Shown piece by piece: positions 1 through 64,000 of a DNA stretch of 64,000 bases. How positions within the stretch are numbered: the stretch's first letter is position 1; every line of letters begins with the position of its first letter. The stretch comes from Escherichia phage PJNS034. The stretch is taken from the sequence record PP391266.1, one strand, 5' to 3'. The notes beneath the pieces were generated by a model. It searched no databases, was not told the origin of the DNA, and worked only from the letters and a program-made list of their open reading frames with translations. Both the position numbers and the translations under genes were made by a program.

Positions 1-54
1 CGTAAAGATGTAAAAGGTAATGGCGGTTACTACGAACACAAAGATGAAATCAGC

Positions 55-267
55 ATGGGTAAATCTACTGCTTATTATCACAGTGACATGCCTTCTCGTG
101 GAGGCCGCTGGAGAATGACCGGCCCTGCTAAGGAGGACGAAAAGGTAACTCGTCGCAACTACATGCACAACGTCAATGCTCGTGATTTGTTGGATGAAGA
201 TGTTGACCTTGTTAATTGTGATAAGGTTTCTCGGAAACAAACCAACAAACACTATGCCCATTACTAA
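55..267 (+). CDS. hypothetical protein (70 aa)
   Basis: ORF-track ORF, co-oriented and tightly spaced with downstream early genes; no recognisable motif. Confidence 0.3.
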   Translation: MGKSTAYYHSDMPSRGGRWRMTGPAKEDEKVTRRNYMHNVNARDLLDEDVDLVNCDKVSRKQTNKHYAHY

Positions 268-313
268 AATCAAGGCTGGCTGAAAAGCTGGCCTTTCTTG
301 TCTCTGAGGTATT

Positions 314-511
314 ATGAAAGTCAGCATTGATTATATTATACGTTCTGCCATTCTTAAACATGGTGAACGGAAGTGGGCTTTGCTAGAAATCCAGCATAGC
401 TTAGGTGTCAGTCGAACTCGTGCAAAAGAACTCTTCTTTGCTTTTACCTATCATGCAAATGAAGAAAACTTACAACGTATTGCTCGTGGTGAAAAGGTAG
501 GTAAAATTTGA
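314..511 (+). CDS. hypothetical protein (65 aa)
   Basis: ORF-track ORF; its end overlaps the next ORF start at 508. Confidence 0.3.
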   Translation: MKVSIDYIIRSAILKHGERKWALLEIQHSLGVSRTRAKELFFAFTYHANEENLQRIARGEKVGKI

Positions 512-759
512 GTATACAACGCATTATCGGTGAACTTGAAGATATCGAAGTTCGCATGGATTCTCTTGAAACAGAGAATGCTGAGTTACGTGATGAACTT
601 AACCGTCTCGCTGAAGAACGTGATGAAGCTATCGAGGAGCGTGATGAAGCATTAGAGCAACTGGAAGTCGTAAACGACGCTCTTGCTCAGGGTGCAGATA
701 TCATTGCTCGTCAAAACGACGTGATTCGTGAATTAGAAAACGAACTCCAAGGAAGTTAA
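508..759 (+). CDS. hypothetical acidic coiled-coil protein (83 aa)
   Basis: ORF-track ORF rich in E/L/R heptad-like sequence (ELRDELNRLAEERDEAIEERDEALEQLE); start codon read as TTG. Confidence 0.3.
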   Translation: MSIQRIIGELEDIEVRMDSLETENAELRDELNRLAEERDEAIEERDEALEQLEVVNDALAQGADIIARQNDVIRELENELQGS

Positions 760-760
760 T

Positions 761-2446
761 TTGGCAAATATTTGGACAACTCCGCTCGCTTTGGAAGCGA
801 AGATAGCAAACATTATCTCCAATCAAGGGAAACATGGTGTTAACTTCAACAAGGCCAAAGCAGCGTTCGGTGTGTTTGTTCTTGCAGAGAAGATTATAAA
901 CATCGACAAAGAGCTTGTCCCTATGCTTCCCATGATGATGCACGTGGGCACTGAATATAAGGCTCCATTCAAAGCGAATGGCGACTTTAAGGTGTTTGTG
1001 CAGAAATATGCGGATAAGGTAGGGTTAAGTCGTTGCGATGTTGGTGGGCCGTTTACAGCGGTTCATTTCACACCATTTGACCCTTCCAAGACTGACCGCA
1101 TGAAGCACGTCATGGCTGACGCTGGATGGGTTCCGGCAGTTTGGAATATCAAGAAGAATCCGATTCAAGAGTTGGATGGTCTTGGTTATATAGAGCGTCA
1201 GAATGCGGAAGCATTGCTTCTTGATAAGTATATCGAGAAGAACATCTTAGGTCATGGTGCTGCATGGACTGAGTTGATGTTGAAAGAGCTTAAATTCCGT
1301 GGACAGCGGAAGATTAGTAAGCTCAAAGAACACATCAGAAAGGCTCGTTATTGGCCTACTTCACCGAAGATTACACCAGATGAAGACAAGTTCGTTGGTG
1401 ATTCAAGAATCGGTGAATTAATTCAATCTCGTATGGTATGGTCACATCGTCGGTCATTACTTGAAGGATTGATTAAACTTGTCAGACCAGATGGGAAGAT
1501 TAGCGCTGATGCAAACAGTTGTGCAACACCCACTGCTCGTATGCGGCATCGTGGTGTGGTCAACATTCCTGCCGCTCGTGCTCCTTTTGGTTATTGGTGC
1601 CGAAGTCTTTTCATGGGAGACTATGACAAGACGGTTAAGAAAGGTTCTGTGTTCTATCCGTTTGGTAAGGAATTGCCAGAAGGATTAAGACGTAAACCGG
1701 GCACAAACATTGTCGAGGAATACGACAAGAAGAAAGATAAATGGAAACACGCTGGTAAATATCGGAAGTTTGTTCCAGCGGGTCAACATATCTTTGTTGG
1801 TTATGATGGTGCAGGTCTTGAACTTCGTATGTTGGCTCACTATGTTGGTGATGAAAACTTTACGAACCAGATTCTTCACGGTGATATTCATAGCCACAAC
1901 CAGTCACTTGCTGGTCTTCCAACTCGTGATAACGCAAAGACGTTTATCTACGCATTCCTGTATGGTGCAGGTGATGCGAAAATCGGTTCTATCATCGGTG
2001 GTACTGCTGATGATGGTGCAGAAATCAAAGCTCGATTCATGAAATCACTTCCGAAACTTGCAGCACTGATTGAGCGTGTTCAACAGATTGCAGGAACTGA
2101 TGGTTATGTCGAAGCGATTGATGGTCGTCGTTTGTATCTTCGTAAAGGTACGAATGGTAAGTATCAGACTCACAAAGCATTGAACGTCTTGTTACAAGGT
2201 GCAGGTGCAATTGTCATGAAGTATGCGATGGCTTGGTTGGATTCTCAGATTAAGAAACAAGGTCTGAGGGCTTACAAGGTTATCGACATGCACGATGAAG
2301 GGCAATTCTCAGTGCATCCTGATGATGTTCCAGCGGTTCGTGAACTGATGGAAAGTTGTGTTAAATGGGCTGGTGAGTTCTTGAAAATGAACTGTCCACT
2401 GGCATCCGATTCAATTGTTGGTCATGACTGGTTTGACACGCATTGA
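761..2446 (+). CDS. DNA polymerase, family A, polymerase domain only (T7 gp5-like C-terminal part)
   Basis: Motif A-like YDGAGLELRMLAHY, motif B-like RDNAKTFIYAFLYGAGDAKIG, motif C-like HDEGQF; strong resemblance by recall to T7 gp5 around these motifs; no 3'-5' exonuclease motifs in this ORF; ORF-track start reads as TTG, first ATG is at codon 55. Confidence 0.85.
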   Translation: MANIWTTPLALEAKIANIISNQGKHGVNFNKAKAAFGVFVLAEKIINIDKELVPMLPMMMHVGTEYKAPFKANGDFKVFVQKYADKVGLSRCDVGGPFTAVHFTPFDPSKTDRMKHVMADAGWVPAVWNIKKNPIQELDGLGYIERQNAEALLLDKYIEKNILGHGAAWTELMLKELKFRGQRKISKLKEHIRKARYWPTSPKITPDEDKFVGDSRIGELIQSRMVWSHRRSLLEGLIKLVRPDGKISADANSCATPTARMRHRGVVNIPAARAPFGYWCRSLFMGDYDKTVKKGSVFYPFGKELPEGLRRKPGTNIVEEYDKKKDKWKHAGKYRKFVPAGQHIFVGYDGAGLELRMLAHYVGDENFTNQILHGDIHSHNQSLAGLPTRDNAKTFIYAFLYGAGDAKIGSIIGGTADDGAEIKARFMKSLPKLAALIERVQQIAGTDGYVEAIDGRRLYLRKGTNGKYQTHKALNVLLQGAGAIVMKYAMAWLDSQIKKQGLRAYKVIDMHDEGQFSVHPDDVPAVRELMESCVKWAGEFLKMNCPLASDSIVGHDWFDTH

Positions 2447-2862
2447 TTCACCCTAATCATTTTAAAGGTGCGGCATCTGAAATGAAGGCTGCTGCACACT
2501 TCCTATCGAAAGGTTACGAAGTATTCTTTCCAGCTATCACACAAAGTGCGGCTGACTTCGTTGTAAAAAGTGAAAGGGGTTATGAAGGTGTTCAAGTCAA
2601 ATCTGCAACACCTTTGAAGTCTGGTGAGGCGAACTACCTCCAAATACGACTACAAGGGAAACCTACTCCATATGCTACCCACAACTATTTAGAAGGTGAT
2701 TTCGAACATCTGGTAGTGGTTTATGGTGATATGATGTGGGACTTTCCGTGGGAATTAGTCAAAGACAAAACATCAATGACCTTCGGACGCCTGAATGAAG
2801 ATGGAACGATATCTACATCAGGGCGAGGTGGTTATAACCCAGAGGATTACAGACTACGATGA
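2443..2862 (+). CDS. hypothetical protein, possible PD-(D/E)xK nuclease fold
   Basis: ORF overlapping the polymerase stop; segment AADFVVKSERGYEGVQVKS resembles a D...E-x-K nuclease core; weak. Confidence 0.3.
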   Translation: MIHPNHFKGAASEMKAAAHFLSKGYEVFFPAITQSAADFVVKSERGYEGVQVKSATPLKSGEANYLQIRLQGKPTPYATHNYLEGDFEHLVVVYGDMMWDFPWELVKDKTSMTFGRLNEDGTISTSGRGGYNPEDYRLR

Positions 2863-3050
2863 TTCGTGTATACTATATGACTCGTGACTGTGGCGACGGT
2901 ACTTCCGTCGTCGATTTCTTCACTGACTTAGCATTTGCTGAGAGCCTTCGTGAAAACGACGAAGAGTTCTTCATGAACGAAAGCATTGATTACTTTGATG
3001 TTCCTGCTCTCGGTACTATCTCTATCTCAACTCCCAAGGATTATGAATAA
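2859..3050 (+). CDS. hypothetical protein (63 aa)
   Basis: ORF-track ORF with start/stop overlap to neighbours. Confidence 0.25.
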   Translation: MIRVYYMTRDCGDGTSVVDFFTDLAFAESLRENDEEFFMNESIDYFDVPALGTISISTPKDYE

Positions 3051-3304
3051 TGTCTCACTTATCTACTCAGAAAACTCTCAAATGGTCTGTAGCCTATCAG
3101 ATTGATACTTCTAAAGCTGTGACACACAGCCTCTTCAATACTCGTGAGGAGGCTCGTGAGCATAAGCGTGGTATGCAGAAGCTGTTAGCTGGTATGCCTA
3201 ACCAGAAGAATCACAAAGTCTGGCTGGAGCGTCATGAGACTGTGTACGACTTCAAAGATGGCAAACGCCACTTCACTATCACCAACGTATCTCGTATTCG
3301 CTAA
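3050..3304 (+). CDS. hypothetical protein (84 aa)
   Basis: ORF-track ORF, operon-like packing. Confidence 0.3.
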   Translation: MSHLSTQKTLKWSVAYQIDTSKAVTHSLFNTREEAREHKRGMQKLLAGMPNQKNHKVWLERHETVYDFKDGKRHFTITNVSRIR

Positions 3305-3597
3305 TGCAAAAGGAAACTACTGTGACGAACCCTATTAAACTGGAAGACGATGCAATCGCTGTTGTGGCATTCTCTGGCAAAGTTATCAAGAAGTCCTTCG
3401 AAGACCTTGACCGACTGATTCCTGACGATGCTGTAGTATCTAACGAGCTTGTGGAGTTCATGAGCACTATGTGGGCAATCATCGAGAAAGGTGTTGAACC
3501 AGTGACACCTGAAATGATTGCTGAAATGGAGGCTGAGGAAGGTGAGATTCAGCCAGACGACCGTTCTGCAATTGAGGGAGAACGTAAAGATGGGTAA
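3304..3597 (+). CDS. hypothetical acidic protein (97 aa)
   Basis: ORF-track ORF, start overlaps previous stop. Confidence 0.3.
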   Translation: MQKETTVTNPIKLEDDAIAVVAFSGKVIKKSFEDLDRLIPDDAVVSNELVEFMSTMWAIIEKGVEPVTPEMIAEMEAEEGEIQPDDRSAIEGERKDG

Positions 3598-3723
3598 ATT
3601 CTTCCTGAAACTGGTTAAGATTTTCAACATGATGGTTGATATCTTTGTCCTGTATGTTCTGCTGTTTGGTCATATGTCAGCGAACATCGGTGGTAAACTT
3701 TACGAATTTAATGGACTGTTCCT

Positions 3724-4047
3724 ATGATTCTATCTGGCACTGTAAATCTTCAAACTGTTAACACTGAGAAGTTAGTAGAAATTGGTGAAGCTGTCTGCAT
3801 CGCTATGGAGCAACGTAAGCAGCTCCTACGCAAGAAGTTCCGAAAGCATGGTAAGGATGCCCTTACTGACTTTGAACTCCGCCTGATTGACGAGGCGCAC
3901 GATTTGGGCACAGACTTCAACGAAGCACTGACTCTTGAATCAAAACGACACGATGAACAACTTGAATCTGACTTCGCTGCTATGAACGCTGCTGATAACG
4001 TCGGTTCAGAAACATTAAAACTGTTAGACATTCCAGCAGAACGATGA
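3724..4047 (+). CDS. hypothetical protein (107 aa)
   Basis: ORF-track ORF. Confidence 0.3.
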   Translation: MILSGTVNLQTVNTEKLVEIGEAVCIAMEQRKQLLRKKFRKHGKDALTDFELRLIDEAHDLGTDFNEALTLESKRHDEQLESDFAAMNAADNVGSETLKLLDIPAER

Positions 4048-4074
4048 TACTCTAGGGCTTCCCGTTAGGGGAGA

Positions 4075-4130
4075 GTAAGAAATAATATAAGGAATATTAG
4101 TAAGATATAATATTCCTTAATATTACTCCT
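4075..4130. repeat. AT-rich palindromic element (aaggaatatta / taatattcctt) with TAAGAAATAATATAAG core
   Basis: 11-bp inverted arms separated by 8 nt, immediately upstream of 4141. Confidence 0.5.
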
Positions 4131-4140
4131 GAGGTGACTC

Positions 4141-4335
4141 ATGCTTGACTCAAAATGTTCACTATGCGGTTGCACTGGTATTCATGCCTGTATGGGCAAG
4201 CCTTTAAGTGATGGTGTTATCTATTCAACTTACGGTAACACCGAAGTTAGAAAGTTAGCCGCGAAAGAGATTCAAGAAATCCAAGAATTATTGGAAAAGA
4301 TTGTTGACACACAACCCAATAACTTGGTATCTTAA
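4141..4335 (+). CDS. hypothetical small Cys-rich protein (64 aa)
   Basis: ATG at 4141 preceded by GAGG; CSLCGC...HAC cluster; sits just upstream of the tRNA array. Confidence 0.3.
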   Translation: MLDSKCSLCGCTGIHACMGKPLSDGVIYSTYGNTEVRKLAAKEIQEIQELLEKIVDTQPNNLVS

Positions 4336-4422
4336 ATACATGGGGTGAGCAATCACCTCTTCCAGAAGTAGTTGGTGTCCACTGTCCCACAAGGGCTGAA
4401 ACGGAACAGAACTTCTGGGTAT

Positions 4423-4500
4423 CTTGATGTAGCTCAGTTTGGTAGCAGCACTTGCTTTGGGAGCAAGGGGTCGAAGGTTCGAATCCTTCCATCAAGACCA
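4423..4500 (+). tRNA. tRNA-Pro (anticodon TGG), CCA encoded
   Basis: Hand-folded cloverleaf: acceptor cttgatg/catcaag, anticodon stem cttgc/gcaag with loop tttggga, T-arm gaagg-ttcgaat-ccttc; D-stem only 3 bp. Confidence 0.7.
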
Positions 4501-4501
4501 A

Positions 4502-4583
4502 GTGGGATTGGCTGAGTGGTCGAAAGCACCTGACTGTAAATCAGGCATATCACGCGGTGGTTCGAATCCATCATCCCACACCA
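4502..4583 (+). tRNA. tRNA-Tyr (anticodon GTA), CCA encoded
   Basis: Acceptor gtgggat/atcccac, anticodon stem cctga/tcagg with loop ctgtaaa, extended variable region, T-arm ggtgg-ttcgaat-ccatc. Confidence 0.65.
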
Positions 4584-4585
4584 AA

Positions 4586-4662
4586 GCGTCACTAACTCAA
4601 TTGGTTAGAGTAGCGGTCTTTTAAACCGCAGGTTCTGAGTTCGAGTCTCAGGTGGCGTACCA
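4586..4662 (+). tRNA. tRNA-Lys (anticodon TTT), CCA encoded
   Basis: Acceptor gcgtcac/gtggcgt (two G-U pairs), D-arm actc...gagt, anticodon stem gcggt/accgc with loop cttttaa, T-arm ctgag-ttcgagt-ctcag. Confidence 0.8.
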
Positions 4663-4664
4663 AA

Positions 4665-4754
4665 GGAAGTTAGGGCTTTGTGGAAAGCAATCGGTCTTGA
4701 AAACCGACCCACTGTAGCGATATGGTGATGGTTCGACTCCATTAGCTTCCTCCA
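4665..4754 (+). tRNA. tRNA-Ser (anticodon TGA), type II, CCA encoded
   Basis: Acceptor ggaagtt/agcttcc, anticodon stem tcggt/accga with loop cttgaaa, long variable arm, T-loop ttcgact. Confidence 0.75.
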
Positions 4755-4756
4755 AT

Positions 4757-4833
4757 TGTTTCGTAGCTCAGTTGGTAAGAGCGTTCGGCTGATAACCGAA
4801 AGGTCACAAGTTCGAGTCTTGTCGAAACAACCA
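4757..4833 (+). tRNA. tRNA-Ile (anticodon GAT), CCA encoded
   Basis: Canonical cloverleaf: acceptor tgtttcg/cgaaaca, D-arm gctc-agttggtaa-gagc, anticodon stem ttcgg/ccgaa with loop ctgataa, T-arm acaag-ttcgagt-cttgt. Confidence 0.85.
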
Positions 4834-4836
4834 AAT

Positions 4837-4925
4837 GACGGGTTGGCAGAGTTGGTTTATTGCAGCAGCTTGCTAAGTTGCCGAGTCGAAAGGCTCCGTG
4901 GGTTCGAATCCCACACCCGACGCCA
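4837..4925 (+). tRNA. tRNA-Ser (anticodon GCT), type II, CCA encoded
   Basis: Anticodon stem gcagc/gttgc with loop ttgctaa, 16-nt variable arm, T-arm gtggg-ttcgaat-cccac; acceptor has one A-A mismatch as read. Confidence 0.6.
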
Positions 4926-4926
4926 A

Positions 4927-5002
4927 GGACGATAAGCACATGTGGATGTGCGGCAGGCTGTTAACCTGATGGCAGTTGGTTCGAATCCAACATCGTCCGC
5001 CA
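4927..5002 (+). tRNA. tRNA-Asn (anticodon GTT), CCA encoded
   Basis: Acceptor ggacgat/atcgtcc, D-arm gcac...gtgc, anticodon loop ctgttaa, T-arm gttgg-ttcgaat-ccaac. Confidence 0.75.
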
Positions 5003-5004
5003 AT

Positions 5005-5079
5005 AGCGAGATAGTTCAGTGGTAGAATATCGGTTTCATACGCCGACCGTCGATGGTTCGATTCCATCTCTCGCTACCA
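5005..5079 (+). tRNA. tRNA with CAT anticodon (elongator Met or Ile2 type), CCA encoded
   Basis: Acceptor agcgaga/tctcgct fully paired at 1:72 (not initiator-like), anticodon stem tcggt/gccga with loop ttcatac, T-arm gatgg-ttcgatt-ccatc. Confidence 0.75.
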
Positions 5080-5095
5080 AACCTCTTTATCCGAT

Positions 5096-5167
5096 GGGAG
5101 TGTCCTTCTGGGAAGGATGTGGATTCCAACCCCACTAAGTAGAGTTCGATTCTTTACACTCCCGCCA
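5096..5167 (+). tRNA. tRNA-like, possibly tRNA-Gly (anticodon TCC), CCA encoded
   Basis: Acceptor gggagtg/cactccc and T-arm tagag-ttcgatt-cttta fold well; D-loop very short and one mismatch in the anticodon stem. Confidence 0.45.
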
Positions 5168-5174
5168 AATCCCT

Positions 5175-5251
5175 AGCCTTGTAGTGTAGTCTGGTTAGCA
5201 CACGTGACTTTGACTCACGGAGCTTAGGTTCGAATCCTGACAGGGCTGCCA
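5175..5251 (+). tRNA. tRNA-Gln (anticodon TTG), CCA encoded
   Basis: Acceptor agccttg/cagggct, D-arm gtgt...gcac, anticodon stem cgtga/tcacg with loop ctttgac, T-arm ttagg-ttcgaat-cctga. Confidence 0.8.
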
Positions 5252-5267
5252 ATAAGAGGTAATATCA

Positions 5268-5558
5268 ATGTCTGTTCGTTGTTGGAATGCCGCTGGAAAG
5301 CTGGTAGCAGATGTTGGTGACTACAATGTCCGATACTTAGGACGTCAGACGATTACTTACCCTGCGAAAGCTGCTTCAGCAAGAGGCAACTTAGCGGGGT
5401 TAACTGCATCTGGCTCCTTTGGAGTCATTGTGGGAGCCAGTCAAGGTGCCTTTAATGATTATGTAGTAAAGGCAGTTAACGGTGGGTATGAAGTTCTGGC
5501 TAACAGGACAATCTACCAAAATACGACACTTACAGTGGATTTATATAGCTTCGTATGA
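5268..5558 (+). CDS. hypothetical protein (96 aa)
   Basis: ATG at 5268 preceded by AAGAGG; no recognisable motif. Confidence 0.35.
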   Translation: MSVRCWNAAGKLVADVGDYNVRYLGRQTITYPAKAASARGNLAGLTASGSFGVIVGASQGAFNDYVVKAVNGGYEVLANRTIYQNTTLTVDLYSFV

Positions 5559-6220
5559 GTACCATTCAACTTCGTAATTCAGCAGGTGCGATAACGGTAG
5601 ACTCAGATAACAAGGCTGCCCACTACCGTGACCACGTAGCCATGACCACTATTACTGACCGAGGGTATTATGTTTTACCCAATAAGTTAGGTGGTACTGG
5701 TGATATGGGTTATCCTGCAAGGAATCAGCAATTTAAAGCTGATGATAACCTTCAATGGTTCCGATTCAATAACAATGCCAAAGCAATGTTCTGCATCAAC
5801 CAATACCTTGGTGGTGGCTTAGTTACACAGAATGCTGGAGTGATGGCTCGTACACACTTCAACCTTCCGGTAGCTAAAGGCTATATCAACATCTGGAATG
5901 CTCAAGGTCAGTTGATTTGGTCAGATGCTCAGGCAGCGAAGATTCCACGTATTGTGGGCTTCTTCACAATTCCTCCAAACTTTGACTTAGACAACAACGT
6001 GTACTCCCAAAACATTGGTCTGGACAAGTTCATTCTTGCCAGTATGTGTCCGGGTGAAATCAGTGATGATGGTACAGTAGCAGGTTGGTCAGGCTTGTTC
6101 TTTCGAATGGTAAATGGAACGCTGCAAGTGCAGTGGCTCAACAAATACCAGAAAACATGGGCGCAAACTTTTAAGGCAACAGGGATGAAAATCCCATATG
6201 CAATTTTTCCAAACTTATAG
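5555..6220 (+). CDS. hypothetical protein (221 aa)
   Basis: ORF-track ORF whose start overlaps the previous stop. Confidence 0.35.
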   Translation: MSTIQLRNSAGAITVDSDNKAAHYRDHVAMTTITDRGYYVLPNKLGGTGDMGYPARNQQFKADDNLQWFRFNNNAKAMFCINQYLGGGLVTQNAGVMARTHFNLPVAKGYINIWNAQGQLIWSDAQAAKIPRIVGFFTIPPNFDLDNNVYSQNIGLDKFILASMCPGEISDDGTVAGWSGLFFRMVNGTLQVQWLNKYQKTWAQTFKATGMKIPYAIFPNL

Positions 6221-6421
6221 TTGACGCCAAAGGTTCAATTTAGTATATTGAACTTAACAGAGATGTGTTCCCTGTTACGGCATTGCGTTCGTCATCACAG
6301 CACATCCTTCAACAAATTACCTTGGGACTTAGCCTCTACGCTTCTTCGGAACTAGAGGCTTTTCTTCCCTCATGAGGTTGTCCAAGCGACAACAAAACAA
6401 TCGACAAAGTGAGTATACATA

Positions 6422-7201
6422 ATGGCTAAGATTCCTTCTTCTCGTTCCGCTAAAGTTTCCAAAGTTCAGTACGAAGCAACCAAACCGGGTCTGTACCCTG
6501 CACGTCTGGTTCGTTTCACCGGTCTGGGCACTCAGCCTCAGCCAGAGTTCCAAGGTCAGGCTAAAGACCCTGCACCGAAAGTAGCTGTAATGTTTGAGTT
6601 GTATGACCCGCAGACAGCGAAACCTCTGGATGTTATCGGTGTGAACATCGAAACGGAAGAGAAGGTGGCACGTCCTTCTTGTGTGTTCCAAGACTACTTC
6701 CTGTTCCCAGGCGCTACTCGTGGTAAAGTCTTCGAGTTGACTCAGGCTCTGGATGCAAGCATGGAAAAAGTTCCAGATGATTTCGAATGGTTCCTGTCTC
6801 GTCTCGGTGCTCCAGTTCAGGTTCAGGTAGGCAACTACAAGAAGAAAGATGGTTCTGTTGGTGTTAAAGTTGTTTCCGTAACAGGTGTCAACTCTTTCGT
6901 TTCCAACGCAATGGAACCTGCTCGTTCTGAACTGGTTGGCTTTGACCCATACGATGATAACGTTGAGAAGTTCGAACGTGCTTATGCTCAGATGTTCCCA
7001 TTCCAGCGTACCATGCTGAAAGATGCACTGGATGCGAAACACATTCCTCTGGCTGGTACTGAACCAGTTAAGATTGACGATAACCCAGCTAACACTGAAA
7101 ACCGTCAGACTTCCAAGCCGGAAACTACTGTGACGCAAACTGGTTCTGCTCCAAGCGAACCGACTGGTAATTGGGAAGATGACGACGACCGTCCTTTCTA
7201 A
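6422..7201 (+). CDS. putative ssDNA-binding protein (acidic C-terminal tip)
   Basis: C-terminus NWEDDDDRPF resembles the acidic, aromatic-ended tip of bacterial SSB and T7 gp2.5; sits in the replication module and is followed by a strong terminator; body not recognised. Confidence 0.4.
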   Translation: MAKIPSSRSAKVSKVQYEATKPGLYPARLVRFTGLGTQPQPEFQGQAKDPAPKVAVMFELYDPQTAKPLDVIGVNIETEEKVARPSCVFQDYFLFPGATRGKVFELTQALDASMEKVPDDFEWFLSRLGAPVQVQVGNYKKKDGSVGVKVVSVTGVNSFVSNAMEPARSELVGFDPYDDNVEKFERAYAQMFPFQRTMLKDALDAKHIPLAGTEPVKIDDNPANTENRQTSKPETTVTQTGSAPSEPTGNWEDDDDRPF

Positions 7202-7210
7202 TTAAATAAT

Positions 7211-7239
7211 AACCTCGCCTTCGGGCGGGGTTTCTTTGT
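7211..7239 (+). terminator. Rho-independent terminator after 6422..7201
   Basis: Stem cctcgcc/ggcgggg with ttcg loop, followed by tttcttt. Confidence 0.6.
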
Positions 7240-7259
7240 CCCTAAATTCGAGGTAATAC

Positions 7260-7457
7260 ATGGCTGCTAAGCTGACAATTAAACGTACTGAAAAAGATAA
7301 CTTCCACATTCGCTTTGGTAACTTCGAAACTTACCTGACCTTTGTTGAACTGAGCGAAATCAGTGAACAAATTCGTGAAGTGGTAAGTGATGAAGAGTCT
7401 CGTCTGCTACAGGCAGAACTGAGCGGTTCTCTGGTTTGTGATGGTTGCACTATTTAA
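7260..7457 (+). CDS. hypothetical protein (65 aa)
   Basis: ORF-track ORF downstream of terminator, preceded by GAGG. Confidence 0.3.
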   Translation: MAAKLTIKRTEKDNFHIRFGNFETYLTFVELSEISEQIREVVSDEESRLLQAELSGSLVCDGCTI

Positions 7458-7460
7458 GGA

Positions 7461-7760
7461 ATGAAGATGGAAAAGTTAAAGATTGCAGGTTGTGGTAAAG
7501 TTCATCGTGAAGGTCGTTTCATTCACTTCGAAGTAAAACAGAAATCTCCCGGTTCTGCTTACCTGAAGGTAGTAGGCCAGATTCTGAATATCGTTGATGC
7601 TACTGGTCAGCGTGAGAACATCATCATTGACGTGAACAGTGACCACCCTGAGTTACATGCAATGCGAGCTAACTTGCATCGTATGCACCGTCATACTGGC
7701 ATCAAGGTAATGATTCGTCGTCATGGCGTACATGGCACTGTAACTGAGTTCGGGTGGTAA
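7461..7760 (+). CDS. hypothetical protein (99 aa)
   Basis: ORF-track ORF. Confidence 0.3.
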   Translation: MKMEKLKIAGCGKVHREGRFIHFEVKQKSPGSAYLKVVGQILNIVDATGQRENIIIDVNSDHPELHAMRANLHRMHRHTGIKVMIRRHGVHGTVTEFGW

Positions 7761-7761
7761 T

Positions 7762-7983
7762 ATGGAATTAGAGGTTGGTCGTCGCTATAAAGTGCTTTAC
7801 CGTAATTACAAAGGTGAATGGGCTTGGCGTAAGATTGAAGTCATTGGCTTCAACTTCAAGGTCAACACATTCCATAGCCCACAGGAGGCTCTATACTTAA
7901 CTGTGCTGGACGTAGAGCGTGAAGTAGTACGAGACTTCAAACCGTCTGACATTCGTGCTGTAACTCGCAAGGGAGCGAAATGA
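7762..7983 (+). CDS. hypothetical protein (73 aa)
   Basis: ORF-track ORF. Confidence 0.3.
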   Translation: MELEVGRRYKVLYRNYKGEWAWRKIEVIGFNFKVNTFHSPQEALYLTVLDVEREVVRDFKPSDIRAVTRKGAK

Positions 7984-8131
7984 CAGTATATGTCTTAATG
8001 GTTGAGAACCAAGTTGAAAGTGAGTGGGTGTTTGAGATGGACTCTATCTACTCCACTCACGAGAAAGCAACTGCGGCAGGGAAAGCCTTGCCAAGTGATT
8101 TTAATTTCTATGTCGAACCGATGGAGGTCGA

Positions 8132-8404
8132 ATGAGCGCATTAAATACTATGGTTGGTGGTTCACACTATCAGGCAGAAGGTGGCATTCAGCCGATTCAG
8201 TTCTACCACGCAAATCCACAGTTGAACTTTCAACAGTGTAATATGATTAAGTATGCTTTCCGTCACAAAGATAAGAACGGTTTGCAGGACTTACTCAAGG
8301 TTGTGCATTATGCCATGCTGGAGGCAGAGTTCCATTATCCGAAAGAAGATGTTGAGAAGTGGAAGTTACAGGTAGCGAATCTGATTGACCCACCTGCTTT
8401 TTGA
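8132..8404 (+). CDS. hypothetical protein (90 aa)
   Basis: ORF-track ORF. Confidence 0.3.
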   Translation: MSALNTMVGGSHYQAEGGIQPIQFYHANPQLNFQQCNMIKYAFRHKDKNGLQDLLKVVHYAMLEAEFHYPKEDVEKWKLQVANLIDPPAF

Positions 8405-8463
8405 TGTTACATTGGCTTTATTGATTCAGAACAATTTTAATTTCCATTCCAAGGTGGCAATAC

Positions 8464-8772
8464 ATGAACATGATTTACTCTAACGCACATTACGCAATCT
8501 ACTTCGTACCGAACGGTACTCCTGAGAAAGAACACGACTTTACCAAGCAGTTCACCATCGTGAATATGCACCTCGGTACTGTCGAAGCTCAGGTTGGTTC
8601 TTTCCCACATGCTGTACAGTATTGCGATGTGTTTGCTGCTGATTGGGAAGCACTGGTAATGAATGCAAAAGGCCAGTTCAATCCTGAGATTCAGGGCAAC
8701 GATAATGGTGCTGATAAAGCCGAAGCAAAAGCTGGTCTGAAACTGGCAACTGTGGATGGTGAAAACGTATAA
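8464..8772 (+). CDS. hypothetical protein (102 aa)
   Basis: ORF-track ORF; stop overlaps start of exonuclease gene. Confidence 0.3.
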   Translation: MNMIYSNAHYAIYFVPNGTPEKEHDFTKQFTIVNMHLGTVEAQVGSFPHAVQYCDVFAADWEALVMNAKGQFNPEIQGNDNGADKAEAKAGLKLATVDGENV

Positions 8773-9797
8773 TGAGCAAAATCCCCGTATGTAAGACAAC
8801 ACGACCTACGGTGGATTTAGCACTCATTGACGCAGACGTACTGCGTTACGAATTAGGGGCTGTGCAACTAGACCATCCTTATATCAAGGGTGAGAAGGTT
8901 CCAGCCCCTTCCTCGTTTGTTGAGGGCTTAGTTCAAGACCGTATTGAAACTATTCTGGACAGAACTGGTGCGAAAGACTTCTTATTGTTCCTCACAGGGC
9001 CGGGAAACTTCCGGTTTGATATTGCCAAACAGCAACCATATAAAGGCAACCGAGAAGATTTTGAAAAGCCTTTCCATTGGAAGACTGTTGACCGTTACCT
9101 CCGAACCGTTTATCCCTCCAAAATCCGTGAAGCATTCGGTAACGAGGCAGATGATGAATTGGGCATTACTCAATTACGTTCTGTCCTCGCAGGGGATAAG
9201 GATAACACCTGCATCGCTTCTCGTGACAAAGACCTGAGAACAGTGGAAGGATGGCATTACTCTTGGGCATGTGGTGAAGACCAGCCTGAGAAACCACTAC
9301 GTTACATCACTCAGCTTGAAGGTTATCGCTTCTTCTTCCAACAGATGCTTACTGGTGATAACACTGATAACATCATTGGTTGTGGTAAAAAGAAAGAAGT
9401 GATGTGGGGTGGTAAGCTCATGATGCGGCGTAAAGGCGTGGGCAAGAAAACTGCTGAGAAGTTACTTGCAGAGCTTGAGAACCAACAACAAATGTACGAT
9501 GTTGTTCGTGAACAGTATGTCGAAGTGTTTGAGGATGAAGCTGATACAGTGATGCTCGAACAAGCTCGGTTATTGTTTATTGGACAGACTGAGAAACAAC
9601 AATTTAAATGGCACTGGATTGAGGTGGTTGAATATGGAATTGGCTCCGAAGAAAGCGAAGTTGTGGAAGGAAAAGAACCTGAAGGGACGTTGGATGTTCC
9701 TGAGGAAAATCGACGGAGTGAGAGCACTTCGGAACCTAGACCCAACGATTCCAGCGAAGTATGTGAGCCGGAATGCGAAACCTCTGTACAATCTTGA
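8772..9797 (+). CDS. 5'-3' exonuclease (T7 gp6-like, FEN/RNase H-like)
   Basis: Segments ASRDKDLRTV and GDNTDNIIGCGKK match the CDKDF and GDITDGYSGIAGWG regions of T7 gene 6 exonuclease as recalled; last ~55 codons are low-complexity and overlap the ligase ORF. Confidence 0.7.
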   Translation: MSKIPVCKTTRPTVDLALIDADVLRYELGAVQLDHPYIKGEKVPAPSSFVEGLVQDRIETILDRTGAKDFLLFLTGPGNFRFDIAKQQPYKGNREDFEKPFHWKTVDRYLRTVYPSKIREAFGNEADDELGITQLRSVLAGDKDNTCIASRDKDLRTVEGWHYSWACGEDQPEKPLRYITQLEGYRFFFQQMLTGDNTDNIIGCGKKKEVMWGGKLMMRRKGVGKKTAEKLLAELENQQQMYDVVREQYVEVFEDEADTVMLEQARLLFIGQTEKQQFKWHWIEVVEYGIGSEESEVVEGKEPEGTLDVPEENRRSESTSEPRPNDSSEVCEPECETSVQS

Positions 9798-10332
9798 CCA
9801 CTTGGAGTTTGATGATGCTGAAATCTTTAATCAAAATTGGGAAACTTCCGTTTCAATGGTGCGTACTCATTGTGCGGCTCCTGTTCCTGCTGATTGCGTT
9901 TATCGTCTTGGTGATGGTCAGACCGATTCACGATTATACTTGTTCACGGTGCAAGACCCAACCGAAGAGTTCATTCGGAAGCATCTGGAAGAAGCTCTGG
10001 CGAAAGGTGATGAAGGCTTAATATTAAGGGAGGCCGATGTTGACGACCCGAAATGGCTCAAAGTCAAAAATAAAGAAACTCATGACGTGGTGGTTACGGG
10101 TTATCAGCCGGGCACCGGTAAGCATGAAGGACGGATGGGTGCTCTACTTACGACGAGAGGCAAAGTTGGTACAGGCTTCACAGACAGTGAACGAGACTAC
10201 TGGCAGCAACGCTGGGAAGAGGGTACTGTCGTAGGTGTTACGATTGAGGTGGAATGTATGGAGTTAACTTCCACTGGTAAATTCAGACACCCACGCTTTA
10301 TCCGTGAACGCCTTGATAAAGATGGCGAATAG
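9634..10332 (+). CDS. ATP-dependent DNA ligase (compact, T7 gp1.3-like)
   Basis: Adenylation motif I KIDGVR, EGLIL, WLKVK and C-terminal RHPRF-like motif; start placed at ATG 9634 (GAGG 10 nt upstream) rather than the TTG at 9580 given by the ORF track. Confidence 0.7.
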   Translation: MELAPKKAKLWKEKNLKGRWMFLRKIDGVRALRNLDPTIPAKYVSRNAKPLYNLDHLEFDDAEIFNQNWETSVSMVRTHCAAPVPADCVYRLGDGQTDSRLYLFTVQDPTEEFIRKHLEEALAKGDEGLILREADVDDPKWLKVKNKETHDVVVTGYQPGTGKHEGRMGALLTTRGKVGTGFTDSERDYWQQRWEEGTVVGVTIEVECMELTSTGKFRHPRFIRERLDKDGE

Positions 10333-10345
10333 CAGTATATTAACT

Positions 10346-10371
10346 AAGGTCACTTCGGTGGCCTTTTCTTT
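10346..10371 (+). terminator. Rho-independent terminator after ligase
   Basis: Stem aggtcac/gtggcct with ttcg loop, followed by tttcttt. Confidence 0.55.
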
Positions 10372-10450
10372 CATCTAACTATAGGCAAAACAATGAAACA
10401 GGCTGTATTTGATTTCGCTTCTCGCATGGTCGATAAGCTGACTGCTGATT

Positions 10451-11092
10451 ATGACAAAGCAGAAACCTCTGACGTTGCAGAACGCATCATGTCAGAACTC
10501 AAAAACTACATCAAAATGCGTGATGATGCACAACGTTCTCTGGAGAAAGCTAATGCGTAAGGTTTATATTGCAGGTCATATGTTAACTCGTGGTGCTCAG
10601 ATGCAACGTGCTGAGGAACGTGAGCTGGTATCTTCTTTGGGTCATCAACTCTACAACCCAATGGACAACAAGGAAATTAACGACAAGAAGCTCCACAAGG
10701 ACGATACAGGGCTGGCTGAACGAATCGTTAAGCAAGACACCGACGCTATTTTCTGGGCTGATACAGTGCTGATTGAGCCGCTTGCTGAGGCAAATGGCAC
10801 TCTGGTTGAGTTAGGACAGATTAAAGGTATGAAAGACCTCGCCAAGAAGCTGATGGAGTTACCTGCAACAAATGAGATTGAGTTCGCTGACCAAGCAATT
10901 GAATTGCTCAAACGAATCCTAGACCAGAAGGTTGTTGCTCACTTCGAAGATATCCGACGTGTCGAAGGTATCACCGAAACAGGCGACCGTCGCTCTCTTG
11001 GCATTAACCAGTATGTATATGGTACTGTCCTTGACCTGACAGATGGCAAAGGCTTCACTGAGTTTAAAGACTTGCCGGAGGCTCTTGCTTGA
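10451..11092 (+). CDS. nucleoside 2-deoxyribosyltransferase / Rcl(DNPH1)-like N-glycosidase family protein
   Basis: VYIAGHM near N-terminus and DTDAIFWADTVLIEPLAEANGTLVELGQ match the Rossmann-like core and Glu-containing active-site stretch of this family as recalled; true start probably the internal Met (codon 35). Confidence 0.55.
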   Translation: MTKQKPLTLQNASCQNSKTTSKCVMMHNVLWRKLMRKVYIAGHMLTRGAQMQRAEERELVSSLGHQLYNPMDNKEINDKKLHKDDTGLAERIVKQDTDAIFWADTVLIEPLAEANGTLVELGQIKGMKDLAKKLMELPATNEIEFADQAIELLKRILDQKVVAHFEDIRRVEGITETGDRRSLGINQYVYGTVLDLTDGKGFTEFKDLPEALA

Positions 11093-11751
11093 ACTGGAGA
11101 TTAATATGGTCAGTCTTTGCCGTGCTATCCATTCTGTTTGGGTGCGTTGTTTCAAAAGCAAGTTACGAAGTAATGGCGACGTCCCTAGTGGGCGTCATGT
11201 TCGTGATAGGGGTAGCCTTCAAGAAAGCAAGTGCGAATCTTTTGGGGGCTATACTGTGCGCTATGCTTGGGTTGATGAGCTGGCAAGCTGGATACTACAT
11301 GAACGCGATTATCAACATCTTCTTATTGCTACCACTCCAGTTATTAGCTTACGCCAATTGGACGACAGGGGTGTCGAAGCGAGAGCATCACAGGTACTTG
11401 GTGGAAACGGTCTGTCGCAAACGATTCTTGATTTACACATGTTGGCTAATTCCTCTCTTGGTAGCCGCATACTTCTCAGGCAGCCGTTTGTGGGTACACG
11501 ATGCTGTGACAGCCTCACTTGTGATTGTCGCAACACTTCTCCTCATGTTCAATACCAAAGAGCAATGGCAATTCTGGATTCCATACAATCTGGTAGAAGT
11601 CTTCATGTGGTTCATCGCAGCGAGTACAGCCCCTGAAATGCTTGCAATTATGTTCATGCGTATTGTATTCTTCATTAACAGTCTGATTGGCTATTACGAA
11701 TGGAGGAACGATGGCAATCCACGGACGCTACTTTCGACAGAAACCCGCTGA
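11089..11751 (+). CDS. PnuC-like nicotinamide riboside transporter (putative)
   Basis: 220-aa polytopic membrane protein; C-terminal LIGYYEWRN resembles the PnuC IYGWYEW signature; start overlaps stop of upstream Rcl-like gene. Confidence 0.45.
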   Translation: MNWRLIWSVFAVLSILFGCVVSKASYEVMATSLVGVMFVIGVAFKKASANLLGAILCAMLGLMSWQAGYYMNAIINIFLLLPLQLLAYANWTTGVSKREHHRYLVETVCRKRFLIYTCWLIPLLVAAYFSGSRLWVHDAVTASLVIVATLLLMFNTKEQWQFWIPYNLVEVFMWFIAASTAPEMLAIMFMRIVFFINSLIGYYEWRNDGNPRTLLSTETR

Positions 11752-12172
11752 GTTAAAAGGTACTGACTATGACTCACGTCTTGAGAAAAGGCTGCATGAG
11801 GCGCTTCCCGTCCTCAACCACCATCCAGCGAAAAGGCCGTATGTTCGACACCATACCTACGAGCCAGATTTCGAAGTACAAGGAAACAAGACATATCTTG
11901 TTGAAGCCAAAGGTTACTTCCAAGACCGTAACGAACTTGGCAAGTACCTCCCCATTGCGGAGTCTCTGGGCGATAGTGCTGAGTTGGTATTTGTGTTTGA
12001 GAATGCCGACAAACCAATCCACTTCCAAGCCAAACGTAAGGATGGAAGCAAAATGACACATCGTGAGTGGTGTGTTAAGAATGGATTTCAAGTCTTTGAC
12101 GAGGATGAGTTCCGAGTATGGATTCCAAGTGTTACTACTGTGACGGAATCGGGAGACACAGAGCTTTCGTAA
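11687..12172 (+). CDS. endonuclease I-like Holliday-junction resolvase (T7 gp3-like)
   Basis: HTYEPDFEVQGNKTYLVEAKGYF matches the T7 endonuclease I core HTYTPDFLLPNGIFVETKGLW (PD...E-x-K). Confidence 0.75.
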   Translation: MAITNGGTMAIHGRYFRQKPAELKGTDYDSRLEKRLHEALPVLNHHPAKRPYVRHHTYEPDFEVQGNKTYLVEAKGYFQDRNELGKYLPIAESLGDSAELVFVFENADKPIHFQAKRKDGSKMTHREWCVKNGFQVFDEDEFRVWIPSVTTVTESGDTELS

Positions 12173-12264
12173 TGAAAGTTCTTCTCTGCGAGAAATGTCA
12201 TGCCGCTGAATTAGCCAGTGTTCGTAAAGAGTACATGCCGATTCGCAAATACCGCCCCTATTGA
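12172..12264 (+). CDS. possible small protein (30 aa, CxxC-H)
   Basis: ATG overlapping the resolvase stop (TAATGA); read by eye, below ORF-track length cut-off. Confidence 0.2.
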   Translation: MKVLLCEKCHAAELASVRKEYMPIRKYRPY

Positions 12265-12271
12265 TACAACA

Positions 12272-12308
12272 AAGCCCCAAGGGATTTCTCCCAAGGGGCT
12301 TTTCTTTT
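12272..12308. terminator. bidirectional terminator between convergent gene blocks
   Basis: Palindromic agcccc-aaggga-tttc-tccc-aa-ggggct with T-runs on both strands, exactly where plus- and minus-strand gene blocks meet. Confidence 0.55.
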
Positions 12309-15300
12309 ACGCCATTCCTGCCACAGAACCACCGAGATTCATGTACTCTGCAAGGTTAGTGCCGTAAGCATCAGTTGCTCGTAAGTTACGAGACTGGAGA
12401 GCTTTCTTAACAGCACCATGACCAAGCAAGTGAGCAGAAGCTCGGATGCCTTCCATAGTTACCGGAACACCATCAATAGTCTGACCGATGTACTGGTCAA
12501 GACCCATGTTTTTGGTACGACGGTCTAACATCTTATTCCAATCTTCAAAAGCCTTTTCCTGTGCTTCTGGAGAGTTCAGGAACTCCTCTTTCGAGTTAAC
12601 CCCATACTTACCAGTCCAGTTAGACTTCTCGTTCAGAATAGATTTCTGACCACGACCAACACGACCTTGTGACTTGATAATACCTAAGTCAACAAGAGCA
12701 GGCCATCCAAATTGGTACTTACCGACATAACCGAGAGTGTTCTCGATATCGTACTTACCACCGGATTCACGCTGGCCTAACACGTCACCATATGCACTCA
12801 TCATACCTCCTGCATAAGCGCTACCAGCAAACATAGAAGTCAGACCAATTGCACTCAAACCTAATTTCTTAGCCAGTGCATTAGCTGATTTCTCGTTACG
12901 GGCATAACGAACGATAGTTTCTTTATCAGGGTCAACCATCGCATACTCATAGCCTTTATCAAAGGCTACCTCTGGTGAATCAACACCTTCTGCCAGTTCG
13001 TATGGGTTTACCACTTTGATTTCTGGGTCAGATTCCAGTGCTTTACCATCCAGAGCTTCTGCTGCGGTGTCTACAACTTGCTTAACCTGTTCGGTTGGCA
13101 TGTCTTGCATAGCATCGAGCATATTCTCTACTGGTGCTTCTGGAGTAGGAGTCGGTTCAGGTTGTGGTTCAGTTACCACTGGTTCTTCACGTACTGGAGC
13201 AGCAAAGTCTTCCTCAGCCATAACTACTGGCTTCTGTACTGGTTCATCCATCATCGCCTTAGCAATTGGGGATTCATCAGCACGTAAGGCTTGTTTGTAG
13301 TCTTCCAGACTGTTGTAAACCTTCGGAGCACGTTCTGGGTCATACAGGCCGTAAGCAGATGCGATTGCTCGCTGGTTAGCTGGCCCCATATAGTTGGTAG
13401 TCTCACCTTTCCCGAACACTGCTTTAATCTGGTTACGCATGTCCATAGTGTACAGGCCGTTAGCCCCATTCACCATTTTATCGTAGCCTTTAGAGCGACG
13501 GTATTCGATAGCACCAAGTACATCACCCATCGTCTTCGCCTGAGTCATTACGTCAGTAACAGATTCAGAAGCCTTACCTGCGTTGATTGCTTTCTTACCG
13601 AAGTTCTGAATTTGTTTCAGCATCGCATTGGATGCAGTAGCAATGTCAGCTTTCAGGGAATCAGCAATTGCAGCCACTTCTTCTGGAGTGTTACGGGCAA
13701 TGATTTCATCCAACGATGCACGAGTCTGTGCAGCCGTTTCTTCCAGTGACTTAACTTGCTCTTTCAGTGCCTTGATTGGAGCATCCAGTTGAGTTGCTTT
13801 CTTCTCAAGAATTTCCAGCTTACGTTCGTGTGCTTCTTTGCGTTTCTGCTCAGCAGCTTGTTCACGTTTCTGTTTGTCTTGGAGAGCCTTCTCTTCCTTC
13901 GCCTGTTTATCACGGAGAGCTTTGTCAGCAGCTTCTTGCTTATCGTGCATCTTCTGATATTCAGCAGCCAGTTTACGTTGTTCACGTTCCCAAGCCATAT
14001 CAGCTTTCTCACGAGCAGCTTCGTCTTTCGCTTGAGCTTTCGCTTCATCACGTTTAACACGAGCAGCATCTAACAGTTCTTTCTCACGGGCTTTGAAAGC
14101 AGCAATTTCCTCAGCATGTGAATCACGCTGTAAACGTTCTTCTGCACGTTGAGTTTCTTTCAGACGTTTCTGTTCAGCACTTGCTTGTTCTTTCTTCAGA
14201 CGGTCGCCACGTTGTAACAGCTTGTTAGCAGTTGCACGAAGTTCTTTCTGAGTCAGTGGAGCAGTAGAGCCGAAGGTCTGTGCTTCAACAACTTGTAATG
14301 CTTGTTCTTTCGGAATGCCAAGTGAATCAGCAAAGTCCATCAGGTTTTCATGCTGAGCATAAATCTGATTAACTGCATCATCTTCAGCTTTACGGGCTAC
14401 AGTCTCTTCTGGAGTCTCAGCACCTTTAGCCAGAGCATCACGCTCACGTTGCATTGCCTTAATCAGTGAAGCCTTCTCACTATTCGTAAGCTGACGCATA
14501 GAGCCAGTTACAGGGTCAATGTAAGGTGAAGTCAGGTCGTCCATTACGAACTGGTCAAGGCCGTACTTACTTGCCAAACCGGAAATATGTTCGTTCTGGG
14601 TTGTGATGTTTTTAGCTGCTTCATCACGGATACCTGCTTTAACTTCCTCTGCCTCTGTCTTAGCTTTCTCAGCCTGTGCATTACGAGCTTCCTCACGAGC
14701 ACGTTGAGCCAATTCAGTAATCTCACCAGCATCACGGATGTTAGCGATTTGGTCTTCCGGTACACCTGCACGACGAGCACGTTCTTCCAATGCTTGACGT
14801 TCAACTTGTGCTGCACGGTTACGAATGGTTTCAGTTTCACGAATAGCTGCACCCAATACTGCATCCAGACCACGAGGTGCTGGAGCATTTGGAGCAGGAG
14901 CCGCTGGAGTAGGTTCACCAGTTGCCAGTGCTTGCAGGTCAGATGGGTCACGAACTACAGGGGCAGGTTCTGGAACAACAGTAGGCTCTACAACCGTTGG
15001 TTCAGGAGTACGAGCGTATTCCATTGAAGCCAGAGATTGTAATGCTGCTTGTTCTTCTGCACGACTAATGAATCGAGCAGCCTGTTCAGAGTTAACTTCC
15101 GCAATCTGAGCATCAGACCAACCTTTGTTACGAAGCACTTCTGCCTGTACAGGAGAAACACCACCATCAGGTGCTGGCTGAGTCATTTCTGGAGTAACAA
15201 CTGGTTCAGGAGTTACAGTCTGTTCTGGAGCTACAGGTGGTACATCTGGAGTCGGCTCTGGAGCAACATCTGCTGGTGGCGGAGTTGGTTCTTCTGGAGC

Positions 15301-17139
15301 ACGAGCAGCCATAACACGGTTCTGAGCATCTGAGTCACGAGCGATTGCACGTAAGCCTTCGAAGTCCTGAGCCATACGAGCACGAGCTTTACCTTCACGA
15401 GAACGAGCGATGATACCCGGTAATTCAGTTGCACCGAAGGTTTTCAGAGCTACTACTGGCTTAGCCACTTTACCGATTGTCGCTGGTTGTGAAGCATAAT
15501 CTTCAATACCGTAACGATAAGCAGGGTCTTGGTTTGCCAACATCTTATCTTTGTAGATAAAGGATGCAGCATTCATTGCTGGGTTAAAACCTTTGTCACC
15601 AACAGTGAAACCATAGGTATCAAGTTGACGAGAGAGGTTTTCAGCACGTTGACCAATTGCATCGTAAATCAGTGAACGGTCAGAAGCGGTATCACGCATT
15701 GCTTTCACAATAGCGTTTGCATCGTTCATCATGTTACGCAGATTACGTTGCTGAGATATAGAAGCAGCAGGGTCAATCTCACCCATATCTTGACGCAGTT
15801 TCAGTTCCTGAATTGAATCATTCAACTGGTTAACTACATCTTCGAAAGCTGATACGTCTTGTGCTTGTGCTTTCTTACCATTACGACGGGCAGTAGCCAA
15901 TTCTTCTGGAGAGAACACGCGAGAACCGAAGTCCAAGTCACCAAGTGCTGATGCACCTGAAATCTTACGACGACGAGCAGCAGAGCGAATGTCACCTTCA
16001 GTCAGACCCATCATAGCTGCGGCAGAGCCGTAATCATCAGACAGTTCAGACAAGCCACGTTTCACACCAATGTCACGCATTGCTTCTGGAGAAATATCAA
16101 CACCAGCATCTTTCAAATCACCAAACGCTTTATAGAAAGCAGATGGGCCGATGTTTTCATTTACCTGAGCACGTTCCGTTACCAGTGCTTCACGCTGTTC
16201 TGGAGTAAGGTCTTTACCTACGAGGCTATTCAGTTCTTCATCACGGTGAAGGTTACGCATAGCTTCAACTTGGTCACGTTCAGTCAGGGCTGGATTACCA
16301 CCTGCTTCACGGATGTTACGGTCATTACGACCTGCAAAGCTACGAACTGCTGGAGCAATTTCCATTGGGGCACGAATACCACCAGAAACCAGACCACCAG
16401 TTACTGCATAATCCAACAGGTTTTGTGGGTCAACAGCAAGTTCCTGACGACGACCCATTTCGTATGCTGCACCAGAAGCGCCTGCACCGATTGCACCAGT
16501 TGCTACGGTTTCCGCCATTCGTCCAAGAGCAGTTTTACCGACAGTTGCAAAAGGCTTCCCATAGGGAATAAGCCCTAGAGCGGCTGCGGCAGTACCAGCA
16601 GTACGAGCGATATCCGTGTTACCAGCACCCTCTTGTTCAGCGTAGATAGAACCAGTGGTAGGGCCATATGAAGTAGCACCGAATGCTAAGTCACCAGCCA
16701 TTGTTGGTAAGCCAGATGCAGTTTGTTCTGCAACAAACGTACCCAAGTCACCTAAACCACGAATGTCACGCCAGTTTTCCACGGCATAACGTTGGTTCTT
16801 CTCACCATGCTCACGTAACTTACGGGCAAGTTCACGGTCATGATAAGACTGTTTAGTAACTTCACCTTCTTGCGTCTGACCAGCTTTCTGAGCCAAATCA
16901 GCCTGACGTGCTGCTGCTGCACCAAACAAACCTGATGCCAGTTCAGTACGTCCACGAGTAAACGCATTAGAGATGTTACCGAAGAATCCACGGTCTTCTG
17001 TTGGAGCTTCTTGTACAGGCAGGGGAGCCTGAGAGATGTTTTGTTCCTGAGCCATTGGGACATTGCCCGTAGGTTGTGGAGAGCCACCGCTTCCACTTTC
17101 CAATTGACGCAGTAATTCTGGGTCTGTAATTGGAGTCAT
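12307..17139 (-). CDS. large virion protein (1610 aa) with C-terminal lytic transglycosylase-like domain; internal ejection protein or tape-measure-like
   Basis: Gly/Ala-rich N-terminal third, Pro-rich linker (PEPTPDVPPVAPEQTVTPEP), long K/E/A coiled-coil, C-terminal QRESGGKY...GKYQFG resembling an SLT catalytic Glu-Ser segment. Confidence 0.55.
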   Translation of the reverse strand: MTPITDPELLRQLESGSGGSPQPTGNVPMAQEQNISQAPLPVQEAPTEDRGFFGNISNAFTRGRTELASGLFGAAAARQADLAQKAGQTQEGEVTKQSYHDRELARKLREHGEKNQRYAVENWRDIRGLGDLGTFVAEQTASGLPTMAGDLAFGATSYGPTTGSIYAEQEGAGNTDIARTAGTAAAALGLIPYGKPFATVGKTALGRMAETVATGAIGAGASGAAYEMGRRQELAVDPQNLLDYAVTGGLVSGGIRAPMEIAPAVRSFAGRNDRNIREAGGNPALTERDQVEAMRNLHRDEELNSLVGKDLTPEQREALVTERAQVNENIGPSAFYKAFGDLKDAGVDISPEAMRDIGVKRGLSELSDDYGSAAAMMGLTEGDIRSAARRRKISGASALGDLDFGSRVFSPEELATARRNGKKAQAQDVSAFEDVVNQLNDSIQELKLRQDMGEIDPAASISQQRNLRNMMNDANAIVKAMRDTASDRSLIYDAIGQRAENLSRQLDTYGFTVGDKGFNPAMNAASFIYKDKMLANQDPAYRYGIEDYASQPATIGKVAKPVVALKTFGATELPGIIARSREGKARARMAQDFEGLRAIARDSDAQNRVMAARAPEEPTPPPADVAPEPTPDVPPVAPEQTVTPEPVVTPEMTQPAPDGGVSPVQAEVLRNKGWSDAQIAEVNSEQAARFISRAEEQAALQSLASMEYARTPEPTVVEPTVVPEPAPVVRDPSDLQALATGEPTPAAPAPNAPAPRGLDAVLGAAIRETETIRNRAAQVERQALEERARRAGVPEDQIANIRDAGEITELAQRAREEARNAQAEKAKTEAEEVKAGIRDEAAKNITTQNEHISGLASKYGLDQFVMDDLTSPYIDPVTGSMRQLTNSEKASLIKAMQRERDALAKGAETPEETVARKAEDDAVNQIYAQHENLMDFADSLGIPKEQALQVVEAQTFGSTAPLTQKELRATANKLLQRGDRLKKEQASAEQKRLKETQRAEERLQRDSHAEEIAAFKAREKELLDAARVKRDEAKAQAKDEAAREKADMAWEREQRKLAAEYQKMHDKQEAADKALRDKQAKEEKALQDKQKREQAAEQKRKEAHERKLEILEKKATQLDAPIKALKEQVKSLEETAAQTRASLDEIIARNTPEEVAAIADSLKADIATASNAMLKQIQNFGKKAINAGKASESVTDVMTQAKTMGDVLGAIEYRRSKGYDKMVNGANGLYTMDMRNQIKAVFGKGETTNYMGPANQRAIASAYGLYDPERAPKVYNSLEDYKQALRADESPIAKAMMDEPVQKPVVMAEEDFAAPVREEPVVTEPQPEPTPTPEAPVENMLDAMQDMPTEQVKQVVDTAAEALDGKALESDPEIKVVNPYELAEGVDSPEVAFDKGYEYAMVDPDKETIVRYARNEKSANALAKKLGLSAIGLTSMFAGSAYAGGMMSAYGDVLGQRESGGKYDIENTLGYVGKYQFGWPALVDLGIIKSQGRVGRGQKSILNEKSNWTGKYGVNSKEEFLNSPEAQEKAFEDWNKMLDRRTKNMGLDQYIGQTIDGVPVTMEGIRASAHLLGHGAVKKALQSRNLRATDAYGTNLAEYMNLGGSVAGMA

Positions 17140-17200
17140 TTAAAGTCCTCACTCGTTAGGTCGTTTTAGAGAGTTTATTGGGTAATTATACACCGTACTC

Positions 17201-17229
17201 TACAAATAAGAAAGCCCTCCGAAGAGGGC
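17201..17229 (-). terminator. Rho-independent terminator (minus strand) after 17236..18729
   Basis: Stem gccctc/gagggc, UUCG loop on the minus-sense RNA, followed by U-rich tract. Confidence 0.5.
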
Positions 17230-17235
17230 AGTATA

Positions 17236-18729
17236 TTATTTACGATGCGTTGGGTCGCCACCAACAAGGTCAGAAACTTTGTACCAGTTTCCATCTTCCA
17301 GTTTAACAGCACCTGCACCACGGTTGTAATCACGCACTTTACCAGCGTAACCAGCCATTTCCTGAACGACTTTCTCACCTTGGTTATCAGACATGTTACC
17401 AGACTGAGCAAGGTTATACAGACTCTGAACAGTCATGTCACGTAACCACTGTTTCTGTCGGATAGATTGCTGAGTATCACCACGACGAGGGAAGTAGATG
17501 TGACCGTAGTTCTTCCATTCAGCCAAGCCGATAGCAGAACCAGATTCAGGACGCAGAACACCAGCCAGATAACCCATTTCGTTATCACGAGCTTTGATGA
17601 TTTCTGGATACACCGCTTTGAGAGCCGCAGGAATCATTCCCGGTTTCCAGTCAGAGACTTCATCCATGTACATCGCTGGAAGCGTTGCAAGTGGGTAGTC
17701 TTTAACATCCTGAGCAACATCACCATAGCTTTCCATCCAACGGTTCTGAGAAGCCAGAGCACGGTCAGCACCGAACTGAGCTTTCGCTTGTTGTTCAGTT
17801 AAACCTTTCGCACCTTTAGCCTGAGCAGCAGCCAGCTTGTCTTGAGCCATTTGCAGCTTAGTAGCTGATGGAATTTCAGGAAGAACACCTTCGTGAACGT
17901 AGTTATTAATCTCCGCAGAGTTATAACCTTTGCCATAAAGTTCTTTGGCATCTTGTTCACGTTGACGCATACCTTCTGTACCAGCCCAAGCAGCACCAGC
18001 GGCAGCAAGAGCAAATGGAATACCTGCACCAGTAGCAATGAACCCACCAAAGGTTGCCAGAGTAGCAAGGCTAGATACCAGTTTGGCACCGAAACTTTCA
18101 CGCTGTACATCGGCATCTTTCCCGGTCAGTACACCCTCTTTTCCCGGAGCTTGTTGAGCCTTTTGTGCTTCTGCCATCTTAGCGTTAGCTAAATCTTTAG
18201 CAAATGCAGTTGAGTCTGCAACAGTCTGAGCAGCAGGGTCGTCTACAGCGGCACGTTCAGCATTAGCCTGAGCGGTACGAGTAGGGTCAGTCGGGGTCAG
18301 AGGCTTAGCACCAATTGGTGATGGAGTACCAACCTCAGCTTCTGCTGCTTCGAGAACACCTTTAGGTGCAATTCGAGTTGCAACACCACGCTGTAAATCA
18401 GTCAACCAGTCACCTGAGCCACTCTCACCATACTGCTTATTCAGATAGGCTTGTTCATCCGCTGGCATACCACCTTGTGCCTTGACAGCCATTTGCCCTT
18501 CTGGAGTAGCCAGTTGAGCTTGAGCAGCAGGAGATAACTTCCCACCACCAGTAGCAATCATCAATTTACGTTGACGTGCTTCTTCATCCTCACGAGCTTT
18601 CTTCTGCTTCTGCATTTCGAGGACAGTAGGGTCAGTAGAACGCTTCTCGTACTTCAATCCCGTTTCAGGGTCAGTTGGACTCCAATCAGGCATCCAACCT
18701 TTAATTGTATCGAGTACACCGCCAGCCAT
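17236..18729 (-). CDS. virion-module protein (497 aa), function unknown
   Basis: Ala/Gln-rich protein with hydrophobic Gly-rich segment (LATLATFGGFIATGAGIPFALAAAGAAWAG), between the 1610-aa protein and tail fibre genes. Confidence 0.4.
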   Translation of the reverse strand: MAGGVLDTIKGWMPDWSPTDPETGLKYEKRSTDPTVLEMQKQKKAREDEEARQRKLMIATGGGKLSPAAQAQLATPEGQMAVKAQGGMPADEQAYLNKQYGESGSGDWLTDLQRGVATRIAPKGVLEAAEAEVGTPSPIGAKPLTPTDPTRTAQANAERAAVDDPAAQTVADSTAFAKDLANAKMAEAQKAQQAPGKEGVLTGKDADVQRESFGAKLVSSLATLATFGGFIATGAGIPFALAAAGAAWAGTEGMRQREQDAKELYGKGYNSAEINNYVHEGVLPEIPSATKLQMAQDKLAAAQAKGAKGLTEQQAKAQFGADRALASQNRWMESYGDVAQDVKDYPLATLPAMYMDEVSDWKPGMIPAALKAVYPEIIKARDNEMGYLAGVLRPESGSAIGLAEWKNYGHIYFPRRGDTQQSIRQKQWLRDMTVQSLYNLAQSGNMSDNQGEKVVQEMAGYAGKVRDYNRGAGAVKLEDGNWYKVSDLVGGDPTHRK

Positions 18730-19055
18730 TACTGTAACTCCCGTGCAATGAACAACTGAACTTGACGTTTGGCTTCGTCAGGAGAAATGTTCGGGTTAGT
18801 CTCACGAAGACCTTCTGCGAATTGCTGAACCTTCTGCATAGCGTTCTGTAAATCAGGGTCGCTATTCATATAGTTCTCAAACTGAGAAGCCTTCTCTTGG
18901 GTATCAACGTGTCGGGATAAGGCACTTGGAGGTTCCATCATCCCTTCCATACCAGATACATTGGGACGGGAAGTTTGATAACCTGCGTTGCCTGAAGTGA
19001 TTTGTTGTTGACGAACACTTGCATTACCACGAATGCGGTCATAAATATCTGGCAT
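18729..19055 (-). CDS. hypothetical protein (108 aa)
   Basis: ORF-track ORF in virion module; stop overlaps next start. Confidence 0.3.
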   Translation of the reverse strand: MPDIYDRIRGNASVRQQQITSGNAGYQTSRPNVSGMEGMMEPPSALSRHVDTQEKASQFENYMNSDPDLQNAMQKVQQFAEGLRETNPNISPDEAKRQVQLFIARELQ

Positions 19056-19116
19056 GTTGCCTCCTTCTTTTTAGTTATTATATCCCAACGGATTTACAAA
19101 CTCAAAATTATATGGT

Positions 19117-19152
19117 ATTTTAAGCTTCTAGCGTCCGAAGGGAAATAATAGG
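19117..19152. repeat. conserved ~36-bp intergenic element, copy 1 (tattttaagcttctagcgtccgaagggaaataatagg)
   Basis: Near-identical to 33004..33039; lies between minus-strand genes, preceded in transcript sense by a hairpin. Confidence 0.6.
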
Positions 19153-19196
19153 TAATAATATAGAAGGGAGAGATGTTACTCCCTCCCAACATACTA

Positions 19197-20213
19197 TTAC
19201 TTAAATGAACCTGTAGCACCCATAGAGGTATTCGAGGTAGAGCCAGAGGTTTTGCCAGAGCCAGTGGTGGTTTTGTCCATCAGTGGGTTCATCTTATTCA
19301 GAATATCCATGATAGTGTTAATATCCGTCACACCTGCATCTTTCAACTGCTGACCGACTTGGTTCATGTAGCCAGTGTCCAGTTCCTTCTGACCTTGTTG
19401 CTGCTGGAGATTACCAGACAGTAACTGGTTGAGGATAGACTGCTGACCTGCACCACTGATACGGTCAAGCTGGCCTAACGCCGAAGTACCACCTGAGATG
19501 GAGCCTAACAGACCTTGCAGACGGTTTTGAACGTTCTGCTGGTTCATGTTCTGAGAGATACCAAGACCTTGCTGATACATCTGAGAAGTCAAGTCAGCTT
19601 TCTGCTGGTTCGCTTGGTTCAAGATGTTTTGAGCAACATTGGAACTCTGCTCCATAGCTCCACGAGCAGCCACACCTTGAGCGATAGCAGAACGACTAGA
19701 GCCAACGTTGCCTTCGCCAACACCCTGACGGTAGATTGAGGGCATTGTGTTTTCTTGGAGGTTACGCTGGATAAGGCGGTTTGCTTGCTCAACTGAGCTT
19801 TGTGCAGACTGGTCGATTGCATCAGTTTGGTTCTTGAGAAAGTCACTGTTGACCATATCAAGAGCGCCCTGAGTCAGCTTACCAGTGGTCTGGTCAAAAG
19901 CACCTTCACCCATTTGGTTCAGGCTATCAACTGTACCCCACAGCTTATCAATACCGCCCTGAGTTTGGTCAAGAACAGATTGTAAGTGACCTGACTGATT
20001 GAGACGTTGAAGCGCAGCAAGCTGTTCTTCATTCATGCTCTCAATCTGTTTCTCAGTATAGCCTTGTTCTTTTAGCTTGTTATAGACACCATTGGCATCA
20101 CCTTTAATGGCATCAATGACGTCTTTTGGCAAGCCGGTTTGAGAAGTAGAAGTCGAAGACGACTTGCTGCTGCTCTTACCTTTACTCTTACCGAAACTTA
20201 ATCCGAAACCCAT
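19197..20213 (-). CDS. virion-module protein (338 aa), Ser/Gln/Asn-rich
   Basis: ORF-track ORF; start overlaps tail fibre stop; low-complexity S/T-rich C-terminus. Confidence 0.35.
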   Translation of the reverse strand: MGFGLSFGKSKGKSSSKSSSTSTSQTGLPKDVIDAIKGDANGVYNKLKEQGYTEKQIESMNEEQLAALQRLNQSGHLQSVLDQTQGGIDKLWGTVDSLNQMGEGAFDQTTGKLTQGALDMVNSDFLKNQTDAIDQSAQSSVEQANRLIQRNLQENTMPSIYRQGVGEGNVGSSRSAIAQGVAARGAMEQSSNVAQNILNQANQQKADLTSQMYQQGLGISQNMNQQNVQNRLQGLLGSISGGTSALGQLDRISGAGQQSILNQLLSGNLQQQQGQKELDTGYMNQVGQQLKDAGVTDINTIMDILNKMNPLMDKTTTGSGKTSGSTSNTSMGATGSFK

Positions 20214-22483
20214 TATGGAGTCTCCTCGTTGTTGATAGGAGGAGCCTCCGTAGAGACTCCATTCATCTTGTCATTATACAACGCATCCAGCTTCATCTCA
20301 AGCACTTGGACTCGTTCGTCAATCAGCCCCTTCACATTACTCTGTAACAGCTCTAAGGTCGTCCTGAGTGTCTCATTGTCGGCTTTGAGTTGTCGGTTCT
20401 GAGCAGAAAGTTCCTTGATAGCCTCGATGTGCAAAGCATGTAGCTGGTTGTAATCTACAGTGTAATAGTCCTCTTCATCCTCTTCGTCATTTGGATTGTT
20501 CCCAACGAAGACGGCATTGTCATATACTCCAAGCAATTCCTGAGCAATAACGCCTGCACTTGGTACATCGGAACCGTTATACATGAACGTATAACCATTC
20601 AGCTTCTCTACAGTTTCCAAGGCATTATCAACCTTTGTAACACTGTGTTTGAGACGTTCATCCGAGGCATTAACAACCTGACCAGTAATCTGACCATTCA
20701 CAGATAACTTAGATTGGTTATTTGCCAGACCTGTATTACGCTCCAGATACATGCCGTAGGGAAGACCTTCCCAACCCCATTCCAGAACAGTCTCACGAGC
20801 ACCAGAGCCCCACAAACGAAGGTTAGCCTCACGACCAGCACCATTAATACGTTTCCAGTATTGAGTAGAGTTGTAGTAAGTTGCACCATTCAAATGCGTA
20901 GGACAACCAAAAGAGGTAGCACCGTCGGTCATATTGATAGTGATAGGACGATGCCCTGTCCAGCCTCCCCAGCCGCCATCTGTATGAGATAACAGGAAGT
21001 ACATGTTTGCACCATCCTGACGGAATATGAAACCTTTGTTACCGTAGACAGCTCGGAATGAGTCAGCATGGGTCGAAGCTACACCGTAATACACAAACTT
21101 GTTAGGGTCGAAGTAACCTTTAACTGCACTGTTTGACCAGAGGTTTACTGCACCATCTGCTCGGAAGCCAAAACCTGAGTCATTATCGCCAATAGCTAAC
21201 TGTAAGGTGTTGTTAGCTTTGCTCTCAAGTTGGATTCGATTCCCAACATTCACAATGTCCTTGATGTTTGCATTACCTGAAGATGTAATGCTACGGTTGC
21301 AGATGTAACTATCTGTAGAAGTCTTCAGGTCAACTAACAAGTTGGCATTGGTTGGAGTTGTTACAGGGCCGACAGGAAATACAGCAGCATTAGGGGCAGT
21401 TCCCAACGATACTTGAGCTTTATGCAGAATTGGTGGAGTCTGAGACTCAATGTGGTATACATTATCTCCACGGACATAAACTACAAAACCGTAAAAATCC
21501 CTGCTACCAGCGAAAATGCCACCAAGTGTACGTTCATTATAATCGTAGACTGACAAAACACCGGAAACTACTTGAGGTGTATCAGACCAACCAGATGCTT
21601 GTACAAAACCAATAAATGAGTTCTGGTTGAAGGGGTCAGTACCGCCACGAGCTGTAGATTTGATACTCAGTCGAGTAGAGTTCCAAGTTTGGTCAAGGTT
21701 AAACTGGATTGGATAGAACCAGTCTTTATTCAATCCACGGGTATCAATTACATACCGTTTACCAATGTCCTGAGAAGCAGCATTCAATTCATCAAGAGAA
21801 GGTTTACGGCCTGTATGGTACACATCTTGGTCACTGTAAGTAAGGCGCCCATCATCTTTTAGTTGAAGGTACTTATTGGTTGCACCATTCTTCAGATAAA
21901 TGTCACCAGAACCAACGCCAAGGTCAAGAACTTTATTACCAGTTAGTTGTAGGTTCCCACCCTTCGGGATGTACTTACTGTCAGATTCACCTTTGGTATA
22001 AACACTAATCTTAGCCGCATATCCATTATCTGACTGAGCTTTAGTGTAGTATCGACCATCAGCTTCTGCTTTTGAATAGTATTGTTTGAGAGCTACCTGT
22101 ACTCGTGATTCTAGGTCTTGAATCCCTTCCGCTTGCTTGTTGAAATATGCAATAGCTGCTGAGATACGTTTAGCAAAGTCAGCAATTGTTTCATTCAGTG
22201 TGTTGATAATTGCATACTCCGTATCAGTCACACTGTCTTTGTTGAAAGCGGTACGAAGTTCAATCTCTGTGTTGGAGTTGACAGTCTTAATCTCTGCCAT
22301 CATGACATTATCGTCAGCAATAGAAATCAACACCAAGTCACCCGGAGTGATTCCCATCTTATCATCAGCCCACAAGGTATTTTTACCAGTGATTAAGGCT
22401 GAACCTGCCTTGTACGTTACCGTACCAGTTTTATACCACATACTACCTCCGAGGGAAGAAAGGCTCCAGAAGGAGCCAGTCAA
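20213..22483 (-). CDS. tail fibre/spike with C-terminal intramolecular chaperone (peptidase S74-like) domain
   Basis: C-terminal segment SDERLK...LNGYTFMYNG...GVIAQEL matches the self-cleaving chaperone module of endosialidase and T5 L-shaped fibre as recalled. Confidence 0.7.
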   Translation of the reverse strand: MTGSFWSLSSLGGSMWYKTGTVTYKAGSALITGKNTLWADDKMGITPGDLVLISIADDNVMMAEIKTVNSNTEIELRTAFNKDSVTDTEYAIINTLNETIADFAKRISAAIAYFNKQAEGIQDLESRVQVALKQYYSKAEADGRYYTKAQSDNGYAAKISVYTKGESDSKYIPKGGNLQLTGNKVLDLGVGSGDIYLKNGATNKYLQLKDDGRLTYSDQDVYHTGRKPSLDELNAASQDIGKRYVIDTRGLNKDWFYPIQFNLDQTWNSTRLSIKSTARGGTDPFNQNSFIGFVQASGWSDTPQVVSGVLSVYDYNERTLGGIFAGSRDFYGFVVYVRGDNVYHIESQTPPILHKAQVSLGTAPNAAVFPVGPVTTPTNANLLVDLKTSTDSYICNRSITSSGNANIKDIVNVGNRIQLESKANNTLQLAIGDNDSGFGFRADGAVNLWSNSAVKGYFDPNKFVYYGVASTHADSFRAVYGNKGFIFRQDGANMYFLLSHTDGGWGGWTGHRPITINMTDGATSFGCPTHLNGATYYNSTQYWKRINGAGREANLRLWGSGARETVLEWGWEGLPYGMYLERNTGLANNQSKLSVNGQITGQVVNASDERLKHSVTKVDNALETVEKLNGYTFMYNGSDVPSAGVIAQELLGVYDNAVFVGNNPNDEEDEEDYYTVDYNQLHALHIEAIKELSAQNRQLKADNETLRTTLELLQSNVKGLIDERVQVLEMKLDALYNDKMNGVSTEAPPINNEETP

Positions 22484-22735
22484 TTACTGCAACTTGCTGG
22501 CTAAGTCGCCATACAGATTATTCAATTCCATCATCTGATTAGTCAGGTCGAAAATTTGATTAGAGGTTTCAATTTTAAATGAAACCAACTGAGAGTTAAG
22601 TTCATCCACTTCTTTCTGAAGCTTACGGTTATTCTCAGCATTACTCTCAATCAAATCACGAAGTTCTTGAAGACGGCTATCGTGAGAAGACAGGGAATTT
22701 TCGATACCTGACAAGCGAAGTTCTAGTTCAGTCAT
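22484..22735 (-). CDS. hypothetical coiled-coil protein (83 aa)
   Basis: ORF-track ORF; heptad-rich. Confidence 0.3.
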   Translation of the reverse strand: MTELELRLSGIENSLSSHDSRLQELRDLIESNAENNRKLQKEVDELNSQLVSFKIETSNQIFDLTNQMMELNNLYGDLASKLQ

Positions 22736-22764
22736 TATTCACCTCAATGTTGTTGATAAATTAA

Positions 22765-25647
22765 TTATAACGAAATTTGTACACGCAGTACACCGGCATT
22801 GTCGTAGAGTCGGATTGCATTATTAGAAATCTTCAGACCACGGTTTGCGGCAGTGTTATCTTGAATCAAGATATTACCATTTGACTCCACCTTCATTCGG
22901 TTTGAAATATTCAAAGTACCACCTGTGATGTTAGTACCATTGATATTACCTCCATTAATGTTAGAGCCAGTGATGGTTGCACCATTCAAGTTCTTAACAT
23001 TAATCTGCTGTGCTGCAAGGTTCACAATAGCAGCAGTATCGATGTAGGCAGTCTTGATTCGGACTGTACCATTGATAATCTCAAATGGATTGATGGAGTT
23101 CTTTGAGTCTCGGTTACGAACAATGAATCGGTCAGCATCAACCACAAATGCAGAGTTAGCACCACCGTTAATCAAGCCAAAACCAGCAGGTACACCAGCC
23201 ACATTTGAACGAACAGCCCAAAGAGCTTCGTGCTTGTTGTTAGCACTAGATGCAACACTTGAGACTTGCTGTAAGGTAGTTTTAGTACCATTCAGGTCAG
23301 TCTGTAAAGTGTTTGCCTGAGAGGTAAGTGCATTCGTCTTATCAGTCAGAGTTTTTACCTCGTTCGTGATTCGAGAAGTGTTTGCATTCACCTTAGCATC
23401 AACGGAAGATACACGAGATGCCATTGCGGTATCTTTGGCAGTCACCACCTTTTCCAGTGCGGCAATCTGAGCCTTAACAGAAGTGTTCACTGTTGACTCA
23501 AGGCTGTTCAGTCGAGAGGTTACGTTACCATCGAGAGTAGAAACAGATTTCTTCACATCGTTGATAGAACCTTCGGCTGTACCTAAACGAGTGCTCAGTC
23601 CAGATACCTGAGTAGCGGTTGCGTTGGCTTTATCTGCTGTTGCCTTAACATCAGTTGTCACTTGTGCAATAGTTTTGCTCTGTGAATCTAAATTAAGAGC
23701 ATTATTAACTCCCGCTTTAGAAGCAGAATCAACACTAGCAACAAGATTGTCAACCCGCTGTGCAAGAGAAGAAGTGGAATCAGCAACTGTCTTCTTGAGT
23801 GCTTGTACCGATGCGTCATTGTCATTTACCGTTGATTGCATCGCTTCTACTTGCTTTGAAATAGCCAAGATAGCAGTAGAACGAGCTTCGCTTTCCGCCT
23901 GAATCTTAGATTCGTTACCGGCAACACGAGAATCCATGCTGTCTACTTTCTTAACTGCTGCATCCATTTTGGTGGTTACAGTGCTTTCCAGTTCGGTAAC
24001 TTTAGCGATAGTCTCGCCAATACGAGATTCAGCCCCAGATACTTTCTCAGTCACAGCTTTCAGTGCATCAGCCTGAGTCTGAGTTTGTTCTTTGATTGCA
24101 GCCTCATTGTGGTTAGCTTTTGCCTCGACACCACTTAACTGAGTAGCCAGAGAACCCATAGCATCTGAGCGAGCTTTGCTTTCATCAGTAATTCGAGTAT
24201 TAGCTAACTGCACTTCTTTCTCAAAGCGTTCAGCCTGAGAGTTGATACGGTCTTCAATCTCTTGGAATTGAGTAGCGGTAAAGCCATCTAAACCAGTCAA
24301 TTGGTCACGATACATAGAAGTGGTAACGTTGATTTTACCATCCATTTCAGGACGACCCACATGCTCCATACCTTGACCAGCGGGGATAGTGTCATATCCC
24401 ATCAGGGCATAAGAACCACCTTCTGCAACTGAGTCGATGCCAATTTCCGTACCACCAAGAGCAATCAGAGATTCTTTCAGTTTTGGAAGGAACTCACCAG
24501 CATACTGATAAGTATAAACCATCTGTAAGTAATCACGATTGAAGGATGCTACACGGTCTTTGAAATCTTGAACCCATTTAGCATCATCACCATCATTGAA
24601 CGACCAGTTGTAAGCACCAGTACGTTCCTGAGTCTTACGATTGATAACGACTAAGTTAATACCGGGTTTTGCAGTTGACAGGACAGTTTCTTCACGCAGT
24701 TCACGTACACCAAAGAACTCAGGGGCAGCCGCTTCACGTGAGGATGAAGCCACTTCTTCGTGAGGAGCACCGGCAGTAGACATATTATATGTCTTCATGA
24801 ACTCAGTGCTGTTCATTGCCATCTCTCCAGCTTTCTTCGCCTCGACAAAGGCTTGGTTCGCTGTATCGTTGACGTTGGTGTACTTGGTTTCTAGATTATC
24901 AATCTTCTGAGCAGTTGATTCCTTGTCAGTAGTGATAGTCTGCTTCATCTGCTCAATGTCAGCTTTGTTGGTGTTGGACTGTGACTTAACACCTTCAATC
25001 TGAGTAGCTGTAGCTTTGTCCTGTTCAGTTACAACCTGTTGGAATGCAGCCAATTGAGCCAGAACCAAATCATCACCAGCTTTCACCTTCTCAGCGATAT
25101 CAGATGATAGCGCATCCTTAATCCCCTGAAGGGCTTCCCCATCTGCACCAATGTTATCCCATTTCTCTTGAGCCTCTGTTGCTGACTTATTCAGATTCGA
25201 AATCTGTTCAGACAGTTTGGTTTGAGACTCTTTAAGAGCTTCACGAGCTTCATTGGTTTCTTTCAGGAGTTGGTTAACGACTTCATCCTGAGCGTGGGAG
25301 ATATCTTCACGGAGAAACTCACTCAACTTCTTGGTAAGGGCATCTTCATCAGTAGAGATTGCATCAAGTTGCTTTTTAACTTCATCAACTTGCTTTCCAA
25401 TGTCACCAAGTTCTGTCCCATTCAGTTTGTTGATAGCCTCCCAAAGTTTCTTGATTTCTTCCTTGAGAGCTTCAATAGCAGCGGGGTCGCCTCCCGAAGA
25501 AGAGAGGCGCATCAGTTCATCAATAGCGATTTCGAGTTTGTCGAACTCAGCCATTACGTCTGCCACCGACTGAGTTAAGTCGTTAGCGGTAATAAAACCA
25601 CGACGATATGGTAACGCTACTTCTAAACGCTTATTAGTGGCAGCCAT
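22765..25647 (-). CDS. fibrous virion protein (960 aa), tail fibre/needle-like
   Basis: Long coiled-coil/low-complexity T/S/A-rich central region and C-terminal NINGGNINGTNITGG repeats. Confidence 0.45.
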   Translation of the reverse strand: MAATNKRLEVALPYRRGFITANDLTQSVADVMAEFDKLEIAIDELMRLSSSGGDPAAIEALKEEIKKLWEAINKLNGTELGDIGKQVDEVKKQLDAISTDEDALTKKLSEFLREDISHAQDEVVNQLLKETNEAREALKESQTKLSEQISNLNKSATEAQEKWDNIGADGEALQGIKDALSSDIAEKVKAGDDLVLAQLAAFQQVVTEQDKATATQIEGVKSQSNTNKADIEQMKQTITTDKESTAQKIDNLETKYTNVNDTANQAFVEAKKAGEMAMNSTEFMKTYNMSTAGAPHEEVASSSREAAAPEFFGVRELREETVLSTAKPGINLVVINRKTQERTGAYNWSFNDGDDAKWVQDFKDRVASFNRDYLQMVYTYQYAGEFLPKLKESLIALGGTEIGIDSVAEGGSYALMGYDTIPAGQGMEHVGRPEMDGKINVTTSMYRDQLTGLDGFTATQFQEIEDRINSQAERFEKEVQLANTRITDESKARSDAMGSLATQLSGVEAKANHNEAAIKEQTQTQADALKAVTEKVSGAESRIGETIAKVTELESTVTTKMDAAVKKVDSMDSRVAGNESKIQAESEARSTAILAISKQVEAMQSTVNDNDASVQALKKTVADSTSSLAQRVDNLVASVDSASKAGVNNALNLDSQSKTIAQVTTDVKATADKANATATQVSGLSTRLGTAEGSINDVKKSVSTLDGNVTSRLNSLESTVNTSVKAQIAALEKVVTAKDTAMASRVSSVDAKVNANTSRITNEVKTLTDKTNALTSQANTLQTDLNGTKTTLQQVSSVASSANNKHEALWAVRSNVAGVPAGFGLINGGANSAFVVDADRFIVRNRDSKNSINPFEIINGTVRIKTAYIDTAAIVNLAAQQINVKNLNGATITGSNINGGNINGTNITGGTLNISNRMKVESNGNILIQDNTAANRGLKISNNAIRLYDNAGVLRVQISL

Positions 25648-25650
25648 AAT

Positions 25651-27375
25651 TTATCGAACTCCTCCTGCGACAATATCTAAGTCGTAGCCTGTAAATGCCC
25701 AACGACCGATATTATCATCTGTGAATCGCATAGCGATGTATTTATTGTTGGTTCGGAATGAAGTTTGGTACTGCTGACCAATGGTAAACATTTGCTGTTC
25801 TTTCCAATTTGGTGCCGAGTTAGAGTCATTAACACCACCAACTTCGATACGAACTGAACCCTCACCAGTGAATTGAGGGTAGCATTTACGAACCTTCACA
25901 TTCCCCCAAGTCTGTAGGCCAACCTCGTCAAAGTCCAACTGACGACGTTCCATTCGTGCCAGAAGAGGCTTCTGAACACTTTGATAAACATCCTGAGTAA
26001 TTGGGATAATAGCACCTGAGTCGGGCTTGTTATATGCCTCTGTGAACTCGTCGTTATAGAATCGCTCACCAGTATCAATCTGGAATACTGTACCGAACTT
26101 GCCCATAGCAACAAAGTGTTGAGATGCAAAGTTCTGAGAAGTGATTTCCCACTGTTCAAGAGGGTCAACATTTGCCCAAGAGTGTTTCGGGTCGTTAACA
26201 TCCTGACCATCATAGTCTTCCCATTTACGGGTATCAACTGCCAGAGGTGCTACGAGGTTTACGTCTGTGTTATCTGGAAGGTCATAGAAAGTCCAAGTAT
26301 CGAACTCCCAATTCCATACAGCAGCACGGTTCGTAGTCCAGTCACCTTCGTTACGTAAGTCAGTACCGGGACGTGCATAACACACCCAAATCTCTTTCTT
26401 TGGATAAATGGTGAATACACGAGTTGCCAGTGGGTTAACAGAGGTAATCTCACGCATCAATCGTTCACGAATACGACCAGCAACAATAGACTTACGAGAA
26501 GAACCGTCATGAACGTATACGTCGTTGTTAGAGATTACGAAGTGCTTACCATCGAACTCTGCAACACATTGACGTCCAAGAATACCGGAACCAGAGAACA
26601 GCTTGGTGAAACGGAAGATAGAGTTACCACCGATGAACTGCATCTGGAAGGTATCTTCTGTAGTGTAGATGATGAATGAGTCACGCATAGGCAGACCATC
26701 AATAATCTCACCAGTTGCATCAGTCAGGTCGTTAAAACCAGCACTGTTAGTTGTAGAGCGGTCATCCCAATCTTGTGGAAGGTCGTTTACATCGGCAATG
26801 TCACTCCAGCGAATACGCTGTGGATACTCTTTACCATCCTCGAAGGTGTTCAGAGCAATCAGGAAGTTTTTGTATGAACGCATCAGATAGGTACGCCATT
26901 CCAACTTCACCTTCTTACCATCTGCACCAGTAACCATACCCCACTCAGGTAATGGCTGGAACTTCTCTTCTGTTGGACGAATGCCTTGAGGTTCATCACC
27001 AAGGTTGTTCATTACCAAGCAGTTTGACAAGGTTGTATAGTACCAAGTCTGAGAAGGACGAGCATTGTATCCATCGAGAGTAGAAGAAGCAATAATTACA
27101 TCTGTTGGAGATTTAATTTTGTAGAGATTCTTGGTTGTACCGATAATCCATGAAGAGTCTGTACGGGTATCACGAAGCCCTGCAATTGCCAGAGTTACTT
27201 CACCATCCTTAACCTTACGCTCCATTGCACGGGAGTTACCACCAAACTTCTCAACCTTAGAACCTTCAAAGCGAACGTTCTGAGCATCATTCCACGCATT
27301 AGGTGGAAGGTCATATGGAGGGATATCTGAGATAACTCCCACCTGACCAACATTTCGAACTTTATACGTTGGCAT
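25651..27375 (-). CDS. virion structural protein (574 aa), function unknown
   Basis: ORF-track ORF in structural block; no motif recognised. Confidence 0.35.
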   Translation of the reverse strand: MPTYKVRNVGQVGVISDIPPYDLPPNAWNDAQNVRFEGSKVEKFGGNSRAMERKVKDGEVTLAIAGLRDTRTDSSWIIGTTKNLYKIKSPTDVIIASSTLDGYNARPSQTWYYTTLSNCLVMNNLGDEPQGIRPTEEKFQPLPEWGMVTGADGKKVKLEWRTYLMRSYKNFLIALNTFEDGKEYPQRIRWSDIADVNDLPQDWDDRSTTNSAGFNDLTDATGEIIDGLPMRDSFIIYTTEDTFQMQFIGGNSIFRFTKLFSGSGILGRQCVAEFDGKHFVISNNDVYVHDGSSRKSIVAGRIRERLMREITSVNPLATRVFTIYPKKEIWVCYARPGTDLRNEGDWTTNRAAVWNWEFDTWTFYDLPDNTDVNLVAPLAVDTRKWEDYDGQDVNDPKHSWANVDPLEQWEITSQNFASQHFVAMGKFGTVFQIDTGERFYNDEFTEAYNKPDSGAIIPITQDVYQSVQKPLLARMERRQLDFDEVGLQTWGNVKVRKCYPQFTGEGSVRIEVGGVNDSNSAPNWKEQQMFTIGQQYQTSFRTNNKYIAMRFTDDNIGRWAFTGYDLDIVAGGVR

Positions 27376-27430
27376 CTAATAAATCCTTTGGGTTTGTGTC
27401 AAGTTTTATTTTAGCACATTTGCTGTCGTT

Positions 27431-27458
27431 GTATACAAGAAAACCCTCCGAAGAGGGT
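27431..27458 (-). terminator. Rho-independent terminator (minus strand) after 27466..28350
   Basis: Stem aaccctc/gagggtt, UUCG loop on minus-sense RNA, then uuuucuugu. Confidence 0.5.
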
Positions 27459-27465
27459 TAACTTA

Positions 27466-28350
27466 TTAGGCAGTACGTTGCCAGATGAACATCGCAAAGC
27501 CTGGGTCATATGTATCGAAACGAGCGTTACCACCAGTGTTCTGAGAACGGAAGTCGATTCGGTGTGAGTGATTACCAGCCGCAGAGGTGTTGGTATCAAT
27601 ATACAGGAATCGGTCGTTATCGTTATCTGAACCTTTGGAACCGAGGTTACGGTTATAGCCACCCGGAGTTGGTTCGATAAAAGGCAGTGACCATACAGTC
27701 GTGTTTGCTTCGATGTAGTAACGGTCACGGTATGGGTGGGTGTGGTTCCCAGCATCCTGGGTCTGACCTACAACTTGGTGGCTGTGAGCAGGTAAGTTAC
27801 CTTCAACCAACTGAGTTTTATAGAAGCCCGGAGTCTTACCAACGTTAGGGAAGTTGATAGAATCACGACCATCTGAGTCAGAGCCTTGACCTACAATATA
27901 ACGACCAGCAGCAATACGAACCCAAGTACCTACGCCAAGTAACTGAGCAGGGTTTTGGTTTACCATAGTGAAGTACACAGAGCCTACAGGCCATGCTTGT
28001 CCACGAGCTGCTGCTGAGTTGAAGTAAGCAAGAGTTACTGCATCCTGAGGAGCAGCAGGGTTGGATACGTTCTGAAGACGGTTGCCACCACAGTTCATGG
28101 TCTTATTAGCTGCCATCGTTACAGAACCATTGATAGTCACATCACCATTCGTGTTAGTAGCTGAGAACGTCTTATCAAGGTTATTCAACTTGTCAGCACT
28201 CATTGTGACAACTTTGTTGATATTCGGGAAGGTAGTTTTCAGTACCTGCTTAATCAAACGGAGGTGGTCATCACCTTCTTTAATCAAGTCAACGTTACGC
28301 GGGAATGATGGATTGAGTTGGTCAATAGTGTTAGCTACTTCTACACTCAT
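27466..28350 (-). CDS. tail fibre-like protein (294 aa)
   Basis: Segment CGGNRLQNVSNPAAPQDAVTLAYF resembles the conserved attachment motif of many phage tail fibre proteins; followed by a terminator. Confidence 0.45.
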   Translation of the reverse strand: MSVEVANTIDQLNPSFPRNVDLIKEGDDHLRLIKQVLKTTFPNINKVVTMSADKLNNLDKTFSATNTNGDVTINGSVTMAANKTMNCGGNRLQNVSNPAAPQDAVTLAYFNSAAARGQAWPVGSVYFTMVNQNPAQLLGVGTWVRIAAGRYIVGQGSDSDGRDSINFPNVGKTPGFYKTQLVEGNLPAHSHQVVGQTQDAGNHTHPYRDRYYIEANTTVWSLPFIEPTPGGYNRNLGSKGSDNDNDRFLYIDTNTSAAGNHSHRIDFRSQNTGGNARFDTYDPGFAMFIWQRTA

Positions 28351-28595
28351 TTGCGTTTGTCCTCTTTCAGTTCTCGAAGTGCATCTTTCACTGCATCAAG
28401 AGCTTGGTTATTCAGGGCGACTTGCTTTTCCAGAGAAGCTACAACAGTAGACAAACTTGATTGCTGCTCTTGCTTCGCTTTCAGGATTTGCACGTCAGTA
28501 TAGAGAGTTAAGGCTAATCCAAGAGTAATAACAGATAGGGATGTTGCCACCCCTACCAACCACTCTTTCATAACCCCTTGTGGTTTGTTGTCCAT
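28347..28595 (-). CDS. membrane-anchored coiled-coil protein (82 aa); possible spanin- or holin-like
   Basis: N-terminal hydrophobic helix (WLVGVATSLSVITLGLALTLY) then coiled-coil; assignment speculative. Confidence 0.3.
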   Translation of the reverse strand: MDNKPQGVMKEWLVGVATSLSVITLGLALTLYTDVQILKAKQEQQSSLSTVVASLEKQVALNNQALDAVKDALRELKEDKRK

Positions 28596-28599
28596 TCGA

Positions 28600-31467
28600 T
28601 TACTTGTTCGTTTTGTCAGGTTTGATAGTCAGGTCGTACATGTCGTCGCCGACGTTCATCTGTTTCGTCAACAGATACAAGGCCATTCCTCGGAGAATCT
28701 CACCAGACCAGAAACCGAAGAACATACCGTTGTCAGTGCCCAGACGTACTGCTGGACTCCAAGAACCATTCATGATTTGGTCAGGTACACCAGTGTTAAT
28801 GAAGTTGTTTTCCAACTCAGTCACACAAGTTTCAATGAGGAAATCAAGACCTTCAACCTTACTACCAGCCAGCTTAGCGAAACAAGAACCTGCTAACCAC
28901 AGACCACACATGTGACCAGTGAAGTCATTCGGGTCAGGCTTAGGAAGGCTTTCTGGTGGGAAGTCAGTTGGAGTGATACCACCACTGTCCTTCACGAACT
29001 GTACAAGCCATTTAATCCAGTTCTCGGAATAATCTTTGAGCTTCTGAGGGATGGGCTTGCCTTGCAGCATAAGCTCATACCAAGCTCGACATGCACCCAT
29101 CATAGCACGAGGTTGGTATCCAGACCAAGCAGTTCCATCACCCCAATGGTACATTGTCCACGTATCAGGTTTACCATATTTCAGGTTATCCCAACGGTTC
29201 CAGATGTAAGCACTCATGCCCGGCCCAACGACACCAAATTTCTTCGTGTATGCAACCTGAGAGTCCCACAACATGTTAACCATCTGTGTCATGTGTCCCG
29301 CCCACTCGTTTGGAGTCTGGTCAATGGTGTAGATGAATGGATACTGATATCCCGGATAAGGCATACCACGCCAACCATCGAACTGAGCAGTATCAGGAAC
29401 AGAGATGTTCGAGAATGGAATAGTTCCCGGTGTGTACGCCAAGTTATTCTCTTTGAAGTCAACAATCGTACAGTCACCAACCTTAGCTACGAAGTCTTTC
29501 TGACCACTAATAGTTAAGGAGAATAGGAGAGTGTAAGTATCATTGGTAGTGAATCGACGAGGCAGTTCGTTTACAGAGTACCACTGGAAATAGCAATCCT
29601 TCTCGGTGTCCAGAATCACAGCAACAACTTGTTTCAGCTTGGTGTAATTAGGACGAGAAGGACGAGGAGGTGGAACCCAACCCGGAGGCTTGCCTTCTGG
29701 GTCTTCATTTGGCTGATACTCATTCAGAATCAAAGAAGAGCGAGGTAATGATTTATTTACCCACTTATCTTTTGTATCCTGCATCACCCAATGCCAACGC
29801 CAACCATCATCATCGACAACACGAAGCTCGAATGAGTTGTTAGTCTTGAACGACATTGCTGTTACATCCAGCGCTTCATCATCTAGAAGCCAGAAGCCGA
29901 TAATCAAGCCATCACTGAATTTAGACATATCCACTCGGTTAGTCAAGGCAGAGCGAGTATCAACAACATTGTTCTCATACACCATGTCTGATTTGGCATC
30001 ACCATAGACTACCACAGAACGAGAATCTGACAGGACGAATGATGAACCATCTGCTTTAGTTGCTTCAACCAAGCCAGAGAACGGAATATCAAAAGTATTA
30101 ACTGCACTCGTCTTTGAAACAGGGAAAGGGGCAGCCCAACGAGTTGAACCCGGAGCATCTGAATCTTTAACTGAGTTTAAGCGTAATACAGCACGAGCCT
30201 CTAATGCACTACCATCTGATGCAACACCACCGTATTGAACACGCAGTTTGGAGTTCTGACCAGCACGGAACCAAATAGCCTGTTGCTCAATCGTAACCTG
30301 AGCACCAGTTGGCTCTTTAATTTGGATGTTGATATAACCTTCTTCATCACGAGTGTAGATGGGTTCTACTTCAGATGGGTAGGTGTAATCGTAGGAGATG
30401 CCATCAGTGAATGGGGTATTATCGTTGACTGACTTACGGAAGAATTTATCTTTGCTGTCAATCTCTGAATAAGCACGACATGTTTCAAGGGCACATTGCC
30501 AACCCATCCAATACTTATCTTCGCCAGTAACACGCCACATCAGGTAACAAGCATCCGCCCACCATAACTCAGCATCCGCAGCATTACCAAGATAGTCAGG
30601 AGGTACAGGAACGTTCAAGGGGCGGTTGTGCCAAGGTTGGTTACGTTCGATATACTCACCACCAAACTCGATAGGTTGACGGTTAGCGAAGTTAGTTTTG
30701 TGTTCACCATTCACAGTGGTGTCTTGAAGTTTAATCAGACCTTTCTGGTCTTCAGGTAAACCTTCCTCAATTACATCACCATCCCAATTGATTTTCTTCC
30801 CTTCCCAATTGACAATCCAATCCACTGGATAAACAACACCGTCGTGATTCCAGTCAGTTGAACCATCTTCATTGATAGCCTGTACACTTGCGTTGATTGC
30901 ATCCCAAGCAAGAGCACCATCAAATGCGAAGGTAGCTTTATCAAGGAACTGACCGAAGTATTTATCATCGTGTGGAATCTGAGTGATACCATTATTGTAG
31001 AACATCATCTCACCCTTAAAACCTGAGTGAGTTGGAGCCTTACGGTCAATAGGCCAGTTAGCAAGGATAGGCTCCTTACCATTCACAATCCAGTTACAAA
31101 TGAACGGTTGTGGTGAGGTCGGCATCTTCTGACCCCAATAGAAGAAGTTGAAGTAAGCATCCCAACACCACTTCGCTTTCTCCAACCAAACTTCATCACG
31201 AGTTGCAATGTACATGTACACATAACCCATCACCTGAAGAGACTGACCTTCCGTGGTCGCGTCTCCATTAGGCTGTGCTTCCATCTGTGATGCAGCAATG
31301 AAGTGACGGTTGTTTGCAAGTACGCCATCAGGGTTAAACACAAAGTGGTCTACCTGAGCGTCATTAGTCAGGCCAGTGTTACGGTCGAGAAAGTATTGGT
31401 GGCCTTTAGCCATTTGCAATACACCTGCCGTATCACTAATGTTCTCGAAGCACAGCGATTTAATCAT
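28600..31467 (-). CDS. large virion protein (955 aa), tail/tailspike-like
   Basis: ORF-track ORF in structural block, aromatic-rich; no motif recognised. Confidence 0.4.
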   Translation of the reverse strand: MIKSLCFENISDTAGVLQMAKGHQYFLDRNTGLTNDAQVDHFVFNPDGVLANNRHFIAASQMEAQPNGDATTEGQSLQVMGYVYMYIATRDEVWLEKAKWCWDAYFNFFYWGQKMPTSPQPFICNWIVNGKEPILANWPIDRKAPTHSGFKGEMMFYNNGITQIPHDDKYFGQFLDKATFAFDGALAWDAINASVQAINEDGSTDWNHDGVVYPVDWIVNWEGKKINWDGDVIEEGLPEDQKGLIKLQDTTVNGEHKTNFANRQPIEFGGEYIERNQPWHNRPLNVPVPPDYLGNAADAELWWADACYLMWRVTGEDKYWMGWQCALETCRAYSEIDSKDKFFRKSVNDNTPFTDGISYDYTYPSEVEPIYTRDEEGYINIQIKEPTGAQVTIEQQAIWFRAGQNSKLRVQYGGVASDGSALEARAVLRLNSVKDSDAPGSTRWAAPFPVSKTSAVNTFDIPFSGLVEATKADGSSFVLSDSRSVVVYGDAKSDMVYENNVVDTRSALTNRVDMSKFSDGLIIGFWLLDDEALDVTAMSFKTNNSFELRVVDDDGWRWHWVMQDTKDKWVNKSLPRSSLILNEYQPNEDPEGKPPGWVPPPRPSRPNYTKLKQVVAVILDTEKDCYFQWYSVNELPRRFTTNDTYTLLFSLTISGQKDFVAKVGDCTIVDFKENNLAYTPGTIPFSNISVPDTAQFDGWRGMPYPGYQYPFIYTIDQTPNEWAGHMTQMVNMLWDSQVAYTKKFGVVGPGMSAYIWNRWDNLKYGKPDTWTMYHWGDGTAWSGYQPRAMMGACRAWYELMLQGKPIPQKLKDYSENWIKWLVQFVKDSGGITPTDFPPESLPKPDPNDFTGHMCGLWLAGSCFAKLAGSKVEGLDFLIETCVTELENNFINTGVPDQIMNGSWSPAVRLGTDNGMFFGFWSGEILRGMALYLLTKQMNVGDDMYDLTIKPDKTNK

Positions 31468-32282
31468 TTAAACCAACCTCCATTGAAGAATCCTAACCAA
31501 GTTTTACCTTCGTCATAAGTCAGGAGCGTAACAACATCCTTACGTCCCATTTCCAATGATAACACAGGTTTACGGTCTTGACTCCACTTAATCTTGCTGT
31601 CCCAATTTGGAATCTTGTTCGCACCAGTACCTTGTTCCAGAATAACAGTCAACTGACGTGCTACTGTAGGCTCTGTCTTGAACTCAGCAAAACTGACAGA
31701 GGTTTCTGCTTCCATGAGTACATGGTGAGATACAGAACCCTTAGTTGGGTCTAGTACGATGAAGTTGGATGCGTCTTCTTCCCAGAAAGAGTAAGCAGAA
31801 GCAAGGGCGTAAGACTTAATCAAAGCTAAGGTTTCATTTACTTCTTTTCGGAAGTTAGCCATCTGAACTTCAAGGGCATTCATCTCACCCTTCAGTTCTT
31901 CTGACATTTGACGAATCACAACAACTTGAGCATCAATGTAAGGCTTCTGAACATTAACAATGTCGTCGTACACTTCCATGATGTTATCCAGAACACCGAG
32001 CTTATCAATGATTTCTTCCAGACGAGGATAGTAATCATCAATCAGCTTCATATAGTCCTGCATCTTTTCATCAATCTGACGAACCTCTTTAAGCGTATCC
32101 TCAATCAACTGAGTCTTATACAGCAGAGAAATGATATCCATAATCTCTGCTGTGTTATTCCCGAACTGACCAACGTTTGCCTCATAACGTTCGATGATTG
32201 CACGTTGCTCAGCATCGAGAGCTTCAGCGGGCATGATTGAGTTGGGAGCATAAGATTCGACAGTACGTGAATATAAGCCCAT
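31464..32282 (-). CDS. virion-module protein (272 aa)
   Basis: ORF-track ORF; stop overlaps next start. Confidence 0.35.
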   Translation of the reverse strand: MGLYSRTVESYAPNSIMPAEALDAEQRAIIERYEANVGQFGNNTAEIMDIISLLYKTQLIEDTLKEVRQIDEKMQDYMKLIDDYYPRLEEIIDKLGVLDNIMEVYDDIVNVQKPYIDAQVVVIRQMSEELKGEMNALEVQMANFRKEVNETLALIKSYALASAYSFWEEDASNFIVLDPTKGSVSHHVLMEAETSVSFAEFKTEPTVARQLTVILEQGTGANKIPNWDSKIKWSQDRKPVLSLEMGRKDVVTLLTYDEGKTWLGFFNGGWFK

Positions 32283-32291
32283 CTCTAGTCC

Positions 32292-32957
32292 TTACCAGTA
32301 AACGCGAGAACGAGTCTCACTATAGAATTGAGTATTCTTCTCAACCACCTGAGGAGAACCTGACATGTCATCGTCTTCGAGTTGTTGCTTAACTTCACCC
32401 ATGACGTTATCTGCACGTTGTTCCCAAATCGCAGCCTTCTCCATGTCTTCCGCGTAAACAGAACCATGACGTAACGCTGTGAACAAAAGCAGGTCAGGGG
32501 ATAGAGTCAGGAGGGGAGTTACTTGGTTGTTATAGCTCAACTCTTCTGGGTCACAGAAATAGTGACAATATACTTCCAACTTCCCTTCATCACCCGGAGC
32601 ACTATCCATGTCCTTGAAGAAGTGGTACTCGTTACCAACACGAGAGAAATAGAACTGCTCATGCAGAACATCATCTGATTGGTGACGAATCAATTCTCGG
32701 TGTGAGGTATGACGACCGACACGTTTGTCGTTTGTATAAATCTCGATAAGCTGGACGAGGTTAAATGGAACCTCTGCACGACCATTCTTAATAGTCAGTT
32801 GCACTACCGATTCATAAACAGGAAGTTTCAGAACACGATAGATTTCCTTCTCAGCGAAGTTGATGAACGTTGGGATTCGGTTGATTGTGTCAGGGTCATC
32901 TCGGTTGAGCCAAGCCTTAACTTCTTCAACCAGTTCCGCATAGTTAGTTGCTGCCAT
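32292..32957 (-). CDS. virion-module protein (221 aa)
   Basis: ORF-track ORF; the conserved 36-bp element lies ~46 nt upstream. Confidence 0.35.
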   Translation of the reverse strand: MAATNYAELVEEVKAWLNRDDPDTINRIPTFINFAEKEIYRVLKLPVYESVVQLTIKNGRAEVPFNLVQLIEIYTNDKRVGRHTSHRELIRHQSDDVLHEQFYFSRVGNEYHFFKDMDSAPGDEGKLEVYCHYFCDPEELSYNNQVTPLLTLSPDLLLFTALRHGSVYAEDMEKAAIWEQRADNVMGEVKQQLEDDDMSGSPQVVEKNTQFYSETRSRVYW

Positions 32958-33003
32958 GTTTCACCTCGTTGAAATAACACTTCCCTTCTTCAACTTTTCA
33001 TGC

Positions 33004-33039
33004 TATTTTAAGCTTCTAGCGTCCGAAGGGAATAATAGG
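33004..33039. repeat. conserved ~36-bp intergenic element, copy 2
   Basis: tattttaagcttctagcgtccgaagggaataatagg; differs from copy 1 by one A. Confidence 0.6.
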
Positions 33040-33214
33040 GTATGTATTACCAACCCATAGTTTTCTTCACCTTCTCCCACACTTCATCATCGTATGGGGT
33101 CTTGGTGTTCTTCACTAACACATCAATTGATGCTTTAGCGATAGCTTGAGTCAGTTGCAAACCAAGAGCCTTCATAGCCCAAGTCAGAACGATTGGCATA
33201 ATGCCTCCTACAAT

Positions 33215-33478
33215 TTAGATTTCATCCCACCAGTTTACACCCATCTCACTAAAAGGTACACCCGACATTGAGGGATTGTTGACGTACTGTTTGTACGCTT
33301 TCAAAGCTCGCTTACGCCATTTCAGTTTGTAACCGTAACGTTGCAAGTTGTCTGCTGCATTACTCTCATCCAGTGAGAATGCGATGATTGCTTTCACTTG
33401 GTTAAGGATATGAGGTGATGCCCAGAATTTCTGAGCTTCGGGAGTTTCAATTGGAAAGTTGAGAATGGTCTTTGCCAT
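33215..33478 (-). CDS. hypothetical protein (87 aa)
   Basis: ORF-track ORF in structural block. Confidence 0.3.
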   Translation of the reverse strand: MAKTILNFPIETPEAQKFWASPHILNQVKAIIAFSLDESNAADNLQRYGYKLKWRKRALKAYKQYVNNPSMSGVPFSEMGVNWWDEI

Positions 33479-33816
33479 ACAAACCTCATAAACGAAAAAA
33501 GGGAGGCGGAGAGATTAACCCTCCAACCTCCCATTCAGGTTGTTACTCCTATTAACTCCATAGAGTTATTTAAGAGCTTCTTAGTGTGAAACCACACACT
33601 TACTTGACTCTACCGACCCATGCAGAGGTGCGGAGGCTACGAAATGAACCGTACCTACGCGGTTGTCGATAAGAGTATCCTGTAGTGTCTCTAATGACTC
33701 GTCTCGAATAAGACTCCCATCAAGGAACCACTGGAAAGTAGAACGCTTATCTACTACTCCTGTTAGCTGCCAGTTCTCCCCTTCCGTTGCTTTCAACGTT
33801 GGAGGAAGGTCGGTTA

Positions 33817-34278
33817 CTACATTACCGCTTCAAGGTCTTCCGCAGGGATTACATTCACTCGGCTACCACCAGTAGGGCCGGTAGTCCACTCGCTACCATC
33901 AACGGTAACTTTAAAACCAATACGACCACCGCCACCCGCTGTAACACCAGTTAGGTCACAAGACTTACCATCAGCAGATTGTTTGAAAGTGAAGCTTCCT
34001 TCTTGCCCAGAGTCATAAGTAGCGAACCACTCATACACAGCAGAATCAGGAAGAGTACCACCAGAAATAACCACTTTGTCAGTTTTAGTCTCACCTACTT
34101 TGAGGTCTTGACCAATACCATCAGTATCAATTGAAATGTCTAACACTTCAACTTCGATTGAATCTTTCTTAGTTGCATCACTCACAGACTCTACAGTAAT
34201 AGTGCTGGTGCCCTTATCGACACCAGTCACTTCAAGAGCCTGAGTAGCGAGAGCAGCTTTAGCTTGACGCTTCGCCAT
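33817..34278 (-). CDS. Ig-like domain protein (153 aa), possible capsid decoration
   Basis: Ig-like beta-rich sequence (GTSTITVESVSD...KVTVDGSEW); own ATG with AAGAGGA upstream. Confidence 0.45.
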   Translation of the reverse strand: MAKRQAKAALATQALEVTGVDKGTSTITVESVSDATKKDSIEVEVLDISIDTDGIGQDLKVGETKTDKVVISGGTLPDSAVYEWFATYDSGQEGSFTFKQSADGKSCDLTGVTAGGGGRIGFKVTVDGSEWTTGPTGGSRVNVIPAEDLEAVM

Positions 34279-34290
34279 TCACGATTCCTC

Positions 34291-34692
34291 TTATGCTACA
34301 GTTGCAGCAGCAGGGTCGCTAGAGGTTGCTTTAATTTCCTGAGGAGCACCATCTGGAGAGACAGTTACTGACAGAGGAAGTTTAGCACCCTTCTTAACGT
34401 ACCGCTTTTTTGCACCGGCTATTGCCACACTTTCTACGGCTGGTTGTTCGTCGTTGACTACCACAGTTGCTGCATTGGTAGGAGTAGTACCAACTTTGTT
34501 AGTAAACTCGGCTACATACGAACCTGCATCTTCTTTCTGAGCATTAGCTTTGGTGAAAGATGGAGAGGTTGCACCTTCGATTGCAGCCCCATCCTTTTTC
34601 CACTGCACGGAGTCAAAGTTCTCCGCAGCAGCAGTTAAGGTAAAACTACCGCCAACAACGACGGTAGCATTACTTGGATGGGTTAGGATTTT
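34291..34692 (-). CDS. Ig-like C-terminal extension of major capsid protein reached by predicted -1 frameshift
   Basis: Frame -1 relative to capsid ORF stays open from the slippery site and encodes [27 protein letters not shown]...VTVSPDGA. Confidence 0.5.
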
Positions 34693-35588
34693 GGGGCAGT
34701 ATCTCCACCCGCTTTAGCAGTAATCATAGCCGCTGCTTTAGGGTTGTTCAGACGCAGACCAACTTCCTGCTCAATCATGAACTTCTCAGCAGAACCAGAT
34801 TTCGCCAGAGCTACTTTCTTAGGAGCACGCAGTACAGCCATACCGAGGTCAGATGGGTTGAAGATGTAGATAACATCTTTCGGCATCCAACGGTTAGGAA
34901 TGCACTTCAGTTCCTGGCCCAGCGGGTCAACGATGTACTCAACCTGCTTAACAAAGCGTTTGTCGTTCTCGAAGATACGCATACGAGTACCAGACTTCTC
35001 TTGCAGTGAAGCGAAGAAGTCAGCTTTGCTTGGGTGGTACATGATGATGCTTGGGTCAGCACCTTCGGTGTACAGCAGAGCAGTAGTTTCGAACAGCAGT
35101 TCTTCTTTCAGCTCGCCAGTTTTCTTCATGGTTGCATCAATCATCGTACCGAAAGAAGCAGTCAGACGAGCAGTACCAGCAGCACCCGGAGTTGCTTTCT
35201 GGTCAGCCAACAGGAAGATACCTTCGTTGTCACGCTTCAGCTCTTTAGCAGCTTTCTTCAGTTGATAGAACAGCTCTTTCTCACGACCATGAGAACTAAC
35301 GGCGTTAGCAGAGTCAGATACGAACACAACTTTACGCATAATCTGAGTGTAGTTCTGAACCACAGTGGTTGGGGTCAGGTCTACGTCTTCAGCATCAGAT
35401 GCTTCAGCGAATGCGTTGCCGGTGTTGATATCACTCAGCTTATCCCACTGCCACTGGAACATAGTGTTGTGAACAGGGAATTTGCGAATCATGGAAATCA
35501 GCGGAGTGTATTCAGGAGAGATGTTGCTGACCCAATCAGCAAAGTCTTCCTTGATGCCAGCCATCTTGTAAGTCTGGTAAGTTGCCAT
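34683..35588 (-). CDS. major capsid protein
   Basis: Follows scaffold in terminase-portal-scaffold-capsid order; [13 protein letters not shown] resembles T7 gp10 LTAGGAGTAREGT as recalled. Confidence 0.65.
34689..34695 (-). other. candidate -1 programmed frameshift slippery heptamer CCCAAAA
   Basis: X_XXY_YYZ heptamer two codons before capsid stop; hairpin ctaccg...cggtag ~21 nt downstream. Confidence 0.5.
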
Positions 35589-35609
35589 GAGTTTGTTTCC
35601 TCAATAGTG

Positions 35610-36629
35610 TTAAATGAATTTCAAGAACTCGGTAAACTCAGAGGCTTCCGAACCTTGTAGGCCAGTAGTATTCACAGGCTTCTTAGAAGCAGTGGATTTC
35701 TTGGCTTGAGCAGAGACTACACGTGATGGAGACTTAACAGCCTTCTTCACTTTCGCCTTAACAACATTCTCGCCCTTAGCTAAACGCATAGAGTCGTAGA
35801 ACGCCTTGAGTACGCTGGCATCAGTACAGGTGGTAATGTATTTTTCATCCACACCTGAGTTCACAGCATATTCTAGGATTTGGTGATACAGACCATTGCT
35901 CCAGCCCGGAATGTTCTTCTGAAGAGAACGAACACACTCTACAGCTTTCGCTTGGTTTTCTGTTTCGGCTTTCTTAGCTTCTTTAGCATTAAGGTCAGCC
36001 ATTGCTTTCTGAATGTCTTGGGAACGCTTCTGATAGCGCTCGACAAACATTTTAGTTTTGCCAAACTCTTCTGGCGATTCTTGCAGGAGTGCATTCCAGT
36101 CGAAGCCTTCAAACTTCTCTAGCACATCATCTGCTTCCAGCTTAGCCAGTTTCAGCTTATCGGACAGGTCAGCATACTGAGAAGCATATTCATCTTCTTT
36201 TGCTTTCAGAGCTTGTTCACGTTCAGCGATAAGGGTGTTATCGGCAAAGCCTTGAGTCAATTCTTCAATAGTACGTTCAGTACCATCGGGCAGAGTAATA
36301 ACGGTATCGAGGTCAACTTCGAGAGGGGAATCATCCTCCTCAGCCTCTTCTTCATCGTTTTCTTCTGCGGGGAGTTCTTCTTCCTCTTCCTCAGTTTCAG
36401 ACTCTTCTTCGTCTTCATCTGCTGGGAGTGGTTCATCGTTTTCTTCATCGACCGCTTCATCAGGGTCAACAGGAATTTCGTTTTCGTCGGACTCAGGTTC
36501 AGCAGTGACGGATTCACCGTTCATCATTGCTAGGAAACCTTCATAGTCGTCTTCGGGGCGAATCACGCTATCGGTGATTACTTCGTTTTCGTCATCCATC
36601 GTTTCAACCTTCGTCGTCTTCAAGTTCAT
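35610..36629 (-). CDS. scaffolding protein (putative)
   Basis: Highly acidic (EEEEELPAEENDEEEAEEDD), between portal and capsid. Confidence 0.5.
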   Translation of the reverse strand: MNLKTTKVETMDDENEVITDSVIRPEDDYEGFLAMMNGESVTAEPESDENEIPVDPDEAVDEENDEPLPADEDEEESETEEEEEELPAEENDEEEAEEDDSPLEVDLDTVITLPDGTERTIEELTQGFADNTLIAEREQALKAKEDEYASQYADLSDKLKLAKLEADDVLEKFEGFDWNALLQESPEEFGKTKMFVERYQKRSQDIQKAMADLNAKEAKKAETENQAKAVECVRSLQKNIPGWSNGLYHQILEYAVNSGVDEKYITTCTDASVLKAFYDSMRLAKGENVVKAKVKKAVKSPSRVVSAQAKKSTASKKPVNTTGLQGSEASEFTEFLKFI

Positions 36630-36822
36630 TCATGACATTTTGGATTTCAGATTCAAGTGCTTTCAACCCACGAATCATATTGATAGTATCGTCTAATGCC
36701 TTCGGATTGTCAATAGTTAATTTGAAGGAATTGTAACATTTTTTATCAATGATTGATGTTAGGGTTGAAAGGGCACCCGACTCTACAAGATTGCGAATAC
36801 ACGCACGTTGGTAGTCGTTCAC
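36604..36822 (-). CDS. hypothetical protein (72 aa)
   Basis: ORF-track ORF between portal and scaffold. Confidence 0.3.
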   Translation of the reverse strand: MNDYQRACIRNLVESGALSTLTSIIDKKCYNSFKLTIDNPKALDDTINMIRGLKALESEIQNVMNELEDDEG

Positions 36823-36835
36823 CCTTTCTTACCTC

Positions 36836-39016
36836 TTATTGTGGAAGTGTGGTTGTTGGTTTGCGAGTTCCCATAGACAGGGCTACAGGTCGCTGTTGAG
36901 CCATTTCAAGTTGAGCTTCAATCTCAATCTGACGAGCCTTGAGGTCTAACTCTTGCTTCATCAGCTCAAGCTCCAGCATCTTGAGTTCCAGCTTACGTTC
37001 TTCAAGTTCCAATCCACGTTCAGCAACAAACGAATCACTAGCCATCTTACTCTGACGAGATTCAGATTCAGCTTGGTCAATGTTCATCTTATCACCTGCA
37101 ACCGCTTCATCCAACTCAGCACGTTTCAGCTTAGCTTGCGCTTCCATCTGCTCAGCCTGCATACGACCAGTTGCAACTTCCATCTCATTCTGAATCTTCT
37201 GGAGTTCAAGTTGAACACGTTGTGATTCGAGTTCGATACGTTGCTGCTCAGCTTGCTGTTCTGGAGTCGGGCCTTGAGGTTGAACTTGTTCCATCGGAGT
37301 GATGAAGTTGTTCACATCATAGAATCCCATTGCCAGTGTAAGTTCACGAGCAAGGTGGTTTGCATTCTCAGCGGTGAAAGTAGTACCAGCCAGTAACGGG
37401 TTCTGGGTCAAGAACTGAGAGAGTTGTACAAGGTTGTTAGCACGTTCACGACGTTCGTTCTGACCAATCGCAACTGCAACAATCACTTTGTCTCGGTCAG
37501 GCCAATTCGCTGGCATGACTTCCTTCATCTCACCATTAACTTCAATACGGAGGGTGTTTGTTTCACTCTCTTTCAGAAGACGGTAGATAGCAAGGAACAG
37601 TTGAGTCATGAAGTTCTGAGCGATGTTACGAGCAACCATACGCATACGGTTCTGTGCAGCACTCATCATCATATCAACAGTAGCGTAGCTGTTGTCGTTC
37701 TTAAACACTTCAGGGGACAAGCCCATGCCGATACGGGTTACACCAGTACGACGTTCTTTAGCTTGTTCGATTTGTTCAAGGATATTATCAACACCTGCTG
37801 GCAGGGGGTGATGTGGGAACAGGTCTACCATCCCTACAGCATTCTCTTCTACTACACCACCCGGACGGTTATCCAGAAGGGAGCGCTTATCATACTGACC
37901 TTTAACAGCACGGAAGCGACCATAGTTAGCAGACATGATGTTATCAATGTAACCACGAACCAGTGCAGTCTTAACGTTCTGAATGTCACGAGTAATATCG
38001 AAGACTGACTCACCAATGATGCTGCCCGGAACAGGGAATGGGGTACAGACGTCGAATGGAATCTCACTCACTTCCTCGTAACTGACAATCTGGTTGTTCA
38101 CTTGGAACACCTGATACAGACGAGTCTTACGTCCTTTCAGATTAGTACGAACATAGACTTCATCTACGATGTACTTCTCAAAGTCACGTGGGTCGCCAAA
38201 GTCCAGACCAGTCATGTCTTGGTCACGAGTCATTTCGATATCTTCTGCCACAAGGTCAGTTGAACCTGCACGAGCACGTTCGATATCTTCTTCATCAAAG
38301 CCAAGGTCTACCAGTTCGTTACGAGTCTTCTGAACACGATGGCGGAAGTATGAACATTCCTGAATATTCTTGGAGAATTGGTCGAAGTCGATTTCCTCAG
38401 CGGGAACAAACTCAACACGTACACCAGAGGTATTCACTGGAATGGAGATAGTAGCAGAAACAGTACCATCGTCATTCTTCTCAATCGTCAACATTGAATC
38501 GTCAACTTCATCATTGTCGTCATATTCAGACAGGATGATTTTCAGTTCGTCTTCAGTGACATGCTCCACCTTACGAACGTCTTGTTCAACAGAATGCTGC
38601 CAGTAACGTTTAACAAACGAAACTTTAGACAGGAGACACTCTTTGAATGCGTCGTGAAGTGTGATGTAACCGGGGTTGTCACGCAGCAGAACTTTGTTAA
38701 CCATTGCAGTAGCAGCACGGGCACCATCTGCATCGTAACTGTTTAGAGGAGCAAATCGAACAGCATCTTCACCTGATGTAAATACATTGAGCAGGTCTTG
38801 AAGAGTACCGTTAACTGATTCCCATACAGTTCGGTCAACATAAGAACTACCACCGCGAGTATAAGCAGCAGGAAGTTCACCATAGTAATACTTGTATGCC
38901 TCCTTGATTGATTCACCCAACTTACCTTCCGTAATCGTCAGACTACGACCAGTAAATTGGGTGATGGCTGACTTGAGTTTAGTTAACTCTTTCGTGTCAC
39001 GTTTAATCGCCATCAC
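36836..39016 (-). CDS. portal protein (putative)
   Basis: 726-aa protein immediately downstream of terminase large subunit; C-terminal coiled-coil; assignment by synteny and size. Confidence 0.6.
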   Translation of the reverse strand: MMAIKRDTKELTKLKSAITQFTGRSLTITEGKLGESIKEAYKYYYGELPAAYTRGGSSYVDRTVWESVNGTLQDLLNVFTSGEDAVRFAPLNSYDADGARAATAMVNKVLLRDNPGYITLHDAFKECLLSKVSFVKRYWQHSVEQDVRKVEHVTEDELKIILSEYDDNDEVDDSMLTIEKNDDGTVSATISIPVNTSGVRVEFVPAEEIDFDQFSKNIQECSYFRHRVQKTRNELVDLGFDEEDIERARAGSTDLVAEDIEMTRDQDMTGLDFGDPRDFEKYIVDEVYVRTNLKGRKTRLYQVFQVNNQIVSYEEVSEIPFDVCTPFPVPGSIIGESVFDITRDIQNVKTALVRGYIDNIMSANYGRFRAVKGQYDKRSLLDNRPGGVVEENAVGMVDLFPHHPLPAGVDNILEQIEQAKERRTGVTRIGMGLSPEVFKNDNSYATVDMMMSAAQNRMRMVARNIAQNFMTQLFLAIYRLLKESETNTLRIEVNGEMKEVMPANWPDRDKVIVAVAIGQNERRERANNLVQLSQFLTQNPLLAGTTFTAENANHLARELTLAMGFYDVNNFITPMEQVQPQGPTPEQQAEQQRIELESQRVQLELQKIQNEMEVATGRMQAEQMEAQAKLKRAELDEAVAGDKMNIDQAESESRQSKMASDSFVAERGLELEERKLELKMLELELMKQELDLKARQIEIEAQLEMAQQRPVALSMGTRKPTTTLPQ

Positions 39017-39025
39017 CGCTCCTAA

Positions 39026-40525
39026 TTAATAAGCGTTATTGAAGTTATTCCAGTTGTCATTATAACTCATTGAGCCATTAAGTCCAGCATGTTCTGAAAT
39101 ACCTCGATGGGTAACAGACAATGCTGCATAACGCATAGCATCCACAGAGTCATCTTCGACCTTTTTAATCTTACCTTCTTTACGTTGGTAAGAGCGCATT
39201 TCTTCGAAGATTTTATGACAAGTGTTGAAGATTTTGAATCGACCGGTTTTCATTCGCTGGAGAATTTCCATGATGCCGGGTTCAACAAAGTTATTTTTCT
39301 TCCCATCAAACCCGATTGGGTTGTAGAAAGTGTCTGGCTGTACGTTCACACCAGCTTCACGATAGTACATAGCAACACTACGTCCAGAACCACGTTCAAC
39401 GTTGTCAGCGTCGTGAGGCAGAACAACAGGAATCCAAGTCCCTCGTTGGTTAATGGCGTGTGCGTGGATGGCTGGGATGCCTTCGGCTGCTGCATAGTGG
39501 TCATAGATGTAAATCGTGTCTGTATCGACGTCATAAGCCGCCCAAGAAGCCGCAGTATCGTGGTTGATACCGATATCAACACCACATACACGAGGCCAAT
39601 GGTCTGGAATTTTGAAGGGTTCCACCTTAATGGATTCTTCACTAACTGGATACACGAGTCCGCTCCCCAAGATTGGTAAACCTTTAGAACGCATGTCATG
39701 TTGCCACTCAGGAATAGACGCCAGAAGCTCTTTCTTCGTCTCTTCACTCAGGTGAGGTGCATCATCCCACGTTGCGTTCTGCCAATACAGTGCTCCAGAC
39801 TCATCATTCATGAACTTCTTAACCAGTTCAGTCAGACCGTTCTCAGGAGTAGCTGTGATAGTTACAAGACCGCCTGTAGTAGCTGTACGAGTAACACATT
39901 GTGCATAAATCTGCATTGAACGATAAGGGTCTTCTTCGTCAATCCAGATAAAATCAACTGTAGCACCCATCAGAACGTGTTCACCCTGCTGGGTAGAACG
40001 AAATTCGATAGTGCTGTAACCATCTTGACGTCCTTTCGCATCAAAATGCTTAATTCGACAGGCCAGAATACGTTGACCGTCTTTTGCCAGCGAATCAAAG
40101 TCGATATATTTCTTCGGAATAGCACCAGTACCAATAGCTTTTGTATCACGCACGTCAGCAGTACCGAACAATTCCTTCTGAAGCACCTTCTGGGTTGATT
40201 CACCAGTAATACCAACACACCAAGCTAGAATCGGCTTCTCAAAACGATGCCCATCCCACCAATCCTTATATACGCCTGTAAGGTGCTGAGACACTTCCTG
40301 TGCCTCTGAAAAGGATTTACCAATACGGTTAGCTGCACAAAGAAAACGTCGCTTAAAACGCTTCCCAGCCGCATAGAAATCGCGTTGGAATTTGTAAGGT
40401 TTGAAGTAATCCAGCGAGTTGTAGCGTTGATACTGCTCTCGCATCTGGATTAGCTCCAGTAACTCAATCTTGTCGTCAGGAGATAAGGCTGACAGGTCGA
40501 GTCCTTGCAGAATTTCATCAATCAT
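39026..40525 (-). CDS. terminase large subunit
   Basis: Walker A-like AANRIGKS in N-terminal ATPase region; typical size and position. Confidence 0.8.
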   Translation of the reverse strand: MIDEILQGLDLSALSPDDKIELLELIQMREQYQRYNSLDYFKPYKFQRDFYAAGKRFKRRFLCAANRIGKSFSEAQEVSQHLTGVYKDWWDGHRFEKPILAWCVGITGESTQKVLQKELFGTADVRDTKAIGTGAIPKKYIDFDSLAKDGQRILACRIKHFDAKGRQDGYSTIEFRSTQQGEHVLMGATVDFIWIDEEDPYRSMQIYAQCVTRTATTGGLVTITATPENGLTELVKKFMNDESGALYWQNATWDDAPHLSEETKKELLASIPEWQHDMRSKGLPILGSGLVYPVSEESIKVEPFKIPDHWPRVCGVDIGINHDTAASWAAYDVDTDTIYIYDHYAAAEGIPAIHAHAINQRGTWIPVVLPHDADNVERGSGRSVAMYYREAGVNVQPDTFYNPIGFDGKKNNFVEPGIMEILQRMKTGRFKIFNTCHKIFEEMRSYQRKEGKIKKVEDDSVDAMRYAALSVTHRGISEHAGLNGSMSYNDNWNNFNNAY

Positions 40526-40745
40526 AGAAGCCTCTCACTTCTGTATCGACGGCTCGACACCGCCAACCTTTAACTTTCACATCACAGTGCATTAAAAGGG
40601 TTAAGTCTTCATCCTTAATCCCTTGTTCCAGAGCAAATTTTCGAGGGTGGCTGACGACGACATGTTCAAATGGGTCAGCATCCTTGTAGAACTCATAGGT
40701 GCGTACAGTCAGAATACCATCATCCGAGTAAATCATCGCCAGCAC
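40518..40745 (-). CDS. hypothetical protein (75 aa)
   Basis: ORF-track ORF between the two terminase genes. Confidence 0.25.
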   Translation of the reverse strand: MLAMIYSDDGILTVRTYEFYKDADPFEHVVVSHPRKFALEQGIKDEDLTLLMHCDVKVKGWRCRAVDTEVRGFYD

Positions 40746-40748
40746 CTC

Positions 40749-41204
40749 TTAGTTACTTTCTGGAACAGCAACAGTCAGCTTAATACCAGCCAACTTGTCT
40801 GCAATCATCTTGTCCAGCTCTTCAGCAGTCAGTTCTTCATCATTCTTAATGTCCACTTCAACAGAAGCAGCTTTAGGATAGACGATATCGACCAGCTTCA
40901 TAGCAGCCATCAGACGCTCTTTAGGAGTAGCTGTGGGGCTTTCCATCACATCAATGAGGTATTCATCAGGGCGAATACGAGCGTTTGCTATAGCGTCTAA
41001 CATTTGCTGTGTGAGCTTGTTACGGGAGCCTTTCTTACGACCGCGACCAAAATTATTGCCGGGTAAGAAGGTGTTTTTGACAAGATTTCGACCTTTCGAG
41101 CAGGGATGGCCTTCTTCACTGAAAAATTCAATGGTTTTGCCTTTATACTCGTCTCCTACGCTGAGATGAGAGTAATCATCCACATAAGTCTTTTCATTAG
41201 ACAT
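40749..41204 (-). CDS. terminase small subunit (putative)
   Basis: First gene of the leftward block, directly upstream of the large subunit; basic GRGRKKGSRNKLTQ segment. Confidence 0.5.
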   Translation of the reverse strand: MSNEKTYVDDYSHLSVGDEYKGKTIEFFSEEGHPCSKGRNLVKNTFLPGNNFGRGRKKGSRNKLTQQMLDAIANARIRPDEYLIDVMESPTATPKERLMAAMKLVDIVYPKAASVEVDIKNDEELTAEELDKMIADKLAGIKLTVAVPESN

Positions 41205-42072
41205 TCATGCCACCTAATAATGGGGTTAGTTGAAAGATACACTGTAAGATGGAACCATTCATGCCAGTTCATCTACATGCCATGTCATAAGTATACACTG
41301 ATAAGAGGCTATCATGCCACCTCATACATGCCAGTCCATACTTCTGTGGGGATATAGGTAAGAGATGCTACATCTTACACTACTTATACCTATTATTTCC
41401 CTTCGGAATATAATGTTTAGGGTACAGGAAGAAGTGCCATATGACAAGACTTATTTACCAATTGAATTACAAATTCAGTGAATTTATAAGTGTGAGATAA
41501 CAAAGTGTGGATATTGCTCACTTTTTAACCAGAAACGTAAATTTCACTTGAGCGGTATGTGGCATATCAGCTTTAGCATAATGTTCAAAAAGGGGGAACG
41601 GGTTCCGCTCATGTTCCGGCGTGTGAATGAGGCGTGTAGACTACCACTAGCCCCTACCCTGAGTCAATACCCTCACTGGTCTGATGAGTGTGACTGCTCA
41701 AGTAGTAACCGTGTGATGCCGTGTGATGAGTACCCATCGTGCATAGTTATTCATGATAATTTATTTTTGGATAGCCTGAATAAATAATAGCCAGTGACCC
41801 GTTAGAATCTGCGTGCGTGTCTGATACTGCCTGAGTTATACCTCCATAACGCCAACGTTTAAACGGTGTATTGATAACGGGTAACAAGCCAGCGACAAGT
41901 GAATAAATATTCCAAGAGATAGCATATCTAATCAATCTATCTTCTCTTTATTCCTTTTACAGTGTAATTCTTATTTGTTTATAAGTAATAATTCTCCTCG
42001 ACCTATTGACAATTACCGTCGAGTAAATTACGCGTGTGTTTCATTACGTCTTAAAGAAATGATTTGTTTGTT

Positions 42073-42100
42073 TTGCTATTGACTTTTTAACTCATTCGTT
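42073..42100 (+). promoter_or_regulatory. sigma70-type promoter (TTGACT-16-TAATAT)
   Basis: Hexamers read directly from sequence. Confidence 0.5.
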
Positions 42101-42161
42101 TAATATAGCTCCCCGTTGAAACGCAGAACATCGCGGAGTAAACAAGTTAATCACTAAGTGG

Positions 42162-42190
42162 TTGACTGAATCGGGTTAGTATGTTTTAAT
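42162..42190 (+). promoter_or_regulatory. sigma70-type promoter (TTGACT-17-TTTAAT)
   Basis: Hexamers read directly; followed by AACGCTCTTTAA leader motif. Confidence 0.4.
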
Positions 42191-42371
42191 GCTTACCGAT
42201 TCAAACGCTCTTTAAAAATGTGGTCTGTCTTTAGGTGGTGTTTAACATCATTACTACAAGGCGCTTAGTTAGTTATCTGGTTTTGATTCCTGTTTCATTA
42301 GTGATTCAGGCGGATTGATAAAGCATCTTCAATAAGTCTTTAACAGTTCGATACTTCGAAGAAATTAACGA

Positions 42372-42399
42372 TTGACAGCGTACTAGATTCCTGTAAGAT
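42372..42399 (+). promoter_or_regulatory. sigma70-type promoter (TTGACA-16-TAAGAT)
   Basis: Consensus -35; followed by AACGCTCTTTAA leader motif. Confidence 0.5.
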
Positions 42400-42517
42400 A
42401 GACCACGTTTTAACGCTCTTTAACAATATGAATCATTAACGCTTAAACGTTAGTTTAATCAGACGTTATCAAGTGAAGCTGAAAAGTAACACGATAACAA
42501 ATGATGAAAATAAACGG

Positions 42518-42545
42518 TTGACAGCGTGAAATGATTCGGTATAAT
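42518..42545 (+). promoter_or_regulatory. strong sigma70-type promoter (TTGACA-16-TATAAT)
   Basis: Both hexamers perfect consensus. Confidence 0.65.
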
Positions 42546-43026
42546 GAGCGCCATCGAATGACAGAACGTTGTCAGACGATAGCCGGATAAGTGGATAACT
42601 TATAACGGCAGTTCGATAAAGTAGTGTGGTAGCGGGTAGCGGTATGTAACACGGATAATCTACGGATTAACGGCTTATTTGTTGCTTGCTTAAAGCATAA
42701 AACGTCGGGCGGCACGATGGGAGAAGTGCATAAAATCAATTAGGCTCCCTGACTCTTTAACAATTAGGAAACTACGCACCACAATTAACGTTGGATAACG
42801 TAAAGAGTGGGTTAATTTAGGGTGATTCCCTGCGTAGGCTTGTCGAGCTGATAACAGCGGTATGTGATGGACGCTTATATACTCCCTCCATGATAGTGTA
42901 TGACTGATTCCACCTAGGCCAAAGTGAAAGGGCGATAACGAATAGCAAGTAACAATCTCGTTTGATATGGGCATTTAATAGTGAGTGTCCAGATTAAACG
43001 ATAAAACTGAATTGAGGATTAAACCT

Positions 43027-43608
43027 ATGTCTATCTTAATTGCTGACCTGATTCGTAACGCTGACGGTGTTAACTCTCTGGCTGACTCTATCCAGTCCGA
43101 AGGTAAAAAGCTGGATAACATGATTCATCTGGCGCTGGCTTCTGCTACTGTTCTGGTGCATGAGCATGGCGATGTTACCGTGTTAAACCGTGTCATTAAC
43201 AAGCTGTCTTCTGGTGTCCGTACCAATGCGGCTCGTGCTTTCGCTGAAACTTTCGCTCCGGTAACTTTCGATAAGAAAGCAAAAGAGTTCCGCTTCAACA
43301 AACACAAACGCAATGAAGCATTCATTGACAGTGAAGCGGCGAAAGAAATGTGTGAAACTGTCTGGACTAAATTCCGTCCTGAGCCTGAGTATAAGCCAAT
43401 GAATCTGGCTGACTCTTTCACTAAGCTGATTGACCGTGCCGCTAACGATATGGATAAGAACGACACCATTTCCGAAGCACAAATCGCTCTGCTGCGCTCT
43501 TTCCAAGAGCAATTGGTAACACTCCAGACCAAAGAAGCGGCTGAACGTGATGCGGCAAAGGCACAAGCTGCAATCGCTGACGCTCCGGCTGAGGAAGTAG
43601 CGGCATAA
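43027..43608 (+). CDS. first early protein (193 aa), function unknown
   Basis: First ORF downstream of the promoter cluster; ATG 43027 with GAGG upstream (ORF track starts at GTG 42985); followed by a hairpin. Confidence 0.5.
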   Translation: MSILIADLIRNADGVNSLADSIQSEGKKLDNMIHLALASATVLVHEHGDVTVLNRVINKLSSGVRTNAARAFAETFAPVTFDKKAKEFRFNKHKRNEAFIDSEAAKEMCETVWTKFRPEPEYKPMNLADSFTKLIDRAANDMDKNDTISEAQIALLRSFQEQLVTLQTKEAAERDAAKAQAAIADAPAEEVAA

Positions 43609-43632
43609 GATAGGCGATAGTCTATAAACATC

Positions 43633-43670
43633 TAGCCCCTTGCATTGAATAAATGTGAGGGGCTTTTTGT
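43633..43670 (+). terminator. terminator-like hairpin after first early gene
   Basis: agcccct...aggggct stem with large loop, then tttttgttt. Confidence 0.4.
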
Positions 43671-43681
43671 TTATGTACTGA

Positions 43682-44002
43682 ATGGAATTAATCCGCATGA
43701 CTCCTTTACAGATTAGACGTAACGCCAAACGTAAGGCGGCAGCAATGAAACAAGTTGTAACTCTCAAGTCTAAGCGTGAGAAAACTTTACTCATTACTCC
43801 ACCTGACGATGTTAAAAAGATTGTGGATAACTTTAAGTTCCCATCTGGTAAAACGTTTCGGGCTGTTCCCACTCGCAACAAAGGCACTGATGCGAAAGGT
43901 GCTAGCAGTGCTGATAAGATTGCTTGCCGTGGTAAACAGAAGTGTAAAGGGTCTAGCGTTAGGCCGTCTGGTTGGTATAGCAAGTCACAATTAGCGGGGT
44001 AA
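43682..44002 (+). CDS. basic protein (106 aa), possible nucleic-acid binding
   Basis: Lys/Arg-rich ORF. Confidence 0.35.
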   Translation: MELIRMTPLQIRRNAKRKAAAMKQVVTLKSKREKTLLITPPDDVKKIVDNFKFPSGKTFRAVPTRNKGTDAKGASSADKIACRGKQKCKGSSVRPSGWYSKSQLAG

Positions 44003-44003
44003 C

Positions 44004-44264
44004 ATGGCTGCGGGATATTTAGGCGGTGATTGTGTACACGGTGAGATTCAAGCCGTTGTAGATAACGCCGTTGACTTTGCCCGTTCTCAATTGAATTGTG
44101 GCGAGTCAGAAATGTTTTGTCTTGAATGTGATGAAGAAATCCCACAAGCAAGGCGTGAGGTTGCGAAAGGCTGCAAGTATTGTATTACCTGCCAGTCTAA
44201 GCACGATAGAAAACAAGCCAGCCAATTCAACAGGCGAGGCAGTAAAGATAGTCAATTGAGGTAA
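44004..44264 (+). CDS. DksA/TraR-family C4 zinc-finger protein
   Basis: FCLECDEEIPQARREVAKGCKYCITC matches the C-x2-C...C-x2-C TraR/DksA zinc finger as recalled. Confidence 0.7.
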   Translation: MAAGYLGGDCVHGEIQAVVDNAVDFARSQLNCGESEMFCLECDEEIPQARREVAKGCKYCITCQSKHDRKQASQFNRRGSKDSQLR

Positions 44265-44268
44265 TAGA

Positions 44269-44850
44269 ATGAGTCAGTGGTCTGAGTTTTACAAAGGGCG
44301 TCTAGGTGGACGCTATCAAGCCCACGTTTTAAAGCAGTATGCCCCATTCATCAATCGAATCATTCAGGCTGGGCGTGGTATCAGTTCGCCAGTGGTTAAC
44401 TTCCGTGAGGAGGGCGCTGGTATTGGTACGGTTACGGCTATCCTGCAACAATATGCTGAGTCTCGCTTTGACTTAGACAACTGGAAGTTTGAAATGGTTG
44501 ACCGTTGCCCTGAAATGGCTGAGTTAGCTTTTCAAAATACCGGTGTACGCTGTGAGATATTCGATATCCTTAAACGGCGTGAAATGCTGGATTCTTTACG
44601 GCCTCACATTATCCATTCTCATGGTGTACTTGAACACTTCGAGGACGATGATATACGGGCAATCATTGACAATCAGCGTACACTTGCAAAGTCTTGTGTA
44701 ATTGCATACGTTCCCACTAACGGCTATGAAAAGCCTAGCTTCGGTGATGAACGGCTCTTAGATGTGAAACATTGGGTCAAAGAGTTTAGACCTACAGATG
44801 TTCACGCTTTCAACAATGGCTGCGACCTGATGCTTTACTGGCGGGCGTAG
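44269..44850 (+). CDS. hypothetical protein (193 aa)
   Basis: ORF-track ORF; weak Gly-rich loop EEGAGIG. Confidence 0.35.
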   Translation: MSQWSEFYKGRLGGRYQAHVLKQYAPFINRIIQAGRGISSPVVNFREEGAGIGTVTAILQQYAESRFDLDNWKFEMVDRCPEMAELAFQNTGVRCEIFDILKRREMLDSLRPHIIHSHGVLEHFEDDDIRAIIDNQRTLAKSCVIAYVPTNGYEKPSFGDERLLDVKHWVKEFRPTDVHAFNNGCDLMLYWRA

Positions 44851-44928
44851 TTTACTACTGTGACGGGTGGCTCTTATGGTCGAGTATGGTGAAGAAGATT
44901 TTGTTAAGGCGGCTAATCGCTTCTGGCT

Positions 44929-45171
44929 TTGGGTCGCTATCGTTGGGACTGTAATTATCTGGGCGGTGTGCTGATGGAAGTATTAACAATGTTCGCTGTG
45001 TTCGTCATAGAGCTTCTCTGGGTGCATCCTATGGCATTCTTCGCAGACTTAGGTGCTGCGGGTCACTTTGGCTGGTCTTTGGCCTTCCTGATGGTGTACG
45101 GGCTGTTTATCGCTACGTTGCCATACAATATCCTCAAGCTATTCATTAAACGTAAGGAAATCCCTGCATGA
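44929..45171 (+). CDS. small membrane protein (80 aa)
   Basis: Two hydrophobic helices. Confidence 0.3.
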   Translation: MGRYRWDCNYLGGVLMEVLTMFAVFVIELLWVHPMAFFADLGAAGHFGWSLAFLMVYGLFIATLPYNILKLFIKRKEIPA

Positions 45172-45494
45172 TTACTATCGGAGACCGTGTACTGTATCGT
45201 TATTCACCTGCTGGCTTACCTGTGTATGGTGTGGTAGCTGATGTGTTTCAAGGTGTTGCGGCTGTAAGGGTTAACATTGAGAACCCAAACCAGACAAGAA
45301 GCGGCACTAAGGCGCTAGTCATGTATCGTAAGGTGGAAAGCTGGGAGCCTTTGAGTGAGAAGTCGCCTCTTCACGATGATTTTGTGTTGCTTGTACTGCC
45401 TCATAACGTTCGTATTTGGATTGTTAAGCAGTTGAAACGACACTCCGTAACACCCGTCATGCTTGAAAAGCTGATGGATATGAGCCGAGTTTAA
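45168..45494 (+). CDS. hypothetical protein (108 aa)
   Basis: ORF-track ORF; start overlaps previous stop. Confidence 0.3.
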   Translation: MITIGDRVLYRYSPAGLPVYGVVADVFQGVAAVRVNIENPNQTRSGTKALVMYRKVESWEPLSEKSPLHDDFVLLVLPHNVRIWIVKQLKRHSVTPVMLEKLMDMSRV

Positions 45495-45527
45495 TCCGGC
45501 TATTGACAACCTTCGGATGTGACGGTA

Positions 45528-45615
45528 AGCTAAGCCCAAGCGTCCGAAGGGAATATTACTAAGAAATAATATAAGAAAGATTATATCTAACTATATTACT
45601 TCTTATTAATATTCC
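45528..45615. repeat. AT-rich palindromic element sharing TAAGAAATAATATAAG core with 4075..4130
   Basis: Inverted arms gggaatattactaagaa / ttcttattaatattccc; same 16-mer as upstream of 4141. Confidence 0.5.
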
Positions 45616-45717
45616 CTTACTTATTGGAGGAGTTATGTTATCTCTTATCAAACTTCATCAAGATAAACTAATCATTGCACTGGTTGTGATTCTGTCCTGC
45701 TTGAACATGGATGGTGT

Positions 45718-46077
45718 GTGATGCAGGGTGTTTATCTTAAACCTCGCATTCAAGACCACATTAAAGCGACTCTGGACTTTCACTCTGCGGGTGGCAAGAT
45801 TAACGAGGTGATGGTGTTGGAGTTGTGTGATGTGATGCTGACCTTCGGCATATGTCTGCGAAATCATCCACCAGAAGCTCAAGGACAGGCTCTAAAGGGT
45901 TGCGCTAGGGAAATGCTCAAGCGGATTAAATATCCTGCCCTGCGTATTCTGGTGCGTAAAATGCTAGTGCCTTTCGCTTTACCTAAAGGTGTGTTTAACG
46001 AGTTGGAACACATCATGGAATCCTGCATCAACGGGATGAATGAAACAACTCACCAAACGATTGAACAAAAGGATTAA
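45718..46077 (+). CDS. hypothetical protein (119 aa)
   Basis: ORF-track ORF. Confidence 0.3.
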   Translation: MMQGVYLKPRIQDHIKATLDFHSAGGKINEVMVLELCDVMLTFGICLRNHPPEAQGQALKGCAREMLKRIKYPALRILVRKMLVPFALPKGVFNELEHIMESCINGMNETTHQTIEQKD

Positions 46078-46336
46078 TAACATGGCTAAGATTGCAACTG
46101 TGTGGTTTAACAAAACTGGTACTAACACTGTGTACCTCAAGCTGAATGGTAAGCTGCACAAGACTGAGGTGACTATCCCTCGTACTCACCTTATCAGCGG
46201 TCACATGCTAAATGATGCTGTTAAGAAGAAGCTGGTCGAAGAAGCGATTCGTGCTGACCTCGGCTGTGGCGTAGTTATCGCTGACAACCTCAAGAACTAT
46301 CAACACAATGGGGTACGCTTCCAGTATGGAAAATAA
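46040..46336 (+). CDS. hypothetical protein (start probably at internal Met, MAKIATVW)
   Basis: ORF-track ORF. Confidence 0.3.
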   Translation: MKQLTKRLNKRINNMAKIATVWFNKTGTNTVYLKLNGKLHKTEVTIPRTHLISGHMLNDAVKKKLVEEAIRADLGCGVVIADNLKNYQHNGVRFQYGK

Positions 46337-46754
46337 AATGAAGCGTGTGCTTAACCTGTCTGCCGATAAGGTGAACGGGTATGTGTTTAAAGATAGCCCG
46401 TCTATCTACTGGTCATGGTGGCATGTATTGCTCACCGTGGCCTTTGTTGTATTGGTGGTGTTCGCTTTGTGTGCTCCATTCAGTAAGGCACACGCTGCAT
46501 CATTCCCTGCTGGTGAGCATTTACAATGCCGCATTGAATTAGAAAGTGTTGGTGGTGGTCGTAAGCTGACGTTTAAATCTTACGATGATTCACACATCAA
46601 ACTTGCTAATAGTAATACTCTGGTGCTTCGCGGTGATGCTCAAGTGCCTGAGTCAACTGTTAACCTGAACAATGGTGAGTTGTTCGCAACAAGGGGTAGC
46701 TGGACTTATCGCGGCCTCTGTAAAAACGTAGATAATATCAGGATAAACCCATGA
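46308..46754 (+). CDS. membrane-anchored protein (148 aa)
   Basis: One hydrophobic helix followed by soluble domain. Confidence 0.35.
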   Translation: MGYASSMENKMKRVLNLSADKVNGYVFKDSPSIYWSWWHVLLTVAFVVLVVFALCAPFSKAHAASFPAGEHLQCRIELESVGGGRKLTFKSYDDSHIKLANSNTLVLRGDAQVPESTVNLNNGELFATRGSWTYRGLCKNVDNIRINP

Positions 46755-47074
46755 AAAAGATTTTTACTACTGTGACGATTCTGGCTGGCCTGTTTGCTTC
46801 ATCGGCTAACGCCTTTGTTTGCACTGGTACTGCTACCCATAAAGACGGTGGCACGGCTGACATTATCGTTAACACCAACGATATGGTGTTTGATGATGCT
46901 GTCGGTCTGTATCGTGCTGAAACTCAGTGGCATCCTAAGCTGGCCTCTACGCTGTATGTAGACCAGTCTGAAAAGACAATCGAAGGTGTTGGCTTCCGTG
47001 GCATGTACACCGCCGTAGCAGTCGATAGCAAAGACGTTATCATGATTGCTGACGACCTTGTTTGCTATGAGTAA
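46751..47074 (+). CDS. secreted protein with signal peptide (107 aa)
   Basis: N-terminal MKKIFTTVTILAGLFASSANA signal-like sequence. Confidence 0.4.
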   Translation: MKKIFTTVTILAGLFASSANAFVCTGTATHKDGGTADIIVNTNDMVFDDAVGLYRAETQWHPKLASTLYVDQSEKTIEGVGFRGMYTAVAVDSKDVIMIADDLVCYE

Positions 47075-47459
47075 ACTTGAGTGGGCTTGGTATATCTTTG
47101 CAATTACTGCCATAGTTGCATGGGGTGTATGGCTCAATAGTCTGCTGTAAGCTGCCTAATGCCTGCCTCATTGGTGGGCATTGTGAAGCATACCGCTTCA
47201 AACAACATTCTCATTAATTCCCTTTAGGGACTATCGCTATGTCTGAATGGCAATCCGATAGCCAACTTGGAACCTGTCCGTGAGTTGAAAAGAATCCTCT
47301 ATATGAGGGGTTTTGGGATAAGTAACGCAATATGGTAATCAACCTCAGGGGTGGGGTTGGTTATCTAAGTGTGTTTACGGAAATCATTGGTCATTGAGCT
47401 AAAGTACCAGTGGTAACTGATAAGCATACTTAGACAACCAACTAAATAAGGAATCCCCA

Positions 47460-47738
47460 ATGAAAAGAATTGCAATGCTGTTAAGTGCTGTAATGCTGAC
47501 TGGCTGTGTATCACTGACTGAGCAGACTGATAAAGAGTTGTGCTTTGGTTATGGTCGTGCTGAGTCAGAAGCGATGCGTGATGCTATCTTGCAAGAGATG
47601 CAAGAGCGTCAGGATGCTGGTATGTTCCCGATTGCTATCGAGGAATGTAAGAAGCAAGTGTTTCGTGGTATTCAATCACGGAATGAATCAAACCTTCTAT
47701 CTGCGAGCATGATTGGTGCTCGTTACCAACAACAATAA
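47460..47738 (+). CDS. lipoprotein (92 aa)
   Basis: Lipobox-like MKRIAMLLSAVMLTGC. Confidence 0.45.
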   Translation: MKRIAMLLSAVMLTGCVSLTEQTDKELCFGYGRAESEAMRDAILQEMQERQDAGMFPIAIEECKKQVFRGIQSRNESNLLSASMIGARYQQQ

Positions 47739-48198
47739 GGATGTAACAATGTCTCAAGTTCTGAATGATGTAAACCGCAGCTTTGGTTATGAGTTCTACG
47801 AAGAATCAAAAGCTCTGTCTGGTGTTCAAGGCTATCTGGCTGACCAGCCTAAGTTTCGTGTGTTCCTCAAGCTGCGTCGTCGCATGATTGAAGGTGAACT
47901 GCGTCAACTGAAAGTGATGCTGAAAACTGCCTCTGGTCTGGATGCTGCCGCTATCTACAAGCTGCGCTCTGCACTGAAAGATGATTTGCGTCGTATCGGT
48001 CAGCAACTGAAAGACCTGCGACTGCATACGCTGGGTGCTAAGAAAGCAGAAGCACAGCGTTACCTGAACGTAATGGCAATGCACGACCAGTGTGAGAAGG
48101 TCGGTGTTGATGGTACAAAACTCCTGAATGAAGTACATGCTGAAATTCAGGCTCGTAAGGCTTTGGATAATGAGTCTCGCAAACTGGTTTCTGAATAA
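47713..48198 (+). CDS. hypothetical protein (161 aa)
   Basis: ORF-track ORF. Confidence 0.3.
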   Translation: MVLVTNNNKDVTMSQVLNDVNRSFGYEFYEESKALSGVQGYLADQPKFRVFLKLRRRMIEGELRQLKVMLKTASGLDAAAIYKLRSALKDDLRRIGQQLKDLRLHTLGAKKAEAQRYLNVMAMHDQCEKVGVDGTKLLNEVHAEIQARKALDNESRKLVSE

Positions 48199-48339
48199 GA
48201 TGGAAGCAGGGGTTGATTTGACCCCTGTTAAAAATGTAGGGCTGGTTAAGGCCAGCACCTCACACAATGGCGGCGTTAACTTATCTGAGAAAGAACGTTA
48301 TCGTCGTCGTGAATTATCTGGAGGGATTGCTGAGCATCA

Positions 48340-49059
48340 TTGCACACATCCCGGTTATCAAATCTTCCCTTCATAAGAGAGTACAAAGTGAAACGTCCTG
48401 AAACTGCAATCCGACCGTTTATGAAGTCCAGCATTGAGAAGCTGGAAGCTGGTCAACTGTTCTATGTTCGCAATGAGAAAGGTAGTGGTTATCGTCCTCG
48501 TTGCTTTGTTGGTGTGTTGCCTGATGGTAAGACGTATCAGTATCAGTCTTACATGAACAACGATATCTTTGATTCGGTTTATGAAGAACCGCATCTTGAC
48601 GACCAGCCTGTGTTTGTCCCGAAACCATTTGCAATGAAAATCATGCAACGTGGTAAGGCACTGGCTGAGGAAGTTGCTGAGGTATTCAGCGAGATTCCAG
48701 CGAACGAAATTCAACGTTCGAATCTGGATGAACTGTTCGACCGTCTGCCTGATGAAGTTATCGACTACGACGCTTATGAAGCGATTCGTCAGGCTGTACG
48801 TCGTTTGGGTTGGCAGGACGCATCAATTGTTCGTCGTCAGAATGGCGGCTGGATGGTTGATGATGAAGCGTTTGAATATATGTACAACGCTGTGACTGGC
48901 AAGGCTGAGCGTGAAGCAGCGGATACTACTGTGACGATTGCTCCGGTGGTTGATGTGGTTGATAGCTCGATTAGCCGACCAAAAGCTAATTCATTCGTTA
49001 AGAAGCTGAGCGGTTTCTTGTTTGGTAATTCTAAGCAAGGGGATAGCTGCGGCATCTAA
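48340..49059 (+). CDS. hypothetical protein (239 aa)
   Basis: ORF-track ORF. Confidence 0.3.
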   Translation: MHTSRLSNLPFIREYKVKRPETAIRPFMKSSIEKLEAGQLFYVRNEKGSGYRPRCFVGVLPDGKTYQYQSYMNNDIFDSVYEEPHLDDQPVFVPKPFAMKIMQRGKALAEEVAEVFSEIPANEIQRSNLDELFDRLPDEVIDYDAYEAIRQAVRRLGWQDASIVRRQNGGWMVDDEAFEYMYNAVTGKAEREAADTTVTIAPVVDVVDSSISRPKANSFVKKLSGFLFGNSKQGDSCGI

Positions 49060-49070
49060 ACGGTGATTGT

Positions 49071-49520
49071 ATGAGTGTTGCAGCAACAGCAGCATTTCTG
49101 TGTATGACGTTAGTTATTCACGAAGAAGCACGAGGCGAGCCTATCGCTGTGAAATACGAGGTAGGCCACGTGGTGAAGAATCGGATGGATTCACGCCAGT
49201 ATCCAGATACATGCGAGGCGGTTGTACTGCAACCCAAACAGTTCTCGTGGACAAAAACAAAAGGTGTACAAGATGAGTACGATTTGCGACAACGTTATTA
49301 TCGCGTCCTTGACTCGCTCGACACTCCCCAAAAGCGACTTTCGTTTGCTGCTTCTCAAAGAGCGGCAGATGAAGTGCTCAGTGGTAAGCATAAATCTCGA
49401 ATCGGAGCTGCGCTCCACTTCGTTACTCGCGGTCACTCAACTCATTGGGCGTCCAAATTTAAACGCCATACTATAGCAGGTATGGATTTCCTACTCCCAA
49501 GGAAGAAGAAAAATGCTTAA
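49071..49520 (+). CDS. SleB-like cell-wall hydrolase (endolysin candidate)
   Basis: HEEARGEP matches the conserved EARGE segment of the SleB/Hydrolase_2 family as recalled. Confidence 0.55.
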   Translation: MSVAATAAFLCMTLVIHEEARGEPIAVKYEVGHVVKNRMDSRQYPDTCEAVVLQPKQFSWTKTKGVQDEYDLRQRYYRVLDSLDTPQKRLSFAASQRAADEVLSGKHKSRIGAALHFVTRGHSTHWASKFKRHTIAGMDFLLPRKKKNA

Positions 49521-49716
49521 ATGGCTGTTCCGTCAGGGAAAAGACCTGAACTCTATTCTGGCTCCGCTTCGTAAGATGAAGCTGGAACTGGAAGAACGCC
49601 TCCACAAGAATGCTGATGATATTGTGGAAGCACAAAAGACCATCACCGAAAAGACCAAAGAAAATGGTTCTATTGGTGAAGCCCTGCAAACTGACCTGTT
49701 CAAATCTATCAAGTGA
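49513..49716 (+). CDS. hypothetical protein (67 aa)
   Basis: ORF-track ORF overlapping neighbours at both ends. Confidence 0.3.
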   Translation: MLKWLFRQGKDLNSILAPLRKMKLELEERLHKNADDIVEAQKTITEKTKENGSIGEALQTDLFKSIK

Positions 49717-50645
49717 GACAAACGACTATGATTCGCACCCCATTCGGTAACTTCTCTGGTAAGACTATCGGTATCACTGCTGGCGTGATTGTGTTCCTCT
49801 TCATCCTGCTGCTGTTGAAGCCGTTCAAAGTTATCTCTGACACCGAGGAGGGTGTGCAGAAGTCGTGGTCAGGCCAGATTTACAGTCAACCAATGACTGC
49901 TGGCTTCCACTGGATGAACCCGTTCAACAGCGTCACAACGTTCCCAATGACGTATAAGAACGTTCAACTGACAAATATCGGCGTTCCTGCTCAGGACGGT
50001 TTCAAAACCACGATGGATATCAGCGTAACTGGTAAATTTATTCCGGGCATGACCCCTGCTGTCCTGAAGTCTACCGGTAATTCTGAACAGTTTGCAGCAG
50101 TGCATATCTCTAAACGTATCACAGCTAAGCTGATTGATGCTGGTAAGAAGCACGCTGTAATCAGTCAGAACTTCTACGATGAAAGCACTCTGAACAAAGT
50201 TCGTGAAGAAATCATCGTAACGGCTAACCAAGAGCTTGAGCCTCTGGGTTGGAAAGTGACTGCGGTTGAAATCAGCAACATCGACCTGCCGGACGTTATC
50301 AAGAACGCTATCAGCGAGTCCAAGGTTCGTGCTGAACAGGTTAAGCGTCAGAAAGAATCCTTAGCAATTGCTGCTCTGAAAGCACAAGAGATTGAGAAAG
50401 TTGCAGAGTCTAACTCTAAAGCAACTATCCTCGATGCTGATGCTAACGAGTACAAAGCTAAGAAAGAAGCTGATGCTAAAGTGTATGCTGCTGCTCAGGA
50501 AGCAAAAGGTAACAAAGAAGTTGCTGCCTCTGTAACTCCTGCTCTGGTTGAATACATGAATGCTCAAGCTAAGATGAAGTGGGATGGTCAGATGCCAACA
50601 ACGAATGTTGGTTCTAACACTCCTGTCATCATGAGCATGAAGTAA
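49713..50645 (+). CDS. SPFH/band-7 (stomatin/prohibitin-like) membrane protein
   Basis: N-terminal hydrophobic anchor, then band-7-like core and Ala/Lys/Glu-rich coiled-coil tail. Confidence 0.55.
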   Translation: MRQTTMIRTPFGNFSGKTIGITAGVIVFLFILLLLKPFKVISDTEEGVQKSWSGQIYSQPMTAGFHWMNPFNSVTTFPMTYKNVQLTNIGVPAQDGFKTTMDISVTGKFIPGMTPAVLKSTGNSEQFAAVHISKRITAKLIDAGKKHAVISQNFYDESTLNKVREEIIVTANQELEPLGWKVTAVEISNIDLPDVIKNAISESKVRAEQVKRQKESLAIAALKAQEIEKVAESNSKATILDADANEYKAKKEADAKVYAAAQEAKGNKEVAASVTPALVEYMNAQAKMKWDGQMPTTNVGSNTPVIMSMK

Positions 50646-50653
50646 TATACTCA

Positions 50654-50677
50654 AGCCCATCTATATGGTGGGCTTTA
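50654..50677 (+). terminator. intergenic hairpin with conserved flanks (cassette copy 1)
   Basis: agcccatc...gatgggct stem, flanked by ATACTCAAG and CTTTATGAAT. Confidence 0.4.
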
Positions 50678-50706
50678 TGAATGTTACTTAAACGAGGAAC
50701 TAAAAG

Positions 50707-50844
50707 ATGTTTGAATTTATCGGTGATTGTATTGCAACAACACTCAAGGCTGGATTGGGTGTGGTATTCATTGTGCTTATCTGGGTTGGCTTCCAGATGG
50801 CATGGAACTGGACGCTTGACCGTATTCGCTGGGGATTCAAATGA
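50707..50844 (+). CDS. small membrane protein (45 aa), holin-like size
   Basis: Read by eye: MFEFIGDCIATTLKAGLGVVFIVLIWVGFQMAWNW; preceded by conserved leader. Confidence 0.3.
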   Translation: MFEFIGDCIATTLKAGLGVVFIVLIWVGFQMAWNWTLDRIRWGFK

Positions 50845-51014
50845 AAATTGAGTTCACTGGAATGAAAGGTGGTCAGCATTGCTTCAAGAAAGGGGCATTG
50901 ACTTACCGCTTTAGCGAGGACGAACTCGCACAAATCGTTGGCTATGCTGTACGTATGGCAAAGGCTAACAACAACAAAACCCTGAAACAAACTAACTCCA
51001 AAAAGGACAAATGA
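50841..51014 (+). CDS. hypothetical small protein (57 aa)
   Basis: Read by eye; ATGA overlap with previous ORF. Confidence 0.25.
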   Translation: MKIEFTGMKGGQHCFKKGALTYRFSEDELAQIVGYAVRMAKANNNKTLKQTNSKKDK

Positions 51015-51015
51015 A

Positions 51016-52413
51016 ATGCCAATCGTAACTATCGTAACTAACCGTAATAACTCTGAAACTAAGCGTGTTGAAGCTCAGTCAGGCGGTTGCTTCGGCTTTA
51101 TGGCATCAACCTCTTTCTTCCGTGACCATCGCCGCGATGTTGAGTACGTTGGTTATCATATGGAGTCATCCAATCAGGCTAAGCATTGTAGCGAAGTCTT
51201 TGATGGTAAGAATAAGTTATTCCCGTATCACAAATTCATGACCAACAATGAGTTCCATGCTATGTTCGGTGAGAACTTTGTGGATACTCGCCACGGTACT
51301 GTTAGTCACCACGGTTATGTGGTTGTTGAAATGCAGCCAGAAGGTTTTGAAGGTGTTGGTATTCCACAGGACATGTTCATCTCTGGTCTGTTCACTGCTC
51401 GTCAGTTGAGCTATGGCCTGTATCCGAACATGCGTGACACCATTAAGAAAGGTGTTCACCCAATGATGGCTTACGTTATCAGTGAGCTGATTCAGTGGGA
51501 AGATACAAGCACTGCTCTTGCTGCACAGCTTCGCTGGAAACGTCAGCGTGTTAGTTCTTCCAACATCGACAGCACAGCGTTCGGTAAGAAGAACCTGATT
51601 AACATGTTCAACTGCCTGAAAGGTAAGAAGCATGTGCCTTACTTCGGTCACGAAGGTGGCATCATTCAGCGTGGTGGTTACAAGCGTGACCATAACTTCA
51701 ACACCTCTGCTGATAATCGTCCGGGTATTTATCAGACAATCACGGCGAACATGAACACTTCATCTGCACCGATTGAAGCTGATGAACCAATCATCAACCC
51801 GTTCCACTTCTCTCCAGCTTACCTCGGTCATGTACTGAATGAACTGCTGGGTTGTGAAGTATTTGATATGTCGAAGATGCTTGACCGTCAGGGTATGAAA
51901 GTTAACCCAAAATCTTCGGTGTACAAGTTCTACCAGATGCGTGATGTGAAGTTCCGTAAGTCATATCGAAAAGGTGATATGGTTGAAGTTCGTGCTGATA
52001 TGTTCGGTGCTGACCAGTACATCAACCGTCACAACACTCCGCTGAGCAATCTGGTTTCTTATCGTCATGGTGAGAACAACACCACTAACCGTGTTGGTTT
52101 CGTACCGGTTAAGACTCATGTTGAGAAGGTCAGCGTGAAGAACGGTGTGGAAAGCGTTAAGCTGGAAAACGGTTGCTGGGTATCTCCACGTTACATCAAA
52201 ACTGCTGGTACTCATGCGGTTGAAGGTGTGAAGATTCAGGCAGGTACTGACACTCCGGTAAATGCACTGTATACAGTTCGTAATTCAAAAGAAGTGTATG
52301 CTGCACGTACCTTTGACTTGTTCGAAGCATCTGTTCGACTGATTCAGGTTACTGGTAACAGTATCGGTCAAGAGATTATCAAGCGTCCACGTGACCTGAT
52401 TCCAGCGCTCTAA
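51016..52413 (+). CDS. hypothetical protein (465 aa), first large gene of the ligase cluster
   Basis: Long ORF with no motif I can assign; contiguous with the amide-ligase genes. Confidence 0.5.
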   Translation: MPIVTIVTNRNNSETKRVEAQSGGCFGFMASTSFFRDHRRDVEYVGYHMESSNQAKHCSEVFDGKNKLFPYHKFMTNNEFHAMFGENFVDTRHGTVSHHGYVVVEMQPEGFEGVGIPQDMFISGLFTARQLSYGLYPNMRDTIKKGVHPMMAYVISELIQWEDTSTALAAQLRWKRQRVSSSNIDSTAFGKKNLINMFNCLKGKKHVPYFGHEGGIIQRGGYKRDHNFNTSADNRPGIYQTITANMNTSSAPIEADEPIINPFHFSPAYLGHVLNELLGCEVFDMSKMLDRQGMKVNPKSSVYKFYQMRDVKFRKSYRKGDMVEVRADMFGADQYINRHNTPLSNLVSYRHGENNTTNRVGFVPVKTHVEKVSVKNGVESVKLENGCWVSPRYIKTAGTHAVEGVKIQAGTDTPVNALYTVRNSKEVYAARTFDLFEASVRLIQVTGNSIGQEIIKRPRDLIPAL

Positions 52414-52567
52414 TGGGTATTAATAAGACCATGACTACAGCGTTCTTTATCCTCGCTGTAGCATCGCCAATACTTGCCTGTTTCAATACAACAGCAGCAG
52501 CATTTAGTGCTGGCATGGCTGTCTTCGCAATGCTTTGTTATGTTGTAGCGAACGGTTGATATACTCA

Positions 52568-52595
52568 AGGTCATTCACAAAGTGAGTGGCCTTTA
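52568..52595 (+). terminator. intergenic hairpin with conserved flanks (cassette copy 2)
   Basis: aggtcattcac / gtgagtggcct stem, flanked by ATACTCAAG and CTTTATGAAT. Confidence 0.4.
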
Positions 52596-52645
52596 TGAAT
52601 ATCATCTGCCAATAACGGCAACTTAAACTGAACGAGGAAACTACT

Positions 52646-53455
52646 ATGACGATTCGCCTGATTACTCTTGGTGCTGACCCTGAAACTATTGTTGCTCGCA
52701 ACGGTGTTCCAACTCACGCTATTGGTCTTATCGGCGGTACTAAGGAAGAACCACGTAAGATTATCCGTGGTGGTCGTGAAGTTGGTGCGGTGCAGGAAGA
52801 TAATGTCCTGTATGAGTTCAACATCATGCCACACGATACTCGTCAGGGATTCATTGACAACATTCAGCAGATGTTGGAAGTGGGTCGTGAGATTCTGGGT
52901 GATGGTTACGAAATCACTAATAAGACTTCTCACATCTTCTCTGATGAAGACATGGCTCATTTCCCTGACTCAGCGTTTATCTTCGGTTGTGAACCGGATT
53001 TCTTCGCTGGTAATGGTGAGATGAATCCGAAGCCTGCTGCACCGTGGCCGGGTCTGCGTACCGCAGGTGGTCATGTTCACTTCGGGTTCGATGAGCGTGT
53101 AGTTCGTGATGATGAGAATGTTCGTTCTCTGATTCAACTGTGCGATATGTATATGGCGTTGCCGTCAATGCTTCTGGACACTGACGACCTGCGTAAAGAA
53201 CTGTATGGTAAGGCCGGTGCATTCCGTCCGAAAGCATATGGTGCTGAATATCGTACACTGTCAGGTTTCTGGATTCATAATCCTGAAAATACTGGCTTCG
53301 TGTTTGACCAAGCGCAGAAAGCGTATGATGCGTTGGCAACTGGTCTGGGTCGTGAGATGTTGGCACGTTTCCCATACGAACTGGTTGTCGATATCATCAA
53401 CAGCAATGACCGTGGACGTGCTGAACGTGCCCTGAAAGTTATGCAGGTTGCATAA
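52646..53455 (+). CDS. amidoligase-like protein, divergent (269 aa)
   Basis: GADPETIV and TAGGHVHFGF parallel the GLELELE and STHVHLD segments of the downstream amidoligase-like ORF; preceded by conserved leader. Confidence 0.4.
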   Translation: MTIRLITLGADPETIVARNGVPTHAIGLIGGTKEEPRKIIRGGREVGAVQEDNVLYEFNIMPHDTRQGFIDNIQQMLEVGREILGDGYEITNKTSHIFSDEDMAHFPDSAFIFGCEPDFFAGNGEMNPKPAAPWPGLRTAGGHVHFGFDERVVRDDENVRSLIQLCDMYMALPSMLLDTDDLRKELYGKAGAFRPKAYGAEYRTLSGFWIHNPENTGFVFDQAQKAYDALATGLGREMLARFPYELVVDIINSNDRGRAERALKVMQVA

Positions 53456-53637
53456 TGGAAGAAGGTCTGCTGATTAGCTGGGTTGAATCTCCAGCGAACC
53501 GTAAGACCAAGACTCATACCCTCTTCTTCGAAAGCCTGGACGAGGGTTATGAGTTCATGGCCTCTAAAAGTTGTGTAATTCAAGTACAACGCATTCCACT
53601 GGTGAGAAAGAATGGCGAAACTGGTAACGGTAAATAA
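53455..53637 (+). CDS. hypothetical protein (60 aa)
   Basis: ORF-track ORF, start overlaps previous stop. Confidence 0.25.
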   Translation: MEEGLLISWVESPANRKTKTHTLFFESLDEGYEFMASKSCVIQVQRIPLVRKNGETGNGK

Positions 53638-53803
53638 CGCAGATAAAACTGTAACTCGTCGTGTCTTTATGGACAACGAAGAGGGTATCATGTGGGCAGT
53701 TGACCAAGCCCGCACAGCACTGTCAGTCGTGACTGATGATGTGGAAGTGGTCGAGGCTTCCAGCCGTAAAGGTTGGGAAGGTCATATCGCATGTGATTGC
53801 TAA
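53612..53803 (+). CDS. hypothetical protein (63 aa)
   Basis: ORF-track ORF. Confidence 0.25.
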   Translation: MAKLVTVNNADKTVTRRVFMDNEEGIMWAVDQARTALSVVTDDVEVVEASSRKGWEGHIACDC

Positions 53804-53827
53804 TTTAAACTGAACGAGAGAACTAAA

Positions 53828-54436
53828 ATGTCAATCAATATGTCAAGTGGTGATTTACGTCTGTATTGGGGTGGGTGTTATGCACCTGTTGCATGGGATG
53901 CAGCAGATAGTGGCGTAGCAACACTGGTAATTCACGACGTTCGTGTGATAAATCCAATGTCACGTGACTACACCGAAGCACGAGTTCAAGGTGAACTATT
54001 CTTCATTCGTAATGGAGAAGAGGCTCGTGGTAATTTTGAAGGTCGTATGTCTGACCTCCTCGGTGATGGGTTCACCACTCCTCAACGCAATATCGGTTAT
54101 ATCCGTGTTCACGGTCAACCGTATTGGATTACCTTCAAACGTCGTCGTACAAATCGTAAAGGCATCACCAATGACCGTCTGGCTGTGTATGTAGCTGGGC
54201 ATCGTGGTGAAGCAGGTTTGAACTTCGGTAGTGATGTGTTGTGTCGTCTGTATGCAACCTTTGATGGTCGTATCTCTGATGATTTCTGTATTCATCAGAA
54301 CATGATTCATTATAAAGGTGTGGTTGTCGGACGTTATGAGCGTCACAATCGTATTGTATTAGCTGAACGTTTTGCGTATCTTAGCTGGTCGCTGGAACGT
54401 ATCGGTGGTTACGACGTAACGGTGGAGGTTGAGTAA
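53828..54436 (+). CDS. hypothetical protein (202 aa) inside ligase cluster
   Basis: Preceded by conserved TTAAACTGAACGAG leader; stop overlaps amidoligase start. Confidence 0.4.
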   Translation: MSINMSSGDLRLYWGGCYAPVAWDAADSGVATLVIHDVRVINPMSRDYTEARVQGELFFIRNGEEARGNFEGRMSDLLGDGFTTPQRNIGYIRVHGQPYWITFKRRRTNRKGITNDRLAVYVAGHRGEAGLNFGSDVLCRLYATFDGRISDDFCIHQNMIHYKGVVVGRYERHNRIVLAERFAYLSWSLERIGGYDVTVEVE

Positions 54437-55260
54437 TGATTATTGCTGACATTTTAGGGCATGGTCGTGGGTCGGATGTTGTTGATACGCATCCGTTGAT
54501 TGTTGGTCGAGGCCGTGTAGGACTCGAATTAGAACTGGAGAATATGCCAAATGCTCGACAAGCTGCTGGTTGGACAGTTACTGGTGACGGTTCTCTGCGT
54601 AATAGCGGCGTGGAATATGTACTCCGTGGTGCTCAGGGAGGTATGGAGTTATTTAATTCGATACTTTCTCTGGAAGAAGCACTCATGGCACATCAATGTG
54701 ATGCTAACCTTCGCTGCTCTACTCACGTTCACCTTGATATACGTCGGCTCACTGTGGCTCAACTCAAGCGTTTACTTCTGGCTTATACAGTCTTTGAGCC
54801 ATTAATCTTTGAGTTGTCCGGTGCGCATCGTCGTACTAACAACTTCTGTCCGTCGTTTAGTTTCGCTCAGCAACAAATTCGTAAGCTGAGTAACAACTGG
54901 CATCATGATGGTGAACGATTCCTTGCTCGTATTGTGGAAGGTCGTGACCGCCAATCCAGTGATAAGTATTCAGCACTGAATCTGGTTCCAATCTTCACTC
55001 AGGGTTCTGTAGAGTTCCGTGGTGCAGAAGCGAAGCCAAGTGCAGGTAAGATGATTCGTCTGGCTAACCGTATTCTAAGTCTGTATGACTTAGCGGTTAA
55101 CTCTGATATGAATCAGTCTGATGCTGAGTTCATTAACTCACTGGCGAACCTTGATGTTCAACAGGCATTGATGGGTACGATTCCTCGTGACTTCGAACTC
55201 AGCGAAGAACTGGTGAATGAAGGACGTGTCTTAGCGTTCGATATTATCTCTCTGGGGTGA
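54436..55260 (+). CDS. amidoligase (Amidoligase_2 / carboxylate-amine ligase-like) protein
   Basis: VGLELELE...DGSLRNSGVEYV...STHVHLD resembles the putative amidoligase family (glutamine-synthetase-like fold) as recalled. Confidence 0.5.
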   Translation: MIIADILGHGRGSDVVDTHPLIVGRGRVGLELELENMPNARQAAGWTVTGDGSLRNSGVEYVLRGAQGGMELFNSILSLEEALMAHQCDANLRCSTHVHLDIRRLTVAQLKRLLLAYTVFEPLIFELSGAHRRTNNFCPSFSFAQQQIRKLSNNWHHDGERFLARIVEGRDRQSSDKYSALNLVPIFTQGSVEFRGAEAKPSAGKMIRLANRILSLYDLAVNSDMNQSDAEFINSLANLDVQQALMGTIPRDFELSEELVNEGRVLAFDIISLG

Positions 55261-55261
55261 C

Positions 55262-55477
55262 ATGAGCTGGAACGAACGAGAGTATCGTAAACCAAAGTTG
55301 GGCACTGTATGTGTCCACTTCGAACCTTCGTATAAGTCAACCTTTGGAAGTACGAAGAAGTTCCCTAACGCATCGTTCTACTTGAGTACGAACGGTGTAA
55401 TCATCATCCGTGATATGGATGGTGACAACATCTGTGCATACCCTGAAGGTGTGTGGCTGAATGTTGAAATGAAGTGA
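55262..55477 (+). CDS. hypothetical protein (71 aa)
   Basis: ORF-track ORF; followed by a clean terminator hairpin. Confidence 0.3.
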   Translation: MSWNEREYRKPKLGTVCVHFEPSYKSTFGSTKKFPNASFYLSTNGVIIIRDMDGDNICAYPEGVWLNVEMK

Positions 55478-55485
55478 TTAACTCA

Positions 55486-55508
55486 AGCCCTTCTTCGGGA
55501 GGGTTTTA
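55486..55508 (+). terminator. Rho-independent terminator (cassette copy 3)
   Basis: 8-bp stem agcccttc/ggagggtt with ttcg loop, then tttta; preceded by AACTCAAG. Confidence 0.55.
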
Positions 55509-55563
55509 TGGTAATCATTACCACAAACTATTGAAACTAACTATTGAACTTGAGGAAAGTATT

Positions 55564-57156
55564 ATGTGCGGAATCGTTGGAATTATGCGTGGCGTTATGA
55601 CTGAAGGTATGGTGGACATGTTTGAACAACTGCTGTATGCAGATGTGTTCCGTGGCCCGCACTCCACTGGCGTCTATCGTGTTAATAAAGATGGTCAATC
55701 AGGGTTGTATAAGGATGCAGTACCTGCGTCTTTATATCTTGGCTCGAAAGGCTGGGATGATTTACGTGGGAATCTGAATGGAACTGCTGGTCATCAGGCA
55801 CTGTCTCAAGTTTATGTTGGTCATAACCGTTGGGCAACTGTAGGTGCAGTTAACGCTGTGAACTCACATCCATTCAAGTGCGGTAACATCACGATGGTAC
55901 ACAATGGTACTGTTGCGAAGTGGCGTTTGAATGACCACCTGAAGTATGACGTTGATAGTCATGCGGTGTGTGCGATGTTGGATTCACATGGTCTGGCTGA
56001 AACTCTGAAAGTTCTGGATGGTAAGTTTACTCTGGTGTGGCATGACGCATCTGATAACACCATGAACTTTATCCGTAATGCAGAACGTCCTCTGCACATG
56101 GTTGAGTTCACTGATGGTGGTTGGGCGTTTGCATCAGAAGGTGAGATGTTAACGTGGATTAATGGTCGTCGTAAGACCCCGTTTGGTATTAAACGTGCTT
56201 TCGAACTGCCAGTTGGCTTCCATCATAAATTCCAGTTATCCGCGAGCAAAGTAGAGCTTGCGGAGGTCGTTAAGTACGAACTCCCAAAGTTCACCAGCTA
56301 CGCCAGCAACAGCACGTATTATCCAAACCGAAGCTCAGTCGCAAGCAGCAGCGCAAGCTCAACAAACTCAGAAAGCGCAACCGCTAGACGTGTGCGTCTG
56401 ATGAAAGAGTGGGGCATTGACGTTGGAGACCGCAAAGATGTAGAGAACATGATTGTGTCTCTGGATAACATCGCGTTCACAGCGTACTCAACCAATGCAG
56501 CATCAGGTCGTATTGATGCAGACGCATGGGGTTACGATGAAGCTGTTGATGCCTGTGATGCTGGTCATATGGAAATTGACTGTAAGCGTGGTGGTAAAAC
56601 TGAAGATGTTCAGGTAACAGTTTACGGTGTTGATACTGTTAAGTGGAAAGACAACTACTCTCAGGGCGACCGTCTGTACGGTAAGATTGACAGTGTGTTT
56701 GAATCCACTGAGCATGGCAAGACTCGTCTTCGTATCACTTTGAAACCACTGACTCTGTGTACTGAGTTGGCTGATGGCGTTGAAGCCTTTAATGAGAAAG
56801 TGTTCCCGCTCCTCATTAAGAAAGAGGCCGAAAAGGTTGATGCCGACAAAAGTAAATCAGATGTTGCAGGAAGCACTGGAAGCGCAGGAACTGCAACTGG
56901 TCAGGGAACTCAGTTATCGGTTGTAGTGGATAACACTGCAAAAAAGCCGGAAGGTACGGACTCATCAAGCGGCTCGCCGAACTTGTTCAACATGTCCGCA
57001 ATTCCAATGAGTCTTAAAGACTTGCGTGAAGACAAGCTGAGTTGTGCTTGGTGCGGAAATGCAATCCACGAACATAACTACGAAATGTCTGATATGTTCT
57101 TTAAATCTCACATCTGCCCAGATTGTGCCAAGGAGTTACCGGGTTATGGCGACTGA
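55564..57156 (+). CDS. class II (Ntn-type) glutamine amidotransferase-like protein with C-terminal zinc ribbon
   Basis: Begins MCGIVGI (Cys directly after Met, hallmark of N-terminal nucleophile amidotransferases); Ser-rich linker; C-terminal CAWCG...CPDC; start moved to internal ATG with GAGG upstream. Confidence 0.7.
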   Translation: MCGIVGIMRGVMTEGMVDMFEQLLYADVFRGPHSTGVYRVNKDGQSGLYKDAVPASLYLGSKGWDDLRGNLNGTAGHQALSQVYVGHNRWATVGAVNAVNSHPFKCGNITMVHNGTVAKWRLNDHLKYDVDSHAVCAMLDSHGLAETLKVLDGKFTLVWHDASDNTMNFIRNAERPLHMVEFTDGGWAFASEGEMLTWINGRRKTPFGIKRAFELPVGFHHKFQLSASKVELAEVVKYELPKFTSYASNSTYYPNRSSVASSSASSTNSESATARRVRLMKEWGIDVGDRKDVENMIVSLDNIAFTAYSTNAASGRIDADAWGYDEAVDACDAGHMEIDCKRGGKTEDVQVTVYGVDTVKWKDNYSQGDRLYGKIDSVFESTEHGKTRLRITLKPLTLCTELADGVEAFNEKVFPLLIKKEAEKVDADKSKSDVAGSTGSAGTATGQGTQLSVVVDNTAKKPEGTDSSSGSPNLFNMSAIPMSLKDLREDKLSCAWCGNAIHEHNYEMSDMFFKSHICPDCAKELPGYGD

Positions 57157-57439
57157 TAAAATTGTAATTCGTATGCCGAAAGACGACATTGAATGTGAGC
57201 GGAAATATCCGTTCACTTACTTCATGAATGCAGCGCTGCGTGGTATGCAGCGTCGCTACTCTGAACAAGCGTCGGCAAAGTTTGGTAGTGAAGTTGAGAT
57301 TCTATTCCCAACTGCATTATCAAAAATGATTCATGACCACATGGTCACTCTGTATCAACAGGAAGGATTCGAACTCGCTGAAGAAGATTTCGAAGACTCC
57401 GAACAATACCGCAAATATCTGAAACTAATTAAGGGCTAA
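57146..57439 (+). CDS. hypothetical protein (97 aa)
   Basis: ATG overlapping the amidotransferase stop; ORF-track frame. Confidence 0.35.
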   Translation: MATDKIVIRMPKDDIECERKYPFTYFMNAALRGMQRRYSEQASAKFGSEVEILFPTALSKMIHDHMVTLYQQEGFELAEEDFEDSEQYRKYLKLIKG

Positions 57440-57444
57440 AACAA

Positions 57445-58938
57445 ATGCTGCGTATCTTCAACTACAACAACGGTTCTCAAGGTCTGGGTGCTCTGCGTGA
57501 ACATGTAGAGCCATTGATTCGTGAGATGAATACTCATCGTGGTTTCCGTAACATTCGTCCGGTTATGGGTAGCGAGAATGGTTCTGCTCGTCTGTTTCAG
57601 GCGACTAACCGCTTCATTATGAACTGGGGTTCTTCGCAACCCCTGAACACTGATGAAAGCAACTTCGTTCTCAACAAACCGGAAGCTGTTGGTTTAGCAA
57701 CTCATAAACTCCGCTTCTTCCAACATGTTCACCAGTGGAACCAAGAGAAGATTGCTCAGGGTGTGAATGGCCTGACTGTTCCGATTCCTGAGTGGACAAC
57801 TTCTCGTGATGAAGCTCAGACTTGGGCAGGGCATGACCATCTGGTTTATGCCCGTCAACGTCTGCAAGGTCATAGCGGTGAAGGTATCGAAGTATACGGT
57901 ATCAATCAGGTTGTTGAACGTGCTCCACTGTACACCAAAGGCATCATCGGTGCTCGTCGTGAGTATCGTGTTCATGTCATTGCTGGTCAGGTGGCACTGG
58001 TTCAGTTGAAGAAACGCCGCAATGGTGGTGAGGCTGTGGGCAATGGTAATGACCATGTTCGTAACCTCGGCTCTGGTTGGGTGTATGCAGTAAGTGATGC
58101 TCGTCCATCACCAGTCGTATTGAGTGCAGCACAGAATGCAGTTCGTGCTCTGGGTCTGGACTTTGGTGCGGTAGACATTATCGCTAAAGGTCGTAAAGGT
58201 CAGGAGCGTGAGTGCTGGGTGTTGGAAGTTAACACTGCACCGGGTCAGCGTGGTGATACTACTGTGACGCTGTATGCTCGTGCTGTTGCATCGGCATATG
58301 CAATCTGGATGAATCGTGATAGCGTTGACGTCCGTGATTTAGGAGGTGTCAAAGCTGCATGGGAAACACTTCCTTGGCTGAACGATGAAACCTTCCTTGC
58401 TCTGATGCGTGATGAAGGTGCAGATGGTTCGGTACTTCTGCGTTCTCAGCGTGAAACTCAGGCAGCAGAGGCAGAAATGCCTAACACTGACGATGATGTG
58501 GCGGCAGATGAAAACTTTGCCCTTCCTGCTGATGAACTGACACCTGCTCGTGCAACCTCTGGTGCTCATGTAGTTCACACTGGTACTCGTTGGGTTGATG
58601 TAGAAGCAGCACCTCAAGTTCGTGCTGAGCCTGTACGTCGTCGTGACGGTGAGCCAATGCCGTTCAATGGTAATCCATTCGATGCACGTATTCGTCGTGA
58701 ACCTGCACCACGTCCTGCACCTGAACCGGTTGTAATGCCAGAACGTCGTGTCATGTTGTCTCGTCTGGGACAGAATGACCCACAGAACGAACAGTTCGTG
58801 GTATTCACATGGAACGGTCGTCGTGAAGTCGGTGTAGTCAATACTCGTCTGGGTGTTGTTTACATGGCTGGTAGCGAAGTTCAACTTCCACTGGCTCAGG
58901 TTGATTTGATTGCGGTAGTTGATACCGAAATTCGTTAA
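57445..58938 (+). CDS. ATP-grasp ligase (RimK-like) with ~200-aa C-terminal extension
   Basis: YRVHVIAG and GLDFGAVDII...VLEVNTAPG match the RimK/GshB-type ATP-grasp C-terminal motifs as recalled; C-terminal half Pro/Arg-rich, unassigned. Confidence 0.7.
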   Translation: MLRIFNYNNGSQGLGALREHVEPLIREMNTHRGFRNIRPVMGSENGSARLFQATNRFIMNWGSSQPLNTDESNFVLNKPEAVGLATHKLRFFQHVHQWNQEKIAQGVNGLTVPIPEWTTSRDEAQTWAGHDHLVYARQRLQGHSGEGIEVYGINQVVERAPLYTKGIIGARREYRVHVIAGQVALVQLKKRRNGGEAVGNGNDHVRNLGSGWVYAVSDARPSPVVLSAAQNAVRALGLDFGAVDIIAKGRKGQERECWVLEVNTAPGQRGDTTVTLYARAVASAYAIWMNRDSVDVRDLGGVKAAWETLPWLNDETFLALMRDEGADGSVLLRSQRETQAAEAEMPNTDDDVAADENFALPADELTPARATSGAHVVHTGTRWVDVEAAPQVRAEPVRRRDGEPMPFNGNPFDARIRREPAPRPAPEPVVMPERRVMLSRLGQNDPQNEQFVVFTWNGRREVGVVNTRLGVVYMAGSEVQLPLAQVDLIAVVDTEIR

Positions 58939-58967
58939 TTGCTTTAGGGTATTCTTCGGAGTACCCT

Positions 58968-59189
58968 ATGTCGATTGAACCGAACGAGGAATATATGAAA
59001 GTATGGGTAGTTATGTTCCAAGAGTATGACCTAGCCGAAGTGCTGGAAATCTACTCGAAGGAAGAAGATGCTATAGCACATCGTCAGGCTGAAATTGATA
59101 AGAGCTTGTCATACGCTAAGAAGTGGAATGTCAAACCACACCCTGCGCTCGAACAGTTTTATACAATTCACGAAAAAGAGGTAAAGTAA
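58968..59189 (+). CDS. hypothetical protein (73 aa)
   Basis: ATG lies at the 3' edge of a hairpin whose loop carries GGAG. Confidence 0.3.
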   Translation: MSIEPNEEYMKVWVVMFQEYDLAEVLEIYSKEEDAIAHRQAEIDKSLSYAKKWNVKPHPALEQFYTIHEKEVK

Positions 59190-59596
59190 TGAGCAATTTA
59201 GTCGCTGTATATGGTTCCCTTCTGTCTGGTCTGCATAACCACGGTGTTATGGAACGTGCAAAGGGTAAGTTGATTGGTGCTGGTGAATCGGTGCAGAACA
59301 TCAACATGTATTCTCTGGGTGGTTTCCCTTCCATCTCTCTGGAACACTCCAGCCACGGTAATACAATTCGTGTTGAAGTATATGAAGTACCGGATGAAGG
59401 TATGCGTCCTCTGAATGCACTGGAAGGTTATCGTGGTGAAGATGGCCCGAACTTCTACAACCGCACTCCAATCAAAATTAAGATGGACAACGGTGATATG
59501 CTGGAAGCGTTCATCTATCACATCGACGAAACTCAATCCCATCCGGTTATTGATGGTGACTGGCGTAAATATCTGGAACAGCGAGGTCGTGCATAG
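59189..59596 (+). CDS. gamma-glutamyl cyclotransferase-like (AIG2/GGCT fold) protein
   Basis: N-terminal VAVYGSLL matches the YGS(L/N) signature; conserved Glu in LEGYRGE; start moved to internal ATG with AGAGG upstream. Confidence 0.6.
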   Translation: MSNLVAVYGSLLSGLHNHGVMERAKGKLIGAGESVQNINMYSLGGFPSISLEHSSHGNTIRVEVYEVPDEGMRPLNALEGYRGEDGPNFYNRTPIKIKMDNGDMLEAFIYHIDETQSHPVIDGDWRKYLEQRGRA

Positions 59597-59808
59597 TGGA
59601 ATATGATGCAATCCTTGAAGACCCAAGACTCTCACCAATTAGTAAGAGCAAGAAGGTCGCCGTAGGTTATATCTACGAAGATAAGAAAGGCCGCTGGCCT
59701 GATGGAACTTTCATTCGTACCTCTCTGATTGAAAAGGAAATCAAAGAAGGGAATGATGTTTACATCAAAACAATGAACACTGTGTATAAGGTGCGTGAGA
59801 ATGCCTAA
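59596..59808 (+). CDS. hypothetical protein (70 aa)
   Basis: ORF-track ORF. Confidence 0.3.
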   Translation: MEYDAILEDPRLSPISKSKKVAVGYIYEDKKGRWPDGTFIRTSLIEKEIKEGNDVYIKTMNTVYKVRENA

Positions 59809-60220
59809 TGTTGTAATTTTCCAGAAGCGTAATGGTCTGTATGTTCAATTCAATGAACGTGGTGAGCGTATTGCAACACCGTACATTCATCTGGCTAAAC
59901 GTTACGAAGCTGGTGAGGAAACTCGTCGTGTCATTACGCAGTTGAATGCGAATGGTCATGAGTTCTCCGCTGTAGTGGTAACTAATCCGCCGTATTACAG
60001 TGAACGTGGTGGCTGGCACCTGACGTCAGTGAAGGAAGCTAAGAAATTAGCTGAAGCTCTGGGAATTAAGAATGTATCCCGTTTCATTAACCAAATCCCA
60101 CACATGCGAGCATTAGCCGATGCTGGGAAGATTGAGGAGTTAAACGAGTATGTCTTATCCATCAAATCTAGTCGGGTCGCAATCGGTTATCCTAACTCGT
60201 ATACCTACTACAACGGTTGA
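59795..60220 (+). CDS. hypothetical protein (141 aa)
   Basis: ORF-track ORF; contains VVTNPPYY but lacks other methyltransferase motifs. Confidence 0.3.
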   Translation: MRMPNVVIFQKRNGLYVQFNERGERIATPYIHLAKRYEAGEETRRVITQLNANGHEFSAVVVTNPPYYSERGGWHLTSVKEAKKLAEALGIKNVSRFINQIPHMRALADAGKIEELNEYVLSIKSSRVAIGYPNSYTYYNG

Positions 60221-60396
60221 GTTTCTCAGAGACTTAGCTGATGTATGTAACAAACATGGGATGGGCATTCACCCGTCCCACGAACCACTTGAAGTGTACA
60301 AATTTGACCGGATGGATTTTCACTTTGACTTCCGGTTCTCTAACTCCAGTGAATTGGTAGATAAATTTCTACCGTCCCTTTTCCCAATCCAAGGTA

Positions 60397-60855
60397 ATGA
60401 TAATGAATCTGTCTAAAATCGAAAACAAAGCTGACTTCCTGCGTCGTGTCTCTGCTGGTAAGTTCATTGTTCGTAAGCGTGGTGTGAGTGTTCTGGGCTT
60501 CTATAAGGTTCGCTCTGTCACTGAGCGTCATATCATCACTGATACCCGTACCTTTACCTATCAGGAGCTGTTCAACTTCGCTAAGGTGTTCCTGCTGACT
60601 GGCGAGATTGCACCGAAGGAAGAGACAGCACCTCAATTCAAGAAAGATGCGAAGTTCATCCTGTGGGCACCGAAGTCAAACAAGCCACCTCGTGTAGTGC
60701 TGGAAGATGGTATCGACGCTGCCCTGCATGTAGCGAATGATATGGCTCGTCGTCACGGTGGCAAGTTCTACGTTGCCCATCTGGTCGCTGAGGCTGAGAA
60801 GAAAGTAACTCGTCGTGTTATCGAAGATGTTACTCAAACCTCTCGTATGCTGTAA
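60397..60855 (+). CDS. hypothetical protein (152 aa)
   Basis: ORF-track ORF. Confidence 0.35.
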   Translation: MIMNLSKIENKADFLRRVSAGKFIVRKRGVSVLGFYKVRSVTERHIITDTRTFTYQELFNFAKVFLLTGEIAPKEETAPQFKKDAKFILWAPKSNKPPRVVLEDGIDAALHVANDMARRHGGKFYVAHLVAEAEKKVTRRVIEDVTQTSRML

Positions 60856-61022
60856 GGAGCCATCATGCTACCATTATCTTGCCTCCTAATTGGAGGCTTG
60901 ATTGGCTTCTTTATCAGCGGTATGATTGTCTCCTCTGTCTACAAGCGTCAGATTCGTGATGGCTATGTGGAAATCAAAGGTGTGGTCTACCGTACCTATA
61001 AAGCAAGCAAGTGAGGTAAACA

Positions 61023-62765
61023 TTGTCCCAAGAGTATCAAGGTGGTAAACGATTAACGCACGACGGCCCATGTCCAACATGTCGTTCTCATGGACGTGAC
61101 AGAACTGGCAACCACTTACAGTTCTGGGAGAATGATAAAGGCGAGCATTGGGCTTTCTGTAACCGATGCGGTCACTACGAAGACGATGGAAACAAACTCG
61201 GCTCGTATGAAAAGAAAGAACGTCGTGAGTTAAGCGATGAAGAAGTAGCGGAGGTGTTGTCAGAGATTGCCGAACTTCCGTATCAAGCGTTGGGTAGTCG
61301 TGGTATCACATTAGCAGTTGCCGAACGTTATGGTGTTCGTGTTGGATTAAGTCCACAGGACGGACAAACTCAAGTCTCTCACTTCTATCCGAAGATGAAG
61401 GGCAAGGATATCACTGGTTACAAAGTACGTCAGTTGAATCCGAAGTTCTTTTATCATCAAGGTCGTGGTGGTGGATGTGACTTGTTTGGTATGCAGCAAG
61501 CGTTGTTGAAGGATGTGTTTAAACATTCGTTGTATATCTTCGAAGATGAGTTGTCGGCAATGTCTGGTTTTCAGGTATTGAAACAATTCGCAAAAGAGGG
61601 TTACAAGAACTACTCACCAGCGGTTGTTTCATTGCCAGATGGAACGAAATCAGCAGCACGAGTGTGTGGTCAGAACCGTGAGTTCATCCAGAGTTTCAAA
61701 GAAGTTGTTGTCTGTATGGATAACGACAAAGCTGGTGATGATGCGGTTGAAGTGATTCGTTCACTTTATCCTGACAAAGTAAAAGTGGTACGACTTCCGC
61801 TGAAAGATGCGAACGATATGCTTATGGCAGGTCGTGAAATGGAGTTGTATCAGCACTTACGATTCAATGCCAAGACTGAGACGCCAGACGGTGCAGTATC
61901 CATTATGGATTGCATTGAAGATGCGTTGAAGAAACCGGAATGGGGTTTATCATTCCCGTGGCAGGGTCTTACGAACTTAACTTATGGCATTCAGTACGGT
62001 GAGATTATCGCTGTTGGTGGTGGTGTAGGTTTGGGTAAGACCTTGATTGGTCATGAGTTGTGTGCTCACTTGATTAATGTCGAGAAACAACGAATCGGCA
62101 TGTTCATGCTGGAGGAAACTGTTGGCAATACCATCAAGAACATTTCTGGTAAGGTTGCTAATATTCCTTTCCATCGCCCAGATGTTGAGTATGACCCTCA
62201 AACCCTTCGTGACGTAGCAATGTCGTTTGGCGACAATGTAGCGTTGTGGCAGAACAAAGGTCAGAACTCATGGGAGAACATTAAGGCATGTATGCGGTTC
62301 TGGGCTGTAGTTGAGGGTCGTAAGATTATGATTCTCGATAACATCACAGCGTTAACTGCTCACTTAACTCCAAGTGAAATCAACACGGAAATCAGTAAGA
62401 TTGCATCTGAACTTGCTGGCCTGTGTGACGAGTTAGGTATTGCATGTTTTGTATTCTCTCACTTAAATCCACCGTCAGGTGGTAAGCCACACGAAGAAGG
62501 TGGTGAAGTTAAAGAGGTTCAGTTCACTGGTTCACGAGCGTTGATGCGTTGGTGTCAGGTGATTCTTGGCTTCGAACGTAACAAATATGCAGAAGGGGAT
62601 GCAAAGAACATCTCACGCATTAAGTTACTGAAAGACCGTAAGTATGGTCAGTCTGGTTATATTCATACACGGTTCTATCCTGAAACTGGTCGTTTACTCG
62701 AAGTGACTGAACAAGAAGCTGGCGAGTACGAACAGACAGAGGAAGATAAAGACCGTTCATTCTAA
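61023..62765 (+). CDS. primase-helicase (T7 gp4-like)
   Basis: N-terminal zinc-binding CPTC...CNRC, central primase-like region, helicase Walker A GGGVGLGKT and Walker B-like MILDNIT; start read as TTG. Confidence 0.85.
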   Translation: MSQEYQGGKRLTHDGPCPTCRSHGRDRTGNHLQFWENDKGEHWAFCNRCGHYEDDGNKLGSYEKKERRELSDEEVAEVLSEIAELPYQALGSRGITLAVAERYGVRVGLSPQDGQTQVSHFYPKMKGKDITGYKVRQLNPKFFYHQGRGGGCDLFGMQQALLKDVFKHSLYIFEDELSAMSGFQVLKQFAKEGYKNYSPAVVSLPDGTKSAARVCGQNREFIQSFKEVVVCMDNDKAGDDAVEVIRSLYPDKVKVVRLPLKDANDMLMAGREMELYQHLRFNAKTETPDGAVSIMDCIEDALKKPEWGLSFPWQGLTNLTYGIQYGEIIAVGGGVGLGKTLIGHELCAHLINVEKQRIGMFMLEETVGNTIKNISGKVANIPFHRPDVEYDPQTLRDVAMSFGDNVALWQNKGQNSWENIKACMRFWAVVEGRKIMILDNITALTAHLTPSEINTEISKIASELAGLCDELGIACFVFSHLNPPSGGKPHEEGGEVKEVQFTGSRALMRWCQVILGFERNKYAEGDAKNISRIKLLKDRKYGQSGYIHTRFYPETGRLLEVTEQEAGEYEQTEEDKDRSF

Positions 62766-62777
62766 GAGGTAAGTTAT

Positions 62778-63080
62778 ATGTCCAATGGTATTACATTAGA
62801 AGTTCATGACTGGCACAAAGATGGTACTCGTCGTCCATTCTTCGGAAATAATGATAAGGGTTACTTCTGGCTTCACCTGTATTATGCTTCTGGTGTGCAA
62901 GCATCTTTGGGTGGCTCGATTGAACACTACTTCATGAAAGAAGATGAAACTACCAAAGCAACCTCGAAGATGAATGTTGCTATCCGTGGTAATGATGGTA
63001 AGTTTATCTCTTACCGTAAACTTCAGAACACTGACCATGAACATGTGTTTGAGGGGATTGATGCACTACCAAACATTTGA
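62778..63080 (+). CDS. hypothetical protein (100 aa)
   Basis: ORF-track ORF between primase-helicase and exonuclease-domain gene. Confidence 0.3.
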   Translation: MSNGITLEVHDWHKDGTRRPFFGNNDKGYFWLHLYYASGVQASLGGSIEHYFMKEDETTKATSKMNVAIRGNDGKFISYRKLQNTDHEHVFEGIDALPNI

Positions 63081-63609
63081 TGCGTTCGATATTGAGACGG
63101 ATAACTTATATCATGGAGTTACCCGTCTTTGGTGCAGCAGTCACATCGACGTTGATAGCGGTTGTGTTACTGAGTATCGTCCTGAATGTTATCAAAGCGT
63201 TGGTGAGCACTTATTACGGTGTAAACGAGACAACGTTGTTGTGGTCGGTCATAACATCGTAGACTTCGACTTACCAGCGATTGAGAAAGTGTTGGGTGTG
63301 GATTTGGATGGTATTGCATTCATTGATACACTCGTCATTTCTCGTGCTCTGGAACCTGACCTCGAAGGAGGTCATTCCTTGAAGATGTGGGGTAAACGTC
63401 TTGGTATCTTAAAAGGTACTTATGGGGAAGATGAAGGGGAAGCAGCATGGGACAAGTTCTCAGAAGACATGATGGAATACTGTACACAGGACGTTAAGGT
63501 CACTGTTGCACTGGTTAAACATCTGCTTGAGGATTTAGCAGGTATCCCACGGAACGAATGGTACAAGGTTGTACAAGTTTATAATTCACCACTTAAAGGT
63601 AAACGTTAA
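63061..63609 (+). CDS. DNA polymerase 3'-5' proofreading exonuclease domain, separately encoded
   Basis: Exo I-like FDIETD and Exo II-like VVGHNIVDFD; ends in a stop overlapping the dUTPase start; start taken at internal ATG with GAGG upstream. Confidence 0.75.
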   Translation: MHYQTFDAFDIETDNLYHGVTRLWCSSHIDVDSGCVTEYRPECYQSVGEHLLRCKRDNVVVVGHNIVDFDLPAIEKVLGVDLDGIAFIDTLVISRALEPDLEGGHSLKMWGKRLGILKGTYGEDEGEAAWDKFSEDMMEYCTQDVKVTVALVKHLLEDLAGIPRNEWYKVVQVYNSPLKGKR

Positions 63610-64000
63610 TGTCTGCAAAAATTAAAGTTGAAGTAATCGGTAATGCACCTGTAGCAATGTCTCCGGGTGCGAATGGCATGGACGTTAAGGCAGCGAAGAC
63701 TGTCGTAATCCCGGCAGGTGGTATTGCTCTGGTTCCAACTGGAACTCGTATTCAAATCATTGACGAGGATGTGAATGACCCAACTAACGACGTTACAATC
63801 GCTACGCTGTCTCTTCCACGTTCCTCGCTTGCCAAGTCTGGTCTTATGCTGGCTAACAGTGTTGGCCTTATCGACACCGACTATCAAGGCGATATCGGAT
63901 TCATGTTCTTCAACCGAACTAGTGAAGATATTACAGTCGAGAAAGACACTCGGTTAGGTCAGCTTCTGTTTACTCTTGCAGTCAAGCCAAGTATGTTTGA
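63609..64000 (+). CDS. dut: dUTPase (partial, runs off window end)
   Basis: Read by eye: motif III-like GLIDTDYQGD and motif IV-like RLGQLLF; no stop before window end. Confidence 0.7.
   Translation, partial: MSAKIKVEVIGNAPVAMSPGANGMDVKAAKTVVIPAGGIALVPTGTRIQIIDEDVNDPTNDVTIATLSLPRSSLAKSGLMLANSVGLIDTDYQGDIGFMFFNRTSEDITVEKDTRLGQLLFTLAVKPSMF

What the first reader, a model, noticed from the sequence alone, without database searches (positions are those of the whole stretch)
508..2862. Polymerase-domain gene has no canonical start and is followed by a nuclease-like ORF
The polymerase-domain ORF begins at a TTG immediately after the stop of a coiled-coil ORF, with the first ATG 55 codons in. Directly downstream and overlapping its stop is an ORF with a possible PD-(D/E)xK pattern, while a clear T7 endonuclease I homologue exists separately at 11687..12172. 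A nuclease gene beside a split polymerase gene is the footprint expected of a homing endonuclease or other mobile insertion that disrupted an ancestral gene.
Basis: inference. Interest (0 to 1): 0.45.

Follow-up and report, generated by a model that had tools for sequence, protein, structure and literature searches.

The report
Mobile nuclease gene behind phage polymerase
A small selfish nuclease gene, related to phage T7 gene 5.3 and to a known homing endonuclease, has inserted exactly at the end of this phage's DNA polymerase gene. The polymerase's unusual TTG start and its separate proofreading gene are normal inherited features of this phage group, not damage done by the insertion.

Summary

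**Source.** The window is Escherichia phage PJNS034 (65.7 kb).

**Polymerase gene (761..2446).**
- It starts at TTG 761, with an AAGGA ribosome-binding site 7 nt upstream.
- The start is supported by conservation: five clade members use TTG, two more distant orthologues use GTG, and one uses ATG.
- Codons 1-54 are under purifying selection and align with the N-termini of distant orthologues.
- The proofreading (3'-5' exonuclease) domain is a separate gene (63061..63609). It lies upstream across several kb of ordinary small genes, including dUTPase.
- Kuravirus and Bruynoghevirus polymerases are also polymerase-only, and Bruynoghevirus annotates the exonuclease as a separate "part I". The split is therefore inherited.

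**Nuclease ORF (2443..2862).**
- It is a confident member of the I-Ssp6803I family of PD-(D/E)XK nucleases: Pfam PF11645 above threshold, AF2 pLDDT 94, top fold hit 2OST, and E13/D38/Q51-V52-K53 conserved.
- It is a homologue of T7 gene 5.3.
- It is a 416-bp optional cassette, absent from a relative whose polymerase is 99% identical, from TacPo2, and from three further clade members.
- The last 13 nt of the polymerase gene carry 5 silent changes right next to the insert.
- The same insertion site and the same recoding recur in T7, Kuravirus and Bruynoghevirus.

**Best reading.** It is a free-standing homing endonuclease that targets the 3' end of family A polymerase genes. It did not split the polymerase.

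The parts
508..759 (+). Coiled-coil ORF (83 aa), with its TTG start overlapping the stop of ORF 314..511 (TTGA). A conserved neighbour immediately upstream of the polymerase gene; function unknown.
   Evidence: Only weak coiled-coil Pfam matches. A counterpart sits at the same position in TacPo2 (TacPo2_31, 85 aa) and in L017 (83 aa).
749..753 (+). Shine-Dalgarno sequence (AAGGA) serving the polymerase TTG start, with a 7-nt spacer.
   Evidence: Read directly from the sequence. SD-like motifs precede the start of all 8 orthologues compared.
761..2446 (+). Polymerase-only family A DNA polymerase gene (561 aa), TTG start, TGA stop. Its last 13 nt (2434..2446) are silently recoded relative to HEG-less relatives.
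   Evidence: Pfam DNA_pol_A and phrog_17 residues 8-560. Over codons 1-54 there is 1 aa change and 10 silent changes against TacPo2. The N-terminus aligns from residue 1 with Kuravirus and Bruynoghevirus orthologues. 5 of the last 13 nt differ from L017.
2443..2862 (+). Free-standing I-Ssp6803I-family PD-(D/E)XK nuclease gene (139 aa), a candidate homing endonuclease and homologue of T7 gene 5.3. TTG start overlaps the polymerase stop (TTGA), and its stop overlaps the next gene's ATG (ATGA). The inserted DNA is 2443..2858 (416 bp).
   Evidence: PF11645 at 34.2 bits vs GA 26.1. phrog_5018. AF2 pLDDT 94.2. Foldseek top hit 2OST, prob 1.0, TM 0.70. Family profile vs 2OST E 1.4e-11. Invariant E13 and D38, and Q51-V52-K53 in 90% or more of 91 homologues. 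Absent from L017 and TacPo2.
2859..3050 (+). 63-aa ORF (MIRVYY...) that directly follows the polymerase gene in HEG-less relatives; the right flank of the insertion.
   Evidence: In TacPo2 and L017 its ATG overlaps the polymerase stop (CACTAATGATTCGTG). phrog_13236. No mismatch to L017 in the first 101 nt.
63061..63609 (+). Separate 3'-5' exonuclease (proofreading) gene, the other half of the split polymerase. The likely start is M30 of the listed ORF 62974..63609.
   Evidence: Pfam DNA_pol_A_exo1. phrog_17 profile positions 674-828, directly preceding the polymerase ORF's 836-1233. TacPo2_24 is 182 aa with the same domain.
63606..64000 (+). dUTPase gene (runs off the window end), the first of the ordinary genes lying between the exonuclease and polymerase genes.
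   Evidence: phrog_135 dUTPase, E 1.2e-26. TacPo2_25 is a dUTPase.

Best explanation
ORF 2443..2862 is a free-standing homing endonuclease gene of the I-Ssp6803I (PD-(D/E)XK, Pfam PDDEXK_5) family. It has been inserted as a 416-bp cassette exactly at the stop codon of the family A DNA polymerase gene.

**Proposed mechanism (inferred, not shown).**
- In a mixed infection, the enzyme cuts HEG-less relatives in or next to the last ~13-25 bp of their polymerase gene. This stretch encodes the conserved C-terminus ...W-x-x-T-H-stop.
- Repair of the break copies in the cassette together with a short, silently recoded polymerase 3' end.
- The carrier is immune for two reasons: the insertion interrupts the site, and the terminal codons are recoded.
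- The gene has no promoter of its own. It is probably translated at a low level by coupling to polymerase translation, since its TTG overlaps the polymerase TGA and there is no Shine-Dalgarno site.

**The polymerase itself is intact and ordinary for its clade.** It is a polymerase-only protein starting at TTG 761 with a good ribosome-binding site, and it works with a separately encoded 3'-5' exonuclease. That split predates the nuclease insertion and has nothing to do with it.
For: **Fold and family.**
- PF11645 scores above its gathering cut-off.
- The AF2 model has pLDDT 94.
- All four top Foldseek hits are I-Ssp6803I chains (prob 1.0, TM 0.64-0.71). The next hit, Hjc, has E ~1e-2.
- A 91-sequence family profile matches 2OST at E 1.4e-11, aligning D and Q-V-K exactly.
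- E13 and D38 are invariant, and Q51, V52 and K53 are conserved in 90% or more of the sequences.

**Optional cassette.**
- Window 729..2442 and 2859..3175 align to adjacent TacPo2 sequence, with 416 bp against 3 bp in between.
- L017, whose polymerase is 99% aa identical, lacks the ORF and has the junction CACTAATGATTCGTG.
- Only 1 of 6 clade genomes carries the ORF.
- It occurs in 1 phage (2 records) among the 80 records matching the Kuravirus query, and in 5 of ~93 Bruynoghevirus records.

**Same insertion site in unrelated phages.** The homologue lies within 20 nt of a family A polymerase stop in T7 (gene 5.3), Kuravirus MN05, Bruynoghevirus phiIBB-PAA2, Molineuxvirinae ZK1 and Zobellviridae HSd1.

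**Recoding next to the insert.**

| HEG+ vs HEG- pair | Mismatches at the polymerase 3' end | Elsewhere in the polymerase gene | P |
|---|---|---|---|
| PJNS034 vs L017 | 5 of last 13 nt, all silent | 1.9% | 2.5e-6 |
| PAA2 vs 1429 | 7 of 22 | 10 of 1168 | 5e-10 |
| T7 vs YpsP-G | 6 of 23 | 5 of 845 | 4e-9 |
| MN05 vs 172-1 | 6 of 24 | 42 of 1152 | 2e-4 |

- For PJNS034 vs L017, the first mismatch on the right side is 102 nt away.
- In PAA2 the insert sits 9 nt inside the old polymerase gene. The cassette supplies new T-H-stop codons, while the nuclease ORF ends in the old ones.

**Dispensability.** T7 gp5.3 was deleted as one of T7's nonessential genes (PMC12153263), and gp5.3-disrupted mutants came to dominate serially transferred, CRISPR-selected T7 populations (PMC9825161).

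**Polymerase start and split.**
Against: - No cleavage activity or target site has been shown for this protein or, as far as I could find, for any phage member of the family, T7 gp5.3 included.
- The nuclease ORF has a TTG start with no Shine-Dalgarno site. An internal ATG at 2482 (codon 14) follows a possible AAGGTG; a product from there would lack catalytic E13, so the active protein may be made rarely or not at all.
- Clusters of substitutions are not unique to the junction. PJNS034 vs L017 has another cluster of 5 mismatches in 10 nt, 343-352 nt before the stop.
- Recoded flanks could come from any recombination that imported the cassette, not specifically from endonuclease-driven homing.
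- No significant pseudo-palindromic target was found at the empty sites.
- Constant adjacency to the polymerase is also what a functional partnership would give.
- No close donor is known; the best homologue is 43% identical.
Confidence: 0.65

Rival explanations
1. The nuclease is an accessory replication or repair factor that works with the polymerase, for example by processing intermediates. On this reading it sits next to the polymerase gene because of functional linkage, and it was lost in some relatives.
For: It is adjacent to a family A polymerase gene in at least six phage lineages. It appears to be co-transcribed and translationally coupled to the polymerase. The fold is shared with Hjc resolvases, though these are lower-ranked hits.
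Against: - The distribution is very sporadic among near-identical genomes: 1 of 6 in this clade, 1 phage among the 80 records matching the Kuravirus query, and 5 of ~93 Bruynoghevirus records.
- A 99%-identical polymerase works without it.
- T7 gp5.3 is dispensable (PMC12153263), and gp5.3-disrupted mutants came to dominate serially transferred T7 populations (PMC9825161).
- Simple loss does not explain silent recoding confined to the polymerase codons touching the insert.
- The phage already has an endonuclease I homologue.
Confidence: 0.1
2. The ORF is a decaying or silenced relic of a homing endonuclease gene: once mobile, now poorly or not expressed and no longer active.
For: It has a TTG start without a Shine-Dalgarno site and no promoter-like signal beyond chance. 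An internal ATG at codon 14 would remove E13. Homing endonuclease genes are expected to degenerate after fixation (established life-cycle model; my own knowledge).
Against: The ORF is full-length, with every conserved family position kept (E13, D38, Q51-V52-K53, G9, P30, W99, P102) and a very confident fold. TTG starts are also used by the MN05 and ZK1 homologues. TTGA/ATGA overlaps are a normal coupling device in this genome.
Confidence: 0.15
3. The nuclease is a phage-versus-phage or anti-host weapon, such as a superinfection-exclusion or defence-type PD-(D/E)XK nuclease, without true homing.
For: PF11645-type domains are listed in several candidate defence systems (PMC10952713). Homing endonucleases can mediate exclusion of related phages (my own knowledge of the T4 seg/mob genes).
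Against: There is no meaningful PADLOC match (best E 0.01, 12.6 bits). It is a single small gene with no partner. The repeated, precise placement at the polymerase stop codon and the recoded flanks point to site-specific insertion. Exclusion of competitors by cutting their polymerase gene would in practice coexist with homing rather than replace it.
Confidence: 0.07
4. One reading: a mobile nuclease insertion broke an ancestral full-length polymerase gene, producing the exonuclease/polymerase split and the missing ATG.
For: The polymerase really is split into exonuclease and polymerase genes, and a mobile nuclease gene is really next to it.
Against: - The nuclease lies downstream of the polymerase stop. 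It is several kb from the split: ~2.4 kb separate the two genes in TacPo2, and about 2.9 kb is inferred here from the 65,715-bp genome length.
- HEG-less TacPo2 has the same split, and HEG-less L017 has the same TTG start and N-terminus.
- Kuravirus and Bruynoghevirus orthologues (47-51% identity) are also polymerase-only and start at the same residue.
- The interval holds dUTPase, MazG-like and thioredoxin-like genes and no clear homing endonuclease.
Confidence: 0.03

Closest known systems
I-Ssp6803I (PDB 2OST), the PD-(D/E)XK homing endonuclease of the Synechocystis tRNA-fMet group I intron
   Same: Same Pfam family (PF11645). It is the best structural match (TM ~0.7, prob 1.0). The family profile matches it at E 1.4e-11 over the full length. 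The D...Q-V-K motif is shared, and so is the small size (~140-150 aa).
   Different: I-Ssp6803I is intron-encoded and targets a tRNA gene. This gene is free-standing, has no intron (no Rfam hit), and sits at the 3' end of a protein-coding polymerase gene. Sequence identity is only ~20%. Target, oligomeric state and activity are untested here.
Bacteriophage T7 gene 5.3 protein
   Same: Homologue: 38% identity over 86% of the query, tblastn E ~1e-17 to 4e-18 depending on the record. Same position, 15 nt after the stop of the family A polymerase gene. Optional among T7 relatives, with the same recoding of the last ~23 nt of gene 5. Dispensable (PMC12153263, PMC9825161).
   Different: T7's polymerase is a full-length exonuclease+polymerase protein of a more distant family A lineage. 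gp5.3 is shorter (118 aa), has its own Shine-Dalgarno site and ATG, and is annotated only as hypothetical in the T7 records I checked.
Free-standing homing endonucleases beside phage DNA polymerase genes, such as the HNH gene 5.3 of T3/phiYeO3-12 and intron-encoded endonucleases in T7-like and LUZ24 polymerase genes
   Same: Same genomic niche and the same proposed logic of intronless homing: an optional nuclease gene between conserved genes cuts the neighbouring conserved gene in genomes that lack it (PMC6083498 background; PMC4925675 annotates phiYeO3-12 gp5.3 as a homing endonuclease).
   Different: A different catalytic family (PD-(D/E)XK rather than HNH or Endo VII). The insertion is at or inside the last polymerase codons, with the polymerase C-terminus rebuilt.
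Split polymerases of Bruynoghevirus (LUZ24/PaP3-like 'DNA polymerase part I / part II') and the polymerase-only enzyme of Kuravirus phiEco32
   Same: The polymerase-only proteins are 47-51% identical to this one over their full length, including the N-terminus. In Bruynoghevirus the exonuclease is likewise a separate upstream gene, with small ORFs in between. phiEco32's polymerase is annotated as lacking both exonuclease domains. They use non-ATG starts (GTG).
   Different: The genes filling the interval differ and are not conserved even between PJNS034 and TacPo2.

Membership tests
Pfam PF11645 PDDEXK_5 / I-Ssp6803I-like PD-(D/E)XK nucleases | Sequence match to the family model above the curated threshold | tested here: met
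   34.2 bits vs gathering cut-off 26.1, residues 6-112. The family profile of 91 homologues hits 2OST at E 1.4e-11.
Pfam PF11645 PDDEXK_5 / I-Ssp6803I-like PD-(D/E)XK nucleases | Restriction-endonuclease-like alpha/beta fold most similar to I-Ssp6803I | tested here: met
   AF2 pLDDT 94.2, pTM 0.88. Foldseek ranks 1-4 are 2OST chains, prob 1.0, TM 0.64-0.71.
Pfam PF11645 PDDEXK_5 / I-Ssp6803I-like PD-(D/E)XK nucleases | Catalytic residues: an acidic residue on helix 1, Asp, and the (Q)-x-K motif | tested here: met
   E13 and D38 are invariant, and Q51, V52 and K53 are conserved in 90% or more of 91 homologues. D and QVK align to the same residues of 2OST. The 2OST chain has Q where this family has E13; I recall the crystal used an inactive mutant, which I did not verify.
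Homing endonuclease (functional class) | Optional gene: present or absent at the same site in otherwise collinear, closely related genomes | tested here: met
   Absent from L017 (polymerase 99% aa identical), TacPo2, L018, L020 and L021. The same holds in Kuravirus, Bruynoghevirus and T7 relatives.
Homing endonuclease (functional class) | Footprint of transfer: altered sequence (co-conversion or immunity changes) confined to the flank next to the insert | tested here: met
   5 silent changes in the last 13 nt of the polymerase gene vs L017 (P 2.5e-6). The equivalent counts are 7/22, 6/23 and 6/24 in three other lineages. Caveat: another cluster exists elsewhere in the gene.
Homing endonuclease (functional class) | Site-specific cleavage of the endonuclease-lacking allele at a long target near the insertion site | not testable with these tools
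   This needs a biochemical assay. The search for a pseudo-palindromic target at the empty sites was inconclusive.
Homing endonuclease (functional class) | Super-Mendelian inheritance of the gene in crosses, dependent on nuclease activity | not testable with these tools
   This needs mixed-infection experiments.
Intron- or intein-encoded homing endonuclease | Embedded in a self-splicing intron or an intein | tested here: not met
   No Rfam family other than tRNAs in 1..5400. The ORF lies after the polymerase stop in a different frame, so it is free-standing.
Family A DNA polymerase, polymerase-only subunit with separate exonuclease subunit | A polymerase domain without an exonuclease domain, plus a separately encoded 3'-5' exonuclease contiguous in the family profile | tested here: met
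   DNA_pol_A hit on 761..2446 and DNA_pol_A_exo1 hit on 62974..63609. phrog_17 positions are 674-828 for the exonuclease and 836-1233 for the polymerase. Orthologues from Kuravirus and Bruynoghevirus are also polymerase-only.
Holliday-junction resolvase (Hjc-like) | Closest fold and sequence relationship to Hjc/Hje resolvases, and the sole resolvase of the genome | tested here: not met
   Hjc hits are far weaker (E ~1e-2, TM 0.37-0.49) than I-Ssp6803I. A phage endonuclease I homologue is present at 11687..12172.

The most novel reading that the evidence does not exclude
The PDDEXK_5 proteins of tailed phages, with T7 gp5.3 as the textbook member, form a single widespread lineage of free-standing homing endonucleases specialised on the last codons of family A DNA polymerase genes (the conserved ...W-x-x-T-H-stop).

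On this reading they insert at, or a few nucleotides inside, the stop codon and carry a silently recoded replacement for the polymerase C-terminus. One element could then spread across very different phage families: Autographiviridae, Kuravirus, Bruynoghevirus, Zobellviridae and the TacPo2/PJNS034 group.
Probability: 0.5. Interest if true: 0.55.

Novelty: new member of a known kind. Interest (0 to 1): 0.4.

Why it matters
**For annotation.**
- The polymerase should be annotated from TTG 761 as an intact polymerase-only subunit, not as a damaged gene.
- The ORF behind it should be called a putative PD-(D/E)XK homing endonuclease rather than "hypothetical protein".

**More broadly.**
- The comparison gives a function to test for T7 gene 5.3, a gene of the best-studied phage that is annotated only as hypothetical in the T7 records I checked.
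- It predicts a defined ~13-25 bp target at the end of family A polymerase genes.
- Such elements shuffle DNA between co-infecting phages. They matter for the stability of therapeutic phage cocktails and could supply new long-target nucleases.
- Homing endonuclease genes beside phage polymerase genes are already a familiar theme, so this is a refinement, not a surprise.

Tried and rejected
- **IMG/VR search with the polymerase protein**. Exact-DNA scans of viral and metagenome contigs with the conserved polymerase 3' sequence also found no relatives. The useful sister allele came from the protein database instead.
- **Word-index protein search with the nuclease**. It found only the protein itself, which identified the phage as PJNS034. 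Look-up of its contig failed, so the 1.7 kb of the genome missing between the window's end and its start was not seen.
- **Contigs of the two best metagenomic nuclease homologues**. They were too short (547 and 630 bp) to show context.
- **The search for related loci with the nuclease alignment**.
- **Single-sequence search of PDB sequences**. It gave only noise; the family profile was needed.
- **Group I intron or other RNA around the nuclease**. None found.
- **Own promoter or terminator**. Consensus hits were at chance level.
- **Deviant base composition of the insert**. GC is 0.433 vs 0.453 for the window, the 18th percentile, which is not informative.
- **Defence-system membership**. No meaningful PADLOC hit.
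- **Pseudo-palindromic target at empty sites**. The best palindrome in L017 and TacPo2 is centred 1.5 nt after the polymerase stop, but it is not significant (12-13% of shuffles do as well) and is absent in other lineages.
- **Recoding signal using TacPo2 alone**. It was weak (rank 41 of 551 windows) because the genomes are 10% diverged. It became clear only with L017.
- **A homing endonuclease between the exonuclease and polymerase genes**. Only a secondary, weak HNH-family PHROG hit for TacPo2_29 (E 1.7e-4). Rejected as evidence.
- **Key papers**. Zhao 2007 and 2009 and Bonocora & Shub 2004 and 2009 were not held in the library, so prior statements about T7 gene 5.3 could not be checked.


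Full report
**What the window is.** The nuclease ORF's product is identical to a hypothetical protein of Escherichia phage PJNS034, on a 65,715-bp contig. The 64-kb window is therefore almost the whole genome, opened just upstream of the polymerase gene.
- The closest GenBank genome in the phage collection is Pantoea phage TacPo2. Only its polymerase gene exceeds 85% nucleotide identity to the window (90%).
- Gene content includes a phiEco32-type COOH-NH2 ligase, an amidoligase and a glutamine amidotransferase. The polymerase is similar to those of Kuravirus and Bruynoghevirus. Both features place the phage near those groups.

**The polymerase start.** The ORF opens at TTG 761, four nucleotides after the TAA of the coiled-coil ORF. 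AAGGA lies 7 nt upstream, and the first ATG is codon 55. Four lines of evidence show that codons 1-54 are translated.
- The PHROG polymerase profile aligns from residue 8.
- Against TacPo2, the first 54 codons carry 1 amino-acid change and 10 silent changes.
- The N-terminus aligns from residue 1 with the polymerase-only proteins of Kuravirus MN05 (47% identity) and Bruynoghevirus phiIBB-PAA2 (51%). Many positions in the first 60 residues are invariant.
- Every orthologue examined starts at the equivalent codon behind a Shine-Dalgarno-like motif. The start codon is TTG in PJNS034, L017, TacPo2, L018 and L020, GTG in MN05 and PAA2, and ATG only in L021.

In the annotated part of TacPo2, 8 of 35 genes use non-ATG starts, including the primase-helicase and dUTPase genes. 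The missing ATG is real, but it is a clade habit and not a scar.

**The split.** A 3'-5' exonuclease ORF lies at 62974..63609, with its likely true start at 63061. This is at the other end of the window and so just upstream in the circular map.
- In the PHROG polymerase profile it covers positions 674-828, and the polymerase ORF continues at 836. The break is therefore exactly at the domain boundary.
- TacPo2 has the same arrangement. About 2.4 kb between its two genes encodes a dUTPase, a MazG-like protein, a thioredoxin-like protein and small unknown ORFs. The window begins the same way, with a dUTPase at 63606..64000.
- phiEco32's polymerase is annotated as lacking both exonuclease domains. 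Bruynogheviruses annotate "DNA polymerase part I / part II" with small ORFs in between.
- The split is therefore inherited across a wide group. No clear homing endonuclease occupies it.

**The nuclease ORF.** ORF 2443..2862 matches Pfam PDDEXK_5 above threshold and phrog_5018.
- A full HMMER scan of 1.84 billion representatives found 187 related clusters, almost all single-domain proteins of about 100-170 aa.
- In an alignment of 91 of them, E13 and D38 are invariant. G9, P30, Q51, V52, K53, W99 and P102 are conserved in 90% or more of the sequences.
- The AlphaFold model is very confident (pLDDT 94.2).
- Its four best PDB matches are the four chains of I-Ssp6803I (prob 1.0, TM 0.64-0.71), far ahead of Hjc resolvases and EcoRV.
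- The family profile hits the I-Ssp6803I sequence at E 1.4e-11, with D and Q-V-K aligned.
- A separate endonuclease I homologue exists at 11687..12172, barely above threshold. Junction resolution is therefore probably covered elsewhere.

**It is an optional cassette.**
- Against TacPo2, window 729..2442 and 2859..3175 align to adjacent sequence. Between them the window has 416 bp where TacPo2 has 3 bp.
- In TacPo2 the polymerase stop overlaps the ATG of the next ORF (cacTAATGattcgtg).
- A Logan metagenome contig (L017) encodes a polymerase 99% identical in protein and 97.9% in DNA. It has the same empty junction.
- Three further clade members (82%, 71% and 61% polymerase identity) also lack the gene.

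**The footprint.**
- PJNS034 and L017 differ at 36 of 1686 polymerase nucleotides.
- Five of these fall in the last 13 nt: TTT/TTC, GAC/GAT, ACG/ACT, CAT/CAC and TGA/TAA. All are silent.
- The next mismatch is 109 nt upstream. To the right of the insert the first mismatch is at nucleotide 102. The binomial P is 2.5e-6.
- L017 and TacPo2 are about 10% diverged from each other, yet they share the same terminal 13 nt and junction.
- One caveat: another cluster of 5 mismatches in 10 nt lies 343-352 nt before the stop, so clusters are not unique to the junction.

**The pattern repeats elsewhere.** tblastn finds homologues in 119 phage records. The homologue starts within 20 nt of the stop of a family A polymerase gene in five lineages:
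- T7, where it is gene 5.3
- Kuravirus MN05
- Bruynoghevirus phiIBB-PAA2, where it overlaps the polymerase end
- Molineuxvirinae ZK1
- Zobellviridae HSd1

In a Mesorhizobium phage it lies about 600 bp downstream. Weak Felixounavirus hits lie in a tRNA array instead.

The gene is sporadic within each group: 1 phage (2 records) among the 80 records matching the Kuravirus query, and 5 of ~93 Bruynoghevirus records.

The HEG+/HEG- comparisons in other lineages show the same signature.
- **phiIBB-PAA2 vs vB_PaeP_1429 (99.2% identical).** The 389-bp insert sits 9 nt before the old polymerase stop. The nuclease ORF ends in the old T-H-stop codons, and the cassette supplies new ones. Seven of the 17 mismatches lie within 22 nt to the left, and none lie to the right (P 5e-10).
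- **T7 vs Yersinia phage YpsP-G.** Six of 11 polymerase mismatches fall in the last 23 nt (P 4e-9).
- **MN05 vs 172-1.** Six mismatches fall in the last 24 nt (P 2e-4).
- **Kuravirus alleles.** The site has three states: empty, the PDDEXK_5 gene, or an unrelated 121-aa ORF, phi32_52.
- **His codon.** In the genomes examined, the final His codon is CAC in all ten HEG-less alleles and CAT in four of the six HEG-carrying ones. These are not all independent lineages.

**Mechanism.**
- *Shown:* family membership, fold, conserved catalytic residues, optional presence at a fixed site, and recoded flanks.
- *Inferred:* the protein cuts HEG-less polymerase genes at or near their last ~13-25 bp, and recombinational repair copies in the cassette with a short left-hand co-conversion tract. 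The carrier would be protected by the interruption of the site and by the silent changes.
- Expression appears to depend on read-through transcription and translational coupling (TTGA overlap, no Shine-Dalgarno site, promoter-like hits at chance level). That would keep a potentially toxic nuclease at a low level.
- It also leaves open that the gene is poorly expressed or decaying.
- T7 gp5.3 is dispensable (PMC12153263), and gp5.3-disrupted mutants came to dominate serially transferred T7 populations (PMC9825161). This fits a selfish gene better than a replication factor.

**Verdict.** The element is a new member of a known kind. The cross-family preference for the very end of family A polymerase genes, and its implication for T7 gene 5.3, is the part I could not find described in the accessible literature. 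Several key subscription papers were not available.

Noticed in passing
window 314..511: A 65-aa ORF (phrog_9565, unknown function) lies between a conserved terminator hairpin and the coiled-coil ORF. TacPo2 has no gene there, since its terminator is followed directly by the coiled-coil ORF. L017 has a 54-aa ORF at that position. This is another small indel next to the polymerase gene.
   Followed up: partly
window 272..295: A terminator-like hairpin (AAGGCTGGCTGAAAAGCTGGCCTT followed by a T-rich tail) is conserved in TacPo2 (L001 ~7730-7758). It probably marks a transcription-unit boundary just upstream of the polymerase operon.
   Followed up: no
window 508-511 and 2443-2446: A TTGA start/stop overlap (the TTG start of one gene overlapping the TGA stop of the previous one) is used twice within 2 kb. 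Three consecutive genes (508, 761, 2443) start with TTG.
   Followed up: partly
window 4423..5251: A cluster of 10 tRNA genes (Pro, Tyr, Lys, Ser, Ile, Ser, Asn, Met, Trp, Gln). TacPo2 has 11 at the same place with a different set: it has Glu and Phe but no Pro.
   Followed up: no
window 52646..59596: A gene cluster with a phiEco32-type COOH-NH2 ligase, an amidoligase, a class-II glutamine amidotransferase and a gamma-glutamyl cyclotransferase-like protein. It may be a small-molecule or macromolecule modification pathway. It is unrelated to the finding.
   Followed up: no
window 2095..2104 and 699..733: PJNS034 and the 97.9%-identical contig L017 differ in two further tight clusters. One has 5 mismatches in 10 nt inside the polymerase gene, including D447A. 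The other is a dense patch at the 3' end of the coiled-coil ORF. These may be small recombination patches.
   Followed up: no
L011 1485..1850 (phiEco32 phi32_52); L010 (phage 172-1): The site right after the Kuravirus polymerase gene has three alleles. It is empty in 172-1, NJ01 and ES17, holds the PDDEXK_5 gene in MN05, and holds an unrelated 121-aa ORF in phiEco32 and most others (phrog_2510, no Pfam hit). The unrelated ORF is flanked by a duplicated ~12-nt SD-ATG sequence.
   Followed up: partly
L008 3501..3827 (Escherichia phage Tribble, Felixounavirus): A weak PDDEXK_5-like match (E 5e-4) falls on an unannotated stretch between tRNA-Ser and tRNA-Leu in a large tRNA array. This is notable because I-Ssp6803I itself targets a tRNA gene.
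   Followed up: no
Pseudomonas phage TL, HG518155.1 18672..21358 (row H159): In this Bruynoghevirus a different endonuclease gene (gp33) separates "DNA polymerase part II" from "part III". It shows that this polymerase gene is repeatedly invaded by different nuclease genes.
   Followed up: no
L020 4715..5038: In a 71%-identical relative, the ORF directly after the polymerase is a 107-aa protein with a weak DUF7206 hit. The post-polymerase site may hold yet another cassette type.
   Followed up: no

What the first reader, a model, noticed from the sequence alone, without database searches (positions are those of the whole stretch)
4075..4130. AT-rich palindromic elements sharing a 16-bp core at two distant loci
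The 16-mer TAAGAAATAATATAAG with flanking GGAATATTA inverted repeats occurs upstream of the gene at 4141 and again at 45545-45615 upstream of an early gene, in the same orientation. The arms can form long AU-rich hairpins in RNA or cruciforms in DNA. Candidates: RNase III-type processing sites, operators for a phage regulator, or promoters for a modified polymerase.
Basis: seen in the sequence. Interest (0 to 1): 0.4.

Follow-up and report, generated by a model that had tools for sequence, protein, structure and literature searches.

The report
Promoter-linked AT-rich leader hairpins in phage
Two related AT-rich palindromes in this 64-kb coliphage genome each lie between a host-type promoter and the ribosome-binding site of a small first gene, so they are probably conserved regulatory cassettes that form a long leader hairpin, but what the hairpin does has not been tested.

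Summary
TAAGAAATAATATAAG occurs exactly twice (4076, 45560). Both sites are long A+T-rich quasi-palindromes, and copy 2 is the best inverted repeat in the genome.

The window is Escherichia phage PJNS034, a distant phiEco32-like podovirus. Comparison with TacPo2 and about ten metagenomic relatives changes the picture in four ways:

- **Promoter upstream.** Each palindrome sits just downstream of a sigma70-type promoter whose variation looks like that of a real promoter. Each palindrome ends at a Shine-Dalgarno sequence and a small ORF.
- **Derived 16-mer.** The shared same-strand 16-mer exists only in this genome. In 5 of 6 genomes the two elements match best in opposite orientation, sharing the 18-mer ATATTAGTAAGATATAAT.
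- **Strong conservation.** Copy 1 is 98-100% conserved from its extended -10 to the end of the palindrome, even where the flanks are 28-56% identical and the downstream gene differs.
- **A wider family.** Copy 2 belongs to a three-member, same-strand family of promoter + CGTCCGAAGGGAA + hairpin. Two members are antisense to late genes.

Best reading: promoter, leader hairpin and ribosome-binding site form one cassette. I infer that the hairpin is an RNA processing or stability signal of the RNase III type, as in T7 promoter/R-site pairs. A DNA-level role (operator, central TATAAT, origin unwinding element) is not excluded. A promoter for a phage sigma factor or polymerase is not supported. Interest is moderate.

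The parts
4025..4053 (+). Promoter of the copy-1 cassette: -35 TAGACA (4025-4030), 17-bp spacer, TG (4045-4046), -10 TACTCT (4048-4053). It overlaps the stop codon of ORF 3724-4047.
   Evidence: Read from the sequence. The mosaic relative L020 has TTGACA, an 18-bp spacer and TGaTACTCT at the same place, although the -35 and spacer sequence is only 29% identical. The conserved block starts exactly at the TG.
4058..4073 (+). Short G+C-rich hairpin H1: CUUCCC-GUUA-GGGGAG.
   Evidence: Seen in the MFE and centroid folds. Invariant in 4 genomes.
4076..4091 (+). 16-mer TAAGAAATAATATAAG, copy 1.
4083..4125 (+). Copy-1 A+T-rich quasi-palindrome. Arms are 4083-4099 and 4108-4125 with one bulge; the loop GTAAGATA is 4100-4107. 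An optional lower stem pairs GGAG 4070-4073 with CTCC 4126-4129. The centre carries TATAAT at 4106-4111.
   Evidence: Folds. The sequence is 98-100% identical in TacPo2, L006 and L020.
4131..4335 (+). SD GAGGTGA (4131-4137) and a 64-aa Cys-rich ORF (4141-4335).
   Evidence: In L020 the same SD is followed by a different, lipoprotein-like ORF.
45503..45531 (+). Promoter of the copy-2 cassette: -35 TTGACA (45503-45508), 17-bp spacer, -10 TAAGCT (45526-45531). The predicted start is near A45538/45539.
   Evidence: Six-genome alignment. The -35 is invariant, the spacer is always 17 bp and only 68% identical, and the -10 reads TAAGCT, TATGCT, TAAACT or TACAAT.
45541..45558 (+). Invariant box CGTCCGAAGGGAATATTA. 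The first 13 nt are shared with sites at 19132 and 33020. GAAGGGAATATTA opens the hairpin.
   Evidence: 100% identity in 6 genomes.
45547..45618 (+). Copy-2 A+T-rich quasi-palindrome. Arms are 45547-45573 and 45592-45618. The 16-mer is at 45560-45575. The centre carries TATAAT on the - strand (45585-45580).
   Evidence: The consensus structure has 26 pairs in 6 genomes, with 1 compensatory pair and 3 AU/GU switches.
45626..45721 (+). SD GGAGGAG (45626-45632) and a 28-aa hydrophobic ORF (45635-45721). The ORF's stop overlaps the start (TGATG) of the DUF7740 gene at 45721-46077.
19093..19190 (+). Related site s19: TTTACA, 17-bp spacer, TGgTATTTT (19093-19121), box CGTCCGAAGGGAA (19132-19144), then a hairpin (19150-19205). 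It lies in the late-gene arm, antisense to the late genes.
33001..33060 (+). Related site s33: TGcTATTTT (33001-33009), box (33020-33032), then a small hairpin. It is antisense to the late genes.
   Evidence: 7 genomes.

Best explanation
Each palindrome is the transcribed leader of a compact expression cassette conserved in this phage clade. The order is: sigma70-type promoter, a short G+C-rich box, a 45-70-nt A+U-rich hairpin, a Shine-Dalgarno sequence, and the first small ORF of a + strand transcription unit.

**Shown**
- The anatomy of the cassettes.
- The promoter-like pattern of conservation.
- The conserved ability to pair.
- The fact that the two elements are paralogous.

**Inferred**
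- Host RNA polymerase starts about 15-25 nt upstream of the palindrome, near 4060 and 45538.
- The nascent RNA folds into a 17-27-bp AU-rich helix that ends 1-9 nt before the SD.
- This helix serves as a double-stranded RNA processing or stability signal of the host RNase III class.
- Cleavage would give locally initiated and read-through transcripts a common 5' end next to the SD. It would also leave the upstream message with a protective 3' hairpin.

This is how the promoter/R-site pairs of T7 work (from my own knowledge of Dunn & Studier 1983).
For: - **Promoter of copy 2.** In six genomes the -35 TTGACA is invariant and the spacer is always 17 bp but only 68% identical. The -10 varies as TAAGCT, TATGCT, TAAACT or TACAAT, always TA...T. 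The discriminator is 63% identical.
- **Promoter of copy 1.** The window has TAGACA, 17 bp, TGaTACTCT. L020 has TTGACA, 18 bp, TGaTACTCT, in otherwise unalignable sequence.
- **Position.** Both hairpins lie between the predicted start and the SD/ATG.
- **Folding.** RNA z-scores are -3.4 and -7.7.
- **Pairing kept in six genomes.** Of 26 pairs, one is compensatory (U-A to A-U), three switch between AU and GU, and few are broken.
- **Concerted change.** Both arms changed together in the window genome.
- **Stronger constraint than the coding sequence.** The hairpin is 88% identical and the ORF behind it 78%.
- **Not gene-specific.** The copy-1 cassette, including its SD, is kept in L020 in front of a different gene. 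That argues for a generic leader rather than a gene-specific operator.
- **No terminator.** Nothing terminator-like separates the upstream ORFs from the elements, so read-through RNA would also contain them.
Against: - There are no transcript data.
- Only one compensatory pair was found.
- The - strand folds as well or better in 5 of 6 genomes, so nothing favours the + strand RNA.
- Unpaired bases are as conserved as paired ones. Examples are the loop GTAAGATA, the bulge AGTAAGAAA and the copy-2 loop ATTATATCT.
- The shared centre is in opposite orientation in the two elements. The two RNAs would therefore carry complementary loops, not identical ones. This is easier to explain by recognition of double-stranded DNA.
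- The uninterrupted helix of copy 1 (about 17 bp) is near the lower limit for RNase III.
Confidence: 0.4

Rival explanations
1. The elements act as double-stranded DNA. One version is an array of protein-binding units (TAAGRAATAWTA, period 12-13 bp, three direct and two inverted) that forms an operator or roadblock just downstream of a sigma70 promoter. Another version is that the invariant central GTAAGATATAAT acts as a promoter without a -35 element. That would be a second promoter towards the genes in copy 1. In copy 2 it would be a face-to-face promoter interfering with the cassette promoter.
For: - Loop and bulge bases are invariant.
- In 5 of 6 genomes the 18-mer ATATTAGTAAGATATAAT is shared by the two elements on opposite strands.
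- A perfect TATAAT sits at both centres. The bases right after it vary, as a discriminator would.
- The repeat units can be read directly from the sequence.
- Both strands fold equally well.
Against: - No HTH or other DNA-binding regulator was identified.
- The central TATAAT has no -35 and no TG.
- The arms of copy 2 changed in concert in the window genome. Pairing explains this better than independent binding units do.
- The motif occurs nowhere else in the genome.
Confidence: 0.25
2. The cassettes are transcription-primed replication origins. A promoter fires into an A+T-rich unwinding element, as at the T7 primary origin (phi1.1A/B plus an AT-rich region) and at T4 ori(uvsY) and ori(34). 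The transcript would prime the T7-like polymerase and primase-helicase.
For: - Promoter plus 60-80 bp of at least 80% A+T.
- T7-type primase-helicase and family A polymerase are present.
- The wider box family (19.1, 33.0 and 45.5 kb) is all on one strand, whatever the direction of the local genes. That is unusual for gene-expression signals.
Against: - An unwinding element needs neither palindromic symmetry nor base-by-base conservation.
- s19 and s33 are not AT-rich palindromes.
- No initiator is known.
- GC skew here follows gene orientation only.
Confidence: 0.15
3. The conserved sequence mainly reflects recombination. The cassettes would be portable promoter/RBS modules, analogous to PeSLs, at which related phages exchange genes. 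Gene conversion between the two copies would explain the shared words. The hairpin itself would have little function.
For: - In L020 the copy-1 cassette is followed by three genes that are absent from the window at that position. Identity jumps from about 30-56% to 100% exactly at the cassette borders.
- The same-strand 16-mer is a derived state of the window only, as expected from conversion of copy 2 by copy 1.
- PeSLs are a precedent (PMC4122927).
Against: - Only one indel is associated with a cassette.
- There are only two to four copies per genome.
- The hairpin lies downstream of the promoter, not upstream as in PeSLs.
- Recombination alone does not explain why the copy-2 hairpin is kept in six genomes.
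- This rival is not exclusive of the others.
Confidence: 0.12
4. The palindromes are promoters for a phage-encoded sigma factor or a modified polymerase, like the phiEco32 gp36 single-element promoters (tAATGTAtA).
For: - The phage is a distant phiEco32 relative.
- TAAGATATA matches TAATGTATA at 7 of 9 positions.
- phiEco32 P40 also has its motif in a near-palindrome.
Against: - No gp36 or gp79 homolog and no sigma domain was found.
- TAATGTATA is not enriched: 9 hits against 12 expected.
- TAAGATATA and GTAAGATATAAT do not recur upstream of other genes, and no copy lies upstream of a late gene on its coding strand.
- In copy 2 the motif points away from the genes.
Confidence: 0.05

Closest known systems
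T7 promoter / RNase III site pairs (e.g. phi1.1B-R1.1, phi1.3-R1.3, phi6.5-R6.5; Dunn & Studier 1983, from my own knowledge)
   Same: In both, a promoter is followed at once by an irregular hairpin of 40-70 nt that lies just upstream of the next gene's ribosome-binding site. Both occur at several places in a lytic podovirus genome, and read-through and local transcripts share the element.
   Different: Here the promoters are host sigma70-type, not phage-polymerase promoters. The stems are almost pure A-U and near-perfect, whereas T7 sites have the characteristic internal loop. Cleavage has not been tested. Unpaired bases are unusually conserved.
PeSL cassettes of T4-type phages (PMC2839356, PMC4122927)
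   Same: Both are composite, conserved cassettes of a sigma70 promoter, a stem-loop and an SD/start. Both are repeated within a genome, sit in front of small ORFs and coincide with gene-content differences between relatives.
   Different: In PeSLs the stem-loop is a G+C-type terminator upstream of the promoter, and there are tens of copies. Here the hairpin is A+T-rich and downstream of the promoter, and there are only 2 copies (4 counting the box family).
phiEco32 gp36-dependent single-element promoters (tAATGTAtA; PMC8948821)
   Same: The phage lineage is related. Both are short A+T-rich motifs resembling a -10 element, and they lie upstream of middle-region genes.
   Different: No sigma homolog was found. 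The motif does not recur, is absent from late genes, and is in opposite orientation in copy 2.
T7 primary origin and T4 ori(uvsY)/ori(34): promoter plus A+T-rich unwinding element (from my own knowledge)
   Same: A promoter fires into 60-80 bp of at least 80% A+T, and the replication proteins are T7-like.
   Different: The known unwinding elements are neither palindromic nor conserved base by base. There is no replication evidence here.
Lambda nut and HK022 put promoter-proximal RNA elements (from my own knowledge)
   Same: About two copies per genome, each just downstream of an early promoter. Each is a conserved box plus hairpin, and strong terminators lie further downstream (7211-7232 and 10346-10365).
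   Different: There is no sequence or structural match and no Rfam hit. No N-like protein was identified. The AU-rich helix is much longer than boxB.

Membership tests
Sigma70-type promoter (for the sequence just upstream of each palindrome) | A -35-like and a -10-like hexamer (TA...T) separated by 16-18 bp, or a TG-extended -10. | tested here: met
   Copy 2 has TTGACA, 17 bp, TAAGCT. Copy 1 has TAGACA, 17 bp, TG-a-TACTCT. Neither passes the simple consensus scan, because each -10 matches TATAAT at only 3 of 6 positions.
Sigma70-type promoter (for the sequence just upstream of each palindrome) | Comparative signature: the hexamers and the spacing are conserved while the spacer and discriminator drift. 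| tested here: met
   Shown for copy 2 in six genomes. Shown for copy 1 by the window against L020.
Sigma70-type promoter (for the sequence just upstream of each palindrome) | A mapped transcription start. | not testable with these tools
   No transcript data were available.
RNase III processing site (E. coli/T7 type) | A double-stranded RNA helix of about two turns (at least about 20 bp, irregularities allowed) in a transcribed region. | tested here: inconclusive
   Copy 2 has 12+6+7 bp interrupted by two single mismatches. Copy 1 has 11+5 bp with one bulge, plus an optional 4 bp. Transcription through the elements is inferred from the promoters and not shown.
RNase III processing site (E. 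coli/T7 type) | No antideterminant base pairs in the proximal and distal boxes, and cleavage by RNase III. | not tested
   The boxes cannot be placed without knowing the cleavage site, and that needs an enzymatic assay.
phiEco32-type phage-sigma promoter | A phage sigma factor (gp36-like) is encoded. | tested here: not met
   phmmer with gp36 against all window ORFs gave no hit. Pfam and PHROGs found no sigma domain. A very divergent sigma cannot be excluded.
phiEco32-type phage-sigma promoter | [quoted passage not shown] | tested here: not met
PeSL cassette | The order is stem-loop (terminator), then sigma70 promoter, then SD/ATG. | tested here: not met
   Here the order is promoter, then hairpin, then SD.
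PeSL cassette | Association with ORF indels or replacements between close relatives. | tested here: inconclusive
   One case was found: L020 against the window at copy 1.
Intrinsic (Rho-independent) terminator | A G+C-rich stem immediately followed by a run of U. | tested here: not met
   The stems are A-U rich. The scans do not report either element on either strand. The tails read UGAGGUGAC and UUACUUAUU.
Any Rfam family | A covariance-model match at the gathering score. | tested here: not met
   Only tRNAs reach the gathering score. At the elements there are only sub-threshold, generic hairpin matches.
Promoter + unwinding-element replication origin (T7/T4 type) | A promoter followed by at least about 50 bp of A+T-rich, easily unwound DNA. 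| tested here: met
Promoter + unwinding-element replication origin (T7/T4 type) | Replication initiates at the site. | not testable with these tools
   This needs marker-frequency analysis or 2-D gels.

The most novel reading that the evidence does not exclude
The two palindromes and the two antisense sites at 19.1 and 33.0 kb form one strand-specific system. All four have a + strand host-type promoter, a conserved initial transcribed box (CGTCCGAAGGGAA, or its copy-1 counterpart GCTTCCCGTTAGGGGA) and a hairpin, whatever the direction of the local genes.

Such a system would not be ordinary gene expression. It could be a set of transcription-primed replication origins. It could also be a new cis-acting signal, in RNA or DNA, that reprograms host RNA polymerase (antitermination or antisense silencing of late genes) in a phiEco32-related clade that seems to lack the gp36/gp79 sigma-switch proteins.
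Probability: 0.15. Interest if true: 0.7.

Novelty: new variant of a known kind. Interest (0 to 1): 0.4.

Why it matters
The PJNS034/TacPo2/KSP100 clade is an almost unannotated branch of the phiEco32-like podoviruses; every TacPo2 CDS is labelled 'hypothetical'. Its better-known relatives switch transcription with a phage sigma factor (gp36) and an anti-sigma70 factor (gp79). I could detect neither here.

The cassettes are the most conserved non-coding features found in this clade. They are therefore good entry points for working out how it times gene expression or starts replication. If they are processing sites, they extend the T7 'promoter plus RNase III site' design to host-polymerase promoters. 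The cassettes are short (about 110-140 bp) and self-contained (promoter, leader, ribosome-binding site), so they are easy to test on reporters.

Tried and rejected
**Explanations rejected**
- **Chance repeat.** Rejected by the shuffles and by conservation.
- **N4-type hairpin promoters.** There is no virion RNA polymerase; the largest protein is a 1610-aa tail/lysozyme protein.
- **phiEco32 sigma promoter.** The motif is not enriched. There is no gp36 or gp79 homolog. The positional candidate ORF 5555-6220 has no match to solved structures or to Pfam.
- **Genome-wide promoter consensus built on GTAAGATATAAT or TAAGATATA.** The first is not enriched beyond chance. The second shows only a marginal excess that is made up largely of hits inside or beside the two elements.
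- **Known RNA family.** None found.
- **Intrinsic terminator.** Not met.
- **Gene-specific translational operator.** Unlikely, because a different gene follows copy 1 in L020.
- **Promoter of the tRNA cluster.** The cluster has its own TTGACA, 18 bp, TGnTATCTT at 4304-4333.
- **Homologous elements in phiEco32.** None comparable.

**Searches that led nowhere**
- Four IMG/VR protein-anchored scans and one DNA scan found no relatives.
- The JGI metagenome scan gave only chance hits in DNA of 21-27% G+C.
- The exact-protein look-up for s19 found nothing.

**Test that did not discriminate**
- Wobble-pair strand asymmetry was inconclusive: 9 G·U cells against 1 A·C cell in the + strand consensus, but equal or better folding energies on the - strand in 5 of 6 genomes.

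Full report
**1. The observation**

The 16-mer TAAGAAATAATATAAG is present exactly at 4076-4091 and 45560-45575, both on the + strand. Allowing 3 mismatches gives 4 hits against 0.51 expected, and none of 100 shuffles reaches that number. GGAATATTA and its complement flank both copies: 4091/4108 and 45550/45607.

Both loci fold into long AU-rich hairpins. As RNA, copy 1 gives -17.9 kcal/mol (z -3.4) and copy 2 gives -25.9 kcal/mol (z -7.7). As DNA the z-scores are -4.3 and -7.5. Copy 2 is the best inverted repeat in the 64 kb, with 27-nt arms 93% complementary. The two loci are also the longest tracts of at least 80% A+T outside the 41.4-42.1 kb control region.

The module order differs between the copies. 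In copy 1 the 16-mer precedes GGAATATTA. In copy 2 GGAATATTA precedes the 16-mer.

**2. What genome this is**

The window matches Escherichia phage PJNS034; the ORF upstream of copy 2 is 100% identical to an NCBI protein of that phage.

- + strand genes run 42 kb -> 64 kb -> 1 -> 12 kb. They include a family A DNA polymerase, a T7-type primase-helicase and ten tRNAs.
- Structural genes lie on the - strand from 12 to 41 kb.
- The portal protein is 89% identical to Pantoea phage TacPo2, 93% to the Serratia phage KSP100 fragment, and about 41% to phiEco32-like phages.
- Synteny with phiEco32 gp53, gp40 and gp33 is kept.
- Three strong sigma70 promoters (42079-42545) and a terminator (43634-43664) open the + arm.
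- There is no giant virion RNA polymerase, no detectable gp36 sigma and no gp79.

**3. Comparative data**

IMG/VR and the JGI metagenomes hold no relatives. GenBank phages hold only TacPo2. Logan assemblies gave further contexts:

- L006 and L020 for copy 1.
- L011-L014 for copy 2.
- L015-L019 for a related site at 33 kb.

**4. Copy 2 (alignment of six genomes; segment statistics)**

| Segment | Mean pairwise identity | Note |
|---|---|---|
| -35 TTGACA and upstream | 98-99% | -35 invariant |
| Spacer | 68% | always 17 bp |
| -10 | 73% | TAAGCT / TATGCT / TAAACT / TACAAT, always TA...T |
| Discriminator | 63% | |
| Box CGTCCGAAGGGAATATTA | 100% | |
| Hairpin | 88% | |
| Linker + SD | 71% | |
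| 28-aa ORF | 78% | |

This is the signature of a functional sigma70 promoter followed by a constrained leader. RNAalifold finds 26 conserved pairs, one compensatory change (U-A to A-U, in the window) and three AU/GU switches.

The 16-mer exists in copy 2 only in the window genome. The other five read TAAGGAATATTATTAAG. In the window the 3' arm changed in concert with the 5' arm.

**5. Copy 1**

The intergenic region is identical base for base in TacPo2 and L006. L020 is a mosaic relative. It is 80-91% identical over most genes but only about 71% around this locus.

In L020 the block from the TG of the extended -10 (4045) to the end of the palindrome (about 4124) is 98-100% identical. The flanks are 28-56% identical. 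Both genomes have a -35 at the right distance: TAGACA at 17 bp in the window and TTGACA at 18 bp in L020.

In L020 the cassette, including its SD, is followed by a different gene (lipoprotein-like) and two more genes before the Cys-rich ORF. Long identical runs also occur in conserved genes of this pair. The conservation is therefore striking locally but not unique in the genome.

**6. How the two copies are related**

The centre of copy 1, GTAAGATATAAT (+ strand), is the exact reverse complement of the nearly invariant 'loop' of copy 2 in five genomes. There, copy 1 (+) aligns best with copy 2 (-): they share the 18-mer ATATTAGTAAGATATAAT, with a local score of 34-37 against 24-26 for the same strand.

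The two elements are therefore paralogous quasi-palindromes whose asymmetric centres are inverted relative to the genes.

The centre carries a perfect TATAAT. It points towards the genes in copy 1 and away from them in copy 2.

**7. A wider family**

Copy 2's box CGTCCGAAGGGAA recurs at 19132 and 33020, always on the + strand. The same holds at the three homologous places in TacPo2. Each box is preceded by a promoter-like sequence (TTTACA-17-TGgTATTTT at s19 and TGcTATTTT at s33) and followed by a hairpin that GAAGGGAA opens.

In seven genomes, s33 varies only at the n of TGn, at hexamer position 5 and in the discriminator. Read on the late-gene strand, the would-be -10 loses its first T (TAAAAT to CAGAAT). 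The + strand promoter is therefore favoured, and it is antisense to the late genes. I have no explanation for this.

**8. Interpretation**

What is shown:
- Two paralogous cassettes with the order sigma70-type promoter, G+C-rich box, A+T-rich palindrome, SD, small ORF.
- They are conserved throughout the clade.

What is inferred:
- The palindrome is transcribed and acts as an RNA helix.
- The most economical mechanism is double-stranded RNA processing or stabilisation of the RNase III class. It would give read-through and locally initiated transcripts a common 5' end at the SD, as at the T7 promoter/R-site pairs (from my own knowledge).

I give this 0.4. The case against it:
- Loop and bulge bases are as conserved as paired bases.
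- The centres are inverted between the two copies.
- The - strand folds equally well.

These points favour recognition of double-stranded DNA, either as an operator array or through the central TATAAT (0.25). A T7/T4-style origin of promoter plus unwinding element gets 0.15. A PeSL-like recombination cassette gets 0.12 and is not exclusive of the others; PeSLs have the stem-loop upstream of the promoter (PMC4122927). A promoter for a phage sigma factor or modified polymerase is not supported.

**9. Verdict**

This is a real, conserved, clade-specific regulatory cassette. It is a new variant of known promoter-proximal hairpin designs, and its mechanism is unresolved. Interest is moderate (0.4). 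The strand-specific box family is the part most likely to hide something new.

Noticed in passing
window 19093-19205, 33001-33060 and 45503-45558: A three-member family, all on the + strand: a sigma70-like promoter, the invariant box CGTCCGAAGGGAA, and a hairpin. Two members lie inside the - strand late-gene arm, so their transcripts would be antisense to late genes. TacPo2 has the same three sites, and five further relatives (L015-L019) carry the 33-kb site.
   Followed up: partly
window 42079-42545 (+) and 43634-43664 (+): Three tandem strong sigma70 promoters, one of them a perfect TTGACA-16-TATAAT at 42518-42545. A 13-bp-stem terminator follows about 1.1 kb downstream. The layout resembles the T7 A1-A3/TE early unit.
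   Followed up: no
window 44004-44264 (+): An early ORF of 86 aa with a DksA/TraR C4 zinc finger (Pfam E 1.9e-07). It is a candidate regulator that binds the secondary channel of host RNA polymerase.
   Followed up: no
window 4304-4333 (+): TTGACA, 18 bp, TG-n-TATCTT, inside the 3' end of the 64-aa ORF and about 90 nt before the ten-tRNA cluster (4423-5251). It is probably the tRNA promoter, separate from copy 1.
   Followed up: no
window 50646-50680 and 52560-52600: Two intergenic regions open with the same TATACTCAAG, followed by a hairpin and then CTTTATGA. The late intergenic region at 17140-17235, read on the - strand, also opens with TATACT followed by a hairpin. This may be a second small family of stop-proximal hairpins.
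   Followed up: no
window 3311, 7119, 48920 and 52635 (+): Four copies of an 18-mer, AGGAAACTACT[G/A]TGACGA, 89-100% identical. It looks like a shared ribosome-binding site and start region used by four different ORFs.
   Followed up: no
window 45470-45510: The last 25 nt of ORF 45168-45494 and the following 14 nt are 98-99% identical in six genomes, including synonymous sites. They contain the small hairpin GCCGAGTTTAATCCGGC. This suggests an overlapping non-coding function next to the copy-2 promoter.
   Followed up: no
window 45513-45550: An inverted repeat, CCTTCGGA ... TCCGAAGG, brackets the spacer, the -10 and the start of the copy-2 promoter. Similar brackets occur at s33 (TTCCCTTC ... 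GAAGGGAA) and, imperfectly, at s19. In read-through RNA they would form a second hairpin abutting the AT-rich one.
   Followed up: partly
window 4336-4360; L007 3187-3213: A conserved hairpin (GGGGTGA-GCAA-TCACCTC) lies just after the Cys-rich ORF and before the tRNAs. In the relative it is kept by a shifted wobble pair (TCATCCC).
   Followed up: no
window 52646-57156 (+): A block of COOH-NH2 ligase, amidoligase and glutamine amidotransferase genes, syntenic with phiEco32 gp83-gp86. Its function in this phage group is unknown.
   Followed up: no

What the first reader, a model, noticed from the sequence alone, without database searches (positions are those of the whole stretch)
4423..5251. Ten tRNA genes packed head to tail with 1-16 nt spacers, all with encoded CCA
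Pro, Tyr, Lys, Ser(TGA), Ile, Ser(GCT), Asn, a CAT-anticodon tRNA, a probable Gly and Gln follow each other with spacers mostly of 1-3 nt, and every one carries a genomic 3' CCA. Such spacing implies a single precursor needing very precise 5' and 3' processing. The CAT tRNA has a paired 1:72 position, so it is not an initiator and could be an Ile2-type tRNA needing anticodon modification. One member (Gly) has a non-canonical D-arm.
Basis: seen in the sequence. Interest (0 to 1): 0.45.

Follow-up and report, generated by a model that had tools for sequence, protein, structure and literature searches.

The report
Phage operon of ten tRNA genes
This is a real, tightly packed block of ten transfer-RNA genes in a bacteriophage genome, an ordinary feature of such viruses, although two of the ten have unusual folds and one of those (a tryptophan tRNA) belongs to an undescribed compact type so far seen only in phages.

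Summary
Ten tRNA genes lie head to tail at 4423-5251 (+), each ends in an encoded CCA, and the spacers are 1,2,2,2,3,1,2,16,7 nt. ARAGORN finds 10 and Rfam 9 at gathering score.

- The ninth gene is Trp(CCA), not Gly.
- The CAT gene is most likely elongator Met, not Ile2. AUA codons are nearly absent and its closest T5 homolog is tRNA-Met.
- Ser(UGA) is also non-canonical. It is a member of the published phage (8/4) tRNA-Ser class.

The window is a phage about 83% identical to Pantoea phage TacPo2. The array sits in the replication-gene block, behind the window's second-best sigma-70-like promoter, with no terminator before the next ORF.

Most likely mechanism: one host-transcribed precursor is cut by RNase P at every 5' end. 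The 1-3 nt A/U trailers are then trimmed back to CCA. The tRNAs top up the pool for phage translation; six of ten match phage-enriched codons. Replacement of defence-cleaved host tRNAs (Lys, Tyr) is a live, compatible rival.

The Trp gene has a 6-bp D hairpin with a 3-nt loop and an always-unpaired 31:39 position. Covariation across seven phage sequences supports this fold, and the pattern is absent from 100,044 cellular genomes.

Verdict: a new member of a known kind, of modest interest.

The parts
4304..4333 (+). Candidate sigma-70 promoter: -35 TTGACA (4304-4309), 18-nt spacer, extended -10 TGgTATCTT (-10 hexamer 4328-4333). It overlaps the 3' end of ORF 4141-4335. Predicted start near 4340.
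   Evidence: Consensus scan, 10/12 plus TG. Second-best site in the whole 64-kb window. Identical in TacPo2. Function not shown.
4340..4422 (+). Predicted 5' leader of the precursor, with a 5' hairpin GGGGUGA-GCAA-UCACCUC and a second irregular hairpin closed by CCAGAAGU/ACUUCUGG.
   Evidence: Fold -27.8 kcal/mol but z only -1.57. A 109-nt run identical to TacPo2 (4302-4410) lies inside a larger ~420-bp near-identical block, so its conservation is not specific to the leader. No Rfam match.
4423..4500 (+). tRNA-Pro (UGG), C1-G72, A73, CCA
   Evidence: ARAGORN. Rfam 62.6 bits. Absent from TacPo2, where unrelated sequence fills the slot. 74% to the Ithacavirus and T5 Pro genes.
4502..4583 (+). 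tRNA-Tyr (GUA), short variable arm, A73, CCA
   Evidence: 63.8 bits. 78% to TacPo2, 81% to Ithacavirus Tyr.
4586..4662 (+). tRNA-Lys (UUU), anticodon arm GCGGU-CUUUUAA-ACCGC
   Evidence: 65 bits. 97% to TacPo2. Shares G29-C41 and U31-A39 with T5 tRNA-Lys, unlike E. coli lysT (GUUGA/UCAAU).
4665..4754 (+). tRNA-Ser (UGA) of the (8/4) type: 8-bp acceptor stem, 4-bp T stem, 5-bp D stem with GUGG tetraloop, 7-bp variable arm, U73, CCA
   Evidence: Rfam tRNA 32.1 bits and tRNA-Sec 41.5 bits, below its gathering score of 47. MFE fold. The 8/4 model pairs 100% of cells with 14 covarying pairs, while the 7/5 model breaks one pair. 83% to T5 tRNA-Ser1(UGA).
4757..4833 (+). tRNA-Ile (GAU), U1-A72, A73, CCA
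   Evidence: 74.6 bits. 95% to TacPo2.
4837..4925 (+). tRNA-Ser (GCU), long variable arm, G73, CCA
   Evidence: 45.1 bits. Only 58% to the TacPo2 gene in the same slot.
4927..5002 (+). tRNA-Asn (GUU), G73, CCA; 27:43 is a non-standard pair
   Evidence: 52.3 bits. 68% to TacPo2.
5005..5079 (+). tRNA with anticodon CAU, best read as elongator Met: A1-U72, A73, loop UUCAUAC
   Evidence: 66.5 bits. 100% identical to TacPo2. Closest to T5 tRNA-Met (68%), not T5 Ile2 (56%).
5080..5095 (+). 16-nt spacer AACCUCUUUAUCCGAU, the only long spacer
   Evidence: Present but diverged in TacPo2. No function found.
5096..5167 (+). Compact tRNA-Trp (CCA): 7-bp acceptor stem abutting a 6-bp D hairpin UCCUUC-UGG-GAAGGA, four standard anticodon-stem pairs with A31.C39 unpaired (effective 9-nt loop), 4-nt variable loop, G73, CCA
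   Evidence: ARAGORN. Rfam 26.6 bits, below gathering. MFE z -2.18. Seven-sequence family 95% paired, with 8 pairs changed on both sides against at most 3 in slid controls. RNAalifold recovers the same D hairpin.
5175..5251 (+). tRNA-Gln (UUG), A1-U72, G73, CCA
   Evidence: 60.8 bits. 92% to TacPo2.
5252..5558 (+). Downstream, probably co-transcribed: RBS AAGAGG, then ATG at 5268 of a 96-aa ORF (PHROG 7961, unknown function). No terminator between the array and this ORF.

Best explanation
The region is a polycistronic tRNA operon of a lytic phage related to Pantoea phage TacPo2. It is embedded in the replication and nucleotide-metabolism gene block. Inferred mechanism: host sigma-70 RNA polymerase starts near 4340 from the promoter at 4304-4333, possibly with read-through from upstream. 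It transcribes all ten tRNAs and continues into the downstream ORFs. Seven of the nine spacers are only 1-3 nt, so host RNase P must make the separating cuts. Each cut creates a mature 5' end and leaves a 1-3 nt A/U trailer on the preceding tRNA. Host 3' exonucleases (RNase T, RNase PH) trim that trailer back to the encoded CCA, so no CCA addition is needed. The mature tRNAs are charged by host synthetases and enlarge the tRNA pool for translating the phage's AT-richer genes (45% GC, against 54% in a Pantoea proxy). The match is clearest for CCA, CAA, AAG, UCU, AAC and UAC codons. Shown here: the genes, their folds, CCA ends, spacing, conservation, covariation, promoter consensus and codon statistics. 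Inferred: transcription, the processing route, charging and the benefit to the phage.
For: Ten tRNAs are found by ARAGORN and nine by Rfam at gathering score. All carry CCA, with spacers of 1-3 nt in seven of nine cases. The base after CCA is A in 10/10 genes here, 11/11 in TacPo2, 9/11 in an unrelated N4-like array and 2/7 in the E. coli metT operon. The short spacers contain only A and T. The TTGACA-18-TGnTATCTT site is the second-best sigma-70-like site in 64 kb, and there is no terminator-like site on the + strand in 3600-5700. An orthologous array sits at the same place in TacPo2, with compensatory changes in stems. None of the genes is a recent host capture: the best E. coli match is tRNA-Pro at 82%. 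Codon use relative to Pantoea vagans pPag3 genes: CCA 3.2x, TCT 4.4x, CAA 3.7x, AAG 2.6x, AAC 1.9x, TAC 1.7x, with Lys, Asn and Tyr residues 1.4-1.7x enriched. E. coli precedent: RNase P alone separates valV-valW, which has a 4-nt spacer, and the general model has RNase T and PH finishing the 3' ends (PMC2190699; PMC7049720 and PMC4176162, listed). The GenBank note for T5 says its tRNA-Ser1(UGA), 83% identical to the gene here, becomes an effective amber suppressor when the anticodon is changed, so that fold functions in translation.
Against: There are no expression, processing or charging data. The host of this phage is unknown, and the codon comparison uses 41 plasmid genes of a Pantoea species as a proxy. 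Four of the ten tRNAs (Ile-GAU, Ser-GCU, Met, Trp) decode codons that are not enriched (ratios 0.5-1.1). The most enriched codons (ACT, GTA, GCT, GGT, CGT) have no phage tRNA. Codons covered by the array make up 37% of phage codons against 32% of proxy codons. The promoter is only a consensus match, and its perfect conservation is part of a ~420-bp near-identical block. The Trp gene scores below Rfam's gathering threshold.
Confidence: 0.72

Rival explanations
1. Counter-defence. The array exists mainly to replace host tRNAs that defence or competitor nucleases destroy during infection (PrrC, RloC or PARIS on tRNA-Lys; retron-Eco7 PtuAB on tRNA-Tyr; colicin E5 on Tyr and Asn). It would do so either by sheer supply from a strong promoter or because the phage versions are poor substrates. 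This is compatible with the main explanation and differs only in what selects for the genes.
For: The array includes Lys(UUU), Tyr(GUA) and Asn(GUU), all known nuclease targets. T5 tRNA-Lys rescues infection from PARIS through substitutions in its anticodon stem-loop (PMC10802454). T5 tRNA-Tyr rescues from retron-Eco7, helped by a strong promoter (PMC11555353). The Lys gene here shares G29-C41 and U31-A39 with T5 Lys and differs from E. coli lysT. The array has a strong promoter-like site. Four of the ten tRNAs are not explained by codon demand. The Met, Trp and Gln loops differ from their E. coli counterparts, in line with the anticodon-loop hypothesis (PMC10264068).
Against: The Lys anticodon loop CUUUUAA is identical to E. 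coli lysT. The Tyr and Asn loops (CUGUAAA, CUGUUAA) look host-like, judged from my memory of the E. coli sequences. No RNA ligase or repair gene lies nearby. The host and its defence systems are unknown, and nothing was tested experimentally.
Confidence: 0.3
2. The compact Trp(CCA) gene is not just a UGG decoder. With its unpaired 31:39 position (4-bp anticodon stem), A24 and C9, it acts as a near-cognate UGA reader that raises opal readthrough in infected cells.
For: 31:39 is A.C or C.A in 7/7 family members and C.A in T5 tRNA-Trp. 4-bp-stem tRNA-Trp(CCA) reads UGA in several eukaryotes, and an E. coli C27A variant gives about 2.5-fold more readthrough. A9C and G24A are the classical readthrough mutations. 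Bottom-unpinned variants exist in 267 bacterial genes but were not studied (PMC13092985). The late-gene block uses TGA for about 4 of 30 stops, against 18 of 47 on the + strand.
Against: The validated effect is for the top pair (27:43), not the bottom pair. Numbering of positions 9 and 24 is uncertain in this D arm. TGA is an ordinary stop in 22 of 84 ORFs. In-frame extensions after TGA are at most 47 codons, and none joins a downstream gene. Coding density is 91% under the standard code. Host-like phage Trp tRNAs (Erwinia, Rhodococcus, Mycobacterium, Lactococcus phages) have normal 5-bp stems.
Confidence: 0.1
3. One or more members, especially the Trp gene and the fast-diverging Ser(GCU), Asn or Tyr genes, are decaying pseudogenes or processing spacers carried along with the functional genes.
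For: The Trp gene scores below Rfam gathering, and ARAGORN misses its TacPo2 and Klebsiella-phage homologs. Ser(GCU) and Asn are only 58% and 68% identical to TacPo2, and whole genes come and go between the two phages (Pro against Glu and Phe).
Against: All ten keep intact stems, U33, a purine at 37, T loops, discriminators suited to their isotype and CCA. The Trp family keeps 95% pairing, with compensatory changes, across four phage genomes from unrelated lineages and three metagenomic contigs. The divergent genes still score 45-64 bits.
Confidence: 0.07

Closest known systems
tRNA array of Pantoea phage TacPo2 (PP496723, 20555-21472)
   Same: Orthologous locus at the same genomic position, behind the same leader and promoter. 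Shared order: Tyr, Lys, Ser(UGA), Ile, Ser(GCU), Asn, Met, Trp, Gln. All have CCA followed by A. Met is 100% identical, Lys 97%, Ile 95%, Trp 94% and Gln 92%.
   Different: TacPo2 has Glu and Phe inserted as exact gene-plus-spacer units. It lacks Pro, with about 88 nt of unrelated, non-tRNA sequence in that slot. Tyr (78%), Asn (68%) and Ser(GCU) (58%) are far more diverged than the genome average.
tRNA-rich region of coliphage T5 (AY543070, about 28-41 kb)
   Same: Phage-lineage tRNAs with encoded CCA. Ser(UGA) is homologous (83%), and Pro, Tyr and Lys are 74% identical. The Met(CAU) has the same UUCAUAC loop. The Trp is compact, with C31.A39. T5 Lys and Tyr have proven anti-defence roles.
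   Different: T5 has 23-24 tRNAs spread over about 13 kb and interrupted by ORFs, HNH endonucleases, several promoters and stable RNAs. It includes fMet and Ile2. Here ten genes are packed into 829 nt behind one promoter-like site.
Phage T4 tRNA gene cluster (own knowledge)
   Same: Tandem phage tRNA genes with spacers of a few nucleotides, matured from multimeric precursors by host RNase P.
   Different: Several T4 tRNAs lack an encoded CCA and need 3' trimming plus CCA addition before RNase P can act. Here all ten encode CCA. The isotype sets also differ.
E. coli RNase-P-dependent polycistronic tRNA operons (valV-valW, leuQPV; PMC2190699)
   Same: Very short intergenic spacers (4 nt in valV-valW), with separation by RNase P alone and 3' finishing by exonucleases.
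   Different: Those are host operons of 2-3 identical or related tRNAs that end at their own terminators. Here ten different tRNAs, with spacers down to 1 nt, run on into protein-coding genes.
(8/4) tRNA-Ser / allo-tRNA group (Mukai et al., NAR 2017, PMC5389517)
   Same: For the Ser(UGA) gene: an 8-bp acceptor stem plus a 4-bp T stem, a long D stem with a tetraloop, a long variable arm, a U73 or G73 discriminator and a serine anticodon. The class is reported in bacteriophage tRNA clusters.
   Different: That paper found its phage examples in metagenomic, partly alphaproteobacterial phage clusters. The enterobacterial and T5-type lineage is not named in the passages I read.
4-bp-anticodon-stem tRNA-Trp(CCA) (Fakih et al., NAR 2026, PMC13092985)
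   Same: For the Trp gene: a CCA anticodon with only four standard anticodon-stem pairs, plus A24 and C9, which in E. coli tRNA-Trp promote UGA reading.
   Different: The studied 'Blastocrithidia-like' class is unpinned at the top (27:43), has a 7-nt loop and a normal D arm. This one is unpinned at the bottom (31:39), has a hairpin D arm, comes from phages (which that paper does not cover), and its genome shows no UGA recoding.

Membership tests
tRNA (Rfam RF00005) | Covariance-model score at or above the gathering score (29 bits) | tested here: met
   Nine of ten score 32.1-74.6 bits. The Trp gene scores 26.6 bits and fails on its own; see the tRNA-Trp rows.
tRNA (Rfam RF00005) | Cloverleaf with U33, purine 37, a T loop of the UUCRANY type, a discriminator and a 3' CCA | tested here: met
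   Visible in the Rfam alignments for all ten and in the end sequences.
Phage polycistronic tRNA operon (T4/T5 kind) | Several tRNA genes in tandem on one strand of a phage genome with short spacers | tested here: met
   The phage context comes from TacPo2 and GAP52 similarity and from the DNA polymerase, exonuclease and structural blocks.
Phage polycistronic tRNA operon (T4/T5 kind) | Transcription as one precursor and maturation by RNase P and 3' exonucleases | not testable with these tools
   Only a promoter consensus match and the absence of a terminator are available. RNA data from infected cells are needed.
(8/4) tRNA-Ser (allo-tRNA group, PMC5389517) - Ser(UGA) gene | 8-bp acceptor stem with a 4-bp T stem (12-bp acceptor branch) | tested here: met
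   The 8/4 model pairs 100% of cells. Its two specific pairs each covary (AU x4/UA x1; CG x4/UA x1), while the 7/5-specific pair is GU x4 and broken x1. The discrimination rests on one sequence (Ithacavirus), so support is modest.
(8/4) tRNA-Ser (allo-tRNA group, PMC5389517) - Ser(UGA) gene | Long D stem with a tetraloop, a long variable arm, G73 or U73, and a serine anticodon | tested here: met
   5-bp D stem (4 of 5 pairs covary) with a GUGG/GCGG loop, a 7-bp V arm, U73 and anticodon UGA.
tRNA-Trp - gene 5096-5167 | Anticodon CCA framed by U33 and A37 | tested here: met
   U-CCA-A is invariant in all 7 family members plus the Acinetobacter, T5, Providencia and Vibrio relatives.
tRNA-Trp - gene 5096-5167 | Discriminator G73 (bacterial TrpRS identity element; own knowledge) | tested here: met
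   G73 is present in every full-length member and in E. coli trpT.
tRNA-Trp - gene 5096-5167 | Canonical D arm (3-4 bp stem, 7-11 nt loop, unpaired nt 8 and 9) | tested here: not met
   6-bp hairpin with a 3-nt YGG loop, using nt 8 and 9. The outer pair 9:21 covaries (CG x3, UA x3).
tRNA-Trp - gene 5096-5167 | Aminoacylation with tryptophan | not testable with these tools
   An in vitro TrpRS assay or charged-tRNA sequencing is needed.
   The UCC register puts C at position 33 in the Klebsiella, pSal and metagenomic homologs, places a U.C mismatch in mid-stem, and the discriminator is G73.
tRNA-Ile2 (CAU, lysidine) - gene 5005-5079 | Closer to known Ile2 than to Met tRNAs; acceptor pairs C4-G69 and C5-G68 used by E. 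coli TilS (own knowledge) | tested here: not met
   56% to T5 Ile2 and 61% to E. coli ileX, against 68% to T5 Met and 65% to E. coli metT. It has G4-C69 and A5-U68, and its loop UUCAUAC is shared with T5 Met, while T5 Ile2 and E. coli ileX have CUCAUAA, as does E. coli metT.
tRNA-Ile2 (CAU, lysidine) - gene 5005-5079 | Demand for AUA decoding in the phage | tested here: not met
   AUA is 2.1 per 1000 codons overall, 0.6 in late genes and 4% of Ile codons.
tRNA-Ile2 (CAU, lysidine) - gene 5005-5079 | C34 converted to lysidine by TilS | not testable with these tools
   Mass spectrometry or modification-sensitive sequencing is needed.
Initiator tRNA-fMet - gene 5005-5079 | Unpaired 1:72 and three G-C pairs (29-31:39-41) in the anticodon stem | tested here: not met
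   A1-U72 is paired, and the stem is U-A, C-G, G-C, G-C, U-G.
Blastocrithidia-like 4-bp-stem tRNA-Trp(CCA) (PMC13092985) | Anticodon stem unpinned at the top (27:43), a 7-nt loop, and no A9C or G24A | tested here: not met
   27:43 is G-C. The unpaired position is 31:39, and A24 and C9 are present. This gene falls in that paper's unstudied 'bottom-unpinned' class.

The most novel reading that the evidence does not exclude
The compact Trp(CCA) gene at 5096-5167 represents a phage-specific structural class of tRNA-Trp. Its features are a 6-bp D hairpin with a 3-nt loop, no free nucleotides 8 and 9, and a conserved A.C or C.A at 31:39 that gives a 4-bp anticodon stem. The class would be selected for a special property rather than for simple supply: either enhanced reading of UGA (a natural, virus-delivered opal readthrough tRNA) or resistance to a tRNA-Trp-directed nuclease. 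The class occurs in at least four unrelated phage lineages and is often missed by annotation. It has no match among 100,044 species-representative cellular genomes.
Probability: 0.12. Interest if true: 0.65.

Novelty: new member of a known kind. Interest (0 to 1): 0.33.

Why it matters
As a whole, the array is one more example of a long-known phage feature, and it mainly matters for correct annotation: Trp rather than Gly, and Met rather than Ile2.

It is a clean natural case for studying how ten different tRNAs are released from a precursor with 1-3 nt spacers. It also bears on the current debate over whether phage tRNAs serve codon supply or escape from tRNA-cleaving defences, because it carries Lys and Tyr, the two isotypes with experimental anti-defence roles in T5.

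The two odd folds show that standard tools under-call phage tRNAs. Homologs are unannotated in several GenBank phage genomes.

If the compact tRNA-Trp proved to alter UGA decoding or to resist a nuclease, it would extend the recent 4-bp-anticodon-stem work to viruses and to the unstudied bottom-unpinned class.

Tried and rejected
1. Gly(UCC) reading of the ninth gene: rejected on U33/A37 invariance, G73 and stem geometry.

2. Ile2 and initiator readings of the CAT gene: disfavoured or rejected.

3. phiEco32-type middle/late promoter motif TAATGTATA (recalled from memory): 9 matches with up to one mismatch, against 12 expected by chance, and none near the array.

4. The leader as an independently conserved structured RNA: fold z is only -1.57, there is no Rfam hit, and its perfect conservation is part of a ~420-bp identical block.

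5. The TacPo2 'Pro slot' as a degenerate tRNA: no ARAGORN or Rfam signal.

6. Exact and degenerate pattern scans of IMG/VR for the leader and for the Trp fold: four scans, no hits. A metagenome scan for the Met anticodon arm also found nothing.

7. Programmed UGA readthrough or recoding: no long in-frame extensions. My 'NTGA overlap' count in that call is uninformative, because 3 of the 4 possible preceding bases satisfy it.

8. Recent capture from an enterobacterial host: the best identity is 82%, for Pro only.

9. 'All phage Trp tRNAs have 4-bp anticodon stems': rejected, because four host-like phage Trp genes have normal 5-bp stems.

10. tRNA repair or processing genes next to the array: none found.

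11. Ithacavirus as donor of the divergent genes: only Tyr is marginally closer (81% against 78%), and Ser(GCU) and Asn have no close relative.
Full report
**Observation**

ARAGORN run on the whole 64-kb window finds exactly ten tRNA genes. All are on the + strand between 4423 and 5251, and there are none elsewhere. In order they are Pro(UGG), Tyr(GUA), Lys(UUU), Ser(UGA), Ile(GAU), Ser(GCU), Asn(GUU), a CAU tRNA, Trp(CCA) and Gln(UUG).

Rfam's tRNA model confirms nine at its gathering score, with 32-75 bits. The ninth reaches 26.6 bits against a threshold of 29 in a local scan. Reading the sequence shows that all ten end in a genomic CCA and that the spacers are 1, 2, 2, 2, 3, 1, 2, 16 and 7 nt.

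**Context**

The window is a phage. About 84% of its first 20 kb aligns at 83% identity to Pantoea phage TacPo2 (65 kb), with weaker links to Cronobacter phage GAP52.

Mechanical gene calling gives 91% coding density. There are + strand blocks at 1-12 kb and 44-64 kb, and a - strand block of large genes at 12.3-44 kb. The array lies in the first + block. Its neighbours are a family A DNA polymerase, a PD-(D/E)XK nuclease, a 5'-3' exonuclease, a nucleoside deoxyribosyltransferase and a PnuC-like transporter. No RNA repair or tRNA processing genes are adjacent.

**Transcription signals**

A TTGACA-18 nt-TGgTATCTT site at 4304-4333 is the second-best sigma-70-like match in the whole window. It would start transcription about 80 nt before tRNA-Pro.

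No terminator-like site follows the array. A ribosome-binding site and the ATG of a 96-aa ORF begin 16 nt after the last CCA.

The leader is identical to TacPo2 over 109 nt. However, this is part of a ~420-bp near-identical block (about 4000-4420) that ends exactly at the 5' edge of tRNA-Pro. The leader's fold is not exceptional (z -1.57). I therefore do not claim a function for the leader beyond carrying the promoter.

**Comparison with TacPo2**

The orthologous array in TacPo2 has Tyr, Glu, Lys, Phe, Ser, Ile, Ser, Asn, Met, Trp and Gln. Glu and Phe are present there as exact gene-plus-spacer units. Pro is replaced by about 88 nt of unrelated, non-tRNA sequence.

Per-gene identity ranges widely: Met 100%, Lys 97%, Ile 95%, Trp 94%, Gln 92%, Ser(UGA) 86%, Tyr 78%, Asn 68% and Ser(GCU) 58%. 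The array is thus a mosaic that turns over gene by gene, with breakpoints at tRNA boundaries.

Ser(UGA) is 83-85% identical to T5-like phage genes, and Pro-Tyr is about 76% identical to an N4-like Ithacavirus array. The best E. coli match is 82%, for Pro only. These are phage-lineage tRNAs, not recent host captures.

**The ninth gene is Trp, not Gly**

ARAGORN calls CCA, and tRNAscan-SE annotated the TacPo2 ortholog as Trp. I collected homologs from:
- Klebsiella phage phi1_175008, where the gene is unannotated;
- Salmonella phage pSal-SNUABM-01;
- an Acinetobacter 98-kb phage, where it is also unannotated;
- three metagenomic contigs that carry large tRNA arrays.

In all of them U33-CCA-A37 and G73 are invariant. 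The UCC register would put C at position 33 in most homologs and a mismatch in mid-stem.

The fold is unusual. A 7-bp acceptor stem abuts a 6-bp D hairpin (UCCUUC-UGG-GAAGGA) that uses nucleotides 8 and 9 and closes on a 3-nt YGG loop. The anticodon stem has four standard pairs, and 31:39 is always A.C or C.A.

On seven ungapped sequences, 95% of cells pair and eight pairs change on both sides, against at most three in the slid controls. RNAalifold independently recovers the D hairpin and a 9-nt anticodon loop. The defining pattern has no match in 100,044 species-representative bacterial and archaeal genomes or in IMG/VR. T5's own 71-nt tRNA-Trp also has a small D arm and C31.A39.

**Ser(UGA) is also non-canonical**

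It scores higher on Rfam's tRNA-Sec model (41.5 bits, below the gathering score of 47) than on the tRNA model. It folds with an 8-bp acceptor stem, a 4-bp T stem, a 5-bp D stem with a GUGG tetraloop, and a 7-bp variable arm.

On five phage sequences the 8/4 model pairs every cell and both of its specific pairs covary. The conventional 7/5 model breaks one pair. This distinction rests mainly on one sequence.

This is the (8/4) tRNA-Ser class that Mukai et al. described, including in phage tRNA clusters (PMC5389517). T5's GenBank record notes that its homolog becomes an effective amber suppressor when the anticodon is changed, so the fold works in translation.

**The CAU gene**

A1-U72 is paired, and the anticodon stem lacks the initiator's three G-C pairs, so it is not an initiator. 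T5 encodes three CAU tRNAs, annotated fMet, Met and Ile2. The gene here is 68% identical to T5 Met, sharing its unusual UUCAUAC loop, A1-U72 and A73, against 56% to T5 Ile2.

AUA makes up 2.1 per 1000 codons in the phage and 0.6 in late genes. Elongator Met is therefore the better reading. Only modification analysis can settle it.

**Function**

The phage is 45% GC, and the Pantoea vagans megaplasmid used as a host proxy is 54% GC. Relative to that proxy, codons read by six of the ten tRNAs are enriched: CCA 3.2x, UCU 4.4x, CAA 3.7x, AAG 2.6x, AAC 1.9x and UAC 1.7x. Lys, Asn and Tyr residues are also more frequent.

Ile, Ser(AGY), Met and Trp codons are not enriched, and the most enriched codons (ACU, GUA, GCU, GGU, CGU) have no phage tRNA. 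Codon supply is thus partly supported. The proxy is imperfect: the host is unknown and the proxy genes are plasmid genes.

The competing and compatible idea is replacement of host tRNAs destroyed by defence nucleases. T5 tRNA-Lys defeats PARIS through anticodon stem-loop substitutions (PMC10802454). T5 tRNA-Tyr defeats retron-Eco7 with the help of a strong promoter (PMC11555353). The Lys gene here shares the inner anticodon-stem pairs with T5 Lys and differs from E. coli lysT, although the loop itself is identical to the host's.

**Processing**

In E. coli, either RNase E cuts 1-3 nt after CCA in A/U-rich spacers, or RNase P alone separates closely spaced tRNAs such as valV-valW with its 4-nt spacer. 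RNase T and RNase PH then finish the 3' ends (PMC2190699; related papers).

With spacers of 1-3 nt, RNase P is the only enzyme that can produce correct 5' ends here. Its cuts leave trailers of A or U only. The base after CCA is A in 10/10 genes here, 11/11 in TacPo2, 9/11 in an Ithacavirus array and 2/7 in the E. coli metT operon. This suits exonucleolytic trimming that stops at CCA; that RNase T is inhibited by 3' C residues is from my own knowledge. Encoded CCA in every gene removes the dependence on CCA addition that some T4 tRNAs have (also own knowledge). All of this is inference from sequence.

**Speculative reading of the Trp gene**

[quoted passage not shown] An E. coli C27A variant gives about 2.5-fold more readthrough. 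A9C and G24A are the classical readthrough mutations. Among 3438 bacterial 4-bp-stem Trp genes, 267 are unpinned at the bottom, a class left unstudied. Phages are not mentioned (PMC13092985).

The gene here is bottom-unpinned and has A24 and C9, although the numbering is uncertain in this D arm.

Against a recoding role:
- TGA ends 22 of 84 ORFs.
- No post-TGA extension exceeds 47 codons or joins a downstream gene.
- Four host-like phage Trp genes have normal stems.

I give this reading about 10-12%.

**Verdict**

This is a genuine and well-formed phage tRNA operon, and it is a new member of a known kind. Its interpretation is partly right: processing logic and non-initiator status hold, while Gly is wrong and Ile2 is disfavoured. 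The most interesting residue is the compact, phage-restricted tRNA-Trp fold.

Noticed in passing
window 4665-4754: Ser(UGA) is an (8/4) tRNA with a tRNA-Sec-like D arm (5-bp stem, GUGG tetraloop). It scores higher on Rfam tRNA-Sec than on tRNA. Homologs occur in T5-like phages, Klebsiella phage phi1_175008 and an Ithacavirus.
   Followed up: yes
window 4000-4420: A ~420-bp block is 95-100% identical to TacPo2 (perfect runs at 4039-4154 and 4302-4410), against a local background of about 73%. It covers the end of ORF 3724-4047, an intergenic region, the 64-aa ORF 4141-4335 and the tRNA leader, and it stops exactly at the start of tRNA-Pro. This suggests a recombination breakpoint or recent exchange.
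   Followed up: partly
window 4048-4140: The intergenic region holds a GC hairpin (CUUCCC-GUUA-GGGGAG) and a long AT-rich inverted repeat (about 4083-4128) with TATAAT in its loop. The 4040-4145 stretch folds at -31.2 kcal/mol (z -3.7, with 0 of 200 shuffles as stable). It may be an operator or promoter for the small ORF 4141-4335.
   Followed up: partly
L005 147-218 and L013 (about 61-151), Klebsiella phage phi1_175008 PQ360875; L002 3369-3454, Salmonella phage UTK0002; L007 1192-1261, Acinetobacter phage YMC13/03/R2096; L004 about 126-199, Vibrio phage JSF10: Several GenBank phage records lack annotation for tRNA genes of these two unusual folds (compact Trp and 8/4 Ser). ARAGORN also misses the Trp in TacPo2, the Klebsiella phage and the Acinetobacter phage. 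Just upstream of the Acinetobacter Trp-like gene, another unannotated sequence ends in CCA (L007 about 1189).
   Followed up: partly
window 4500-5252; L001; L002: The nucleotide after every encoded CCA is A (10/10 here, 11/11 in TacPo2, 9/11 in the Ithacavirus array, 2/7 in the E. coli metT operon). The base before every tRNA 5' end here is A or T.
   Followed up: partly
window 4423-5251: Five of the ten genes (Pro, Tyr, Ser-GCU, Asn, Gln) share the exact T-arm 11-mer GGTTCGAATCC. These include all four genes that are missing from or strongly diverged in TacPo2, where only Tyr has the 11-mer. The repeats could be substrates for the gene-by-gene turnover.
   Followed up: partly
window 12300-44200 (- strand) versus the + strand blocks: Stop-codon use differs by block. 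The large - strand (presumably late) genes end almost always in TAA (about 4 TGA among about 30), whereas 18 of 47 + strand ORFs end in TGA.
   Followed up: partly
window 42372-42550 (+): The best sigma-70-like promoter match in the window (TTGACA-16-TATAAT at 42518) and another good one (42372) lie in the sparsely coding 41.2-44.2 kb region between the two gene blocks. This may be the early promoter region.
   Followed up: no
L016 (metagenome contig Ga0190275_10010979, 6.7 kb): A phage-like contig carries at least 20 tRNA genes in under 4 kb, including three Pro(UGG) and three CAU tRNAs, and ends with a compact Trp of the Klebsiella-phage type.
   Followed up: no
L003 125-198 (Providencia phage PSTRCR_127): This T4-like phage's otherwise canonical tRNA-Trp has A27.C43, that is, a top-unpinned 4-bp anticodon stem, plus A24. 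That is the configuration linked to UGA reading in PMC13092985.
   Followed up: no
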